Source of the DNA: Phoronis australis
Taxonomy: Eukaryota; Animalia; Phoronida
DNA: 64,000 nt
Direction: 5' to 3'
Assembly (NCBI GenBank): GCA_002633005.1
Contig: NMRA01000117.1
Location: 727,894-791,893 of the forward strand
Shown: one piece after another, positions 1 to 64,000 of the stretch
How the letters are laid out: each line of letters starts with the position of its first letter
Position numbering within the stretch: position 1 is the first letter of the stretch
Program-made: the position numbers and the translations under genes
The notes under the pieces: model-generated
The model's input: the letters and a program-made list of their open reading frames with translations, nothing else
Databases searched by the model: none
What the model was told of the DNA's origin: nothing

Positions 1-375
1 CAAAGTTTCTAAACTTAAAGCGTGGCATGCAATTGATCAGTCTTCCAGGAGTTTCAAGTACCACTACAGATCTAAAAATAGATTACATCAAGGGACACCG
101 CCATAGGCATAGCACAGTCACTGTGACTGCGTTATGCAGACCCAACATTTATACTTGTGTGAACAGCTAGTGACTGTGATCACATTCTTCTCTTCTAATG
201 CATGGCGATAACTCACAAGGATTGTCATGACCTTGTGCTTTACCTTGTGCTCTCTTGCATCTACAGATGCAGCCCAGCTCTTGTAGCGATACAAGGCTGT
301 GTTAACTGCCTAGTTTAATACTGCTCTGTATACTTACTACAGTCTACTAGTAGGCCCTACTAGCAACCCACTCAC

Positions 376-489
376 CTTACTACTTTCAAGAGCCTCAGCA
401 GAATGAGATTCTTTTGGCTTAAAACATCCTTGACATTTGTTCTTATTGAACATATTCGGCAAAAACTTTCTGCAGTTGTTGGAAGCCAT
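376..489 (-). CDS. MPRIP: First coding exon of an MPRIP/TRIOBP/outspread-family PH-domain protein (gene continues left of window)
   Basis: ATG at 489 gives MASNNCRKFLPNMFNKNKCQGCFKPKESHSAEALESSK followed by donor AAG|GTGAGT; matches the recalled N-terminal motif CRKFxxNxFNKxKCQxCFKPxExH of MPRIP/outspread. Confidence 0.85.
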
Positions 490-1155
490 GACTGCTATCT
501 GTGTTCGGAGAGATCTTCTTGATTTTTGGTTCTTCCTCACAATTTATCCACAACAGCAACACGCCACAAATCCAACGACGAGATGTTTATATTTCTGGAC
601 TTGACAACTTGGGAAGGATTCCTAAATTAACGTTCTGAGAAATTACACCAACACAAGTATCACCAGGACACTGCATCAACTCAGCGCAAGCTCTACATCA
701 TTCAAGGAAGACTGTTTTCTAGCATGATTAAAATTCCTGGGAGCAAGAAAATGTTCTAACCCGCCATGAACCGCTGTGCCTGTTAACCATACATCAACAA
801 AGATGGTCATGCGCGGCGCATGAATTTAAAGAGAACTAGTCCACAGTTTTCCTGACTCGCAAAGAGTGGCGCTGCAAATAGGTGACTTACAAGAACAACA
901 AGATACAAGAAGTTTTGTCATTAGCGTTTTTATAAATCAGGCAACCTTAGCCCGACCGGACTATTTTTCCGACCAACAAAAACCAAGGAACAAAATTTGT
1001 AGACTAGACCCACGGTATATATTCTAAGCATAGATATCACAAAGATGCCTATGATTCTAAGAGCAAAAGCAAAAATCTAGAGGTAGAGTACATGGAATAT
1101 AAAATAAATAAATGAATAGTAAACGAAACATATCTGAGTAACTAAGTTTTAGGCT

Positions 1156-1316
1156 CAGTGGTGAATTTAGAGGGGGGCAAAGGGGGCCATGCCCCCCACC
1201 CCCTAAAATTCTCCCAGATTCCATGTGGCAGTTCCGGGCCCGGGGGTGCGAATGTCTGACGGGCAAACCTGTCCTGCCCCACACCCCCTCAACTCAAAAT
1301 CCTGGATACGCCCCTG
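1156..1316. mobile_element. Short degenerate MITE-like element (CAG...CTG termini)
   Basis: Left end cagtggtgaatttagaggggggg and right end aaatcctggatacgcccctg are imperfect inverted repeats; flanks aggct/aggtt; G/C-rich interior in an AT-rich background. Confidence 0.35.
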
Positions 1317-4187
1317 AGGTTATGTGCTTAAAAATACAAATGTGTGGTAATGATGGTGATAATTATTTACAAAGCCTACTTTTTGGTGCTCTAGTCCAAG
1401 TCCGCTGCAATCTCTAAAATACGCTGAAAGCCTGAGCGATTCATCTTGGCAAGACTGCTCCAGGCGCCCTGGAGGCAGGAAAACGTAATGCTGCATTACC
1501 CGCGTACATTGAAAACTACCAGGCTAAGTCTAATCATCGGGGAAACCTTATATTCCCAACACCCCACCACCGGAAATCGGGGTTATAGCTGTATAAGCAA
1601 CTTACTAAGAGGCTCTAATTCAGGGGATCGGACGTATTCTAAGTCCGCTCGGCTGCGATATCTGCTAGTGACACTCCCATGAAAATAGAACGGGACGTTC
1701 GTTTCCCTCAGTTGTCCCATGAATTAAATGCATCATATTTAATCTATGGTTGCCTTACGAAGGGATGCTTTTCCGATGAATCCCCTGCAAAAAAGTGAAT
1801 TCGGAACTTCACGAAAGATTCCCTTTTCCAACTACACACAGTTTCGTAAAAACACCGAGAAATGTTTTTGTAACATTACCACGAGTAAAACATGTCTTCT
1901 AAATATTATCTTTAATTTCAAATTGTTTGAGTTGTAAAAGTTAATGTATTAATTTTTAATATATGCCGTCTCTTGTTTAAATGTTTCGCGCGTAATGTGT
2001 TAAAACGTCATGGGTCCAGTCTCTACCGCCGATCAGCGTTGGGTTCACAACCTTATCAACCCCCGATTCATCTACGGCACAACAAATTTCTGGCGTTTCT
2101 GGAACAAATCCCTAAGAAAGAGGGATTTTTTCGAATCCACTCTTCTTTTAACTGATGGGTGAGTATAATGATTTTCTAGTTACACCGGCTCTCCGTCATT
2201 AAAGATGCTGTAGTGTGATCCCGGGGTTTCGATTCCCCGCTACGAACCCTGACCCCACCCCAAGACCAACAAATCCACCAAACCCGCGGTACAGATTCCA
2301 TACCCGCGTATTTGAACTCAACACACGGACCGGGGCAGATGATGAAAAGAAACCACCACCCTCGAGATGTTTTGCACCCTTGAACCTGACATCAAAACAG
2401 TCTCTGTTAATGTAGTTCTGTAGAAATCTGTCTTCGGTTCTCTAGTTGTCATCCTTAAACACCCTTCCACTAATAATATTGAAAGGTCTCGTCCGTTTGA
2501 TGATGATGAGTTTTTGAGATTTCAAAAGACGCTCGGACAGCATAACGACAACATGAGAACACACTCAATAAAACGGATAGTTGTAATAAATCGGGACACA
2601 ACTGCCCACGCCGTTGCTACTGCGGTCCCTCGTCGGTGGATAGAGGGCGACTGGAAGCGAAAATTGGTGTGGCAAACGGGGGTATCTCGAAAGCACCAGC
2701 AACTGACTGCGGGGGGATGATAACTGGTAGACCTATGTGTTGGCGTCACATAGAGTAGGGTGGTGCAAGGAGCTCTAGCTAAGCGAGAGCGGCCATAGTT
2801 TCATTTCATGACTCTTACAGTATACTACCCGGTAATTGAAAAAATGAATTGATTTGCACAAACGAATTAATGCGTTTTACCCCTTGCTTGAGGCGAAACG
2901 CTCAAGGGTAAGGCTTTAGCGTTTTGCCTGCCCGGATCGCAATTACATAACGCCTGATTATTTAGGGGCATTTCATCACTGTTTAGCTGTAAATGCTGAA
3001 TTCAATTGTGTTTTAACTTTGAAAACATTACAACGCTCATCCACTCCATGCGCGCACCCAGCCTTCGATATGGGGGGGCTCGAATTCCCGACGGACTAAA
3101 AAAAAACGGGAGCTCCTCACAGTGAATTGCGACTTTGCGCTTATTTAGTGGACTTTTTCCATTTTCTCGGACTTGTTGTCTCTCGGGGGCTGACCTTTTT
3201 GCCCACTTCGCCCCCCGNNCCCCCCCGGGTGCGCACATGCACTCTGGCGGGGAACACGACAACTCAAGCCACAGACAATGCGTACAGAAATGTGAGACTG
3301 ATTTTATGAGAGCTATATGGCTTAATTCGATTTTAGTTTTTAGCGAGCCAAACAGGGCAAAATACGACTTTAAAACTGCATTTCGCACTATTTAGGTGGC
3401 TAATAACGAAAATCGAACTAGACCTTTTACTCTAAAAGATCGATCTCATCATAATCCTTACCATGATAGTATTCTACTAGACCAAAAATAACCTCGAAAC
3501 CCGCATCAGCAGCAAATCGAGTTGGCTGACACTAAAATTGGGAATTTCGTCAAAAATGGCCCATGGCTCAACCGAATCCTATCACGATAAGGGGTATTAT
3601 GAAACCGGTTTTATGAGCCTCATTCGATTTTCGATTTGAGCCAACTAAATAAACGTACAATGACGAAATTTGTAGCTTTTTGTGGCATTTATGCTATTTT
3701 ATTATTATATACAGGAATGTTGTGTTCAGTTTCTCAGTGGTGTATCGTTGTGAGCATACTGCTGCGCCTCCCCTATCATCACTTTATTAAAGTAATTATC
3801 TTGAATACTTTTTGTTGATTACCTGCGATCTGGCCGCGGCATAACACCGGCGTATCGCCGGTACCCTAAAGCGGAACTAAACGTCGCCCATATTTTTTAA
3901 AGGTTGATAATTCCCACTTGCGAGCAATGTATGTAAGAATTAGTTCACTTAAATTATGTAACATGGTACAAGGGAGTCGCCTCTCACTATTTTTTCTTTT
4001 ATTTTAGAAATTCCACGGGAAACGAAATAACGTTCCGCAGAATGCTAATGTGAGTACCTACTCACAACGGCCACACGGATTTATACGAAACATCATAAGA
4101 AGCATGTATAATTGCTATATAAATAGCTGCTATTCAAACATATTTTCCATATATATGCCAATCCTCTGGCGCCACCCCAGTACTACT

Positions 4188-4310
4188 GTAACCATAGACA
4201 CATACCCTCTCTGTAACTAAGGAGCAGAAGTCGAACTTGAGTTCGAGATTACTGGAGACATAAACCAATGAACTGCGCACTAAGTGTCACGTGGAATCGT
4301 CCTTGACAAC
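4188..4310 (+). promoter_or_regulatory. Cluster of RFX X-box-like motifs upstream of the plus-strand gene
   Basis: GTAACCATAGACAC (4188), GTAACTAAGG (4213), CGTCCTTGACAAC (4298) resemble the X-box GTNRCC-N(0-3)-RGYAAC, 80-200 bp upstream of ATG 4390; all imperfect. Confidence 0.35.
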
Positions 4311-4389
4311 TCAGAAGACATCTTTTCGCGCAGTCACTGCATATTGCATGAAGGATTTTTACTCCAGTTAGTATAGACCTTCAAACGCA

Positions 4390-4479
4390 ATGACGGAACG
4401 GGCGTATCATCAAGAGGCTCAGCGCAAAGCGCAAGTTTTGCAGCGGGCAAAAGAAGCAAAAGATAGAATGGCTAACAAG
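4390..4479 (+). CDS. Unnamed small protein, coding exon 1 (MTERAYHQEAQRKAQVLQRAKEAKDRMANK)
   Basis: ATG in gcaATG context, 30 open codons, donor AAG|GTAATT (phase 0). Confidence 0.7.
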
Positions 4480-5556
4480 GTAATTTTATTCAACTTTTAA
4501 CAATCCCAACTGGCACACCGCCACCGTTCTCATTTGCTCTGCCTCTCTGCTCTGGCATGGCGCGACGAGTCTTTGACTTCACAACTGACAGTAGCAGCAA
4601 AGTGTCATGAACACTCGAGTCCTTTTCACTAAATAGCTAAATGTAATCGCTCATGAAGATTGCCTCAGTCTAGTTGAAGACTCACAACATTCAACAGTAT
4701 GGACTAACCAACGTCACTCACCACTGCATGACTGAGTCTTGACTGACATGCCACTACTAGTCAATCTAGCCTTGCGCCAAGGCTAACATGTCACATGCCA
4801 TTGCATTGTCATCATGGATTCCTCTCTTTTTCTAACTTCTGTTCGTTTGTGTGTGCGTCACTCACCGTCAGTGACAGTGTTCTCAGTACATGAAATTGAC
4901 ATTTCAACTGCATTAGCAATTTGAATGGATTTGAAAAATGTCAAGAAATCTCTTGCCTGATTACCGAAAATAAGACTAATCCCATATTGATCCATATCAA
5001 TGGGGGAGGGGGTGGCCGAGGATCAAGTCTACTGGGTATTGGCCGATTTGGAAGACCAGTTAGTAGTCGCAATAAATTTTCTAGCCTTTTTTAATTTGAT
5101 TATTGATGGGGTGTTTGATTGGGTCAACAACTTCTGTTACCAGGCTATGTGTTGATGATTGGATCTGTAAATCCACATTTGGCAACTATGTATTTTCATG
5201 GTATGATTGACCCGGGTCTTACTAACATTGTTGTGGTGATCACTAGCATTAGCTTTGATTGACTGCTTTGCATTGTTCTTGTGTTAAAATTTGAATGCAA
5301 CGGATATAATTCAAAGCAAACTGTGTGATTGCAACTCAATTTTTATGTTCCTGTTGGCCTAAGTTAAGCAATCACAATGCATCAATGAAACATTTTATGG
5401 ACATTATAACATGGAGTGTGATTTTAAAGTTATCCCCAGGATTTTCTTCCACGTAATGGGTAGGCCAGGTAGTGTAAGAACACATTAAAATCCATGCCAA
5501 CAGCTTCGTGATATAACAGAGCACTGCGAGAAAAGTCTTACAGTTGTTCTTGAGAC

Positions 5557-5946
5557 AAAATAAGAAACCTACTAGAGACAATTACCAACCATTTGATGGT
5601 ATATGGAGGCCAAAATAAGAAACCTACTGGAGACAATCACCATCCATTTGATGCTGGAGACAATTACCAACCATTTGATGGTATATGGAGGACAAAATAA
5701 GAAACCTACTGGAGACAATTACCAACCATTTGATGGTATATGGAGGCCAAAAAAAGAAACCTACTGGAGACAATTACCAACCATTTGATGGTATGTGGAG
5801 GCCAAAATAAGAAACCTACTGGAGACTATTACCATCCATTTGATGCTGGAGACAATTACCAACCATTTGATGGTATATGGAGGCCAAAATAAGAAACCTA
5901 CTGGAGACAATTACTAACCATCTGATGGCATCTGGAGGCCAAAATA
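5557..5946. repeat. Minisatellite, 55-bp unit with interspersed 82-bp variants
   Basis: Unit aaaataagaaacctactggagacaattaccaaccatttgatggtatatggaggcc; about 6 units, two containing an extra 27-bp internal duplication. Confidence 0.9.
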
Positions 5947-6599
5947 GTTGCCTGAGAAGATACCTTAGGATTTTAATCTAACTTAAAAATAAGATACTCA
6001 AGTATGCTCAACAAAATATTTTTTTCAATTGTAGCATCACTATATAGTTGTAATTTAGACTTACACAAGTTTGTAACTGTTGCATGTTGGGAATGCATTT
6101 AATTCTGATTTTAATTTTCACACCTCCGACTGTTGTTGGATAAGCAATCGCCAAAAACCTTGCAGTATCCAAAACGTCTACTTGTGCTAAAAAATAGTGA
6201 CCTTTTCAATGTTTGCAGGTCTTTGTTTCAAGTAAAACCATGTAGTCTACGGTACGTGAACCACCAAATCTTTGTATATTCGAGATGTGTGCACAAGCTG
6301 CAACATTCCTATTCACTGACGGTACCTGCCTTATTATCCCGTTACCCCAAGAAAAGTCTTGAGTCCTCATTAAGACAAAACGACAACATATTATACTTTA
6401 ATGAAGCAGGGCACTGAATTTCCCACTCCGTCAAAAATCAGAAACTAACATCTCCAATGGGATTTGGTAGAGGCTGGAGTTGCAAATCTGTTGTCTGTGA
6501 CCTATGGCAAAGTAAACAAATTATAACGAAACCACTCCATGAAATAGATTGAAACTGTTGCACTGTGTACAACTTATTATTTTTGTTATGAAATTCCAG

Positions 6600-6685
6600 T
6601 ATGCCACCGATTCTTATGAAAGCAGTCACCCACAAGACTACACTGACCGAGTTCCACAAACAAGCTCAAATGCAATGGGAATAAG
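6600..6685 (+). CDS. Unnamed small protein, coding exon 2 (YATDSYESSHPQDYTDRVPQTSSNAMGI-R)
   Basis: Acceptor ttttgttatgaaattccag, open in phase 0 matching exon 1, donor ATAAG|GTAATT ending in phase 2. Confidence 0.65.
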
Positions 6686-7299
6686 GTAATTTGTCTAGAG
6701 CGTGATTATTTCTTTGACCTTTTTATTTCTGTCTTTTCACGTATTTGTTATGAGTTAGGCCAGCTCCACAAAAATATTCTTGTTTAATGATTTTCAAAAT
6801 ATTTGCGTTTTCAAGGGCTGCACTAATGGATGCATGATATGAATGTGATTTTTATTTGCTTTTCAATTCAAGCTGTCAATAGTTAATTGTATGTAATACC
6901 TAGTCATTTACTCTTCAGTTGTGGCACATAATATTTAACTGTTTTGAAAGACCAACTGAGCCTTTGAATCTCCCAACATAATAGAAGTCCACATTCAACC
7001 ATTTGTGATGTCAAAGAATAAGTAACTGGACATTTTGCACAACATTATAGACTGTAATAAATACCAGGTGAAGTCCTTGTATTGTTTTGCTTTTGTAAGA
7101 CCTTAAAGACCATTAAGCAGTTAAGTTTTAACATTAAGGTTTTCTCAATGGTATATTTTTATGGTGTGCAGATGAACTCTAGTTGAAATTTAGAATAATT
7201 CACAAGCTCATCCTACTATACATTATTTCTTCCAAATATCTTGTAAGGTGTTCTATGGTGGCATTAGAACAGTTGTGTATTGACCCAGTTTATGCATGA

Positions 7300-7340
7300 T
7301 AGATTTAGATTTAGATTTAGATTTAGATTTAGATTTAGAT
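7300..7340. repeat. (GATTTA)n hexamer microsatellite
   Basis: About 6-7 direct copies visible. Confidence 0.9.
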
Positions 7341-7372
7341 ACAATGTTTGAGAATCCTTTTTTAATTTTTAG

Positions 7373-7565
7373 ATCCTGCCAAATAATGCCCGTTGAGCAT
7401 GTCCGTCAGTTGAACAAGAGAGATCATAGATTTTATTTCGAAAAAGAGCAATTGAAATCTGTGTGTAGCACATCATCAGACCAAATGTATCGTGTGCTCT
7501 ATCCGGGCTCAATGCTGGGTACAATACAAAGATACGAGTCAGCCCGTGAACCCCATTGGTATTAA
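7373..7565 (+). CDS. Candidate alternative terminal exon A (phase 2; SCQIMP...DQMYRVLYP...HWY*)
   Basis: Acceptor tttttaatttttag, open in phase 2, stop at 7565, AATAAA at 7688. Confidence 0.55.
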
Positions 7566-9563
7566 AAGTAATGAGACTTTAATTTCCTGTCTGTGTAGAT
7601 TAGAAATGCCACCTGCATTGTTTAGTCTAGACCTGTAGTCAAATTTATTGCCTTTTTATTAACCAAATACCAAAATACTAATGAACAAATAAACTGTGGA
7701 AACTTTTTTGATATATTTTTAAGAGAGAAGATTGCATTTTCGGACATTTAATCATTTGAGCAAAACTAGGTATTTCCTTACTATTCTTGAAGTAAAACAG
7801 ATTTTAAGTTATTACAGGTACATTAATCAAACAGCAAAATTATTGAGTGCTCAACAAGTATACCCTTTCAACCTCTCTATGTTATAATAAGCCAGTGCAG
7901 TTTATGGTGTGTCTGATTAAAGGCCCAGAATGCTTAAATCATGAGGCAGGCATTTAGTTGAGCATGGGTGTTTAAAACTACATTTTTGAGTAGTCGGGGT
8001 TGACTGCTTGTTCAAACAGCCGACTGTGTTACAATTCCAAAGGAGCAAATGTTAAAACAGACCTGATGTGCAGGAGTCAAATAAAACAGACAAGGCAGTA
8101 ATTAGTTGAGTGAGTTTTACGCAGTATTTTTATCTGAAATTCGTGCGAGATGAACGTTTGCAAAAACATCACTTTCAAGAAAATCTCAATCATGTTATTT
8201 CAGGGTGGGTGTTATATCAGTTGATCATGGACATTTAAGAAAACGTGCATTAACTGGGAGAGAATGGTATGCAGAAATCTTTTTGGACGTACGCAGCAGT
8301 CTGTCTATGCAGAAATCTTTTTCGGCATTCACAGCAGTCTGTCTATGTAGAAATCTTTTTTGGCGTACACAGCAGTCTGTCTATATTTAGAAGTTATATT
8401 CAGCATTGTGCTTGAGATCCATCAGTTTACACGCCAAAGTCCACATTCAAAACAGTACAAATGTGGAAAGTTATTTCATACTTCATAGCTGAAAATCAAA
8501 CTAAACGCAACTTTGTAGCTGCACTTCTTGTTTGCTGGATTGTTGGTTTATGATTAAATAGATAGTCTGCTTACAACACTCTGTGTATACACAGAAAATG
8601 TCAGGCTCAGGATCAAAAACTGGTACTTTAAATGCGTGAACATAATGATGTTGGCCTTTTAAAGAATATCATAAAAGGGCAGTAAATTTGCTTGGAGTGG
8701 TGTACATACACTGAACTTCTACACTGGATGCTTGCTTGCACTGTTTAGTGTGCTGTACCATGAAAGGTATTCCCTTGTCTGTCACATTGTCAATAGTCAT
8801 ACACTCAGCAGTAACACACACTTGTTTCTTCCTTAGTCACTGTGTGAACAATAGAAAGGGACATAACAGGCAGAAAAGCAATGGTACATTTTGTAGCTTG
8901 CGTCCTCCAACCACAGCTCAGGTCCTGCTTCTGCATTGGACTTAACATCACCTTCGATTAGAGTTGATTTGCTCGGCCACTTGCACTGTGCACTCGTCCA
9001 CATCTAGTCCTTATCCACACTTAGCCTACTGTACCTATGTATGGTTGGTCATCGCACTGTTTTGTTTACTCATGATAGTTTGTGAACCATACACATATTC
9101 TTGCACTTTCATAACAATGTTTAGTTAAGTGTTTAGCTAGTAGTTTGCTTGTGTTTATGCTTCAGTTTAGTATATACATGCGTGTACTTTATGACTGAGA
9201 AGGTGAATTTTACTTTTTAGAATTTTTTGTGTATAAGTTAAATTATCGTGCCTTGAAATGTACTATTCTCATCAAAAACAGGTGATGAAATTCTGAAAAT
9301 ATAGAGCGATGTGCATAGTTATTTACTAGAAAATGAAAAAAGTCAACTGTACTGATTATTTTTGTACAAAGGCGAGAAAGTTTTAATTACATTTTGCATT
9401 CAATCTTTCATGTGTCTGCTACTCATAGGTAATGTTGAAAGTTACAGGCTTTTGAAAATTTGAGGAAGCTTTATTTTGTATTCAGTCTATAAGTTTATCG
9501 CACTGAACTTCTGCCCTTCTCTGTTCAAATACCTCTCTTCACTCTTTACTGTTTCTCACATAG

Positions 9564-9822
9564 GACTGCCAATGGCTGTTTGGAACAATTTCGCCTACAT
9601 AGTGACGGATTCGAAAATCGTTACCGACAGGGAACTAAGAACTATCCCCATACTGATCAAGTTTACACAGTCATGTACCCTGAAAAAGATAACAGTCAAT
9701 ACACAGCTGATTTCAACAAAACAAATAGATGTCGCCTAGTAGAGGAACAGCGTTACGATATTTTGAAGAAAATGAATGGAAGCTTTCATCTGAAAGTGTT
9801 ACAAGAAACACACAAAATATGA
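9564..9822 (+). CDS. Candidate alternative terminal exon B (phase 2; TANGCLEQ...DQVYTVMYP...HKI*)
   Basis: Long pyrimidine tract ctctttactgtttctcacatag, 85 open codons in phase 2, TGA-TAG double stop. Confidence 0.6.
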
Positions 9823-9961
9823 TAGTGTGGAAAGTGACCTCATGTTTTGCTATGAGTGATATTTAGTTGTTTTGAATTAAAATTTTTTGGAGTGTTGGTT
9901 TCTGCACGTTTTGTTGGGTTTTTGGTATATTGGAAGACCAATCATTGGCCTTTATTTGCAG

Positions 9962-10160
9962 ATTGAATGATGACATCACTAAAACGGTTGAAAATAAAGA
10001 AAAGGCACCAGTCAAGAAAGCTGTGGTGGAACAAAAGCCTCCTTGGTTTCCATCCATCAATATTGTAAAGTTAGAGAGAGACAATGTATATTCTATCATG
10101 CATCCATTAGATTTTAGCGTTTATGATGCACGCAAAAAGATGGCTGCCCAATCTAAATAG
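9962..10160 (+). CDS. Candidate alternative terminal exon C (phase 2; LNDDITK...DNVYSIMHP...QSK*)
   Basis: Acceptor cctttatttgcag, open in phase 2 to TAG; AATAAA at 10908. Confidence 0.6.
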
Positions 10161-10967
10161 ACCGCATAGGCTTTGTCGTTTAGGCCAAGTTGGCAAGTTG
10201 TGGATATAAGGTTCCATTCTGCGGTAAAACTCTGAGGAGATAATTCCTGTCTGGACAGCACAACTTGGCACTGATGCATTCAATCGATGCCTGAACAGTC
10301 TTTTGCGAATTTGCTCAGGTGTATTTATAACAGGATTTCAATGTTTGTTAAGATCAGTTGATGTATATACCCTAGAAACATTTGTGGCTCACATGGTGGT
10401 CTTCTCATTCATCTCATCTTGTGTTTTTGTGGTTATGGCACAACCGGTTTCTCTTTGGCAAATCATGAGGTCACTTCAATGCTTGCTCATCTAGAGTTCA
10501 TTTTGCTCAAATTTAAGTTTTGCTCAAGTATATATGTATGCTCTGTAATCTTAATGTGTTCCCTGTTGGTATAATTGTCGTTTCATAGTGTGTATATCTC
10601 TTACAAAGCTTCTATGAAGTTTTTCCAAAGCCATCGCTGGTACTATTTCTAGTTACTAGTAAGTTTGCTCAAGTCTGTCACAATTTTTTTCTGCCGTTCA
10701 TGTTGAAATAGGTAATTATCATTGAGATACTGTTACTGGATAATTGTTAGATGATATGTGACAAATGTTCAATGTTCTACCAGATAGATGTGAAAATGAA
10801 AAAGTCCCACTGCAGAAGTTACTGTATATGATAACTTTTACATATCATATAATACATAATTGTTGTCAGGGATTAACGAGTAAATGTTCATGTATTTTCC
10901 ATACATAAATAAAATTGTTTATTGCTCATGATTCAGTTCTTCTTACTAACACTTTCCTTCTCTGTAG

Positions 10968-11145
10968 GCCAAACTATGAGTATGAAATCAGTAGGAAGAT
11001 CCAGGAACAAGTGTACGCACATACGCGACATCGCCACATTGATAATACACCTGAGGATAAAGTGTGGCCATTAATGTACCATGATACTGGAAATAAGCAC
11101 AGTGCCCGGTCGCAGAGAAACAAGATTCCACATTATAAAGTCTAG
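10968..11145 (+). CDS. Candidate alternative terminal exon D (phase 2; PNYEYEIS...DKVWPLMYH...YKV*)
   Basis: Consensus branch point TACTAAC (10944-10950) + actttccttctctgtag acceptor; open in phase 2 to TAG. Confidence 0.65.
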
Positions 11146-11410
11146 ATGGTTTCACTCTCTCCTCAAACGAAATGTTTAGGTGCAGCAGCTGATAAGTGTT
11201 GAACAGAAACTTTCAAGCAAAATATTCTTATGTGCAACAACTGAAAAGTGAAATATAAACCACTTTCTCATCATGCATAACCATTGGTTGCCTGGGTCAT
11301 TGTTATTAACATACGATTTTTTGATTTTGGACACCAAAAATCGCCTGGTCATTGTACCAGCTCCTGTGTGAAAGGCCAACCCGAAAACTCCGAGAGGATA
11401 CTCTGGGGGT

Positions 11411-11535
11411 TAGGACTGGTCTGTGTAGGACTGGTCTGTGTAGGACTGGTCTGTATAGGACTGGTCTGTGTAGGACTGGTCTGTGTAGGACTGGTCTGTG
11501 TAGGACTGGTCTGTGTAGGACTGGTCTGTGTAGGA
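11411..11535. repeat. 15-bp tandem repeat (taggactggtctgtg) x~8
   Basis: Near-perfect direct copies. Confidence 0.95.
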
Positions 11536-12211
11536 ATGTTTCTAGTCTACTGTGTATAACTGCTTGACTTACCACCTGAGTGCTGGGCCATGTTAAACCC
11601 AACACAACCACCCGTGTTCAAAATTCAGCTACAATTCAATTTTTTGAACAAGAAAATTTTATCTGAAATTTTGATTTTTAATAGTTTCAGTGTCCCAAAT
11701 CAAAGAAAATACTCCTTTTTATCAAATGTTTACTGTGACAGTGTTGTGAAACTAATTGCCTTGGGCTTAGCTTCATATATTTATTTTAAAACGAAACGTT
11801 TAAATGAATGAAAGTCAGTTTTGTTCACGAGAAAATATTTACTGCAACTGTCTTTGAAATCGACCGTGGTAATCGCTGTATGTGTGGCTGACCACAAGAG
11901 ACCCGGCTCTGCTGGCTGGCACCAGGAATTCAGTAAAATGAACATTCCTTCTGCAAAAGGATTAAACAGGTCGAATACATCTCGATTTTCTAAACAATTG
12001 AAGAGGTAAAATATTCTTAATAGCAAAAACTGCCTTCTGTGCCTCTTTAAAAACCATCATTAAAAATACAACTGCTATCTTTGAAGCAGTTATAATAACA
12101 GTTATGATGACAATTATGATGACAGTTATAATGCTCTGACTTGGAACTTATGATGTATTTTAAATTGATATTTTTCCAACTGTTTGTCTCATTTGTCATT
12201 TTCATTACTAG

Positions 12212-12407
12212 TCACTCCATACAACGTTCTTCTTACAACCACAGCCGAAACGGCCCTGTAAGGGATCAGACCTGGAGAGCTATGCTTAAACAGATACGCC
12301 AAGAGGAAAAAGTTTTGCGCGATCACAACATTGTAATGGGGCCTTTGACTTCATTTATCGATTCAGATTTGTTTCAAACTGTTAACATTCCTGCTAACAG
12401 GTTTTAA
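12212..12407 (+). CDS. Candidate alternative terminal exon E (phase 2; HSIQRSS...DQTWRAMLKQ...NRF*)
   Basis: Acceptor tttgtcattttcattactag, open in phase 2 to TAA; AT-rich 3' UTR-like stretch with AATAAA at 13026. Confidence 0.55.
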
Positions 12408-15400
12408 ACGTAAACGCCTGTTAAGACTATTCATTCAGAGGTGATAATTATTGATAAGGGCCTTAACCCGAATGGGTACGATACATTTATTATGAAATGT
12501 GATGCCAAGTGTTTCTTCAAATTTTCGCTTCCGTTGTGTTATTGTCGTGTCGAAATATGCATTTTCCGATCTATTTTTATACGTTTTAATACAACTCCAA
12601 CAAAGTAATCTTCACTAGCCATATTATAGAGCCTTATCGATCTACATGTAGAAATCTTTTCTTTTTCAAAGGATCATGTAATTTTAACTACCATTTGTGT
12701 TTTTATATTTTATGTGGCCATGAAGGATGTTAGTTTTGAAATTGTACATGGCAACTCTGAGTAAACTTCACTACCTTTATCGGCCTTAGTAGATTTACAA
12801 ACCGGTATTAATTTTTTTTCAAAGTATCTTCTTTCAAACATGTTAACATGTGTTCTTATATTTTATGTGTTCGTGGACGTGCTGCTAATTTTGTTATTGC
12901 ATGGCTTTCATAACGCCGATCTTCCTAATTTTCTGAGTTAGTGTAACGTGTATACATGTCTTCTGATACTTGCTCAATGCTCAAAACAGATGTGTTGTCC
13001 AAACTATATTGTTTTGTAAATGTTAAATAAAATTGTTATAACGGAATTGTTGCTTTTCATCTAAGTGTCGCTAGCGTCAAGAAGCCGCACTGAAAAAGCT
13101 AGTTAGTACAAATTTGAAAGTACACATCCAGAAATCATATCATGGTTTCGCACCGTTATTAGTGGAATAGATAGGCTACATGGCAATAAATGATAAATAC
13201 ATAACCCATTAGTATGGGCAAAACAACGATCGGTAAAACCCACAAGAGTACAGGAATGTACACATGACAATTAGTGACATGAGGAAGACATTACCAAGAA
13301 GGGCCGGCCACTGAGGTGGCAAATCACCAATTTTGACTGATTTCCAGAATTGCAAAATTACCGCTTAACTGAGAAACTAATGTTTTATTCCATTAGGAAA
13401 AACGGGTGTTTTTCAACAAAACGAGTTCTTAATTCTATGACATACATTAATGGCGGTGCAACTGTGGTTTGAAAATGTTGATTCCACCGCACGCCGTTCC
13501 CACACCTAGGTATAACCGGTTGATGTATAAATAGCGCTGATGTCAAATACAGTATCGTGCATAGACATGGTCTCCTGCATTAGTGACGAGAGGAGCCGGG
13601 GGGCTCCGGGACCCGTGCGAGTCGAGATGCGCGCCGGCGGAGAATTTTTCTAAGGGTTTCGGCTTCAGTTGGACAAAGATAAGCCTCCAGATTCAGAACT
13701 AGAAGTCACATGAATTCTTCTCATTTGTAACGCTAATCAAGTTTCTTGCTAGCAACAATGATACATACATCGAGACAAAATTATTCCATTGATAAATGAC
13801 TTCTACATCTCACATTCCGTCATTTGTGCTCAAATTTCAAAAGTCTACGATGAATTTTTTGGCATAATTGATTAAAAATTAGGCGCATTTAGGATGACTG
13901 ATTTACAAGGATTATAATCAATCATTATTTCCACAACAGTCGGTGTAACTCTTGGCAGTGTTGGGGAGACGGAATGTGGAGTGGAAGACCCGTTTTCAGA
14001 ACAGCCATTTTCCAGCTCTGGAAAAATATATTGATAGCGATTTTAATCAATGCCGTACCAACGAAGGAATAGGTACATGTTCAGTTTAAAAATGATTTCA
14101 TACTATTCACATAATAATAATAAGATTCTGCAAGGGATTAAGGTGGTACAGCAGCGGAGGATGGACGCTGGACCAACCACACTAAGACAGAGAAGACGGC
14201 AATATGCAAAACATGTCCATGTCGGCGCATAAAAAGGGACGTGTGAACGCGAGACAAACGAGGAAAAATAGGTAGATCGAGGTAAAATGAAGACCAACAA
14301 AGGCAAAACAAAAATCCATGTACTTCGCGTCTAAAAACGTAAGAGGAGTGTACCACGTAATAATGTACTCAAGATAGTATTCGGCTCAGTTTGGGCACAT
14401 ACATACATTTAGTTTACTACGAACAGCACTGCTACATTTCACTAATTTTGCAAGGTTTTAGCCCGCTGTGATACAGCTGCGTAAACTAGACTACTGGCAG
14501 AGAAGATGGCAATATGCACCCACACATGTTGCGGTCTATGTGCATGAAAAGATAAAGAACAACTATTGTAATTCTAATAGCATATTTATTGAACAGGATT
14601 AAGATTCCACCTGACAAATTTTTATCTTCTAGTCAGTCTATCACATCTGTTCAGGGAGCGTTAACATTGAAAAACAGCTTGGATGAAAATTACAAAATAT
14701 GAAAGTGAAATTTCTGAATGATTTAGATGTGGCCTGAACCACAAAGGGAATTACCGTTTTTTTTCAATTTTTTGTTTCCAGATGTTGTATAAGGTATGAA
14801 CATGTCACATGGAAATGTGTACACTTTTTGCAACTCCAGTGAAGTGGTCTTTTTAAAAGACATAAAATGTTTTACACAGCATGTTAAGCAAAGGACCCTC
14901 TTTCACAGTAACAACAAGTAATTTTAACTACACCCATGTAAACTAGGATTCATCCAGGCCTACCAATATAGTCAAATTACGAGTGATTCAGCCGGACACA
15001 CCAAACAAAACTAGGTTGCCAGAAGATGAGGGGAACACAATTCACTGCCTGTGGACGTCTATAAAGGTTTAATAGGCGATAGGCCTGTAATGGGTATGCT
15101 CAACCAACTTGCCTTTTGATTGACAGAATGAAGCATACTAAACAATATGTATGGTAACAATTACCCATGAATGATTTAGACTGGACATGAAAACAGTGCC
15201 AAAATTGCAATTATCTCCTTTTCATTTGTCTTAAATACGCAAATTATGGGTCATCCAACCAAAAAAGTCAATACGAGGCCAAGTAAATTACACTGGTAAT
15301 AGGATTGAATCTAACTTAACTGCAATAGTAAAGGACCAAAGAACATCTCAAAAAGGCAACATTCATTGGCAATAAGGCTGAACTTGGTTTTCAGTAAATT

Positions 15401-16266
15401 TTCACTCAAACTTTAGTTCAGGCTCTGGAGCTATCTACCGGTTGGTAAAATGCAAGCAATGGCTATGGGACTAGTATTACAAAGCTAGGTAGATAATCAC
15501 CTGGGAACACAACAGTGATCTTTCAAGGAAAATGATTGAGTAGCAATCCTGGGTCTTCCTGCTTTTTCGCCAACAGAGGATTCCATCACTTTCCACAGAA
15601 AGGGACACTTGTGTTGAGGTTCTATGAAGTATGTCCGGCTGAGTCATTAATAACTTGACTATATGGGTGATTTTAACTATCAACACATTTTCATATTTTA
15701 TGCAGTCATAATAATGTCAGTTTTGAAATTGCGTGTATGACTTTCAATGTCCTGATATTCCTTCTGTATGTTCTAAGACACGAGTGTAGTTTTTTGTCTC
15801 CTGGTACTTGCTCAAAGCTCATAAGAGATACATTGCCTATAGTTTTGTGGACATTGAAACAAAACTTATTTTGGCTTACATCACAGACACCACCATTCCC
15901 GACAAGTAGCCACTGACAAAGTAATGAAAAGCTTATTACACATTAATTAAACTGTTCATCAACAAATTACAAGGACCACATCCAGGCATTTGTTCTTAGT
16001 TATTAAACCAAATCATAGTTTACTAAACATGCGAATAATAATAAAAATATAACCCTTTCAGTATAGAGAGAACAACAATGAATGAAACTCACAAGACTAC
16101 AAGAATGTACAAACGTGAATTTCTAATATACATATTATACAGCCTGTAGCTATGGAAACTTGTTTGACACACAGAAAATTCCACATTAATTAAAATTCTG
16201 GCTCTAAACAGAAGCAGGTTTTATAAACATAGCTAGATACAGCTACTTAACAGTATGACATTAAAT

Positions 16267-19200
16267 TTAGTTTGGTGGTGGAGGTGGAGGCCTTGATCCC
16301 AGTATATTAACAATGACATCAAACTGGGATGGTGGCGGTGGAGGCGGAGCTACACCGAAGCTTGATGGTGGTGGAGGAGGTGGAGCCACAGGATTGGGCG
16401 GAGGGGGGGCATGGTGTTGTTGCCATGGTGGCAGGCTGCTTGGTGGCGGAGGCGGAGCTATCTGCCAAGGAGGCGGAATACTGCTTGGCAGGGACGTTGG
16501 TGGTGGCTCTGAAAAAAAAAGAGTGCAGGTGGTAAATAATAACACCTAAGCAATAACAGAATACAAACTCAATAATACAGCTTTTATGAAGTGTCTAAGA
16601 ACACTACACTTGCATTGAAGTGAAAACAACCCTTGGAATATATTGCCAGACTGTAATAACAAAACCTGGCAAATGTGTGTTTGTGTGCGCGTGCATGCGT
16701 GTGTATTCAGAATTACCCGTCTTTAAAGGCGAAGGCAACCTTTTTCCATGTCATTTTGAGCTAAAATAAGGTTGGTTGGTTATCCTAGACATATTTTCCA
16801 CTTAATTACAGCTTTTCATAATTTTATTAATTACTTGTCCGCTACTGCGGAAGTGACGTTTTAGGAGGCAAGCATTTCGCGCCAATTTCTTTTCATATAG
16901 TCTGACTGTGAGAGCTGCTGAGTCAGTCATTGTTCTACCTCGGTTGTGTTAAGTTCCGTCGTCGTTTGCTTTCATTTACTAGTCAGTCAATATGCCACAC
17001 TGTTGCTGCGTACCGGAATGTACTAATTATCGGCTCACGCGCGCTTTGGGAGTACCTTTGCATCGCTTTCCGATGGATGACACACTTCGCCGTACTTGGC
17101 TCGCTCGTGTGAAGAACGCAGCGTTACCCGTCCACGCAACGTACAAAGCAGTGGAGAATTACCGTGTGTGTGGCAAGCACTTTCTGCCGTCCGATTACGA
17201 AAGGGATTTGTACGCTGAACTGATGAAGGTCCCCGCGAAACAACGCTTGAAGAAGGATGCCATTCCGTCTGTGTTGATTCCCGGCAGTGCCCCGTCGCCA
17301 CCCCCGAGAAGTGCGTTTTTGAAGCGAGAAGCCTCGCGAGCTGTGGCCAGTACAGTGACTGGAGCCAGTGGAGGCACTTCATCTACTGTCACCCGTGCCT
17401 CCGAACGTACCCCAGAGCGTGCAATTCCTGGAACCAGTAGTGATTCGCCCTGTGCTGTTTTCTCCAGCCCAGAGCCTCTAAGCAGCCCTGCAGCGATATT
17501 GAGTAGTGGGAGTGATTACAGGCCCAGTTCGACACCCAGTGAAGAGGACAGTTCGTCGTCCAGTGAACAGATCGGTGAGCCAAACTTTGATAAGTTTATT
17601 GTGGACTTGTCTAAAGTGTTGGAGCTATTTAGAAGGTGCCAGGTGTGTGGCGAGGGAGTCACACGACACGATGTAAGCAGTTTGGGTGCTCAGGTCACCA
17701 TCCAGTGGGAGTGTGTCGCGGGACACTCTGGCAAGTGGGACAGTTGTTCCTCTGTCCGTGGTATGCCGGAGGTCCACTTAACCATGTCCAGTAGTGGCTT
17801 GGCCTCGTCGAACTCTGAACAGCACAAGCATTCCATTGAGGTAGGCATAACAACGCACACAGTGCATTTGCACCAAGATGTGTCACTACGTCTGTCCTCA
17901 GTAGCTGCCTCGTTTCTCTCAACAGCTGCCTGTGCCTGTGCGTACTCTGCCTCGTTATACTCGGGCTCAAACATGTACCCACCCACTGAATGTCCGTGAA
18001 AAAATTCCTCGTCACCACTGCTGTGAACAAGGTCTCCGTCACTCACACTACTGTCACTGTGATACGGGTCACCGACTCCAGCCATTTTCAGCTTACAACA
18101 CACTAAACAATCCCTAAATCCAACGTAGTTGAGTTCTCTACTAACCTATCTTGCCGCAGAATACTCGCCGATGGAAAGTGGTGGCGACAATTGTTGAAAA
18201 ACAGCACAAAACAAAAGTAGAATAGAACAGATTCGCACGGTAAAGTCAACGCAAAACCAAGTGGCGGGAAACGCTTGCCTCCTAAAACGTCACTTCCGGA
18301 GTAGCGGACGAGTAATTAATAAAATTACGAAAAGCTGTAATTAAGTGGAAAATATGTCTAGGATAACCAACCCACCTTATTTTGGCTCAAAATGACATGG
18401 AAAAAGGTTGCCTTCGCCTTTAAACATTTGTTAGTTGCAGAGAACACCTTAATCAACAAAGGCATTTACTGTAACACTTCAGCAACATTTGACAAATAAA
18501 CCAATCACTTACGTTGCCATGGAAACTGCTGTGACGACTGAGACGAGGGAGGTGGAGGAGGTGGTGCTGACAACAGTGATCGGGGTGGAACACCTGAAAT
18601 GAAACAATTTTCAGTTGGCAACAAAACAATGCGACAATAACGTGACTACTATATCTTAGAATCACTGGGACCCAAACTGCCATACTTCAAAGCTATCACT
18701 TCTTACAGCAACTTAAATTGGCTGTAAACCTGCCACTACTTCATAATTTAGACCACTGTAATTGGTTTCAAATTGTTCCTCAGCCAATTTCAACATAATT
18801 TCAGGGTTTTGAAAGAACTGACAGTTTGTTAATATTGCTCGAGACTAGGCTCTACATGGTGACTAGTCACAGCGTGTCATTTCATGCACAGAGCAAAGTC
18901 TACAGAACTGACAGTTTGTTAATATTGCTCGAGACACGGCTCTACAAGTTGACTAGTCAGTGTGTCATTTCATGCACAAAGCACTGTCTCCAGAATTGAC
19001 AGTTTGTTAATATTGCTAGAGACACGGCTCTACAAGTTGACTAGTCACAGTGTGTCATTTCACGCACAAAGCACTGTCTCCAGAATTGACAGTTTGTTAA
19101 TATTGCTCGAGACTAAGCTCTACAAGATTACTAGTCATAGTGTGTCATTTCATGCACAAAGCACTGTCTCCAGGAAAAAAAGAACCAAGAGCATTTTGAA

Positions 19201-21051
19201 AACCCAGATATCACTTCCTACCCGCCTCAGTAAAGAACAAGTTGAGACTAATTTTATATCTGTAAGTGTTATGATTCAAAAGTTCGTTACCTATACAGAA
19301 CGTGGGTTTATAGAAGAGCTGAGATTAATTCATGCCTAAAAACTTAGATTTTGATTTTTCTAGGATCCAAACCGTTTTAAATGCAAGTAGACAAAATTAA
19401 ATATGATCTAAACGCAATTAACTGCATTAAATGTAATAAAAACAGACAGACTAAATTCAACATCATCTATACAGTCAGACAACAAACTGTGAACACTAGT
19501 TACCACGTCTCCACAAAACCCTATGCACACGTGCACATTGCATAACTTAATACGATTACAGCTGCCTACAAGCTACATCGCCATCGGTTCACTTGTTCAG
19601 ACAATTACCAGCAATGTGTGAGGAAAATGTCCCAGCCTTTAAGTGGGTAATTATAGTTTTGTGCCAAAAAACATTGTAACTTACCCATACTACCTGAAGA
19701 CTGAGATGTGTTGGGTGGTCCAGAATTGGTTTGCCAAGGAGGCATAACAGGAGGTGGCAACGATGTGGGAGGGATTAGAGGCGGGGGCTGTGATGTGGTG
19801 GGAGGAGTAAAGGATGATGACGTGTTCAATGACAGCAAAGAAGGCGGAGTCTGTTGAGGTGGTGGCTGGTCCCAAAGACTTCTTGGGGGAGGCTGGAACA
19901 AAACAAGATATAATTTGGCTGTCATTAAATGTTTTCAGATGCTCCTTATCCTAATCATCACTCCTTTGAGATGGGTAGACCAGTCATATTTTATTTTTGT
20001 TGCATTTTGACTTGGGCCTTACCAGTTGCATTATACTATACAAGTAACAAACAACCAATCTTCACTAGTTACACTCCAATACAAAAATGGCATCACAATA
20101 CAGGCACTTCCTGTAACAGAATCAATAGTAAACAAGAGCAACACGTACACCACAACAGACGACTATTGTTCCAAACATTCCCACTGTAAGCAATGCAAGT
20201 ACACTTAAAATAGCCTGTAAGAGGTGCAAAGTGAACCAGTGATGCTCTCCTCAATAGGAAAACACATGTCACCTCTAATCATTGCCAAAAAGAACATTCT
20301 GTTTCAATATACATCGGAACTCACCAGCGGTGTTGCGTTTGCTTGGGTGAGAGGAGGGGGATGACCACGTCCGAAAGCAGGTGGTGGCTGATCATTGAAC
20401 CGTGACTGTCTGAATGGGAGCCTATTTTGTGATGGGGGATTACTGAATCCACTTGACGTCTTGGTTGGAGGTGGAGGGCCTTCACCAAGTTCAGCCATCA
20501 ACGACATGTACTGAAAGAAAGACAAATCATCTATGGAACCAAATACATGACACACAGAAGCCATGAATACAGGCACTTGTCCTTCAGTGATATCTTTCTC
20601 AAAAAACTACTGGTCTTGGACAATGGGACAATAACATGAAAATAGTTGACCCTGGCTGGTGATTCCCGTCTCTAGTAAATCAAGCAAGAGTTAAGCTAGG
20701 AAATAGGCATACAAATTGAAATATGCAGACTGGCTTTGTAATCTGTTGTAACTTATAGTGATCAGAAACTGAAAACAGAAGTTAAAAAAATTTACACAGT
20801 ATATAGGTAGCCATTACGAGGATCGCTAAAGCCTGAGATCGCAACCACCAAACTATTTCCCAGACTCAACTAGAAAACCGACCAATCGCATAACACATTT
20901 TGACAGAATTTCCAACTTCAAGTGATGGGATTGGACAATTTTCGAGTTGAACTTAAGAAAAGTTTGGTGGACGTGAGCCCAGAGGAAAACTGGGCGAGTG
21001 CTGCTTCTCACTTCACTATCCATCTTGGCCTTGTCAACTGTTGAGGCAGGC
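16267..21051 (-). CDS. SF1: Second copy of SF1 3' exons (partial exon 8 and exons 9-12)
   Basis: Exons 21051-21012 (partial), 20510-20325, 19892-19685, 18593-18513, 16508-16267; near-identical translation and intact splice sites relative to the copy at 25048-28180; truncated at N 21052. Confidence 0.75.
16992..17999 (+). CDS. THAP-domain protein: N-terminal part of Kolobok transposase, lacking the DDE core
   Basis: C2CH THAP signature CCVPECTN...LHRFP...W...RVCGKHF...LKKDAIPSV, Ser-rich linker, CxxC...C..GH..W zinc-finger-like segment, then reads into the antisense of the second ORF. Confidence 0.8.
   Translation: MPHCCCVPECTNYRLTRALGVPLHRFPMDDTLRRTWLARVKNAALPVHATYKAVENYRVCGKHFLPSDYERDLYAELMKVPAKQRLKKDAIPSVLIPGSAPSPPPRSAFLKREASRAVASTVTGASGGTSSTVTRASERTPERAIPGTSSDSPCAVFSSPEPLSSPAAILSSGSDYRPSSTPSEEDSSSSSEQIGEPNFDKFIVDLSKVLELFRRCQVCGEGVTRHDVSSLGAQVTIQWECVAGHSGKWDSCSSVRGMPEVHLTMSSSGLASSNSEQHKHSIEVGITTHTVHLHQDVSLRLSSVAASFLSTAACACAYSASLYSGSNMYPPTECP
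17690..18085 (-). CDS. KolX-like / P2X7 ballast-domain-like Cys-rich protein, C-terminally truncated
   Basis: GYMFEPEY...SWCKCTVCVVMPTSMECLCCSE matches the recalled YxFEP...WCxCxxC..M....ECxCCxE motif of Kolobok KolX and P2X7-like intracellular domains; convergent to the THAP ORF. Confidence 0.75.
   Translation of the reverse strand: MAGVGDPYHSDSSVSDGDLVHSSGDEEFFHGHSVGGYMFEPEYNEAEYAQAQAAVERNEAATEDRRSDTSWCKCTVCVVMPTSMECLCCSEFDEAKPLLDMVKWTSGIPRTEEQLSHLPECPATHSHWMVT
18818..19173. repeat. ~65-bp minisatellite (5 copies here, 2 copies at ~25957-26134)
   Basis: Unit actgacagtttgttaatattgctcgagac...gtgtcatttcatgcaca repeated; copy number differs between duplicated blocks. Confidence 0.85.
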
Positions 21052-21052
21052 N

Positions 21053-22224
21053 TATCGGCTCACGCGCGCTTTGGGAGTACCTTTGCATCGCTTTCCGATG
21101 GATGACACACTTCGCCGTACTTGGCTCGCTCGTGTGAAGAACGCAGCGTTACCCGCAGCAGTGGAGAATTACCGTGTGTGTGGCAAGCACTTTCTGCCCT
21201 CCAGTTACAAAAGGGATTTGTATGCTGAACTGATGAAGGTCCCAGCGAAACAACGCCTGAAGAAGGATGCCATTCCGTCTGTGTTGATTCCCGGCAGTGC
21301 CCCGTCGCCACCCCCGAGAAGTGCGTTTTTGAAGTGAGAAGCCTCACTCGCGAGCTGTGGCCAGTACAGTGACTGGAGCCAGTGGAGGCACTTCATCTAC
21401 TGTCACTCGGGCCTCCGAACGTACCCCCAGAGCGTGCAATTCCTGGAACTCGTAGTGATTCGCCCTGTGCTGTTTTCTCCAGCCCAGAGCCTTTAAGCAG
21501 CCCTGCAGTGATATTGAGTAATGGGAGTGATTACAGGCCCAGTTCGACACCCACTGAAGAGGACAGTTTGTCGTTCAGTGAACAGATCGGTGAGCCAAAC
21601 TTTGATAAGTTTATTGTGGACTTGTCTATTTAGAACTGAGGTGCCAGGTGTGTGGCGAAGGAGTCACACGACACGACATAAGCAGTTTGGGTGCTCACGT
21701 CACCATCCAGTGGGAGTGTGTCGCGGGACACTCTGGCAAGTGGGACAGTTGTTCCTCTGTCCGTGGTATGCCGGAGGTCCACTTAACCATGTCCAGTAGT
21801 GGCTTGGCCTCGTCGAACTCTGAACAGCACAAGCATTCCATTGAGGTAGGCATAATAACACACACAGTGCATTTGCACCAAGATGTGTCACCACGTCTGT
21901 CCTCAGTAGCCGCCTCGCTTCTCTCAACAGCTGCCTGTGCCTGTGCGTACTCTGCCTCGTTATACTCGGGCTCAAACACGTACCCACCCACTGAATGTCC
22001 GTGAAAAAATTCCTCGTCACCACTGCTGTGAACAAGGTCTCCGTTACTCACACTACTGTCACTGTGATACGGGTCACCGACTCCAACCATTTTCAGCTTA
22101 CAACACACTGAACAATCCCTAAATCCAACGTAGTTGAGTTCTCTATTAACCTATCTTGCCGCAGAATACTCGCCGATGGAAAGTGGTGGCAACAATTGTT
22201 GAAAAACAGCACAAAACAAAAGTA
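21053..22224 (+). mobile_element. Second, degenerate internal fragment of the same Kolobok derivative, bounded by Ns
   Basis: Colinear with ~17027-18219; 15-bp deletion in THAP, premature TGA at 21335-21337, frameshifts; no TIRs; same THAP/KolX junction. Confidence 0.85.
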
Positions 22225-25047
22225 NTTGAAAATGTTGATTCCACCGCACGCCGTTCCCACACCTAGGTATAACCGGTTGATGAATAAATAGCGCTGATGT
22301 CAAATACAGTATCGTGCATAGATATGGTCTCATGCATTAGTGACGAGAGGAGCCGGGGGGCTCCGGGACCCGTGCCAGTCAAGATGCGCGCCGGCGGAGA
22401 ATTTGTCTAAGGGTTTCGGCTTCAGTTGGACAAAGATAAGCCTCCAGATTCAGAACTAGAAGTCACATGAACTCTTCTCATTTGTGACGCTAATCAAGTT
22501 TCTTGCTAGCAACAATGATACATAAATCGAGACAAAATTATTCCATTGATAAACGACTTCTACATCTCACATTCCGTCATTTATGGTCAAATTTCAACAG
22601 TCTACGATGATTTTTTTGGCATAATTGATTAAAAATTAGGCGCATTTAGGATGACTGATTTACAAGGATTATAATCAATCATTATTTCCACAACATTCGG
22701 TGTAACTCTTGGCAGTGTTGGGGAGACGGAATGTGGAGTGGAAGACCCGTTTTCAGAACAGCCATTTTCCAGCTCTGGAAAAATATATTGATAGCGATTT
22801 TAATCAATGCCGTACCAACGAAGGAATAGGTACATGTTCAGTTTAAAAATGATTTCATACTATTCACATAATAATAATAAGATTCTGCAAGGGATTAAGG
22901 TGGTACAGCAGCGGAGGATGGACGCTGGACCAACCACACTAAGACAGAGAAGACGGCAATATGCAAAACATGTCCATGTCGGCGCATAAAAAGGGACGTG
23001 TGAACGCGAGACAAACGAGGAAAAATAGGTAGATCGAGGTAAAATGAAGACCAACAAAGGCAAAACAAAAATCCATGTACTTCGCGTCTAAAAACGTAAG
23101 AGGAGTGTACCACGTAATAATGTACTCAAGATAGTATTCGGCTCAGTTTGGGCACATACATACATTTAGTTTACTACGAACAGCACTGCTACATTTCACT
23201 AATTTTGCAAGGTTTTAGCCCGCTGTGATACAGCTGCGTAAACTAGACTACTGGCAGAGAAGATGGCAATATGCACCCACACATGTTGCGGTCTATGTGC
23301 ATGAAAAGATAAAGAACAACTATTGTAATTCTAATAGCATATTTATTGAACAGGATTAAGATTCCACCTGACAAATTTTAATCTTCTAGTCAGTCTATCA
23401 CATCTGTTCAGGGAGCGTTAACATTGAAAAACAGCTTGGATGAAAATTACAAAATATGAAAGTGAAATTTCTGAATGATTTAGGTGTGGCCTAAACCACA
23501 AAGTGGTACGGAATTACCGGTTTTTTTTTCCAATTTTTTTGTTTCCAGATGTTGTATAAGGTATAAACATGTCACATGGAAATGTGTACACTTTTTGCAA
23601 CTCCAGTGAAGTGGTCTTACACAGCATGTTAAGCAAAGGACCCTCTTTCACAGTAAGAACAGTTAATTTTAACTACACCCATGTAAACTAGGATTCATCC
23701 AGGCCTACGAATATAGTCAAATTACGAGTGATTGAGCCAGACACACCAAACAAAACTACGTTGTCAGAAGATGAGGGTAACACAATTCACTGCCTGTGGA
23801 CATCTATAAAGGTTTAATAGGCGATGGGCCTGTAATGGGTATGCTCAACCGACTTGCCTTTTGATTGACGGAATGAAGCATACTAAACAATATGTATGGT
23901 AACAATTACCCATGAATGATTTAGACTGGACATGAAAACAGTGCCAAAATTGCAATTATCTCCTTTTCATTTGTCTTAAATACGCAAATTATGGGTCATA
24001 CAACCAAAAAAGTCAATACGTGGCCAAGTAAATTACACTGGTAATACGATTGAATCTAACGTAACTGCAATAGTAAAGGACCAAAGAACATCTCAAAAAG
24101 GCAACATTCATTGGCACTTGTTAATGTCTCTGGTTTTCAGTAAATTTTCACTCAGACTTTAGTTCAGGCTCTGGAGCTAGCTACCGGTAAAATGCAAGCA
24201 ATGGCTATGGGCCTAGTATTACAAAGCTAGGTTGATAATCACCTGGGAACACAACAGTAATCTTTCAAGGAAAATGATTGAGCAGCAATCCTGGGTCTTC
24301 CTGCTTTTTCGCCAACAGAGGGAGCATTCCATCACTTTCCACAGAAAGGGACAGTTGTGTTCCCAGTAACATGAAGTTCTATGAAGTATGTCCGGCTGAG
24401 TCATTAATAACTTGTCTATATAGGTGATTTTAACTATCAACACATTTTCATATTTCATGCAGTCATGATATTGTCAGTTTTGAAATTGCATGTATGACTT
24501 TCAATGTCCTGATCTTCCTTCTGTATGTTCTAAGACTCCCCTGTAGTTTTTATGTCTCCCGGTACTTGCTCAAAGCTCATAAGAGATACATTGCCTATAG
24601 TTTTGTGGACATTGAAACAAAACTTATCTTGGCTTACATCACAGACACCACCATTCCCGGCAAGCAGCCACTAACAAAGTAATGAAAAGCTAATTACACG
24701 TTAATTAAACTGTTCATCAACAAATTACAAGGACCACATCCCGGCATTTGTTCTTAATTATTAAACTTCAAATCATAATTTACTCCCAAGTTAATGGAAA
24801 ACAAACATGCGAATAATAATAAAAATATAACCCTTTCAGTATAGACAGAACAACAATGAATGAAACTCACAAGACTACAAGAATGTACAAACATGAATTT
24901 CTAATATACATATTATACAGCCTGTAGCTATGGAAACTTGTTTGACACACAGAAAATTCCACATTAATTAAAATAATTCTGGCTCTGAACAGAAGCAGGT
25001 TTCATAAACATAGCTAGAAACAGCTACTTAACAGTATGACATTAAAT

Positions 25048-28000
25048 TTAGTTTGGTGGTGGAGGTGGAGGCCTTGATCCCAGTATATTAACAATGACAT
25101 CAAACTGGGATGGTGGCGGTGGAGGCGGAGCTACACCGAAGCTTGATGGTGGTGGAGGAGGCGGAGCCACAGGATTGGGCGGAGGGGGGGCATGGTGTTG
25201 TTGCCATGGTGGCAGGCTGCTTGGTGGCGGAGGCGGAGCTATCTGCCAAGGAGGCGGAATACTGCTTGGCAGGGACGTTGGTGGTGGCTCTGAAAAAAAA
25301 AGAGTGCAGGTGGTAAATAATAACACCTAAGCAATAACAGAATACAAACTCAATAATACAGCTTTTATGAAGTGTCTAAGAACACTACACTTGCATTGAA
25401 GTGAAAACAACCCTTGGAATATATTGCCAGACTGTAATAACAAAACCTGGCAAATGTGTGTTTGTGTGCGCGTGCATGNGAGTGAGTGAGCGAGCGAGCG
25501 AGCGAGCGAGCGTGTGTGTGTGTGTGTGTGTGTGTGTTCAGAATTACACGTCTTTAAACATTTGTTAGTTGCAGAGAACACCTTAATCAACAAAGGTATT
25601 TACTGTCACACTTCAGCAACATTTGACAAATAAACCAAACACTTACGTTGCCATGGAAACTGCTGTGACGACTGAGACGAGGGAGGTGGAGGAGGTGGTG
25701 CTGACAACAGTGATCGGGGTGGAACACCTGAAATGAAACAATTTTCAGTTGACGACAAAAAATGCGACAATAACGTGACTACTACATGTTAGAATCAATG
25801 GGACCCAAACTGCCATACTTCAAAGCTATTGCTTCTTCCAGCAACTTAAATTGGCTGTAAACCTGCCACTATATCATAATTTAGACTACTTGCCGCTATG
25901 TAATTGGTTTCAAATTGTTCCTCAGCCAATTGCAACTTAATTTCAGGGCTTTGAAATAACTGACAGTTTGTTAATATTGCTCGAGACTAGCCTCTTCAAG
26001 ATAACTAGTCATAGTGTGTCATTTCATGCACAGAGCAGTCTACGTAACTGACAGTTTGTTAATATTGCTCGAGACTAGCCTCTTCAAGATAACTAGTCAC
26101 AGCGTGTCATTTCATGCACAGAGCACAGTCTCCAGGAAAAAAAGAACCACGAGCATTTTGAAAACTCAGATATCACTTCCTACCCGCCTCAGTAAAGAAC
26201 AAGTTGAGACTAATTTTATATCTGCAAGTGTTCTGATTCAAAAGTTCGTTACCTATACAGAACGTGGGTTTATAGAAGAGCTGAGATTAATTCATGCCTA
26301 AAAACTTAGATTTTGATTTTTCTAGGATACAAACTGTTTTAAATGCAAGTAGACAAAATTAAATATGATCTAAACGCAATTAACTGCATTAAATGTAATA
26401 GAAACAGACAAGACTAAATTCAACATCATCTATACAGTCAGACACTGTGCCCACTAGTTACAACGTCTCCACAAAACCCTATGCACACGTGCACATTGCA
26501 TGCAATGTCTTTATAATCCTAACTTAATACGATTACAGCTGCCTACGAGCTACATCGCCATCGGTTCGCTTGTTCAGACAATTACCAGCAATGTGTGAGG
26601 AAAATGTCCCAGCCTTTAAGTGGGTAATTATAGTTTTGTGCCAAAAAACATTGTAACTTACCCATACTACCTGAAGACTGTGATGTGTTGGGTGGTCCAG
26701 AATTGGTTTGCCAAGGAGGCATAACAGGAGGAGGCAACGATGTGGGAGGGATTAGAGGCGGGGGCTGTGATGTGGTGGGAGGAGTAAAGGATGATGACGT
26801 GTTCAATGACAGCAAAGAAGGCGGAGTCTGTTGAGGTGGTGGCTGGTCCCAAAGACTTCTTGGGGGAGGCTGGAACAAAATAAGATATAATTTGGCTGTC
26901 ATTAAATGTTTTCAGATGCTCCTTATCCTAATCATCACTCCTTTGAGATGGGTAGACCAGCCATATTTTATTTTTGTTGCATTTTGACTTGGGCCTTACC
27001 AGTTGCATTATACTATACAAGTAACAAACAACCAATCTCCACTAGTTACACTCCAATACAAAAATGGCATCACAATACAGGCACTTCCTGTAACAGAATC
27101 AATAGTAAACAAGAGCAACACGTACACCACAACAGATGACTATTGTTCCAAACATTCCCACTGTAAGCAATGCAAGTACACTTAAAATAGCCTGTAAGAG
27201 GCGCAAAGTGAACCAGTGATGCTCTCCTCAATAGAAAAACACATGTCACCTCTAATCATTGCCAAAAAGAACATTCTGTTTCAATATACATCGGAACTCA
27301 CCAGTGGTGTTGCGTTTGCTTGGGTGAGAGGAGGGGGATGACCACGTCCGAAAGCAGGTGGTGGCTGATCATTGAACCGTGACTGTCTGAATGGGAGCCT
27401 ATTTTGTGTTGGGGGATTACTGAATCCACTTGACGTCTTGGTTGGAGGTGGAGGGCCTTCACCAAGTTCAGCCATCAACGACATGTACTGAAAGAAAGAC
27501 AAATCATCTATGGAACCAAAAACATGACACACAGAAGCCATGAATGCAGGCACTTGTCCTTCAAAGATACCTTTCTCAAAAAACTACTGGTCTTGGACAA
27601 TGGGACAATAACATGAAAATAGTTGACTCTGGCTGGTGATTCCCGTCTCTAGTAAATCAAGCAAGAGTTAAGCTAGGAAATAGGTATATAAATTGAAATA
27701 TACAGACTGGCTTTGTAATCTGTTGTAACTTATAGTGATCAGAAACTGAAAACAGAAGTTAAAAAATTTACACATTATATAGGTAGCCATTACGAGGATC
27801 GCTAAAGCCTGGGATCGCAACCACCAAACTATTTCCCAGACTCAACTAGAAAACCGACCAATCACATAACACATTTTGACTGAATTTCCAACTTCAAGTG
27901 ATGGGATTGGACAATTTTCGAGTTGAACTTAAGAAAAGTTTGGTGGACGCGAGCCCAGAGGAAAACTGGGCGAGTGCTGCTTCTCACTTCACTATCCATC

Positions 28001-31000
28001 TTGGCCTTGTCAACTGTTGAGGCAGGCGCAGCCTGCCCAGTCTGTTGCTGCATTTGGCGGAACGTGTCCCCCGGCCGCTTCTCCCGGCAGTCCTTGCTCA
28101 AGTGACCGGCGCCACCGCAGATGGTGCAGATGATTTGGTTGGTCACAATCTCTTGGGCCTCCTGAAGTTGCTTCAGTTTGCTGCACAGAAATAATGAGTG
28201 TTGGACCAGTTAACAATATGCTAACCTAAAACAACTATGGAAATCCCCTTACTGGTTACAACATTATACATAATCTTTTTAGTGCTCTCACCTTGTCCAT
28301 AACTTAACATCATTTTCCCCTCAACGCAATTACAGTAATAACTCTTGACACAACTTTCAAGAAAGTATGCAGTGTAACGGGTCTCAATTTCCACACTCAA
28401 AAAAGGCTGAGCACACGATTCAATTTGCAGAAGTAAGATCTCTTGAATAATTTAATGCAAAACAGAATTTTTGAATGCACAGCAAACAGATGTTTTGGAC
28501 AACAAACTTAACACTATAAACAAGATGGCGTGTGACACTCTCCATGTCGACATGCAACTACATACGCCAGTCCGTCACTCTCTCGCAGTGTGCCGTTGAG
28601 CAAGGCCAGCTGTCGCAGCTGTTTCCTTCGAAGATCGTTCTCTCCTTCGGGGACTTGAATGCCCTGTTCAATGATCTCACGAATCTGCAATCAAACAGTG
28701 GCAATCTCAGACAGAAGCCCCTTCACAATTTGTTCTCTTCAAACTGTCCAAAAGTGATGGATAACTTGATAAATGCGTAAAAAATAAACAAGCTCATTTT
28801 AAGATAGGTAGCTGTGTCCTGTACTAAAAATGTCTAATTTTTAACGTCACTCCCAAGGAGCTGTGATGACAGAGTCTTAAGGACAAAATCTTGTGGACAA
28901 CGTGTTGCCAGGACTTGTAATCAAACACACACTTTGCTGAGTGGCAATGTAAATCTCAGTACCATTATTACCCAACCATGGTCATACCTGATCAAAACTT
29001 GAAACCTGGTTACAAAATCTTGTGGACAACGTGTTGCCAGGACTTGTAATCAAACACACACTTTGCTGAGTGGCAATGTAAATCTCAGTACCATTATTAC
29101 CCAACCATGGTCATACCTGATCAAAACTTGAAACCTGGTTACAAAAAACTATAATGCAACATAAAGGTACAACATAATAACGTGATAACTAGTTAGCCCA
29201 CCTTGGCAGCAGCCAACTTGACGTTATCTGGGTTATTTGCCGTGATGTAAGCGTGTAAAGGCTCATCCTCGCCGGGAAGCGGTTGGCCCGCCTTGCGACC
29301 TATCTTGCCCTCCTTTACGGAACCTCGCCCACGAATAATGACTTTGGCACCAGTCTAAACACGACGAATACATCAGTGGGTTAGATAGCATCTGCTCACA
29401 TCTCAAGTACTCAGTACTCAACAATGTAGAAATCAAACAACTGTTAACAAATCAGCTGAAAGGGAAAATTACCCAACGCACAGGCAAAGTGGCAATTCTG
29501 TTCATTGACTCAGAAGCCATTTCCCAGAGAACCAAATGCCAGCTACATTTCTATGGTCATGCTAACACCAGAACATTTCTCAAAGAAATTACGCTAATTC
29601 TTTACTTATTCAGCACAAAATATCGCAAACTCATAGAATTTCATTTTGCCAACTTTCTCGAACAGAGAAGAAAACTCTTCATTGAAGTTCAACTGTTTAT
29701 GGCAAAGTCTCAGAAAAATGGAATTGTACCCTTTTGTGCAAAGAAACCGAATAATTACTGTAATGCCATTTTGCAACCTGGGAATGTTTTCAGACTTACT
29801 TCTTTCTCCAAGTCCTTTAGGGTGTTTCCTCTGGGTCCGATGAGTAGTCCAACAAAGTTGATATCTGGATGTTCTTCTTGAGGAATCATCACTTTGTCGT
29901 TCACACGCACCATGGGTGGCCTGGGCAATTAAAATAGACAACTGTTGCAGTTACGACTGACTACAGGAAGTAAGGAGAAAAACACCACTGGAGAGAACAG
30001 TGAAAGGAAAGAGTGCAGGTTGGCAATCACATCATTCAGGGTAAGTGAAATGTATTATGAATAACAAAAAAAACAACATAGGACAAATTTCAGACCAATC
30101 AGGAAACAGGAAATAAACCAACCAGCAAGCAATTATGTCCACAGCTGGATCGGTTAATGAACTCGAAACTTCTCTCAACAATGAGCTAGCCATTATCCAT
30201 GACTGGCTGATTCAAAATAAACTCACTCTTAACGTTAGTAAAACCAAGTCGATGCTGTTTGGAACCCACCAGAAATTAAAGCAACAAAAACTATCCCTTT
30301 CTATCAACGGTTCTCCCATCGAGAATGTTGACAAGTTTAAAGTACTTGGGCCTTATTTTAGATCCCAATCTTAAATTTAATATGCACATAGATCATATCA
30401 CAAAGAAATTATCAAAGAAAATCGGTGTACTTAAACGTCTAGGCAAATTTCTTAATGTCCGTACCCTTAAGACCCTTTACCATTGTATTATTCAGCCTCA
30501 TATTGATTATTGTTTACCGGTTTGGGGGCACACTAGTGACACACTTGTAAACAAAGTCCAAGTAATCCAAAATAGAGCCGCCAGGGCTATCCTGGGTACT
30601 AAAATTAGGGACACTAGGGTTGACGACTTGTACTCCAAGCTGGGATTTATGAAAGTAAGACAAAGAAATAAATATCTCTCTGCCTGTTGTATATACAGAT
30701 GTATCAATGGCTTGGCTCCAGCATATCTCAGCAGTAAATTCAATAGCAGTCAGGCTGTTTATTCTACACGTTCTTCTGTTGCTGGCAATGTTTCTTCTAA
30801 AAAAATTAAAACCGAGACTGGCAAGAGATCTTTTATCTATGCAGCTGCTATAATATGGAATTCTTTTAGCCCAGAAATTAAACGGTCCAACTCAATTACT
30901 ACCTTTAAAGTTAATGTTAAAAAGTGGCTGTAATTTACTTAACCTTTTATACCCTGCCTATCTTAATCATGTCATTTTTTCATTGTCGTAAATACTCTCA

Positions 31001-34000
31001 TTGTCTAGAGTCATCTCTTAATTTATTTCATCTGTCTTAGTTAATTTTTTACCATTATTTGTCATTTAGTTATTGTCTTAATTCTCAACCTTAACTGTTT
31101 TAATTGTATCTTTGTTACGTATATTTCATTGTTGTTTTATTACTTCATTGTATTATATTACTGTTTTTCTTGTTGAGGGCCCTCTTGGAAAGCAGTGCTA
31201 TCACTGAAGAGGCCACCCTCATTTTAAATATCACAATAAAAAAAAAATAAAAAAAGCTTCGGCACATGACTTTTCCTTCCGTATAAATATAAACTGGACA
31301 TCAGTAGCAAATAGTCTTTAGATATCAACAGTCTCAACATGACTCGGTCATGCCATCAGCATACAGCAACACACTGACCCAGTATGATAATGATAACCAT
31401 ATTCACTGTTTTGTCTTACAGTTTTAAAAGTCTTACACACTTAAAGGTAAAAAGGAAAATAGGAGGTTGTTTGAATACTGCTTAAATAGCAACAAAACAT
31501 GTGTACAAGTGGTGACCAAAGAAACAAATAATTTGTGGCTTTTCTTAAAGGGCAATGTTATCTTATTGAAGGTCGTTTTAGTCATGTTAAACATTTTACA
31601 CACTATAAAGGTATTTTTACTATTTAGTCGCTTTCTATTATAACGAAATAAAGAGCAGTTTCTTAAACCAGGAGTGTGCTGCAGTGCACACATTGCGGAA
31701 ACGTCATTTGGTCTAACTAAGATGTGTTCCCTTGCTTTTCAGTTGCTTTAACTACGCTCAAGGGCCATGACCCCAACAGATCAGTCCAAATGACATGACA
31801 ATTGACCTATTGCCAGGATTTTGAGTGACGGCTGAACTGACCATTTAAAATGCAGCATTATTGACACACCTTCGTTTCCAAGCCGCCATTTTACCCAACA
31901 AACAACACGTTGCCGGGTAAAACTTATTGTTTGTTAGTAGACATTATGCAAGGAGGCGGAGCTTGCGATAGGTCAATTAGTCTTTAACTTAAGCAGTGAT
32001 GAGGGAACAGGTAATAAAGGTAGTACAACAATGATTCAACTTGTCAGACACACAACATTTGGATTACACGACTCGCTTGGGGCATCTCAATTTAGGAGTG
32101 TTCTGGAGACCTAGTTTCCTACGACGAAAGCAAGATATCACAAAATCGTACATTTCGAGAGTATGGATGGGAGTTAACTAGCCTATCATAGCAAAATTGT
32201 GCCCACTGAAACGATTGGTCAGAAAGGTTGCAGAGTTGAATTCTGGGATTTAATGCACCGTTTCTGTTACATAAACAAAGCTTATTTCTTGCAGCCCTGG
32301 TTTGAAGGATTGCTAACATCAATTCGATAGATAAAAAAAGACTAAAACGATTGAAAATAACCACTAGAATGAAGGATGCCAAATAAACCTTCAAAAAAGG
32401 TAGCAATTACATCCAACTACGCAGTGGAAATTTGTCTAGGTTCCTCAAAGTTATGGCGTCCAACTTTGCAATGGAATTTTGCGGATTTATGATGCGAGAG
32501 AGATTTTGCCAACCTTTCTGATAACTACTGATAATCCATGGTTAAGGATTCGACATACTTGTAATCAGCGGGAGGCTTGTAGTCTTCGTTAAGCTGCAGG
32601 GCCTTGGTGACCAGTTCATGCCTTTCCTCCTCCAGACGTTTCCTAGTGCGGTACTCGCGGGTGTTCAGTCTCTTCCCTTCATTGTTGTAGATGGGCTCGG
32701 GTGAAGGCGATCTGGAAAGAGACCTGGCGGCATAAATGACAGATTTCAGAATACTCAACCGTCGTGCATAGTCCAAGGAGGAACGAGTATAAATCAACCC
32801 AACATTGGACTATATGACTCTCGGTTGAAACTGGTGTAGGTAACTATTTGTTTTCCACTGCACAGGTTTACGTTAAACACAGTTTGCAACAGATATCTTT
32901 TCAGTTAGAGCAAACATGTTGGGGTTTTCTGGTTAAAGTGAGATTGTGCAACACAGGCTTACAAAGTGACTAGTATGCTGGGAAATACAACTATTTCAAA
33001 ACCCAGACTGGTTTTGTTTTGCTTTCATCTCGAGTTGGTCAGAGGAAACGATTCAAGTCCTGAGACGAGGAGTCATGAAGCTCGGGTGGCACTGTTAGCG
33101 TGTTAAAACTACAAACTTGTCTAGTTTTTGGACTCCAAAAGCATCTGTAGTCTTTTTAACATGTGACGTTTCTATCCAGAAGACTTCTGACCACTTACAC
33201 CCGTGGAATGTTTTTTTGTAAGCACACTAAATAAAAGACAAGACTAAACTGAGCTGGCTAAAGAACAAGCTGCAAACCACGTTTAAGATGGAAAACATGT
33301 GCTTTAACCGGCGACCCACACGTCCGCGGACAACAAACCTTCGACTCTTACTACAGGTGTCGTCTGGTATCTAACCTATGGCGATCTGGAAGTTTTTAAA
33401 TTTGGATTAGGGTTACTTGTGAAAGGAAAAAGTGGTTTACAAAAAAGCATCACGTTCCTGCAATGAATTGATTAGATTATCGATTTTTGCTGGAAGGAAC
33501 ATTGAATTAGCCACACGACATTACCCTAAGCTACAAAATATTACGATCGTTACTTTATCGCCCCCAATCACATCCCCAGACTACATACCATACTCGAGCT
33601 AAAAACACTTTTGATTGACTAAAAAGCAACGACACTTTAGTAGAGCACAATTTTCAACTCAAACAAAACTATAGCACAGTGTTCAGAGACGTGAATGGTT
33701 TAAGTAATGATAGACGAACGTGCTATCCTGGAAAATTAGGTTAAGATGAAAACACATAAAATGACTGTACACATTACCTGGAAGGTGATAATGCAAGGCT
33801 GGTGTAAGTAAATAACAAATTACTGATCACCACAGCAGAAGAGATGAACAACATGACAAGACCCACTGACAAAACTGAGTTGTCCGACCAGCAACAATGG
33901 AATACTTTTCGTTAATAAAAATGCTGATTGCCATCGCCGAAAATAATTTTGTACATGCAAGCACCCATTGTGAAATTGTAAGCAAAGCAAGATTATGATT

Positions 34001-37000
34001 AAGATTCCTCAAGCAATCGGAGTTGAATTATGACAGACAGAAGGAAGTCGTCAAATTACAAAATTTGAGAGAAAGCAAGCATACTCTTGAGATGAGCTGG
34101 ACTTGCGTGGAGTACTTGAGCAACTACCGTGGTCTACCCAAACTTATTGGCACTAAGCCAACATTAGATTGCATTTAAAAGTTCAAATGACTCGTTTAGG
34201 ATAAACATAGGAGCCGGGCTAGCACTTTGATAAAAACATAAAATACACTGTTCTGCCAAGCAGGGTGCAGTTGGGTACATGTCAAAGCTCAGAACTAGCT
34301 TCGACTATCTGCGAAAGCATTGTGTGTAAGAATGGCTCGTGAAAGAAATAAGAAGTTGAAACTTGGAGAATTTATGCAACAAACCAACACATCTCTTCAA
34401 GTGTTGTTTCGAAGGACACTTCCATGCATTCTCTCGTATGTCCTCGCTGACAAGTTTCTTAAATCCCCGCGTCCAAATCTCATAGATATGACTTTCAAAA
34501 TGGAGACTTTTGAGACTTAACTGACGGAACATTCATTGAGAGATGTTAACACCCTAGCTAGGTCATTAACAAAATTCTTCATTTTGCATAGTGTACGAAT
34601 GAGGTTTGAACTTGCGCACATAACAAATACTTCCCATGGGAAATTTGAGGCTACAAAAATACACAAAGTGCTAGCGATGCATTCCCACCTGTAAACCATG
34701 CAGCGTCATGGCTAGTCAGCTCTAAATGAAGCCTGTGAATGGTGGAAGCATTCTTGAAACGTGATTTCCTTCTACAATTTCATTTCTGTACACAAATTAC
34801 TGGTTTTGATCAATGCTGGATTTATTGAAAAGATGACACAGGACATGAATGAAAAAAAAAAATGATAACAGAAAAGGAAGATAGCGCAAGGAAAGGAATA
34901 CCACGTGCTAATTAGTAATTCATCAGTTACTCAAGAAATCTAACGTATTATTTATCCAAAGCAATTTGAATACTTTGGCTTCCTTTTACACCACACAGAT
35001 CAGCTTAGATTGGCCCTTGCATTATCACCATATGTGATGTGGCTTGTCGCTGCCCGTAGGATAAATGAATAAGTCATTGGTACGGTGTAGACTTGCAAAC
35101 CTTTCTTCTGGGTTTGAAGGAATCCCGAGGTCACCTGAACGCAGCCGTCGACTAACTTCTTCAATCTGTAGGTGGACTGTGGGCATTAGGGTTAAAAGGG
35201 AAACAGAGTCCTGTTAATACATGTGACACAACACGACAATAGCATGACATGGACAAAATCAAATGGACAAGACAATCTTAACTGTTTCTCAAAGTTTATA
35301 TTCCAAATTCATTGTTGGATTGCTGGAATGGTACAGCATGTACTTCCACTGGTATTAATCTTTTTCACAAAGAATCAGATCCTTTTCATGTCTAAGAACA
35401 TTTTCGCAGACACGGAACGAGTCGATTTGGCTGAATTTGGAATATCACTTTAATCATAATTTTCAGAAATTTGAAATTTTTTAATTTGAAATGATGTTTC
35501 AAGCACCTGCTTTCGCTAGAAGACAATGTGCACCAAAGATGACTTTACCTTACCTGAAAATCTTAATAATCACCATTATGGAATACATCAAAAAACTGTG
35601 TCAATCAAAATTTAATCACAGGTCATCTAGCACACACATGCATAAAACGCATAACTGGCTTTCGCATAATCATGCAAACTGTTCGTTTATAACACATTAA
35701 CACAATTCACATTTCAAAACACAAGATCCTCATTTTATGCAATTACGCACCCATTTCCCGCAAATAGCAACAGTTGCTTAACAAAAGTTACAGATTAAAC
35801 AATAAAAGACACAAGTGGAAACAAATGAAGAAGACAATGGCTATAAATCTGACTTGGCACCAATTAGTAAAAATTCGTACACAATGCAATTAAATCTACT
35901 TATTAATTAAAATGTACAACAGTCAAGTCAAAATCGAATGTTGACTGATGAATTAGACTACAGTGAGAAGAAATTCTTAGCCACCTGAAAGGGCCCGTCT
36001 TGTTAGTATAGTTCATCAGTGTACATTTTAAAGCAATAACACAAAATATTTATCATCCTTGCAAAATGACAATAAAGAACAATTCACAATTATCTGTTGT
36101 CTTTACCTTGAAAAGTTAAGCTTTTGTACTTTTGGGAGGGAGAGGGGGGTTGGAAGAAAATACATCGTTTTGCGTACATCTTCAAATGGTGATAATTGTG
36201 AATAGTCCCTTAAGTCCTTTACATACTGACATACGAATTCCAAACAAAGGATTATTCACGACACTGCTGAAACATAGGTCCAGTCTAAGGAACTCCAAAT
36301 TACCTAAGTATTGGCTTTCTTGTTCAGAGGACAGTCCAGTGGGAATAACAGTCGGCATGCCCGGTATAAAAGTCTTTTCGGCCTCGTCCGACGCCCATCG
36401 ACTTTTCCTTTTCTTCTTCTTTTCAGCTGACTGCCACCCACCAACCTCTCCTACAACAGTCAGACAGGTTTACCCATCACAGAGTTCAGATCAAGTTGAG
36501 AAAATCACGCACACAGCATCACAAAAAACTCAGTTTATTACTCCATTGTCATACTTTTGACGACAAAATAATCACAGAGTTTCACTGGTTACAAATGAAT
36601 GTGTTCATTATGCAAAGTTTCCATCGACTGAGGTTTGATAACTCACAAGAGAAGTGATGGTATGTAATGTTTGTCAATGAGGGGCAAGAGCATGGGCTCG
36701 TCAACTTTTGGTATTAGTTTGTGGAATAGGAATAATGGGACGGGTGGTGGGAAGAGAAATTGCAATCAAAGGTGGACGGTTATTCATACTGGTTCTCTAA
36801 ATCAGGGACCACTACATCCCATGCCTTTTAGTATGGCCAGATAGCCAGGGATCCAGATCGGTGCTGAGGCGTGTTGAAACGTGGGAGGTCAGAACCGACG
36901 AGCTACAATGTTGGTTGGTCGCTGAAAGTTTCAGTGAATCTTCAAAGTGCAGAGGTTGAAGCAATATCAGTTATTTGACATATTTCTAGGAAATTTTCCA

Positions 37001-38001
37001 CAAATGTAATTAGGCCTACTAGAAGTAGGGCCTACTATACATGCTATATCTTGTCTTGTAATTCCCCGTGATTATTTGACGCAGCGCCATCTTGAGACAT
37101 ACTGATCTAAGGGTAGAAATCCACATAATTAAACGATCAGTTCTCAAGGAATGGTCGTATCACAGATGAAGAGAAAGAACATTGGAGTACTGTCCCGGGA
37201 CAATTATGACATAAAGCATAGAGGAGTTTGGAGCACACTCAGTTCACAGGTGTCCTCAGCTTCTGATCGTGCCCATTACACTATATATATACTACAAGTT
37301 ATGACACCAGGGACAAGGAATTCCACAGGTGGTTCACTTCAACCGTCCATATCAAACACAAAATTCAATAAATTTACACGAAACAGGGGTTCAGCAAACC
37401 ACGAGCAATTGTTCTTTCTTCTCATAGCATTAACAGTGGCCTGCTCCAGCGAGTTCGCATCAAATTCGTGGTCAAAGCACAAAATTCTTCCCCAAAAGCC
37501 GCTGCGTACTGTCAGTGTGCCAGAGCGGAATTATCAGATGTGGAGTTATTGATGTCATGACCTTCCGTGACAAATCGGTAATTTCCGTTTCTCACACTGA
37601 CAGTACGCAGCAGCTTTTTCGGAAGATTTTGTGCTTTGACTGCGAATTTGTTGCAAACTCGCTGGAGCAGGACACCGTAAATGCTATCACTCAGACAAAA
37701 GAACAATTTGTTGAACCTGTCTAGTCTTGACGTTGCGCAAACTTATGAAGTTTTGAGATGGACGGTTGAAATGAAGCACCCATGGAATTCCTATTTCCGA
37801 GTGTCATACCTTGTAGTATACAAAGTGTATTGGATTGGAGACGATCAGAAGTTGAGGTCGCATATGCCTCAGTTACGATCCGGGTGACCGGGCACAATTC
37901 ACGGCATTAACATGGGCATGTATAACTGACATAGCACTTAAACATACAGTTTCGGACTTTTTTAAACTACCTGATCCATCCTCAGACCGTCTTTTTAACA
38001 T
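25048..38001 (-). CDS. SF1: Splicing factor 1 / branch-point binding protein (ULM, SPSP, KH-QUA2, Zn knuckle, Pro-rich tail), 12 coding exons
   Basis: Exons 38001-37971, 36450-36304, 35176-35101, 32711-32559, 29920-29800, 29354-29202, 28684-28566, 28180-27988, 27487-27302, 26869-26662, 25727-25647, 25289-25048; all GT-AG with compatible phases; motifs [78 protein letters not shown]. Exon 1 ([11 protein letters not shown]) is inferred from phase and donor only. Confidence 0.95.
28883..29146. repeat. 129-bp perfect tandem duplication in SF1 intron 6
   Basis: acaaaatcttgtggacaacgtg...aaacctggtt occurs at 28883 and 29012. Confidence 0.9.
30131..31256 (+). mobile_element. 5'-truncated LINE (L2/CR1 group, Crack/Daphne-like), antisense in SF1 intron 4
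   Basis: RT C-terminal motifs [47 protein letters not shown]; frameshift near 30340; AT-rich 3' UTR, terminal stem-loop gagggccctctt...aagaggccaccctc, AATAAA and A-tail. Confidence 0.9.
33339..33385 (-). other. SF1: Candidate poison (PTC) exon in SF1 intron 3
   Basis: Minus strand: branch-like taaccctaat, acceptor cttccag|ATCGCCATAG (in-frame R-S-P-stop), possible donor GAAG|GTTTGT at 33339. Confidence 0.4.
33778..33798 (-). CDS. SF1: Candidate in-frame 21-nt SF1 microexon (adds SLALSPS before RSPSPEP)
   Basis: Minus strand ttgttatttacttacaccag|CCTTGCATTATCACCTTCCAG|gtaatg; phase 2-2, no stop; complementary to a box near the exon 3 donor. Confidence 0.55.
34986..35029 (-). promoter_or_regulatory. 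Intronic complementary box pairing with the microexon acceptor region 33784-33807
   Basis: 35015-35029 (ccttgcattatcacc) is the exact reverse complement of 33784-33798; 34986-34993 (ttacacca) is the exact reverse complement of 33800-33807. Confidence 0.65.
37246..37866. mobile_element. Foldback (long palindromic) MITE-like element in SF1 intron 1
   Basis: Arms ~290 bp: cctcagcttctgatcgt ... acgatcagaagttgagg with complementarity continuing inward to a ~35-nt loop near 37540-37575. Confidence 0.8.
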
Positions 38002-38356
38002 GATTCAACAGTACGTTCAATGCATATACAATAAAACGCAATAAAAACTTGAAGTTAATTTCATAAAATTTCCAAAGAATCGGCAATGGCGACAGACACG
38101 CAGCAGCCTCGAATTGGAAACGCATCTGAATAGTCTAGATGCAAAAACCTATAAATAATATCTTGTAAATTTTACGTATGTTATAACTTAAAACTACAAA
38201 ATTAATCTTTGTAAAACTTGTTATAATTAATATGATATTTTATGATAATTTTCATATTTTTAATCATTTTACGCTCTCTTGAGAGTAGAGATTACATCAG
38301 AAAATGGCGCATCCCATGTGTAAAACTTATGTTGTCAAAGTTTGAAGTAGTACAAA
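38002..38356. promoter_or_regulatory. Bidirectional promoter region shared by SF1 and POLR3A
   Basis: Divergent ATGs 355 bp apart; YY1-like AAAATGGCG at ~38301 and CAATGGCG at ~38084; AT-rich core 38145-38270. Confidence 0.75.
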
Positions 38357-41300
38357 ATGGTGAAAGAACAGTTTCGCGAAACAGACGTGGCTCGAAAAAT
38401 GTAAGATATTTTAGAGAGTATACCCATTCATGATAAGAGCAGTTCTCTTTCCGTCTATATAGAAAGTTTTCATGATTGCAAACCATCAGTTACATTAGGC
38501 AATTCCATTCACACAGTGACAGTCACAGGCGTCCTCCGCTTCTGATCGTCCCCAATACACTACATATAATACTTCAAGGTATGACACTCCCGACTAGAAA
38601 TTCCACGGGTGCTTCACTTCAGCCCTCCATAGCTAACATAAAACTCAATAAATTTACACAAAACAAGGTTTCAACATACCATTGGCAATTGTTCTTTCTT
38701 CCAATACCATTCATGGTGTCCTGTTCCGGCGACTTCGTAAGAAATTCGCAGTCAAAGAACAAAAATGTTCACAAAAAGCCAAACACACTTCCATCTGGGA
38801 CAGCTCGAGGTCAAGGACAGTACGGAAATTACCGATGAATTACGGATGGACGGCGTTATCAACATCGTGACTTTACGCTACAAACTGGCAATCTCCGTAC
38901 TGTCCTTGACCTCGAGCCGTAAAAGATGGAAGTGTGTTTGGGCTTTGTGTGAATATTTTTGTTCTTCGACTGCGAATTTCTTATGAAGTCGCTGGAACAG
39001 GACACCATGAATGGTATTGGAAGAAAGAACAATTGCCAATGGTTTGTTGAAACCTTGTTTTGTGTCAGTAGCAATCATTCAATCAGACATTGTCAGTAGC
39101 GATCATTCAATCAGACATAGTCAGTAGCGATCATTCAATCAGACATTGTCAGTAGCGATCATTCAATCAGACATTGTCAGTAGCGATCATTCAATCAGAC
39201 ATTGTCAGTAGCTTATGCTGAGTTCATTAGAAACATATGAAAACATTTTTAAATAGATGATGGCATCAAAGGTTAGAAAAACGTCAGAAATAAACATGTA
39301 AAAAATTTGATCCTGAAAATGTTTAGCTGTTAGTAGTCTTCTGCAGTACTTACCAAAAATAGTTGAATATTATTGTATTTCTGCTGCATGATGGAGAAAT
39401 AGTCTTAACAAAGCCAAAAATGATTTTATAAAAATTCTATTTGTGGAACAGTGAGTTTACCTTGGTATGCTTCAAGATTCCAAATCGTATTGTCTAAATA
39501 CAATTGGCATGTACTCTGTGTGTACTAAGTGTTGTTAACTCCTTTGCATTTCTCTACTATAGAAGCCATGTCACCTTTGGGTTAATGAGTCCTGAGCAGA
39601 TGAAACAACAAGCCCATGTTCATGTCGTCAGCAAGAACTTGTATGCTCAAGATGGTTCAAGGAAACCCGTGGAATATGGCGTACTTGACCATAAAATGGT
39701 AGGCTGTGATGGTCTGTGGTAATAGCTGATTTTGGAAATAGCCGCGCCATACTGAAATTCACTGTCTCGCCAGATGGCAATCAGGTCTTTGGTTGACAGG
39801 CATTCAGCGCCACCTACAGATCTCATGTTATGCAGACAAGAGGTTTAAATATGCTGGTATAAGCAGCGTGTTAACACTTTCCTACTATAGTATTGTCACT
39901 GATGTGTGGTGGGATGTGATAAGAGCGTACGCAGAAAGGCAAACCTTTTGAAATATCCATGGATGAAAGAAGTGTCCCATACAATTGTCATTGCAAAGAA
40001 GAATCTGTGGCTGCATAGTCAGTGGCTGTGACTCGTAAAACAGGATTAAGCTGGTATAAAATAAGCTAAAATAAATTAGTTAATTTTTAACCTAATCAAA
40101 CAATGGTATGGGCTGACTGTGGGATTTATTCCTCCGTGTTTAAGTTGAAGAATCACTATGTAGCAGTGAAATTCTGTCTACCGAATCTTGAGTCGCTGTT
40201 AAGCGAAAGTCAATTTCTCACTCTCATTACTCTTGAGAGCGCCAGTTTGAAAAGTACGCTATTGTTAGGCTATGCCACAGTGCATGCAAAATATAAAGAA
40301 CCTTTTGCATAGCAATATGAGCTCTTACCTCTTAGTATGGGTAGAAAATTCTCCAGTTCAGGCATAACATGTTGGTAAAGTTGAACTACATAATCCTGAA
40401 CATGTGCCTAGACACAAAAATATATTGGTCAATGGTGTGAAATATTCTGAAGTATATCGTGATTTATTGGCAACACTGTAATCTCAAAGTGGTCAATCAT
40501 AAATATCTTGTTTGATACACTGAATAGCTCACTTGCGAGTTTCTCGCTAGTCACTGTGACGTCACCGGAAAGGGGGCAAAACCCGCCATATTGCTCTTGT
40601 TTTGCCCCGAGTCTTTGCTACACACGCTAAAACTTACTGGAGTTCTTATGGTGAATTTTACGCTTAAAACGTTAAAACAACTTAAGATATGGTAGTTGGG
40701 TCGTGGAATAACTGTGAATAGACGAAGAAAATGTGACCTTGTTATGTTGTGCGAAGCTGTGAACGGACTGAAATTGGAACTTAACCCGCTCTAGGCCTGA
40801 ATGGCGCAGGCATACAGGGGCGATAGTGTATCCCCATAAAAAGATATTCACTTCACAATACAGTAAATAAAATCAAATGAAACTTGCATATGTGCACATG
40901 AAGTTATAATTAACGCATACCCTGACTCTGGACACAATTTAGTCTACAAATAACTTGAGCATATTCATGAAAACCTCGCGGTTCTCTCGAGTTTCTCTCA
41001 CTAGCCGCCATTTTGAGGAAGTCAGTTACGTGAAATCACGCCTGTTGACGAACAAAAAGTCCAAGGGACACAAATCTTACAAATTTCACTTGATATTTTC
41101 TCATGCTATTTTGCAAGTGTCACGCGCCAGGTCACGCGCCAAATCTCGCGCTTCGCTCAGTCTCGCGCTAGCCTTTGCCTCATACTCACCTGACTCAGTT
41201 GAAATACTTGATTGTGGTAATNTATCTCATGTAGCTAACCAATGCCTCAACACCATAGTTGTTCTATCTCATGTAGCTAACCAATGCCTCAACACCATAG

Positions 41301-44300
41301 TTGTTCTATCTCATGTAGCTAACCAATGCCTCAACACCATAGTTGTTCTATCTCATGTAGCTAACCAATGCCTCAACACCATAGTTGTTCTATCTCATGT
41401 AGCTAACCAATGCCTCAACACCATAGTTGTTCTATCTCATGTAGCTAACCAATGCCTCAACACCATAGTTGTTCTATCTCATGTAGCTAACCAATGCCTC
41501 AACACCATAGTTGTTCTATCTCATGTAGCTAACCAATGCCTCAACACCATAGTTGTTCTATCTCATGTAGCTAACCAATGCCTCAACACCATAGTTGTTC
41601 TATCTCATGTAGCTAACCAATGCCTCAACACCATAGTTGTTCTATCTCATGTAGCTAACCAATGCCTCAACACCATAGTTGTTCTATCTCATGTAGCTAA
41701 CCAATGCCTCAACACCATAGTTGTTCTATCTCATGTAGCTAACCAATGCCTCAACACCATAGTTGTTCTATCTCATGTAGCTAACCAATGCCTCAACACC
41801 ATAGTTGTTCTATCTCATGTAGCTAACCAATGCCTCAACACCATAGTTGTGCCTATTCTTAGGATATTCAAAGTTTTTACTTGCAACTGTGCCAGAATGA
41901 CAAGAATGTGAAAACTTTTATGTGGTTAACTTCCACATAGACATGTACTGGAGGATCATATATTTTGTGATGGAATGTATGAATTTCCAACCCAGACTTA
42001 AATCGTGTTTTTGTAGGGAACAAGTGAAAAAGACAATTCCTGTTTAACGTGCGGCAAGAACTTGGCAGAGTGCACCGGTCACTATGGTTACGTTGACCTG
42101 GAACTTCCTTGTTTTCATATTGGCTACTTCAGAACTATCATCAACATTCTCCAGCAAATATGCAAGGTTTGTTTTTGCGTATTGTGGTTATTGTAGTAAT
42201 GTTATATGTGAGTAAGGATTTGTTTTAATTTGCACATGTGTTTTAGTGTAGGAATGTCGTATGCTTGTGAGAAAGGATTTATTTTAGTTTTGTATGTACA
42301 ATGTGGTGAAGTTGTATGTGCATCTTTCTAACTTATAATCATCAAATGCTGAAAAATACAGCCTCGGATGGACTCTGGCGATACATGTTTAGTGGTCGGA
42401 ATGTGTTCTTGAGTAAGGTGCATGTGGTTTGGTACGGTAATTCTGTTGCACCTTGTTTAGTTCACAATATGTCGCACTCATGGTGAACACAACTTGGGAT
42501 TCCTACGCACAGGTTCAGCTGTTTCACATACTACAAAATCATGCCTCATTTTAACCACTTGATGTATCCTCTGCATACATTTCAGAATTGCAGTCGAGTT
42601 TTGTTACATCCCGACGATCGCGCAGGATTCCTGGAAATGTTGAAGCGACCGAATCTAGGTTACTTGCAGAAGAAAAGTTTACGAAAGAAAATACACGAAC
42701 GATGCAAGAAGAAAATGTCCACGTGCACTTACTGCAATTCTTACAATGGTCAGTTTTTTGTCTGTTAAAAGATGGTGATGAGGAATATGGTGAAGTTCAA
42801 CAGAAGTTGTTGGCATAGTCATGGAGGGTCACGCACTTAATTTGACAACTTTTGGCTATTTTCTTGTGATTTGTCTATTTCCTCATTTTGGTTTCATAGC
42901 AACTTAGTGGCCATTGTCTTAAGTACTCAAATTTCATTCATGTACAAGAAGATAAAAAGATTAGTACCTGTCACAAAATTAGTGTTCAATGCGAGGTTAC
43001 ATTTAAGTTCTGAAATACGACAGCATTTCTTTTTTCCAAAATTGTGCTATGTCGTACATGGAACTCGTTGGTAATAGTTTTGCCATGTAAAACATCTCAA
43101 GCTTGTTCTGTCTCATTTTGAAGATGGAATATTTTAAACCTTGGAAAGCACATGCAGTCTCGTCTTAAGTCGTTTTGAATCAAAGGCTACACTGCTTATT
43201 ACCACCTCGATGTTTATCTGACGTGTTTTTCTAGGGCAAGTCAAGAAGTGTGGATTGCTCAAAATTTCCCACGATAAGTACAAACAGAACCTCAAAAGAG
43301 AAGACGCCATCACGCAAGCGTATCTCAGTACATTTGACTTGGCTATTGAACAAAATAAAGACTTGGAACCTCTTCTTTCTAAAACACAGGTTTGTGTTGT
43401 AGTAGGAGCAAGCAATTGAAACTTGTATGAAAGGATTGGTGTGTCTTGCCCTAAACCTTTTTCTTATATTTTCTAACGATATCATAATGATGTTTCTTTG
43501 CATAAAATTAATGGAAAATGAAAATGAAAGTATTGCCACTGTCAGGCAATTAGGAAATGGACTGGATCCATACCTGAGCACAAAGGGCCCGTTTTATGAA
43601 AGGCTGCAAAACGATTGTAACTTTGATCTTAATATCTATGCAGTCCAAGAATGTGACTTGTGAAGGCGATTGTTAAGTTTGAATATAAAAAGTAATCAGC
43701 TTAATGTCACTTGAAACGTATCGGTCTGATGATGCAGCATTGTGTTTGCAATGTGCACCCGAGTGAACGATCTATGATAGAGTGAGCCCCGGAAGAAGAA
43801 ATGAGTTGGGGTTTAACGACTTTAAACGTAATTCCTTTGGCTGCTGGTATGTTGTAGGAGATGCTTAATCCTCTGGTAGTGTTGGACCTGTTGGCATGTT
43901 GTAGGAGATGCTTAATCCTCTGGTAGTGTTGGACCTGTTGGTATGTTGTAGGAGATGCTTAATTCTCTGGTAGTGTTGGACCTGTTGGTATGTTGTAGGA
44001 GATGCTTAATCCTCTGGTAGTGTTGGACCTGTTTGAACGTATTCCTGATGAAGACATCCCTCTACTGTTGATGAACACAGAGAATAATCACCCTAAAGAA
44101 TTACTGCTAACCCGTATACTAGTGCCACCTATATGTATTCGGCCATCGGTCGTCTCGGATCTCAAGTCAGGAACGTAAGGAGTCTGTGCCAAATTTCTTT
44201 ATTAATTATTTATTTGGTTAAACTTGAAAGAAAATCCCATTCTAATTAGTGATCTAAGTTTGTCTCAAGAAGTTTTGTAAGTGTAACCTGTGTATTATGA

Positions 44301-47300
44301 CTAAAACAACTTGCATCACATTATGGGATTTTTACAGCATTTTGGGTATGGAGGTGGTAACTAGTCTGTTTAGTGGATTAGCATTTTGTGGGTGGTTTTA
44401 AATCATTGTGAACCCTGCTCTTAGTGAAACAACAGTCCCAGACGTTAATGAAGGGTATAGTCCTGGCTTAGAAATAATCGTTTTATTACTCCCTATGGAT
44501 TAATGAATAGACAAGCCCAGAATGAAGGTCTGAGTTATTTTAAACATTCTTGTTTGATATGAAATATCATGAACAAAAGTTTCACTTAAGGTTTCCTTTC
44601 ATCACTGAATAATGTGCTGTAATTTGTTTACTAACCTTACCTTGGTCAGTAGAGCTCTGCCTTACCTCGGTCAATATAGCTCTGCCTTACCTTGATCAGT
44701 ATAGCTCCTGCCTTACCTCGCCCAATATAGATCTTGTCTCACACCGGTCAATAGAGCTCCTGCCTTAGGTACAGGGTACCCTTGGTTTAGTTTCTGTGTT
44801 TGTGCAGTCTTATTTATCGTAAGCTACATTAATGCAGTGGGTCGTTGACGGCCAGTAGTTGAGTGATTGTGACTGATTTGGAAAGCAAAAGGGTCTAAAA
44901 CCTTGCTTGGATGGTTGGTGAGTTTGATACTTCGTCTGAAATTGGCTTGGTCGGGCACTTTTTCTTTCAGCAATGAGACACAGGTTTTAAAACCAGTCAG
45001 GGTGCAGACAACCTACTTGGTAGACATTGTTTTTGAAGGGGGTCTCATATTCTTGTTTGTTCAAGTTCATTGGTTTGTTACAGGAACGAAGATGACATTA
45101 CAATGAAAATCACTGAGATCATATTCCTCAACGACGTCATCCAAAAACACAAGGCCACCGGCGCTAAAATGCAAATGATTATGGTTCGTAAGAATTGTCG
45201 ATAAATGTAAATTAGTGAGCGTGACCGCTACACTGATATGCTAATATCTTGTGCTGAAAGTTTGCCCTGTCAGGAGCTGCTTTAACTCTTTTTCCTGCTT
45301 GTTTAATGTTAGTACATTTAGTGCTATGTTATCAGAATCATTTTGTGTTGTCGTCATTGAGAGGTTCTCAGATGCTTGTTTGGTTTCTGGAAGTTTCTAG
45401 TCAAGTCAATTGGATAAGTTTCAGAATGGTCAACACAAAGGTTGTTGGTAGTGCATCAATGGTGGACTTAGGTGTATGTTGCGTTTTGAAACATAGATTT
45501 TATCATATTTTGCTAAACTTCATTGTTTTTCTGATTTTCTATATGTTTTACTATCAGTGTTTATGTTCCGTTTGTGTCTGATTTATGTCATCTATAAATA
45601 CATACGATGAGTATGAATGCTTTTAGTTTCTTTTATGATATGTCTATGCTGTTGTTGTAGGAAGACTGGGATTTCTTGCAACTACAGGTGGCGCTACTGT
45701 ACAATAGTGAGACTTCTGGGATACCTATCAACATGCAGGTGGGATGAACTTTTGTTCTGAAAAATTATGATCTAGTTGTGTAACTAGGTTCTGCCACTCT
45801 TTGTTGCTATGACTGTCTGTAAAGGGGGCATTAGTCACTTACAGGGGTCCCATATTTCGAGAACCAGTTCGATGCCTGTCATTCAGTGGAGAAAACTGGT
45901 TCTCAAAATGTTGGATCCCTGTTGGTGACTTGCCTGTGAATAACCCTTTTTCCAGGTTTCCAAAGTTAGACGTAATGTGGGACAAACTCCATCTTGTTGT
46001 ATAACCTCGCATTAGGTCTATAGTCCTGTACGAGGAAAACCAGTGTGAGGTCTTGCAGGCCTCGTAAAAATTTCCACTGAGCTGTAACAGGATAGGACCA
46101 TGATGCTAACTGGACAAAAATTCACCTTGCTTCAAACCATGCAAAGGATGTACTATATAGTCAGATGTCTATGTTTTTGTAAGACAAGTGACTGGGATCA
46201 AAACCATAATCTCTTTATCGGTATGAAACTTTATCGACAGTGTTGCGCTTTTATGAAAAACATGAAGAAGTTGTATTATAAAATTTCTACCAGTGTTAGT
46301 TATAGAGTAATATAACGTATTGTCATTTAGTTATAAATTGATTAGTCATTGTATTAGATTGGAATTGCTACTGCTTAGTTCTCAACCAATCATATTGTAC
46401 TCCGTTTTCTCAGTTTTTGTGAATCATGAATCGTGAAAATGCAAATGATGACAATTTTTTCACAGCCAAAGAAGCCTATGAGAGGATTCTCCCAGCGGCT
46501 CAAGGGGAAGCAGGGTCGATTCAGGGGTAATTTGTCGGGAAAAAGGGTAGACTACTCCAGCAGGACTGTCATCTCACCCGACCCTAATATGCGTATTGAC
46601 CAGGTATGTTGGCTCAAGTGTTTGGTTTAAAGTTATCTTGGGGAGTAGAAGAATGCCCATTTTGGCTAATTTTGGAACATTATATCTCAGAAGTAAGCTC
46701 ATTGAATTCTTATGAAAATTTGAGATACTAGGCTTTATGCACTGTTTGTCAAAACACTGATAGGAAATGTTTTAAATCGTTCCACTTTCGTATGAGGGGC
46801 TGTCAAAAATAGGACATTTCGTGAAAAAAATTGAATGAAGTGAAAACAGATCAATATATTCAAAAACTCTAACATCTTTCTTGACATCTCATCTTGAAGA
46901 TTTATATCAAATAAAATAGGTCATGTTGTCGATAACCGTAGTTGTACTGCTATCTATATACCTTTTTGTTTTTGGTCAATTTTTCTAATGAGACGTGGTC
47001 ACATGACCCAATTAATGTCAGAAATTTAAAAACTCAAAATCTAGTTCTACGGACTTTTTACTTCCAGAAAATAGATACTATAATATACCGAGTTAAAATC
47101 TACAGTTTTGTAGATATTTGGATTAGGTCTTACATAACTTTAAGGTTAATATGTAAATCTTATCGTCAAGTTTGCATGGGTTATCCAAATATCTACAAAA
47201 CTGTTGTTTGAATGAGCATTATTTGTACTTCTTAAGTTCCGACTGACCTAAGTTGTGCTAAAATTCATTTTCTGAAGTTAGTAACTAAAATGAAGTGGAA

Positions 47301-50300
47301 AGAGTTTCAGCCGCCAATACATCATGGTTCACAAGGGATGTTGCAGGCGATTTATCGTAACCACTCAAACAAAGGATAGGGATGTGATGATATTATTTTA
47401 CAAGTTGATGTATTCAACAGCAGAACATGGTTTATAGCTGCTGTAATGTTTGAGCAGAATTCATTTCTCTTTGTAATAAAGTCAAGAAGCCTTTTCAACA
47501 GGACTTTGAGAGAAGGGGTTGGGAGAGGGACTGACAATCATTGCTTATTCTTTAAATCATACTAGACAGCAGAACTAGATGAATGAGTGGCCAACAAAGG
47601 CAATAACCAGTTAAATCAGTTGACTACTGACAAAGTGTACTGTTATATACATGATGACAATGGTATTAGGTAGTCATAAAAATTATAATGCTAGCTTAGG
47701 TAAAAGTAGAAAACAATACAATACAGTACGATATGTAATGTAAATTTAGCGAAAGTACATTCAATACTGTATAAGCCAAAAGTGTTGGGACATGATGACT
47801 GGATGGGGACATGATGACTGGATGGGGACATGATGACTGGATGGGGACATGATGACTGGATGGGGACATGATGACTGGATGGTAGCTGAATCCATAGTCA
47901 GAGTAGTCTTGTCTTGACTGAGAATGAAGGTCAATTAATGAGAAAGTTATGATGACCAAGCCATTCTGTGATTAGAATTTTGTCACCCATATGGTTATTA
48001 CCACTCATTTTTGCTGTTAACAGGGGAAACGAGGAAACAATATTTTGTCTGATTACTTTTATCTTGTACTATAAATGGAGGAATCGAATATATTTGTCAG
48101 GTGGCTGTTCCCGTTCATGTGGCTAAGGTGTTGACCTATCCTGAGAGGGTCAACAAGGCTAACATAGAGTTGATGAGGAGCCTTGTACGTAATGGTTGTG
48201 ATGTGCACCCGGGGGCCAACTTTATACAGCAGAGAGACAATGTGAAGAGGTAGTACCCTTCAGACATGTGTGGCTTAGTTATTGTTTGAATTTAACGTTT
48301 TGTAGGATCATGAGTGTATGTTCAAATTCAGCTAATTTTCGAACATTGTATTTCAGGAACGGCTCATCGTATTCATATCAAACTTTCTGATACTAGGATT
48401 TATGCACTGTTCTCCAAAATTTTGTTATGAAATGTTTTTGAAACGCTACATTTTTGCATGAAGTGTTATCAAAAAATAGTTTTTCATAAATAAGTCAAGA
48501 GTTGCATGAAACAAAATAATTAAGAAAACTGTAACTATCATTTTTGAGATTTAATTTGGTCATATTATTGCTATGAATGTACCTTAAGTTTCTTTTTTGG
48601 TAAATTTTGCTATAAAGGCCTGTTCATTTGACCCAATTAATGTCAGTTTGGCGTAAAGTCAAACATCAAATTCTACAGACTTTTTACTGTCAGAAAATAA
48701 ACTCTTAAACGTGAGTGAATAATTTTGTAGGTATTCAGCTAAATACAATCAGTCTTGTCAATAAGGTCCTACATGATCTTAAAGTATTGTTTGCCAGCAG
48801 AATTCTTAAAATCACTGTTCTGAAACGTAGATGCTACATGTGGGTCCGTAGCAGGGTTAAATTTGAATGCATTTTAGATTCCCCAACCTAATATTGAACA
48901 GAATACGAAAACAAAAACATTACATTTGACTAAATGGGGAATAGTCTCTCTTCATCGAGGATATGACCTACCTACTATTTACAACACCTTAGTTTTTCAT
49001 GGTGGCCAATAGGTGTCTCTAGTTACCATATGATGGGAAAGGGTGGGGAAATTTAAATCAGTCGATACTGGAGAAGGACTCGAGAAGGGTCCGAAAGCTA
49101 TGTCATCCAAGCCTACCGGACTCCGAAAATGTAACTTTTTCATTCCTTATTACGTTTGACTTTCAGGTTTTTGCGTTATGGTGACAGGCAGAAGCTTGCG
49201 CAGGGGTTGAGACTTGGTGATGTGGTGGAGCGCCACCTGTTAGATAATGATGTAGTGCTGTTCAACAGGCAGCCATCACTTCACAAACTCAGTATACAGG
49301 CTTTCTATGTAAGTTAGTTTCGGTGATGTTCTTGGTGTAAAATGTAGTGCTTTTTGCTTAATAACTTTTTACTAAATCTTTATCTCGGCATTCCTTCTTC
49401 ATGTTTATTTAAAATTATGCTGGTGACTATTTTGAGATCTGTCAGTGTTTTGCCAGTTATCGATGAATTTGGATGCTTAGAAAAGTATCATTCTGCAAAT
49501 CTATAATGGATAATGAATTTGAAAGGATTGTTAATGCTCATTTTCGTACTTCATAGGATTGTTGGTTTTCCAGCTTAAGCGATTGTAAAACTTTGCAATC
49601 ACAAAATTTATTTTAACTGGAAATTTTTAGATAATCACCATCATAACACATTTTCAACTGGTTGTGTTGAATTTTTTTGACTCAGACTTCTGAATGTTCA
49701 AAAGTTATCACTCTGGTTTCACTTCTAGAACCGTGCGGAAACTTGATTTTTACGTAGTGCCATTCTCAGCAGTTCACATGTTTTTAACATTTTTGAGGCA
49801 CATCGTTTTTTGAGTGGTACACTGAATCCACTTTCCATTTCACTTGAGTTGAGTTGGAAATATCTGTTTTAATAAGAGTGGAGGGACAAAAAGTTGAAGC
49901 CTGTGTTGTATTGTTCATTTCTCTGCAGGCCAAAGTCATGCCTCACCGGACGTTCCGGTTCAATGAGTGTTGCTGTAACCCATTCAATGCAGACTTTGAT
50001 GGTGACGAGATGAACCTACATCTGCCTCAGACTGAAGAGGCCAAGGCTGAGGCCATAACATTGATGGGGGTAAGATTTTGCCTTACACGTGGGTGCTTGG
50101 CGACTTGCACCAACATCTCGGGTTATCGATCTGATTGACTCTGTCAGGTGAGGGGAAGGCTGTTCAGTAGGAAGTCGCCTATTGTGGCTAGGGTTGGGGC
50201 TGCTTACATGAACATCTGAGTCATTTGGGAATCCATTTTGACAAAGTTTGTGTGGTAAAATTTAATTTTAAGGTTGAAGCTTTTGACTGAAATGAAGCAT

Positions 50301-53300
50301 GAAATGTATCTTAGAAGATATGTTCACAGTGTTCTAAATTTGATGACGCCTTCTATTAATTTTGTCTTTGATTCATAGTTGTCATAACATTTGTTGATAC
50401 ATAAAATGGCCATACTCCAATAGTCATCATGCTGTACCAGACTTGCATGATTCTGTTATCTATTTCAGTCCAAATCCAACATTATCACCCCCCGTAATGG
50501 TGAGCCTCTTATTGCTGCCATTCAAGATTTCATCACTGGCGGATATCTACTGACACAGAAAGACGTCTTCTTCGATCGCACCAAGTTCTGTCAATTGGTG
50601 TCATCTCTGTTGGCTGGACAGGACACAAATGAACCGATAGATCTCCCACCCCCCGCAATATGGAAGGTACAGAGTCGCTGTTAATCAGGGCTGAGACTTG
50701 TTCTGCCTCCTCATGAACTTATTGCTTATTTTCATTCAAAAAGTCCAAAGTTTGGCGGTAGTGATTCATGTGCCCACCATATTGCATAACATTGTGCTTA
50801 AATACCAGAGCATCAAAGAGTGTGTTGTGGTATTTTCAATGAACCTGTTGCTTTTCAAAAAAACGGTGTTTGGCTGACCCCGTCCTGAAATACTGCGGTG
50901 CCACTTGAAGTCTGCAATATTTACCCACAATGCTGTGTATTTATTTGACACATACTTCCACTTCACGTATTGTTTCTTGCTACTATGCTAATCACTCTTT
51001 TGGTTCTTTATTTTATTACCGGACAAATTTTTACGATTGCACAGTGAATTGACGAAGCACTTACTTGTTGAGACCACACAATTTGACATGCTAGACAAAT
51101 ATTTGTGGATGCACATTGTGTACTTGGCTTATCCTGTTGAACTCATTTTAAGTACCTGACATGTCAAAAACTAAGTCTTAGAAATGTATTTCCATTCCTC
51201 CATCTGCGTTCAGTTCAAAACTGTCATTGTTCAATGATAATTTGTTTTCTGGTTGGTAGACTCAGTGCCAACTGATTTATGTTTACAGCCTGACCTTTGC
51301 CATAGGCCTAGAGGGTTAAGCGTCCGCCTCCTGGTCTCATGGTCGTGCATTCAAATCCCAGTGGACCCCACTGCTAGACCCTTAAGTCAGGTCTCTCCTA
51401 TACTACTACACTCCTAAGCCGTAGGTTCATATCCCACTGGACCCCACTGCTAGACCCTTGAGTCAGGTGTCTAGCTCCTCAGCTCGGTCTTAATTTGCAC
51501 GTATATGTGTTATATGTACGAGCTTGCGACGCGCGTATCATTTATCTATTATTTGGGACATATGTCGATCATAAATGGTATTTCAATTGTTAAATATATT
51601 TATGTGAGCAATATGGACCCGTCTTACTCTTCCCCCCCTCATTTCGGTCTATTCCATTATTTCCTTTGTGTAGGACTACACGTCGTTTTCCCAGCCTTCT
51701 TATTGGTCTGTTGTTATCATGTGCCTCGAGTTTGGTAAGCTCTTGGCTCTTATAGGCTGATGATTGTCACGTGTCCTTAGGGATGTTTTCTTTGTTATGG
51801 TAACCTCGCTTTCAGTTCATCTTTGTTCCGGCCACATTGTCGTACATTCAAAAACTCATTCAATTTTCCCACCTCTACCTCCCAGTTTTCGTCATCCTCT
51901 CGTACTTCCACGTCGGCCGGCGCTTTTTTATTGCCCATCTTACCAGAGATTACCAATTATACGTTATTTACCTGTATTCATTATATTGTTATTATACTAG
52001 TCATAATAAATGACCTTATATCGCCTACCACCGTCTCCTTTTCATCTCTGGTAACGAGCTTGCGACGAGCGTATCATTTATCTATTATTCGGGACATATG
52101 TCGATCATAAATGTAGTACTACATATTAATAAAATACGATTTCATGTGTCTGGCGCTGTGGACTAAGGCAGTGGCTTGCTCACGTCTCATGCAGTGAGTA
52201 TGGGACCATCTGCTCTGTTTATATTTATTGCCATATCCAGAAATTTGTAAGTCTAAGAGTTGCCAATGTCAAATCAAACCAGTCCCAATAGTTGCGATCA
52301 AAGTGAGGAGAAATAGTTGTGAATGTTTCAGCAACGTCATTTAATCACCAGACTCAGTCATCATCAGCAGTTGAGTTAAAGTTGCAGAATGCTTTCTAGT
52401 GCTTTCTGGCTGTAACTCTTATTATTGTACATCATATTTTTCGTAATAAACATTAGAAAAATTAAAGGCGCTATAAACCTGCACTTTCTATCATGAAAAT
52501 ATTCAATTAGGCTTCTGATGAAGTGGTAGTTCGTATTGCTTCTGGCCAGGCTTGGTAAGTTCCTTGGCACGGTGGGTTAGTCGAAACATGGCCGTCAGGG
52601 GAATTCCAAATGTTTTATTGTCTTATTGTTGCCAATTTCAATTCAAGTAATGGAAAAGAACACGCCGACGCTGCTTTGGATGAGCAAATACGCCTGTGAA
52701 GAAATTTGTTGTTGATACGGCTTCTAGAGTTGATGTGTATCCTCTGTCTGTTGTGTTTTTTACAGCCGTGCAAGCTGTGGACTGGCAAACAAGTATTCAG
52801 TATGATCTTACGGCCCAACAAGAGATGCCCTGTTCTAGCCAACCTGAGGACAAAGGGAAAGAGTTACACCAGTGGAGATGACTTGTGTATCAATGACTCG
52901 TGTAAGTCTGTTTCTGAAGCCATTGTGTATATTGCTGAAATGAATCACACCCGCTACAGGCAGGCTCCAAGAAAAGTTTTGGGGCTCATTTATCTCCTTA
53001 GCAACTTGAAACTGTTTAGGCTAACTAGGAATTATTTTCAGTGTTATCCATGATGACTGCTTGTTGCGAACACTGGGTCTGGTGCGGTTGCTTTTTCATA
53101 GGCTGCTCATCAGCTGACTTCATGTTGGAATTAACTTGTAGTGGAGTATCTGTTGACAAAGATAAATAATCAGTTGCACTTGGTCCGTAGGATCTTTGCT
53201 TTGAATTAAGAAATTCTGATTATAAAAATGTCAAATGTTGTTTACACATTGGAGGATGCTTCGTTTTCAACACTGGTGAATACTGGTGACATTCAATGCA

Positions 53301-56300
53301 TTTGATGTTATGATTGTACCCTAAAGACACATGCAGTGCCATCTTGTGAAACGATTGTTTTGGCTCATATCTTGGGTGGAACCCTTTTTATGTGCCCACA
53401 TATTTATATGTGGACACATTATGCTGTCATCTCCGTCCGTTCGTCTGTCCGTCCGTCTGTTCATCCGGTGTCGGTCCGGCGTCTGGCGTCCGGCGTCCGC
53501 TGCTCTCCAAAACGCCTTAATGTATGTTCATGAAATTTTGCACGTGTTCCTTCTGTATATGGGACGGCATGAGCGAACTTTCGCACAGATCCGACTACCG
53601 GTGTGCCCCCTAGTGGCAATTTTAGTTTTTTATGTTTACCTCTGTATCTTCAAAAATCCTGAATGGATTTTCATAAAAATTGGTATATAGGCACCTATTA
53701 GTAAGATGACGCTATCCTCTCGTTTTTGGATGGATTTGACGTAGTTTGTGCCACCTAATGGCCATGTTTACTGTTTTCGAGTCTGATTTTGAAAATTGGC
53801 ATGTATGTTCTTATTATGAAGTGAACAGCTGACGATGACTTTCCGATGACTTCGACTTCTGTGGCGCCTCCTATTGGCACTTTTTTGTGCCTATGGCTGT
53901 ATCTCCTAAACCATTCGCGGGATCTTTACTAAATTTAGTAAGTGTATTTCTATGATGTAAACAATGAAGGACGACGACTTTCGGACTGATCTGACGGCTG
54001 GTGTGCCCCCTAGTGGCAATTTTAGTTTTTTATGTTTACCAGTCTGCGTCTTTAAAGGTACTCAACAGATTTTCATAAAATTTTGAATAAAGGCATCTAC
54101 TGGTGAGATGACACCATCATCTTGTATATGGATGAAATCGAGGTACTTTGCGTCACTTAGTGGCCATTTTTGCTGTTTTCAAATCTTGTTTTTGGTGTTC
54201 ACCCCTCTATCAACCAAATCATTCTGGGGATGGTTTTGAACATTGGCGTAATATAGGTTTTCAGTGTGAGATGATGGCGACTGACTACCGTGGCGTCTCC
54301 TAGTGATAGTTTTGTTTTGTTTTGCGCCCATAGCTGTATCTCCAAAACTCACTGCAAGTTCTTTAATTTAGTAAGTGGATTTACTTGAAGATAACAGACG
54401 ACTTTCAGGCAGATCAAACGGTCGCTGTGCCCACAAGTGGCAATTTTTTTAATTTTCCTTTGTTTTTCTGAAGTTCCTTGACAGATTTTTATGAAATATC
54501 GGATAGCACGTGCCCGTTTTTGGATGGATTGTACGTTTTTGCGCCATCTAGTGGCCAACTTTATGATACAAATAACTAACCCTTAAAGCACACCATTTGC
54601 GATGTATTTGTGGGCACATTTCAATGCTCCGCGTTGCTCTTGTTTTTAATGTAGAGTTTTTATTTTCTCTAGCATGGGTATTTACAATTTACATGAAACA
54701 ATAAACAATACAGTATACAAGTACATTAGTTGCAACAAATTATCGTCAAGTATCACAATTTGGTATACAGAACAGAAATACAGATATGTAATAAAAAAAT
54801 CAAGCCATTCTCATCCTTAACATACACGCCACACGCACCCGCCCCCCCAACTTACTCTTAGTAGGATGTTGTCAGGCAAAAGTTATGATTAACCAGTTTC
54901 TCCAGGTTGCATGGTATTCATCTAAATTACCATTATTTAATAAAATCCTTNGTTCGAAATATTTTGAAGTTTGTCTAAATGGTATACCGGGACGGCATAT
55001 TGCTTTTTAACATCAGTTATTGTATCTTGAACGATGTCTACATATTCCCTGTCATTCAAAAGTGAATTGTTAAATTTCCAGAGTCCTTTACCTCTAATAA
55101 TTTCTCTAAATTTTAGGCTTAACAAGACCCCAGAATGATCTGATCTATAACTTGGAGCTATAGAAATTCTTTCGACAGAATGCATCACAAAGTTTTGGAA
55201 ACCAAAAAAAAGTCAAGCCTAGCCTGCTTAATTGGATTTTTTCTTCGCCAAGTGAATCTTCTCTTTGACGGAAAAAATGTAGAGAGTTAGCGCTCATAAT
55301 TGCACATAATGAAAAAGTGTGCCAAATGGTGTTCATTGATTACTTCAGCTGGAAGATACACCATTGCGACCTGTATTTATTCCATTTGAAGTTTGGATTT
55401 CAGTTTGACCTAACTAGCACTGTGTGTGGAGGGCTGTTATGAAAGTCTACAATCAATTAAACCATGGCTGTGAAGTTTATGAGTTGCTGTCTCGAGTTAG
55501 CTTGTCTTAAAATATCAAATCAGTTACAATGCGTTTCCTCGTCATTTGTTGTTATAATGTCGTTGCCAACCTTTATGATATTTTTTTAAATGCTATATTC
55601 TCATAAAAGTATATCTTTATTCATTTATCATCATTCAATTTCCAGAGTTTTTAGCAGATTTGAGCATTGATGGCTCTTTTGTGCACAGGTTGATTTGCAT
55701 AAAATTTTTTGTTTTTACTTTTTGGTCTTGGATTACTGATCATCTCTCCAACAACGGACATCAGCTGTCAAAAATGAAGACTTTCAACATTTTGAAAAAT
55801 AACGTTGATGGTGATATCTCGGTTGTTTGAGAATAAATAGAAAATCTGAGACATGGTTCCCTGCGTATTGACAATCAATTCAACCAATAGTTCAAGAAAT
55901 TAGCAGCACTTTAGTTAAAGTTTCTTTATTGAGAAATGACTGTTTTCACAAAAATGGCGCTAGGATAATTTTAAACGATTTTGCAATGTTTTAAGGCATG
56001 GATTAAGGTTTTTCAGTTTCTTGATGAAATGTGGAAGGAGTTCATGAAGGTTGACTAAAGTGTCTTGGCTAGCACAGCTCAAATGTCATGAATTCTGTGT
56101 TTAATTCATTTCTAGTTGTTGTGATCAGGAACAGCGAGTTACTGTGTGGATCCATGGACAAAGGAACTTTAGGATCAGGCTCAAAGAATAACATCTTCTA
56201 CGTGTTACTGAGAGACTGGGGTGCGCACGTGGCAGCCAATGCCCTTGGAAGACTAGCTAAACTGTGTCCTGCCTTTCTCAGTAAGTAAAATGAACTTGTA

Positions 56301-59300
56301 CGTGTTACTAAAGGATTGGAGTAATGGTCTAGGTGCTAAGGGCTTAGCCCGACATTGTCCTTGTTTCTCTAGTTCTGCTGTGCGCCCCCTAGTGTTGTAT
56401 GGTTCTGCTTGGGTACCAGAGGTCGCTTTGGTCAGCTAACTTGGTGTAACTGTTTTGAGTACACGTTTTGAATACGCTCTGGTGTTGTACGTTTTTGTGA
56501 GTTTGTCCTCCGCAACAACCTTTGGTGTAACATTTGACGATCTCGCCAGGAACAAGAGAATGCGTATGTTGAAAATGGTGGTTGTTTGCTTTGTCAATTA
56601 ATCGTTAATGAAGTTGGGCATTCAGCTTCAATGTGGACTACGATTTGAATATTTTCAGACCTTGCAGGAGCCTCCTAGAACCACCCTTGCTGTAATTTCG
56701 TTTAAATGTTTTCGTGCATTATGGTTCTGAATAATCATTTCTCGCTCTATCTCTCCGTCTTCCGTCTTCGTCTCCCCCTCTCTCTCTACCCTCTTCCTCT
56801 TTCTCCTGCTCTCGTCCTCTCCCTCATTTTCCCTCTCTCTCCCTCTTTGTTCCCTCTTTCCTCCTCTCTTTCCCTCCGCCTCTCTCCGTCTTTTCTATCT
56901 CATTTCCTTCCCTCCAACAGTAGGAAGAAAAACCTATTTTAGATGAAAAATCCAAAACTTTCAGCTAAATCTTGTAAGTGAAGAACCAGATCAGTCTATT
57001 TTGTCTGTTTTTTATGTCATTAGAATGCTGCATTTTGGTAACAAACAGTAGAAGTGCTGGTTTTGGATGATGTTTTACCCTCCATGTTTCAGGTCACAGA
57101 GGGTTCTCTATAGGTATAGGTGACGTCACTCCAGGTTCGGGCCTCCTTAAAGCCAAACAGAAACTGCTAGATGAAGGGTAAATAAATGGTCTGGGAGTTT
57201 ATCTTGGGGTCTATATGTTGATAAGTGTCCTTTTTATAGGAGGAATTGTTTGAAAAATTGAATAGGCCTGTCTCGAATTAGGACACCACAACATAGAATG
57301 ATATTAACCCCTAATGGTGGGCTGCAACTTCATGGTTATAATATTATGTCAAAATCACTGTATCATTGTCATTCTTATGCCAGCAAAGTTCTTTTGATGT
57401 ATTGTGATTTGCAATGCTGAAAGGAATTGACAAATTGGCGAAACATAGTCTGCTGTCAGTGGACATGCATTGCATCACGTTTCACCAACTGCCTCACCGT
57501 ATAATCACTTGTCTCTTCAAAAGCCTTTCATGCATTGTATTTTTCTACCTTCGTTAATGGTTAGAGTTCATTTGGGGGTGGTGCTGTTGAAATGACTTCA
57601 TAGGATGGATTTATGAAATGAGAATGACAACAAACGGATATGACTGGAATGAGACAGTGGCATGATATGCAAACTATTCAGGGCCTCAAATCTATGGCCA
57701 ATTTGGAGGAACTGTGAGTCGTGTTAATATCTTCAGTGCATTATTTTGATAACCCCTGGTGAATTCTGTAGTATCATGGTTTAACATAAGAACTGCATCT
57801 GTCTTGCATTACATGGACTGTACCTGTCATGTCTGTATATGTGTTACAGGTACTCTCAGTGTGACGAGTACATTCAACAGTTGGATGACGGTAAACTTCC
57901 CTGTCAACCTGGCTGTACAGAGGAGGAGACCCTGGAGGTCAGTACTACTACAAACTCTTGTTGATGGTTATGAAGTACCCCAGAGAAATGTCCAAATTTG
58001 GCTAAATTTAGAACATCATATCTCAGAAATTACTGATTGGATTTATCCGAAGCTTTCGGAACACTGTGCTTTAGACTTTTCTACATAAGTCTCTGAGGAA
58101 TGTTACATTTTTGCATGAGTGGCTATTGAAAAATAGGACCTATAATGATTTCTATGAAAAACTCAAAAAGTTGCCCGGATATCTGTTTTTGTAAGGGCAT
58201 TGTCAGAAAAAGTAAACAACTGACTTCTGAATACTTTAAGCTGCATTTTGCCTGACTGTTTATTTGGCTAAATAGAGAATCCTACACGAGTCTCAGGTTT
58301 ATGACATGGGCAAAACCTCTGACGAAATTTCCAAGAGGTTTTGCCCATGTCATAATCTGAAATAAGCGTAGGATTTGTCTTGTCACATGAACCTTAAAAA
58401 CGATCGTTTTTGCTAAAAAATTCGACGTGTCTAAAACTTACAACCACACGATGCAACTTTTGTAAAAACACGCTTGCGCAATGTAATTTATTCTCAGTTG
58501 TTAATTGTATTCAGCAAATATTCAAGTTAGAATCTAATAAATTATCTTTGAAGTTGTAATATTAAAACTTAAAAAAATTTATAAATAATAGTCAGCAAGG
58601 CTCCCCGTGCGTGAGCACTTAATTGACCTTGATATAGCACAGCTATACAGTCTAGTCGCGTTTCTCGAGTTGGGGCTAGTCTCCGTTTGAATGAACGTGG
58701 ATATGGAATTTGCCGCCTAAGATGGGTCCATTTAAGAAGTTATTTGCATGTCCTTCCGCCTGTCAGTATGTACAGTTGCGACACCCGATTTGTCAATCAT
58801 AGTTTTGCCACTTTCTTGGAATTCCGGCATTGTTTGGTTGGTGCGCGTTTGGTTGTTTTAGTGTTTTGCAGACGATAAAATGTAAGGTGTATGGATTTCT
58901 ACTTTGCACTACTTTGTGATTTGCCCATGTAATATCAAAAAATTACATACTCAGTGTTATTAACCAGTCGTGTCGTAACAAATTTCAGGTCATGTGAGAA
59001 AAACAAAAATCGAATTTGGCCATTTACTCTCATGAAATCAGTCTTGTATTATTTCTTACTGCGATAGGATTCTATTTCGGTTACCAAATTAAATGCACCA
59101 TTTATGAATTTACAATTTTAGGGTTGGCCAAACCCAATATACTCTGAAGCTTGTTCTTGTTGGTAATGGAAACAGAATGCCAGGATGGAAAGGAATATTT
59201 TGTAACCATTTTTATCAGAGTAAAAGTGCCAAATCCCCCTTTCACTTTTAGCCAGAAATGCAGGTTTAAGACAACACAAAACAAAATTCCAATTATTTCT

Positions 59301-59424
59301 TTCTCACAATAGGCTGTTATCCTGAAGGAACTGTCCGTTATCCGTGACCATGCAGGGAAAGCATGTCTGACAGAGCTGCCAAGCTGTAATAGCCCTCTGA
59401 CAATGGCTGTTTGTGGCTCCAAAG
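38357..59424 (+). CDS. POLR3A: RNA polymerase III largest subunit RPC1, coding exons 1-18 (3'-incomplete in window)
   Basis: Exons 38357-38400, 39563-39698, 42017-42166, 42586-42748, 43235-43389, 43999-44174, 45084-45183, 45661-45738, 46466-46603, 48101-48249, 49167-49308, 49929-50069, 50469-50666, 52766-52901, 56116-56280, 57093-57177, 57850-57937, 59313-59424; GT-AG with compatible phases; [11 protein letters not shown] start, [29 protein letters not shown], catalytic [16 protein letters not shown]. Confidence 0.97.
38523..39065. mobile_element. Second foldback element of the same family, right arm truncated, in POLR3A intron 1
   Basis: Starts cacaggcgtcctccgcttctgatcgt like 37246; 38657-38835 is complementary to 38885-39065; ends abruptly at a 28-bp tandem array. 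Confidence 0.8.
39064..39212. repeat. 28-bp tandem repeat x5
   Basis: Unit gtcagtagcgatcattcaatcagacatt. Confidence 0.95.
41223..41850. repeat. 42-bp perfect tandem repeat x~15 in POLR3A intron 2, beginning at an assembly gap
   Basis: Unit tatctcatgtagctaaccaatgcctcaacaccatagttgttc; N at 41222. Confidence 0.97.
43845..44033 (+). repeat. 47-bp tandem repeat x4 spanning the POLR3A intron 5/exon 6 boundary
   Basis: Unit tggtatgttgtag|gagatgcttaatcctctggtagtgttggacctgt; exon starts possible at 43858, 43905, 43952, 43999. Confidence 0.95.
44633..44768. repeat. Degenerate ~27-bp tandem repeat x5
   Basis: ccttacct(t/c)ggtca(g/a)ta(g/t)agctctg variants. Confidence 0.7.
46700..48861. mobile_element. 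Two old copies (~46700-47210 and ~48340-48861) of an interspersed non-autonomous DNA element; third fragment at ~58020-58200
   Basis: Shared blocks gatactagg.tttatgcactgtt, tgacccaattaatgtcag, ttctac.gactttttact..cagaaaata; second copy ends ...gcagGGTTAA (piggyBac-like terminus). Confidence 0.5.
47787..47882. repeat. 19-bp tandem repeat x5
   Basis: Unit catgatgactggatgggga. Confidence 0.95.
51303..51480 (+). mobile_element. Degenerate tRNA-derived SINE-like head with internal duplication
   Basis: A-box-like ggcctagagggttaagcg, B-box-like ttcaaatccc, followed by tggaccccactgctagaccctt.agtcagg present twice. Confidence 0.4.
53385..54645 (+). mobile_element. Helentron-associated interspersed element (HINE/DINE-1-like)
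   Basis: 5' T-run, subterminal IR atgtgcccaca with adjacent tgtggacacat, (GTCC/GTCT)n microsatellite, ~400-bp internal repeats (gtgtgccccctagtggcaattt at ~53602, ~54001, ~54427), 3' subTIR tgtgggcacat (54610), small 3' hairpin caatgc-tcc-gcgttg, ends cttgtttt. Confidence 0.8.
54655..55215 (-). mobile_element. Tx1/L1-clade LINE fragments joined across a gap
   Basis: APE endonuclease end SDHS followed by [12 protein letters not shown] (54952-55190); N at 54951; ORF2-terminus-like W..W segment and AATAAA on minus near 54660. Confidence 0.65.
56738..56915. repeat. CT-rich polypyrimidine low-complexity tract
   Basis: ~180 bp almost entirely C/T on plus strand. Confidence 0.9.
58271..59076. mobile_element. 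Non-autonomous element with short TIRs, nested IRs and 5' hairpin (Crypton-like architecture, family uncertain)
   Basis: Ends aatagagaatcctac / gataggattctatt; internal IR tcacatgaacct (58384) / aggtcatgtga (58987); perfect stem ttatgacatgggcaaaacctct / agaggttttgcccatgtcataa (58299-58355). Confidence 0.55.
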
Positions 59425-60490
59425 GTAGGCATGTGTGAAAGATACTCTTTCCATTTTTTCAGTTAAAAAACTTTATGAAAGGGATTTGGCTGCAAACCAG
59501 TCTAGTCAAAACTAATTGTGCTATTTCAATGCGTAACCAAATGTGTGGACAATATTTATAATCTCACTTTTTATTATAGGATTTATTTTTTGAATTACTG
59601 TTGGTGCACTAACAAAATGACCACCACTGGTGAACAGGATTGATCTTCACTTTTTATGAATTGTCTGTAAACAAAAAAATATGCAGGACTGTAGTTTTCA
59701 AATTGTTCGTACTTTAATAATGTCTCTCGATATCTGTGTCCTATACTGGTGAAAGTATGACAAAGAGCATCTTTAAAGTGTAGAGGCACCAAACAGTAGG
59801 AGGTAGAACTGCCATTAAGTAACATTTTTGTGCTCCGAACTGTGCTAAATTAAAGTAAAAACAGCAGAGTAGTTCTACTGTATGTATCCTTCTCTTATAA
59901 GTTTTGCTATTGTACCCTTAATAATTTGGAAACGTGACAAAAATGTGCGACAAGGTGACATTTGCATCGATGTCGTACTTCGTGGGACCTTGTAACTCCT
60001 ATCATGCAGTGTTCTTCCTCAGTCATGCAATGCAGTACTTACAGGACTCAGTTTCGGTGATTTATAGTGGACCATGTTTTCCGTGAGACCATTCTAAAAT
60101 GCATTTAGCTTCTTAAAGGCTGAAAATTTTCAGAATGACACAACATGATGTGTAGTCACCATTTTTTATCAGTTGTGCTGCTGTGTTGAGTATGTACTTG
60201 GTTGTCAATGCTTGTTCATATTTACATTAAAGAGGAGACGTTCAATTTTAGCTTATTCAGACAGTCATTAGTCACATTTCATGCACAGACATTTTCAAAT
60301 AGAATGATGAATGTTTATGCCATGCTTGCTCTGAATAGAAACTGCTGGAAGAAGACTTGTTTTACTATCATCAGTTCAATTAATTTAAGTGTTATGCTTT
60401 GTTCATCTGTGAATACAAATTGCGTTTTATGTAGTATCAATCTACCAAGATGTCTTCCGTAGCATACACACACACTTGATGTTTCAGCTT

Positions 60491-63400
60491 CAATTGTGTG
60501 CAGGCATCGATGGCTAGGAGTGTTAGTCATATTGTATTATCTCACAATCACACAATTGTGTGCAGGCATCGATGGCTACGAGTGTTAGTCATATTGTATT
60601 ATCTCACAATCACACAATTGTGTGCAGGCATCGATGGCTAGGAGTGTTAGACATATTGCATTATCTCACAATCACACAATTGTGTGCAGGCATCGATGGC
60701 TAGGAGTGTTAGTCATATTGTATTATTTCACAATCACACAATTGTGTGCAGGCATCGATGGCTAGGAGTGTTAGTCATGTTGTATTATCTCACAATCACA
60801 CAATTGTGTGCAGGCTTCGATGGCTAGGAGTGTTAGTCATATTGTATTATCTCACAATCACACAATTGTGTGCAGGCATCGATGGCTAGGAGTGTTAGTC
60901 ATGTTGTATTATCTCACAATCACACAATTGTGTGCAGGCATCGATGGCTAGGAGTGTTAGTCATATTGTATTATCTCACAATCACACAATTGTGTGCAGG
61001 CATCGATGGCTAGGAGTGTTAGTCATGTTGTATTATCTCACAATCACACAATTGTGTGCAGGCTTCGATGGCTAGGAGTGTTAGTCATATTGTATTATCT
61101 CACAATCACACAATTGTGTGCAGGCATCGATGGCTAGGAGTGTTAGCAGTGTTCTCCACGACCACTTTTAAGGTGTCGCAGCGTCCTGTTTGGCCGAGCG
61201 CGCGTCCTGTTTAAATGTCCCGCGTCCTGTTTAAAAATCCAGCGTCCTGTTTAAAAATCCCGCGACCAGTTTAAAAATATAGGTTCTACTTTGTAAAAAA
61301 GACGTCGTCGTCGTTAATAAGTTCTTCACTGGTTCAAATTACGCTTGACAGCAACTGGCCATAGCCCATTGAAACTGAATAAAGGCTAAGCCTAAGGAAG
61401 TCGGTGGTCCGTTGTGGACAGCCTAATCACCGGACTCACTCAAGCGGCAGACCGGGCCGCAAGTCTATTTATGATGTAACGCGGCGTGTAAATAATCTCT
61501 CGATTATCTTTTCAATTCATCCTGAACGACTAGTCAATTTAAACAAAGGCCCAGTGCTACCTATACGCCTAATCCACTACCTGCTCACTGGAGGTGCAGT
61601 CCGGCACGAAAGTCGCTGATCGTTGCGTTAGTCCTTTTCGCTTTTGCAGTCACCTTTTTGTGTTCGGCGGAGAACTAATCATATTACCCATTGAAAATAA
61701 AATAATTAAGGCTAGGTGGTTAGTTCTGCGAAGTGTATGTTGTCAGCAAAGACACAGTTGCGCAGCCGTTTATGCAACGGCCGTCTTCTAGGAGGCCAGA
61801 ATTTTGGTTTTCGTAGCACATTTTTCAATATTCCGTGGGCCCCATGACAGACTTTACCGATACCAGTCTCAAAAACATTTGCATGAAACTGCCTTTGATG
61901 GTTCTCATTGGTTATTGTTTATGTATTTCTCACTTAGATGAGTAATATTGGTTACTTTTTGTGCCACCGGCCCATTGAGATTGACCGAGTTCATCTCGTT
62001 GCCTTATAAGGAGTTTCGTTGGCAGCATGAACATTGTGTTTGTGGCGCATACTCCCTCTAAAAATCTGCCGAGCCGTTCGCAAACTCAACTTCGACATTG
62101 GCTGTGACGTTTGCGGTTTCGGGGGAGTATTCCGAGATTTGGGACAGCGGGTGACGTCACTGAGTAAAGTTCAAAGTATATGTGTTTCGCGTTGAAAAAT
62201 TGCAGCCAAAATCACGTGCTCTCATTGAAATCAAGCAGTAATATCTAGCGTAATCCTGCAGGGTTTTGTTTACCTAGCGTGGTCCTTACGTTAGTGAATT
62301 CTATCCTGGCTTCCGTTACCAATTGACATGTGCATTCTACATACTTAGAAATGTCGTCTGCCGCGCGAAAGCGAAGCACCGCTAAACCTAAGGATTATTT
62401 TAAAAACCGAGAGATGTTTCAGATACTGACATTGACTCAGACGCATATACGACAGATAATCCAGGGCCAGATGGTGGTGATATTACCGGGCTCGGTCAAC
62501 GAATCGAAGATATCCGTGTCACAAACGATGAACCGAATTTTTGCCAACGTCAGACATCGGCAATACAAATGAATACAATTCGCTCTAACTTGAGAATAGA
62601 TGGTTTTCATCTGGAAGAATGAGTTTGTGACAATCCAGAAAATTATGGGAATTCCATAGTTGCAAGCGTTTGATAATTCAGTTGATATCTTTTTAGAGAT
62701 ATTGATTGTCATCAACAGGCCTGACACTCCCGTCCAAGTAGGCCTAGATGGAAAACGCAAGTGAATTGTTTTGTTTACCCTACCTAATTTGCAGTCATGG
62801 GGGACTCGCGTATTGTGCAGTTTTTACAAGAGTTCTGGTAGTGCAGAAGTTCAATATGTTGTACCAGCTTCAGAACATCGAATTCAGACTGTAAGAATGT
62901 GCAAGATATTACACGTACAGACTGAGAGAAAACGTAAACTGTGCTATCAAGACATAAAAATGTGACTGACTTAACAAAGACACTTCACTGTCTATGTCAT
63001 AGGAAAAGTTTACTTCTGTGCTAGACTTTTTGTACTTAGTTGACATTGACATCATTATTGAGTAGCCTAAAACATTTCCCCATACTGTATCAAACACTCT
63101 GTAGACTTCCATTTCGAAGTCATTGACTAAGCAAATGGGTTATGACATATGTGATATGTTTGTAAATAAGTCCAACTTTTAAAAATAAAAAGTTAAATAC
63201 ACACAGTTATTTGTTTGCACTACTGTGCATTACTGTTAAAGTGAGTGGGTAAAAATAAGGTGCACAAAAAACTGCACACTAGCTTATGGAGAACGTTGAC
63301 CGCCGCGCGGTTCCGGCACGTTGCAGTTTTTACGCGTGCGACCTGTTTAGATTTTCAGATGTGGAGAACACTGGTTAGTCATGTTGTATTATCTCACAAT

Positions 63401-63719
63401 CACACAATTGTGTGCAGGCATTGATGGCTAGGAGTGTTAGTCATGTTGTATTATCTCACAATCACACAATTGTGTGCAGGCATCGATGGCTAGGAGTGTT
63501 AGTCATATTGTATTATCTCACAATCACACAATTGTGTGCAGGCTTCGATGGCTAGGAGTGTTAGTCATATTGTATTATTTCACAATCACACAATTGTGTG
63601 CAGGCATCGATGGCTAGGAGTGTTAGTCATGTTGTATTATCTCACAATCACACAATTGTGTGCAGGAATCGATGGCTAGGAGTGTTAGTCATGTTGTATT
63701 ATCTCACAATCACACAATT
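60491..63719. repeat. 62-bp satellite array (60491-61146 and 63374-63719) split by a transposon
   Basis: Unit caattgtgtgcaggcatcgatggctaggagtgttagtcatattgtattatctcacaatcaca; ~10.5 units left, ~5.5 right, register preserved across the insertion. Confidence 0.97.
61147..63373. mobile_element. Non-autonomous DNA transposon with 13-bp TIRs and 5-bp TSD (hAT5-like)
   Basis: CAGTGTTCTCCAC ... GTGGAGAACACTG; GTTAG duplicated (61142-61146, 63374-63378), confirmed by uninterrupted satellite units; subterminal repeats gcgtcctgttt x5; no intact transposase ORF. Confidence 0.85.
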
Positions 63720-64000
63720 CTGGCTCCATGCCTGCTATGAATCAACTTGTTCCCAGTTGGGTCTCCCCCCTTATGTTTGACGAATGCTGCCAAGGTTTGA
63801 ACTCTTGAACACGAACAAAACAATGTCTATCAACATTATGTTTTAATAATTAATTAATCTATTTTTCTCCAGATTTGTTTTCAAGATGTATTGTAATTCT
63901 AGCTATGCAAAATAACAAATCAAATATAGTGCAGTAATATATAACTTCAACATTATTGGTAGACAGAAGTCTGTAACCACCGTTTGTACACATTATTGAA

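Follow-up and report, generated by a model that had tools for sequence, protein, structure and literature searches.

A constant front end joined to one of five last exons in a likely ciliary gene of Phoronis australis

How does a small gene come to carry several last exons behind a single donor, which of them are used, and what kind of protein results? A locus of the phoronid Phoronis australis raises this question, and we analysed it within a window of 64,000 nucleotides (contig NMRA01000117.1, positions 727,894 to 791,893); coordinates below are positions in this window, and all parts of the gene lie on the + strand. The answer that we consider probable is that a front end of 58 residues is spliced to one of five last exons, yielding what are likely small, filament-like doublet microtubule proteins of cilia or sperm.

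One donor and its acceptors

Exon 1 (4319..4479) has its starts at 4312-4319, as given by 5′ ends in RNA, ends in a phase-0 donor and encodes a conserved helical head, YHxEAxRxxR..R.KEA. Its coding part (4390-4479, phase 0) and exon 2 (6600..6685, phase 2) together make 58 codons plus 2 nt; exon 2 is a linker whose length and phase-2 donor, not its sequence, are kept across relatives. The join of the two exons was found in 171, 146 and 12 reads of three stranded RNA-seq runs. A rare 33-nt cassette exon (6219..6251; joins in 1 and 4 reads) contains an in-frame stop and is likely decay-inducing. The whole locus is shorter than 9 kb, and the tails are peptides of 36-86 residues that form over half of the protein.

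The earlier note, made from the letters alone, had exon 2 end in phase 2 at 6685 and face phase-2 frames that each close with their own stop, and the sequence confirms this. Acceptors 7373, 9564, 9962, 10968 and 12212 open frames of 64, 86, 66, 59 and 65 codons, counting the split codon, which stop at 7565, 9822, 10160, 11145 and 12407, and a sequence scan placed AATAAA at 7688, 10908 and 13026, as noted before. Frames of at least 45 codons follow 7 of the 36 acceptor-like AGs in 6750-14000.

Analysis of the RNA, comprising three raw stranded runs from a single study plus one contig set, revealed that donor 6685 joins five acceptors with 327 reads in total. The distal last exon (12212..12407; 123-aa isoform of the YxHSRxGP ... 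LRxxNxVMG type) took 108 of these (53, 37 and 18 in the three runs), followed by the motif-type exons 10968..11145 (117 aa, C-terminus H-Y-K-V; 79 reads, 48/24/7), 9564..9822 (144 aa; 67 reads, 40/20/7) and 9962..10160 (124 aa; 54 reads, 23/29/2, and a contig). A minor last exon (8837..8945; 94 aa), which lacks the motif described below and for which we found no homologue, took 19 (11/8/0). Joins from 6685 to 7373, 8204 or 10184 were not listed, at fewer than 3 reads in each of the three runs. Four of the five acceptors first proposed thus stand as last exons, while the fifth, the intact motif-type exon 7373..7565 (predicted 122-aa isoform; AATAAA at 7688), was not seen spliced; among the further candidates 8204, 8837 and 10184 only 8837 is used. 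We rejected 8204 as an exon, as it overlaps a tandem repeat of 38 nt and neither a join nor a homologue was found. Loose read ends behind 6685 fitted no additional exon of the window and were read as mixed consensus.

These joins support a single constant N-terminus followed by mutually exclusive last exons, the exclusivity following from the single donor and the stop inside each exon. The exons might instead be chained into one long repeat protein, or one exon only might be used. An unnamed protein, P0012, does carry both a piece with the motif and one of the 12212 type within a single frame, and one join between last exons exists (9043 to 9564, 4 reads). That join lies 3′ of the 8837 stop, however, and against chaining there are five direct joins from 6685, a stop in each frame and no joins between coding tails in the stranded RNA-seq. 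For this species the RNA joins refute the chained or single-exon reading, to which we give almost no credence, in keeping with the original proposal that the exons are not chained. A metagenome scan for the 12212 type gave no locus that would explain the layout of P0012.

Separate polyadenylation of each exon, also proposed earlier, was not confirmed. Read depth, from short reads only, was continuous over 9564-10900 and 10968-13000 in runs X2 and X3; in run X4 it dropped after 9800, at low depth. Across the distal polyadenylation signal (13026..13031) depth fell from 31 to 2. This suggests that the exons share two 3′ ends, one following 10908 and one following 13026, rather than having one each. 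The 3′ UTR of exon 9962 reaches the AATAAA at 10908, and in run X2 depth was 104 at 10259-10485 against 23 join reads for 9962. Exons 9564 and 9962 therefore seem to share a 3′ end, in which case splicing must pass over a good acceptor upstream.

A shared tail motif and its age

Each of the five exons named at the outset holds one in-frame D..[YW]..[ML], with two other matches elsewhere in 6686-13100, one per strand. The motif block scored 214 for the exons of that first reading against 98±11 in shuffles (0/150), and 118 against 68±8 (0/150) when limited to the four motif exons spliced in RNA. A fuller form, D-x-(V/M/I)-(Y/W)-x-x-(M/L)-(Y/H)-P, is shown to be common to 7373, 9564, 9962 and 10968 and kept in other animals: all five proximal-type homologue tails retain it (0-1 of 200 shuffles). 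In 7 of 8 12212-type sequences the motif was at chance, and in the eighth it reached 4/200 shuffles, but at another place. The putative duplicated family thus comprises four exons, 7373, 9564, 9962 and 10968, with a homology that rests on about 10 residues; neither 12212 nor 8837 has the likeness expected of a homologous exon. Exon 12212 is a separate and probably ancestral tail type, and its end motif recurs in the array-less genes L003 and L007. The claim of an ancient duplicated cassette accordingly holds, by motif statistics and relatives, for four exons and not for 12212; likewise, the design of a constant N-terminus with variable C-termini is borne out by the RNA joins, and a set of five homologous exons is not.

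DNA similarity among the tails was not significant in any of 21 pairs (best z 2.4), so any duplication must be old. The same finding, with protein similarity near chance outside 9-10 residues, would fit four unrelated sequences that were recruited as exons and came to resemble one another in a short binding motif by convergence. We judge this quite improbable, as the motif exons share their phase, similar lengths and one motif each, and 7373 and 10968 also agree in the spacing from the motif to a terminal P-H-aromatic (25 in both; 26 and 26 in relatives). Exon 2 was dropped as a decayed motif copy (47/200 shuffles, no BLASTP alignment).

Comparison with other animals, made on protein isoforms and not on their DNA, suggests the age of the array; the related loci that were retrieved do not extend over an array. 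Isoforms X1, X2 and X3 of the nemertean Tubulanus LOC141903963 share 58 residues, then R, and continue in differing tails that match 9564, 12212 and 10968 one-to-one (z 36, 21 and 8.7; 38/78 identical for 9564 with X1), with lengths of 141, 122 and 116 against 144, 123 and 117 here. Further related loci are Haliotis LOC124118971 and Ruditapes LOC132752756, with relatives in deuterostomes as well. In the chiton Liolophura (LOC135461536), X1 and X2 share 57 residues and split at R versus S, as expected since a phase-2 AG junction would give this split. Tubulanus X3 and Liolophura X2 end in H-F-K-V, and exon 10968 in H-Y-K-V; the best match of exon 9962 is the N-part of P0012 (z 7.7). The nemertean-mollusc split dates back over 500 million years. 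These matches support an ancient and conserved array, and the ancient age assumed earlier agrees with the one-to-one tails. The exon-1 head was conserved in 7/7 homologues (z 7.5-11.2), while exon 2 was not (z at most 2.0 against all seven).

The family appears to be uncatalogued. Three protein atlas clusters scored 0.91-0.94 (228, 175 and 60 members; commonest taxa Mollusca, Mollusca and Rotifera), all unnamed, and no named cluster was found. Pfam gave nothing meaningful for nine window peptides and 5 + 13 homologue pieces, and neither a Pfam family nor a paper describing these proteins was found. Word-index searches, an insensitive method, returned nothing for exon 9564 or exon 2, and window ORFs outside exon 1 did not match the seven related loci. 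P0022 is an unspliced exon 1, and the 1106-aa repeat protein P0007 was dropped as a spurious match.

The head helix and the ciliary link

A profile of full-length homologues (A4) matched PDB chain 8SNB_1o with E=3.4e-6, the next match being at 0.7. 8SNB is a sea-urchin sperm doublet microtubule, and its chain 1o (142 aa) is labelled 'Meiosis-specific nuclear structural protein 1'. The match spans about 25 head residues and rests on full-length profiles. In its middle the chain differs, with a coiled stretch of its own, and its tail gave 0.2 bits against the 12212 profile; its last residues show 8/18 identities with exon 12212 by eye, a tail match that is not significant. For these reasons 8SNB_1o may be a paralogue, and a homologue would be present in a doublet structure as regards the head only. 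PDB searches gave no match for exon 1 of the window alone, no useful match for exon 2, exon 12212, P0012 or exon 2 of L003, and nothing for the motif-exon profile. MNS1 is a long coiled coil and the ELLEn module a helical unit of about 70 residues; other ELLEn/MNS1 chains in the PDB did not fall below E 0.7 with profile A4, and Pfam gave no match. The AlphaFold model consists of one helix and a low-confidence remainder (mean pLDDT 50), a layout seen in many microtubule inner proteins.

Upstream, an X-box-like element (4296..4310) lies immediately 5′ of the transcription start and has counterparts in 4/7 related loci; it would be a candidate RFX site, identified with the published consensus and a relaxed spacer. 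With this relaxed pattern such sites occur in 5/8 promoters versus 33/359 background tiles (P about 0.002 for 4/7), bearing out the X-box-like motifs reported before. None of the X-box-like sites has the AT spacer exactly as in the published consensus, and a stricter pattern had no hit in the window.

Together the head match and the promoter enrichment support a ciliary role for the putative protein. The products could, with the same splicing design, act at other places in ciliated cells, such as the basal body, the membrane or the cytoplasm, and not as structural doublet components, or have a non-ciliary role, in either case sharing no more than a short helix with the sea-urchin protein. The shortness of the match, the tails without PDB matches and the ability of charged helices to match through composition speak for this; it nevertheless seems unlikely to us, given a head invariant in 9/9 full-length homologues, a PDB match five orders above the next and the X-box-like enrichment as independent evidence.

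The ciliary signal is located in exon 1, and exon 2 is not conserved. The suggestion of a cilium or sperm protein had been drawn in part from a loose likeness of the constant part to the VPxTxxxxxGxR motif of C20orf85 and C2orf50, which concerns exon 2 (VPQTSSNAMG); the suggestion survives through 8SNB_1o and the X-box-like sites, whereas the link through exon 2 fails, with z at most 2.0 in homologues, the SNYG pattern unmatched and no Pfam hit. A related possibility is a SNYG-module protein of the C20orf85/C2orf50 type whose associated helix was duplicated into the last exons. Exon 2 ends in S-S-N-A-M-G, a relaxed fit, the chiton linker ends in T-D-T-Y-G, and in the published module a helix follows the motif on its C-terminal side. 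The strict [ST]-N-x-x-[ILVY]-G is absent, however, the relaxed pattern occurs in 0/10 homologues, and an unconserved exon 2 without Pfam or PDB match largely refutes this reading, which we hold to be very improbable.

Exon choice, significance and comparison with known systems

We propose that RFX would drive the gene in ciliated cells, where a single donor links the constant 58-residue front to one of five last exons. The products would share an anchoring helix, which may dock on the doublet as chain 8SNB_1o does, and differ in their tails, each of which may use its short motif to bind its own site or partner. The motif exons would have arisen by ancient tandem duplication in front of the older distal exon 12212. 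Exon choice would be mostly a matter of competition between 3′ splice sites, with transcripts ending mainly downstream of 10908 or of 13026, and RNA helices might steer it by looping out upstream exons.

The 5′ arms of six predicted long-range helices lie in the intron stretch 6818..7287 (6823-6847, 6830-6865, 6875-6902, 6907-6931, 7159-7187 and about 7260-7284), and two predicted selectors fall inside coding sequence; one predicted helix pairs 6823-6839 with 10094-10110. In tests that were post hoc, with minisatellites masked and penalties stiffened, five intervals each held a predicted helix at least as strong as -25.9, a pattern that occurred in 0/524 shuffles and 2/268 real controls, and helix strength followed exon use (rho 0.9; 10/524 shuffles). 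The locus also has a 17-nt perfect inverted match, which was found in 1/300 shuffles. That such helices, one per acceptor, steer exon choice is a possibility we entertain with some doubt. Exon choice may proceed without RNA structure, decided by splice-site strength, cleavage at the two polyadenylation sites and splicing factors, the inverted matches being chance or relics of DNA-level repeats. This account has a narrow claim to being probable: the first, unmasked helix test was not significant (26/490 for the top four), pairing on the antisense strand is nearly as strong as on the sense strand, 2-4 of 268 real controls pass each helix measure, and Pan et al. describe 3′ clusters without pairing. 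The skipping of a good upstream acceptor implied by the apparent shared 3′ end of 9564 and 9962, the 17-nt match and the presence of one helix per interval count against it.

The known microtubule inner proteins are encoded by numerous separate small genes. In this locus a single gene appears to diversify doublet proteins by splicing, with tails kept since the nemertean-mollusc split. The contig L003, from another animal, carries three separate head-plus-tail genes instead of an array and offers a natural comparison of gene duplication with exon duplication. A stronger version, in which one gene supplies a doublet protein set, its tails picked by a ladder of RNA helices whose strength sets isoform ratios, and in which an array that dates back more than 500 million years fills the role of a separate-gene cluster elsewhere, strikes us as rather unlikely as a whole. 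The analysis names an uncatalogued family, suggests what a sea-urchin doublet chain with a doubtful-looking label may be, and would predict several sequences to be tried on densities of spiralian cilia that have no assignment. With less than 9 kb, the locus is also an easy test bed for one donor choosing among five acceptors.

The splicing design itself is a known one, in an undescribed, likely ciliary family. The earlier note had called it a mirror image of the protocadherin arrangement; as a design it is not new, being already described for lola, pipe and PGRP-LC. The gene mod(mdg4) likewise joins a constant head to alternative last exons. Drosophila lola has a constant head and about 20 alternative last exons, zinc-finger tails with separate 3′ UTRs, and its choice among acceptors is still an open question. 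Our locus shares with it one constant N-terminus joined to one of many last exons, with several last exons on one donor and a stop in each, and differs in its short tails with a 9-residue motif, its apparently shared 3′ ends and an unrelated, likely ciliary protein family.

In the 3′ variable regions of Drosophila PGRP-LC, CG42235 and pipe, a docking region in an intron pairs with selectors further downstream. Their tandem 3′ cassettes resemble ours; in those genes compensatory mutations have proven the pairings, which are conserved and link a single docking site to selectors in introns, whereas ours are predicted only, with several 5′ arms and two selectors in coding sequence. Tandem duplicated exon substitutions are enriched at termini, with 77/236 human events in the C-terminal class. 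They too are ancient homologous C-terminal swaps; in Phoronis the variable part exceeds half of the protein, four duplicates stand beside a non-homologous tail, and the family is an uncharacterised invertebrate one.

At the protein level, the gene shares its head motif with 8SNB_1o, which differs in its middle and has no DxxYxxM motif in the aligned parts. SNYG-module proteins (C20orf85/CIMIP1, C2orf50, PIERCE1/2, CFAP90, CFAP144, SPMIP1 and TEX49) are separate genes. Like these and the Mn-unit proteins, the products are small, mostly unstructured and likely doublet-binding, and their aromatic-x3-aromatic spacing recalls the Mn unit. The consensus patterns of both groups are nonetheless absent or unconserved here: [TS]-[TS]-x4-[YF] matched only exon 2, 7373 and P0012, and the shared tail motif does not fit it.

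Exon structure and splicing of the gene

Re-reading the sequence bore out the exon coordinates, acceptors and phases set down in an earlier note on this DNA. The exon 1 coding sequence (4390-4479, + strand, phase 0) and exon 2 (6600-6685, + strand, phase 2) together encode 58 residues plus two bases, and the acceptors 7373, 9564, 9962, 10968 and 12212, by which the last exons are named, open frames of 64, 86, 66, 59 and 65 codons, respectively, with one D..[YW]..[ML] motif apiece. In three raw stranded RNA-seq runs from a single study with the same species label, supplemented by one older contig set, transcripts start at 4312-4319, exon 1 is joined to exon 2 by 171, 146 and 12 reads, and exon 2 is joined to 8837, 9564, 9962, 10968 and 12212 by 19, 67, 54, 79 and 108 of 327 reads. 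Splicing thus upheld the proposed acceptors 9564, 9962, 10968 and 12212 and the candidate 8837, but not 7373, 8204 or 10184, for which no join from exon 2 reached 3 reads in any of the three runs (joins with fewer than 3 reads in a run fall below the threshold). The sole join between last exons, 9043 to 9564 (4 reads), lies 3′ of the 8837 stop. Given this position and the five direct joins from exon 2, chaining of the exons and use of a single one are both excluded for Phoronis australis, and the proposed constant head on mutually exclusive last exons is, with near certainty, real. Exon-choice shares vary modestly between runs (chi-square p=0.022; run X2 versus X3, p=0.096).

Read depth collapses past the AATAAA at 13026 and dips at 10908. 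In run X2, depth is 104 at 10259-10485 against just 23 join reads for 9962, and 47 over exon 10968 against 48 join reads, with a depth of 18-25 persisting over 11167-12074; these data suggest that 9564 transcripts read through to the 10908 site and some 10968 transcripts to 13026. Against this, depth in run X4, which is low, falls from 11.9 to 1.9 past 9800, near an ATTAAA at 9876. Among the 40 rows listed, with 36 more lying beyond the list, there are four coding variants, three of them synonymous.

A cassette exon that is rarely included and contains an in-frame stop (6219-6251, 5 reads) lies between exons 1 and 2. Read depth is 3-9 in intron 2 (6686-9560) versus 0-2 in intron 1, suggesting that intron 2 is spliced slowly; left unspliced, the transcript would encode 59 aa, its stop falling one codon past exon 2. 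Elsewhere in the window, a short repeated element at 3047-3212 attracts reads of other loci on both strands, and 14000-27500 holds duplicated blocks, long inverted matches (44 and 40 nt) and transposon-like frames, two of which found no match in Pfam. An RNA polymerase largest-subunit gene (Pfam RNA_pol_Rpb1_1 and _2) has exons at 39560-49320 and beyond; by sequence resemblance we take it to be of Pol III type.

Origin of the alternative tails

A full HMMER search, in which exon 12212 was the query, gave five matches, including isoform X2 of Tubulanus polymorphus LOC141903963; one was discarded as spurious. A profile search recovered 10 proteins. Exon structures in these animals are deduced from protein isoforms. 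Tubulanus X1, X2 and X3 have 58 residues in common, then R, then differing tails that match exons 9564 (38/78 identical, z 36), 12212 (z 21) and 10968 (z 8.7). In the chiton Liolophura, X1 and X2 agree over 57 residues before parting at R versus S, as expected of a phase-2 AG junction, and both tails bear the motif. Liolophura X2 and Tubulanus X3 end in H-F-K-V, resembling the end of exon 10968, and tails of 12212 type occur in the records of Haliotis (X4) and Ruditapes (X2). Exon 1 was matched in 7/7 homologues (z 7.5-11.2) and exon 2 in none of those compared (z at most 2.0). The alternative-tail array is ancient.

Across the five peptides, the top ungapped block of 9 residues reaches a score of 214 (shuffled, 98±11; 0/150); across the four motif exons seen spliced, it reaches 118 (68±8; 0/150). 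For Tubulanus X1 and X3, both Liolophura isoforms and the JGI protein P0012, the motif score greatly exceeds that of shuffles (0-1/200), but it is at chance in 7/8 sequences of 12212 type (the eighth, 4/200), and the fit within exon 12212 itself (1/200) is not conserved in relatives. The duplicated family therefore comprises four exons (7373, 9564, 9962 and 10968), rather than the five homologous ones proposed. DNA similarity among the exons has gone (best z 2.4 in 21 pairs), and an ancient duplication of the last exons is very probable.

Among the homologues found, none is a clear one-to-one relative of exon 7373. This exon is intact: its frame is open, the motif is present and the spacing from motif to end is that of 10968. 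It may be used in an unsampled tissue or have been silenced recently. A TTAGAT microsatellite (7294-7347) occupies the branch-point zone of its unused acceptor, adding AGs.

A single frame in P0012 holds both a motif-bearing piece and a piece of 12212 type, and P0008, also from JGI, carries the latter behind a different front; the layout in the source animal may differ. A 12212-type scan of metagenomes found no DNA locus for either.

Scanning for the head motif of exon 1 (YHxEAxRxxR) gave seven metagenome loci, 7/7 with a GT donor 27-33 codons past the start (phase-0 candidates, some weak). In L001 the contig ends after a short exon 2 that bears a phase-2 donor. In the predicted gene models of L003 and L007, a 12212-like end motif is present and no DxxYxxM exon, which points to 12212 as the old tail. 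L003 (6000-10730) holds three separate predicted head-bearing genes inside 2 kb (starts near 7214, 8004 and 9096; strands -, + and +). Their predicted tails all differ and lack DxxYxxM, suggesting that head-plus-tail variety may also be reached by gene duplication. Downstream of the L007 head gene, cysteine-rich frames (9000-10100) resemble cystine-knot hormone genes.

Predicted RNA helices and exon choice

Positions 6823-6839 and 10094-10110, the latter inside exon 9962, form a perfect inverted match of 17 nt (1/300 shuffles). The first pairing-energy scan was not significant (26/490 for the top four; controls equally strong). In a second, post hoc scan, with two minisatellites masked, penalties stiffened and a home-made energy model, the six best helices from 6690-7290 cover all five inter-acceptor intervals and would in this way each expose one of the used exons. 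Among the five, the weakest is matched by 0/524 shuffles and 2/268 real controls, their summed strength by 0/524 and 3/268, and strength follows exon use (rho 0.9; 10/524). Such long-range helices might steer exon choice, the nearest exon, 7373, being skipped in consequence. We hold this reading tentatively, as somewhat less than an even chance, because the antisense strand pairs nearly as well as the sense and the energies come from a home-made model.

Likely function and comparison with known designs

Pfam holds no fitting family for the gene's peptides or homologues. A full-length profile matched PDB chain 8SNB_1o at E=3.4e-6 (next match, 0.7), within its first ~25 residues; the chain's last residues agree with exon 12212 at 8/18 positions by eye, yet score only 0.2 bits. 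The 8SNB structure is that of the doublet microtubule from sea-urchin sperm (PMC12551952). Chain 1o (142 aa) shares the gene's head; its MNS1 label may be an automatic misnomer, and the primary structure paper (Leung 2023) may already describe it. In the AlphaFold model, little beyond a helix spanning about residues 3-30 is predicted with confidence. A doublet-microtubule role is probable, in which the exon-1 helix would bind the doublet and the interchangeable tails would carry a short motif.

The suggested link to C20orf85/C2orf50 fails: the SNYG pattern, as defined in PMC10973386, has no conserved fit in the gene or homologues, and exon 2 is unconserved. The Mn pattern from the same paper has no conserved fit either. 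X-box-like motifs were also proposed upstream. With the spacer of the consensus GTHNYY AT RRNAAC (bioRxiv 2020.08.21.260547) relaxed by us to 0-3, the pattern occurs at most 300 nt from the start in 5/8 promoters versus 33/359 background tiles (P ~0.002, two similar loci merged; 0.013 leaving out the window), but the exact AT spacer is in none of the matching promoters.

The gene represents a known splicing design in an undescribed, likely ciliary family. No paper came up under the head motif or any of four LOC ids, among the 20 matches listed of 421 none joined 'microtubule inner protein' with splicing terms, and further searches showed no description of the family in titles or listings, most subscription papers lying outside the search. 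The RNA ladder, and gene cluster versus exon array, are two further leads. Further comparison systems are mod(mdg4), protocadherin and UGT1. The gene lola joins a constant head to alternative last exons (PMC10551640), as do PGRP-LC, CG42235 and pipe (PMC6191721), and 77 human C-terminal duplicated-exon swaps are described (PMC9741552). The splicing design here is common to lola, PGRP-LC, CG42235 and pipe, whereas the family differs and is likely ciliary.

What the first reader, a model, noticed from the sequence alone, without database searches (positions are those of the whole stretch)
33778..35029. Long-range RNA pairing in SF1 intron 3 that covers a predicted in-frame microexon beside the SPSP phosphorylation motif
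Seen: 35015-35029 is a perfect 15-nt reverse complement of 33784-33798, and 34986-34993 a perfect 8-nt complement of 33800-33807, ~1.2 kb apart. In the pre-mRNA 23 of 24 consecutive nt are paired, and these are exactly the end of a pyrimidine tract, the A of an AG acceptor (the G is the single unpaired base) and the first 15 nt of a 21-nt segment ending CAG|GTAATG. That segment is phase 2-2 and turns PEE-R-SPSPEP into [17 protein letters not shown]. The partner box starts 71 nt after the exon 3 donor. Established: the RSPSP motif of SF1 is phosphorylated and influences the SF1-U2AF65 complex; long-range intronic pairings can control splice-site choice. Inference: an RNA-structure switch that masks (or, by looping, delivers) a microexon adding an extra Ser-Pro to the regulatory motif of a core splicing factor. 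No transposon context is evident around either box.
Basis: partly seen in the sequence, partly recalled or inferred. Interest (0 to 1): 0.85.

Follow-up and report, generated by a model that had tools for sequence, protein, structure and literature searches.

The report
RNA clamp inside SF1's retained intron
Two short stretches 1.2 kb apart in an intron of the splicing-factor gene SF1 are exact complements and are predicted to pair over a hidden splice-site unit; RNA reads show this intron often left unspliced and show no sign of the proposed mini-exon, so the pairing likely helps tune SF1 levels rather than change the protein.

Summary
The complementary boxes are exactly as described (15 bp + 8 bp), and a third, marginal 7-of-8 helix covers the internal donor. 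No shuffle of 3000 reached the 15+8 composite, but 61 of 1000 reached its energy, so chance is not excluded. The protein-changing microexon is unsupported: no joint to the 21-nt segment in three RNA runs (listing threshold 3 reads, shallow), no insertion at that junction in 193 SF1-search proteins, and the features of neural microexons are missing. The reads show something else: introns 2 and 3 are selectively retained (intron 3 at 30-43% of exon 4 depth) and the 76-nt exon 3 is skipped (9 vs 20 reads), causing a premature stop. That skip is published for human, mouse and zebrafish (PMC3176834 supplement), and both events appear in mRNA-like contigs of other animals. Best reading: a lineage-specific long-range helix that masks a cryptic/decoy splice-site unit inside SF1's old unproductive-splicing module. 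Conservation in close relatives could not be tested. New member of a known kind.

The parts
36304..36450 (-). SF1 exon 2 (carries the KRKSRW motif)
   Evidence: RNA joints 35176/36304 and 36449/37970 (cut +1)
35177..36303 (-). SF1 intron 2, partly retained
   Evidence: stranded depth about 4.6/5.5/5.2 in X2/X3/X4 (mean of 7 bins)
35101..35176 (-). SF1 exon 3, 76 nt, weak donor AAG|GTTTGC; skipping shifts the frame and gives a premature stop
   Evidence: joints E2-E4 3/5/1 reads vs E3-E4 13/5/2; translation
32712..35100 (-). SF1 intron 3, 2389 nt, selectively retained
   Evidence: mean depth 11.0/7.0/6.3 (15 bins) vs exon 4 bin 29.7/23.7/14.6; first intron 4 bin 0/0/0; unique intron 1 bin 1.2/0.8/0.1
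35034..35041 (-). Upstream box, outer arm: 7 of 8 complementary to the internal donor stretch 33777-33770
   Evidence: duplex and MFE folds; ensemble probability only 0.09-0.27
35015..35029 (-). Upstream box, main 15-nt arm
   Evidence: pair probability 0.72-1.0
34986..34993 (-). Upstream box, inner 8-nt arm
   Evidence: core pair probability about 0.4 (37 C) to 0.9 (18 C)
33800..33807 (-). Downstream box, 8-nt arm over the bases before the internal acceptor AG
33784..33798 (-). Downstream box, main 15-nt arm = first 15 nt of the 21-nt pseudo-exon
33778..33798 (-). 21-nt AG/GT-flanked segment (pseudo-exon or decoy; in frame if included; inclusion not seen)
   Evidence: sequence, translation, no joint listed
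33770..33780 (-). Internal donor-like site CAG|GTAATG, the only site in intron 3 with 7 of 9 matches to the U1 consensus (exon 3's own donor has 5)
   Evidence: consensus motif recalled
32559..32711 (-). SF1 exon 4 (starts with the SPSPEP motif)

Best explanation
The two boxes are predicted to form a long-range RNA helix that likely hides a cryptic (decoy-like) splice-site unit in the middle of SF1 intron 3, an intron that RNA reads show is often retained next to a skippable, frame-shifting exon 3. Shown: complementarity, the 21-nt AG/GT unit, retention of introns 2 and 3, skipping of exon 3, the weak exon 3 donor. Inferred: once the downstream box is transcribed the helix covers the internal acceptor and exon body (and at times the donor), keeps the unit out of mRNA and loops out 1.2 kb, half the intron, which would favour productive exon 3-exon 4 joining; opening it would expose the decoy and push transcripts towards retention or skipping, lowering SF1 output. 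The retention/skipping module is old and shared among animals; this helix would be a lineage-specific add-on.
For: Composite pairing of 23 bp in 0 of 3000 shuffles, the largest among the 24 complete intron-3 sequences of 400 nt or more examined (window 23, next 18; L076, 394 nt, and shorter ones left out). Main helix probability about 1.0. The paired stretch abuts the only 7-of-9 donor-like site of the 2389-nt intron and the upstream box has complements to acceptor side, body and donor. Intron 3 depth is 30-43% of exon 4 depth, intron 4 and intron 1 unique bins are near zero; joints into exon 4 total 29 reads against 73 for exon 4-5. Exon 3 skipped in 9 reads, joined to exon 4 in 20. Of 21 mRNA-like contigs among 80 loci, 8 keep intron sequence before exon 4, 2 skip exon 3, 11 are fully spliced, and none of the 80 shows intron 3 spliced with intron 4 kept. 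Same 76-nt skip-to-stop event listed for human, mouse, zebrafish. Human conserved complementary regions are enriched over cryptic and inactive splice sites.
Against: Duplex energy is reached by 61 of 1000 shuffles and matched or exceeded by 5 of the other 23 introns (two of them identical). No conservation or compensatory change could be shown: no close relative was available, and no distant intron aligned with the window's. Retention occurs in species where no such helix was found (L022), so the helix is not required for it. No joint to the internal sites was listed, whereas true decoys leave rare joints (those needed NMD inhibition). Donor-like sites with 7 of 9 matches occur in 13 of the 24 other introns screened. 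No read-level or experimental evidence that the helix forms in cells. Library type and tissue are not on record.
Confidence: 0.45

Rival explanations
1. Chance or neutral complementarity: an A+T-rich inverted match, or the relic of a small inverted duplication, that happens to lie over one of the many splice-site look-alikes of a 2.4-kb intron. The retention and skipping are real but independent of it.
For: Energy test p about 0.06 (61 of 1000); whole-window search makes a lone 15-mer unremarkable (my estimate); donor-like sites are common; not conserved in distant animals; retention without the helix in other species.
Against: 0 of 3000 for the 15+8 composite; third arm on the donor; position 71 nt from a demonstrably regulated donor and on the strongest internal donor.
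Confidence: 0.3
2. One reading: the helix gates a real, in-frame 21-nt microexon that adds 7 residues with an extra Ser-Pro just before RSPSP, in a tissue or condition not sampled.
For: AG and GT at the right places, frame kept, no stop; the insertion point is in the flexible linker that holds the phosphorylated SPSP motif; RNA test shallow (about 18-19% of each run read; joints under 3 reads are not listed).
Against: No joint or in-between letters listed in X2-X4, and the X1 contig joins exon 3 to exon 4 directly. None of 120 search hits and none of 73 cluster members listed has a short insertion between the exon 3 and exon 4 residues; one camel model, P0117, has a longer unrelated insert, and many short hits lack exon 3 altogether. 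The 7-residue isoform differences in hemichordates lie elsewhere. No UGC near the acceptor, no CUAAY, AG-free zone only 22 nt. One 21-nt unit in three is in frame by length alone.
Confidence: 0.12
3. RNA bridge or loop-out only: the helix shortens the intron or brings a distant protein-binding site next to exon 3 (as in ENAH), and its overlap with the pseudo-exon is incidental.
For: Upstream box 71 nt from the weak exon 3 donor; mouse Sf1 NMD exon is regulated by Rbfox2 binding on both sides; ENAH-type bridges listed.
Against: No binding site was identified here; the three arms match the acceptor side, body and donor of one unit.
Confidence: 0.1
4. Both boxes are copies of a dispersed repeat end or of a DNA-level factor-binding motif on opposite strands.
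For: A 12-bp look-alike inverted pair (11 of 12 identical) lies in intron 3 of L022/L029; opposite-strand motifs are a known artefact.
Against: Single copy of each box in 64 kb at up to 2 mismatches, 3 matches at 3 mismatches against 1.9 expected; repeats in this gene draw two-strand read piles while the boxes do not; no Rfam match. Whole genome not held.
Confidence: 0.03

Closest known systems
Vertebrate SF1 76-nt exon skip linked to a premature stop (PMC3176834, text passages and supplement rows; mouse Sf1 NMD event in PMC3967051, passages)
   Same: Same gene, same exon length, same outcome (skip, frameshift, stop); seen here in reads of the window's species and in contigs L049, L067.
   Different: Seen here in an invertebrate (protein closest to brachiopod and mollusc SF1, about 81%), together with retention of both flanking introns; the paper's rows give no RNA structure. 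That their exon is exon 3 is inferred from gene and length.
Human SF1 exon 9-10 long-range structure (Pervouchine 2012; original not held, seen through PMC6027157 and PMC8052449 passages)
   Same: Same gene; intronic complementary boxes said to prevent intron retention.
   Different: Different intron (9-10, about 100 nt apart, conserved in mammals, tested); here intron 3, 1.2 kb apart, untested.
Decoy exons in retained introns: SF3B1 intron 4, OGT intron 4 (PMC6097662 first part; PMC11507684 passages)
   Same: Short cryptic AG/GT unit inside a retained intron over 1 kb in a splicing-factor gene, rarely or never spliced in.
   Different: Known decoys are deeply conserved, leave rare joints under NMD block and bind U2AF; none shown here. 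Masking by a long-range helix was not in the passages read.
BRD2/BRD3 complementary regions and SF3B3 concealed branch site controlling poison exons (PMC10789245 abstract; PMC11162794 passages)
   Same: RNA structure tuning unproductive splicing; independent acquisition of structures.
   Different: There the exon is a poison exon that is included; here the covered unit is in frame and not seen included, and the unproductive events are skipping and retention.
Neural eMIC/SRRM4 microexons (10.1101/2021.02.24.432780 passages)
   Same: Size 21 nt, frame-preserving.
   Different: Lacks nearby UGC, CUAAY branch motif and long AG-free zone; no inclusion seen.

Membership tests
Conserved long-range intronic RNA structure (PCCR type) | Stable complementarity of 10 nt or more between distant intronic boxes | tested here: met
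   15 bp + 8 bp, duplex -36.9 kcal/mol, main helix probability about 1.0
Conserved long-range intronic RNA structure (PCCR type) | More than chance | tested here: inconclusive
   0 of 3000 (composite length) but 61 of 1000 (energy)
Conserved long-range intronic RNA structure (PCCR type) | Conservation and compensatory changes in orthologous introns | tested here: inconclusive
   Only distant animals available (80 loci); no alignment to the window intron; one look-alike in L022/L029 in reversed order, absent from related L015, matched by 56 of 2375 control 15-mers
Conserved long-range intronic RNA structure (PCCR type) | Disrupting and restoring mutations change and rescue splicing | not testable with these tools
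   needs a minigene
Decoy exon in a retained intron | Host intron over 1 kb and selectively retained | tested here: met
   2389 nt; depth 30-43% of exon 4, intron 1 and 4 unique bins near zero
Decoy exon in a retained intron | Paired 3' and 5' splice-site-like sequences around a short cassette | tested here: met
   CAG, 21 nt, GTAATG; strongest donor-like site of the intron, modest acceptor
Decoy exon in a retained intron | Rare joints to flanking exons, best under NMD block | tested here: inconclusive
   none listed at a 3-read threshold in shallow samples
Decoy exon in a retained intron | U2AF binding; deletion abolishes retention | not testable with these tools
   needs CLIP and reporter
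Neural eMIC/SRRM4 microexon | 3-27 nt, frame-preserving | tested here: met
   21 nt
Neural eMIC/SRRM4 microexon | UGC close to the acceptor, CUAAY branch motif, long AG-free zone | tested here: not met
   nearest UGC 37-39 nt upstream, no CUAAY in about 50 nt, upstream AG at -26 (read; features)
Neural eMIC/SRRM4 microexon | Inclusion in mRNA of neural tissue; conserved peptide | tested here: inconclusive
   no joint in 3 runs of unknown tissue; no such insertion in 193 proteins, none from a close relative
SF1 exon-skip AS-NMD event | 76-nt exon whose skipping gives a premature stop | tested here: met
   joint 36304/32711 in 3/5/1 reads; stop after 15 shifted codons
SF1 exon-skip AS-NMD event | Skipped form stabilised when NMD is blocked | not testable with these tools
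   shown for the mouse Sf1 NMD isoform, not for this species

The most novel reading that the evidence does not exclude
One upstream RNA strand clamps acceptor, body and donor of a hidden in-frame 21-nt exon; when the clamp opens (neurons, temperature, slow polymerase) the exon is included and adds a third Ser-Pro beside the phosphorylated RSPSP motif, so that a single RNA switch links SF1's animal-wide retention/skipping circuit to a new phospho-isoform of a core branch-point factor.
Probability: 0.1. Interest if true: 0.72.

Novelty: new member of a known kind. Interest (0 to 1): 0.4.

Why it matters
If the helix is functional it is a second, independently evolved long-range structure in SF1, in a different intron from the known human one, and a compact test of whether RNA structure can switch a decoy exon off. 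The side result may matter more: skipping of the 76-nt exon 3, listed for vertebrates, and retention of its flanking introns are seen here in an invertebrate and in contigs of several other animals, with a weak GTTTG donor in 13 of 25 introns screened. This points to an old dosage-control module of the branch-point protein. Eight literature searches listed no paper on an SF1 intron 3 structure or on this module outside vertebrates; subscription papers are mostly not covered.

Tried and rejected
Whole genome not held, so no genome-wide repeat count. No indexed RNA holder was listed; three raw-read runs under the same species label were laid instead. The 7-residue length differences among Ptychodera and Saccoglossus isoforms looked like the microexon but lie in the proline-rich region. 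The L022/L029 look-alike pair first looked like a compensatory change; it is a local hairpin in reversed order, has no donor after it, is absent from related L015, and 56 of 2375 control 15-mers score as well: treated as probable chance. None of the 19 variant positions listed in intron 3 falls in the boxes, but only about 0.4 were expected: uninformative. Depth shows no drop downstream of 33778, so use of the internal donor as an alternative exon 3 donor is not a major event; depth is somewhat higher downstream in all three runs, which 3' bias explains and no joint supports otherwise. Rfam: no match. A search with exon 8 found no close relative (7 hits among 28 candidates, best full-length identity 72%). 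Earlier findings of the scan: none. Full 2.6-kb partition fold timed out and was redone on 33700-35180. Saltzman 2008 and Pervouchine 2012 are not held; they are recalled or seen through other papers only. Supplements not seen may bear on human SF1 intron 3: PMC6097662 file 5, PMC3176834 file 1, PMC3967051 (none held), PMC11162794 (cut).
Full report
Observation. The window holds an SF1 (branch-point binding protein) gene on the minus strand; exon 4 finds 971 SF1-type proteins among 988 candidates, and the spliced frame is closest to brachiopod and mollusc proteins at about 81%. Both complementary pairs are exact. RNA joints fix exon 3 at 35101-35176, intron 3 at 32712-35100 and exon 4 at 32559-32711, so the upstream box begins after 71 intron bases and the downstream box covers the first 15 nt of a 21-nt segment between a CAG and GTAATG. 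Folding adds a third arm, 35041-35034 on the donor stretch 33777-33770, 7 of 8 pairs. In the ensemble of 33700-35180 the 15-bp helix is essentially always formed, the 8-bp helix at about 0.4 (37 C) or 0.9 (18 C), the donor arm at 0.25 or 0.09.

More than chance? Mixed. A perfect pair of 15 or more arose in 8 of 1000 shuffles of the intron, the two-helix composite of 23 in 0 of 3000, but the duplex energy in 61 of 1000, and five of 23 other animals' introns have equal or stronger best duplexes. The composite statistic was designed after seeing the data. In favour of meaning: the only site in 2389 nt with 7 of 9 matches to the donor consensus (recalled motif) lies 7 nt from the helix, while exon 3's own donor has 5 of 9. 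Such sites are common in general (13 of 24 other introns). The boxes are single-copy in the window, draw no two-strand read pile as the repeats in introns 1 and 4 do, and match no Rfam family.

The microexon test. Three stranded RNA runs under the same species label (about 18-19% of each read) and one contig set were laid on the locus. Exon 3 joins exon 4 directly in 13, 5 and 2 reads; no joint to 33798 or 33778 and no in-between letters were listed (the wider lay, hides 30 lesser joints). Joints under 3 reads are not listed and tissues are unknown, so low or tissue-restricted inclusion is not excluded. None of 120 hits or 73 listed cluster members shows a short insertion at this junction, though none is a close relative and many short hits lack exon 3. 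Features described for eMIC-dependent exons (passages) are missing: nearest UGC 37-39 nt upstream, no CUAAY, AG-free zone of 22 nt (read). The linker with the SPSP motif is flexible and phosphorylation has a small effect on RNA binding (PMC3553976, passages), so an insertion would be tolerated, but nothing shows that it is made.

What the reads do show. Exon 3 is skipped in 3, 5 and 1 reads; at 76 nt this shifts the frame to a stop. Intron 3 is covered on the sense strand at mean depth 11.0, 7.0 and 6.3 against 29.7, 23.7 and 14.6 in the exon 4 bin; intron 2 at about 5; the first intron 4 bin at 0 and the unique intron 1 bin at 1.2, 0.8 and 0.1. Joints into exon 4 total 29 against 73 for exon 4-5. 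Retention of either intron brings a stop. So introns 2 and 3 are selectively retained around a skippable exon.

This module is old. [quoted passage not shown] Among 80 metagenome loci (the best 80 of 137), 21 are mRNA-like (exon 4 onward uninterrupted): 11 fully spliced, 8 with intron sequence still before exon 4 (L007, L022, L029, L032, L037, L064, L071, L076; L022/L029/L037 encode the same protein, so 6 distinct), 2 with exon 2 joined to exon 4 (L049, L067); none of the 80 shows the reverse pattern. Some of these could be DNA of intron-poor species (L076 above all); for L022 and L007, related genomic loci such as L014 and L039 do have intron 4. Named protein models that begin out of frame or in intron 3 fit the same events (P0038, P0176, P0148, P0163; my reading of their starts). 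The exon 3 donor is GTTTG in 13 of 25 introns screened.

Conservation of the boxes. Not testable properly: no genome and no close relative. No distant intron aligns with the window's. The look-alike in L022/L029 is treated as probable chance. Retention in species without such a helix shows it is not needed for retention as such.

Mechanism. Best reading (0.45): the helix masks a cryptic or decoy splice-site unit and loops out half of a retained intron, favouring productive exon 3-exon 4 splicing; opening it would lower SF1 output. It works like the human SF1 exon 9-10 structure and conserved complementary regions over cryptic sites (PMC6027157, PMC8052449, passages), inside a setting like the SF3B1 and OGT decoy exons (PMC6097662 first part; PMC11507684 passages), and parallels BRD2/BRD3 and SF3B3 (PMC10789245 abstract; PMC11162794 passages). 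Membership in these classes is open, since conservation, rare joints and mutagenesis are lacking. Rivals: chance 0.30, coding microexon switch 0.12, plain bridge 0.10, repeat or DNA motif 0.03. Also read without bearing on the result: PMC4174434, PMC4281565, PMC5062968, PMC6547761 (passages).

Verdict. Observation confirmed and slightly extended; the microexon interpretation is unsupported though not refuted; the pairing sits in an intron that is demonstrably regulated. New member of a known kind, interest 0.40.

Noticed in passing
window 32712-32725 (minus): A second AG lies 12 nt upstream of the exon 4 acceptor; its use would add 4 residues in frame just before SPSP. No joint listed.
   Followed up: partly
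window 35177-35200 and exon 3 acceptors of L001, L013, L015, L022, L039, L043, L046, L061, L070, L078: The exon 3 acceptor has its pyrimidine run upstream of a CTAAY/TTAAC-like motif that sits close to the AG, in many animals: a possible SF1 self-binding site for autoregulation of exon 3.
   Followed up: no
window 20000-21060 and 26990-28060: A near-identical copy of SF1 3' exons and introns lies about 7 kb downstream next to single N bases: partial duplication or assembly artefact.
   Followed up: no
window 30280-31200 and 31700-32180 (SF1 intron 4): A reverse-transcriptase-like fragment on the + strand and a high-copy element with two-strand read depth over 200.
   Followed up: no
window 36990-39050 and 16720-18430: Long inverted repeats of a transposon-like kind, in SF1 intron 1, upstream of the gene and elsewhere.
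   Followed up: no
window 20957-22150: A THAP-like zinc-finger ORF on the + strand and a cysteine-rich ORF on the - strand (family names recalled, not scanned).
   Followed up: no
window 41200-41850 and 60500-63700: Tandem arrays, a 14-residue repeat in translation and a 62-nt unit with a palindrome.
   Followed up: no
L011 about 1480-1540: An mRNA-like SF1 contig with about 15 extra in-frame residues between exons 2 and 3.
   Followed up: no
L021, L024-L026, L047 intron 3: Two 12-14 bp inverted pairs shared among closely related loci whose introns are 85-95% alike overall, so not informative on selection.
   Followed up: partly
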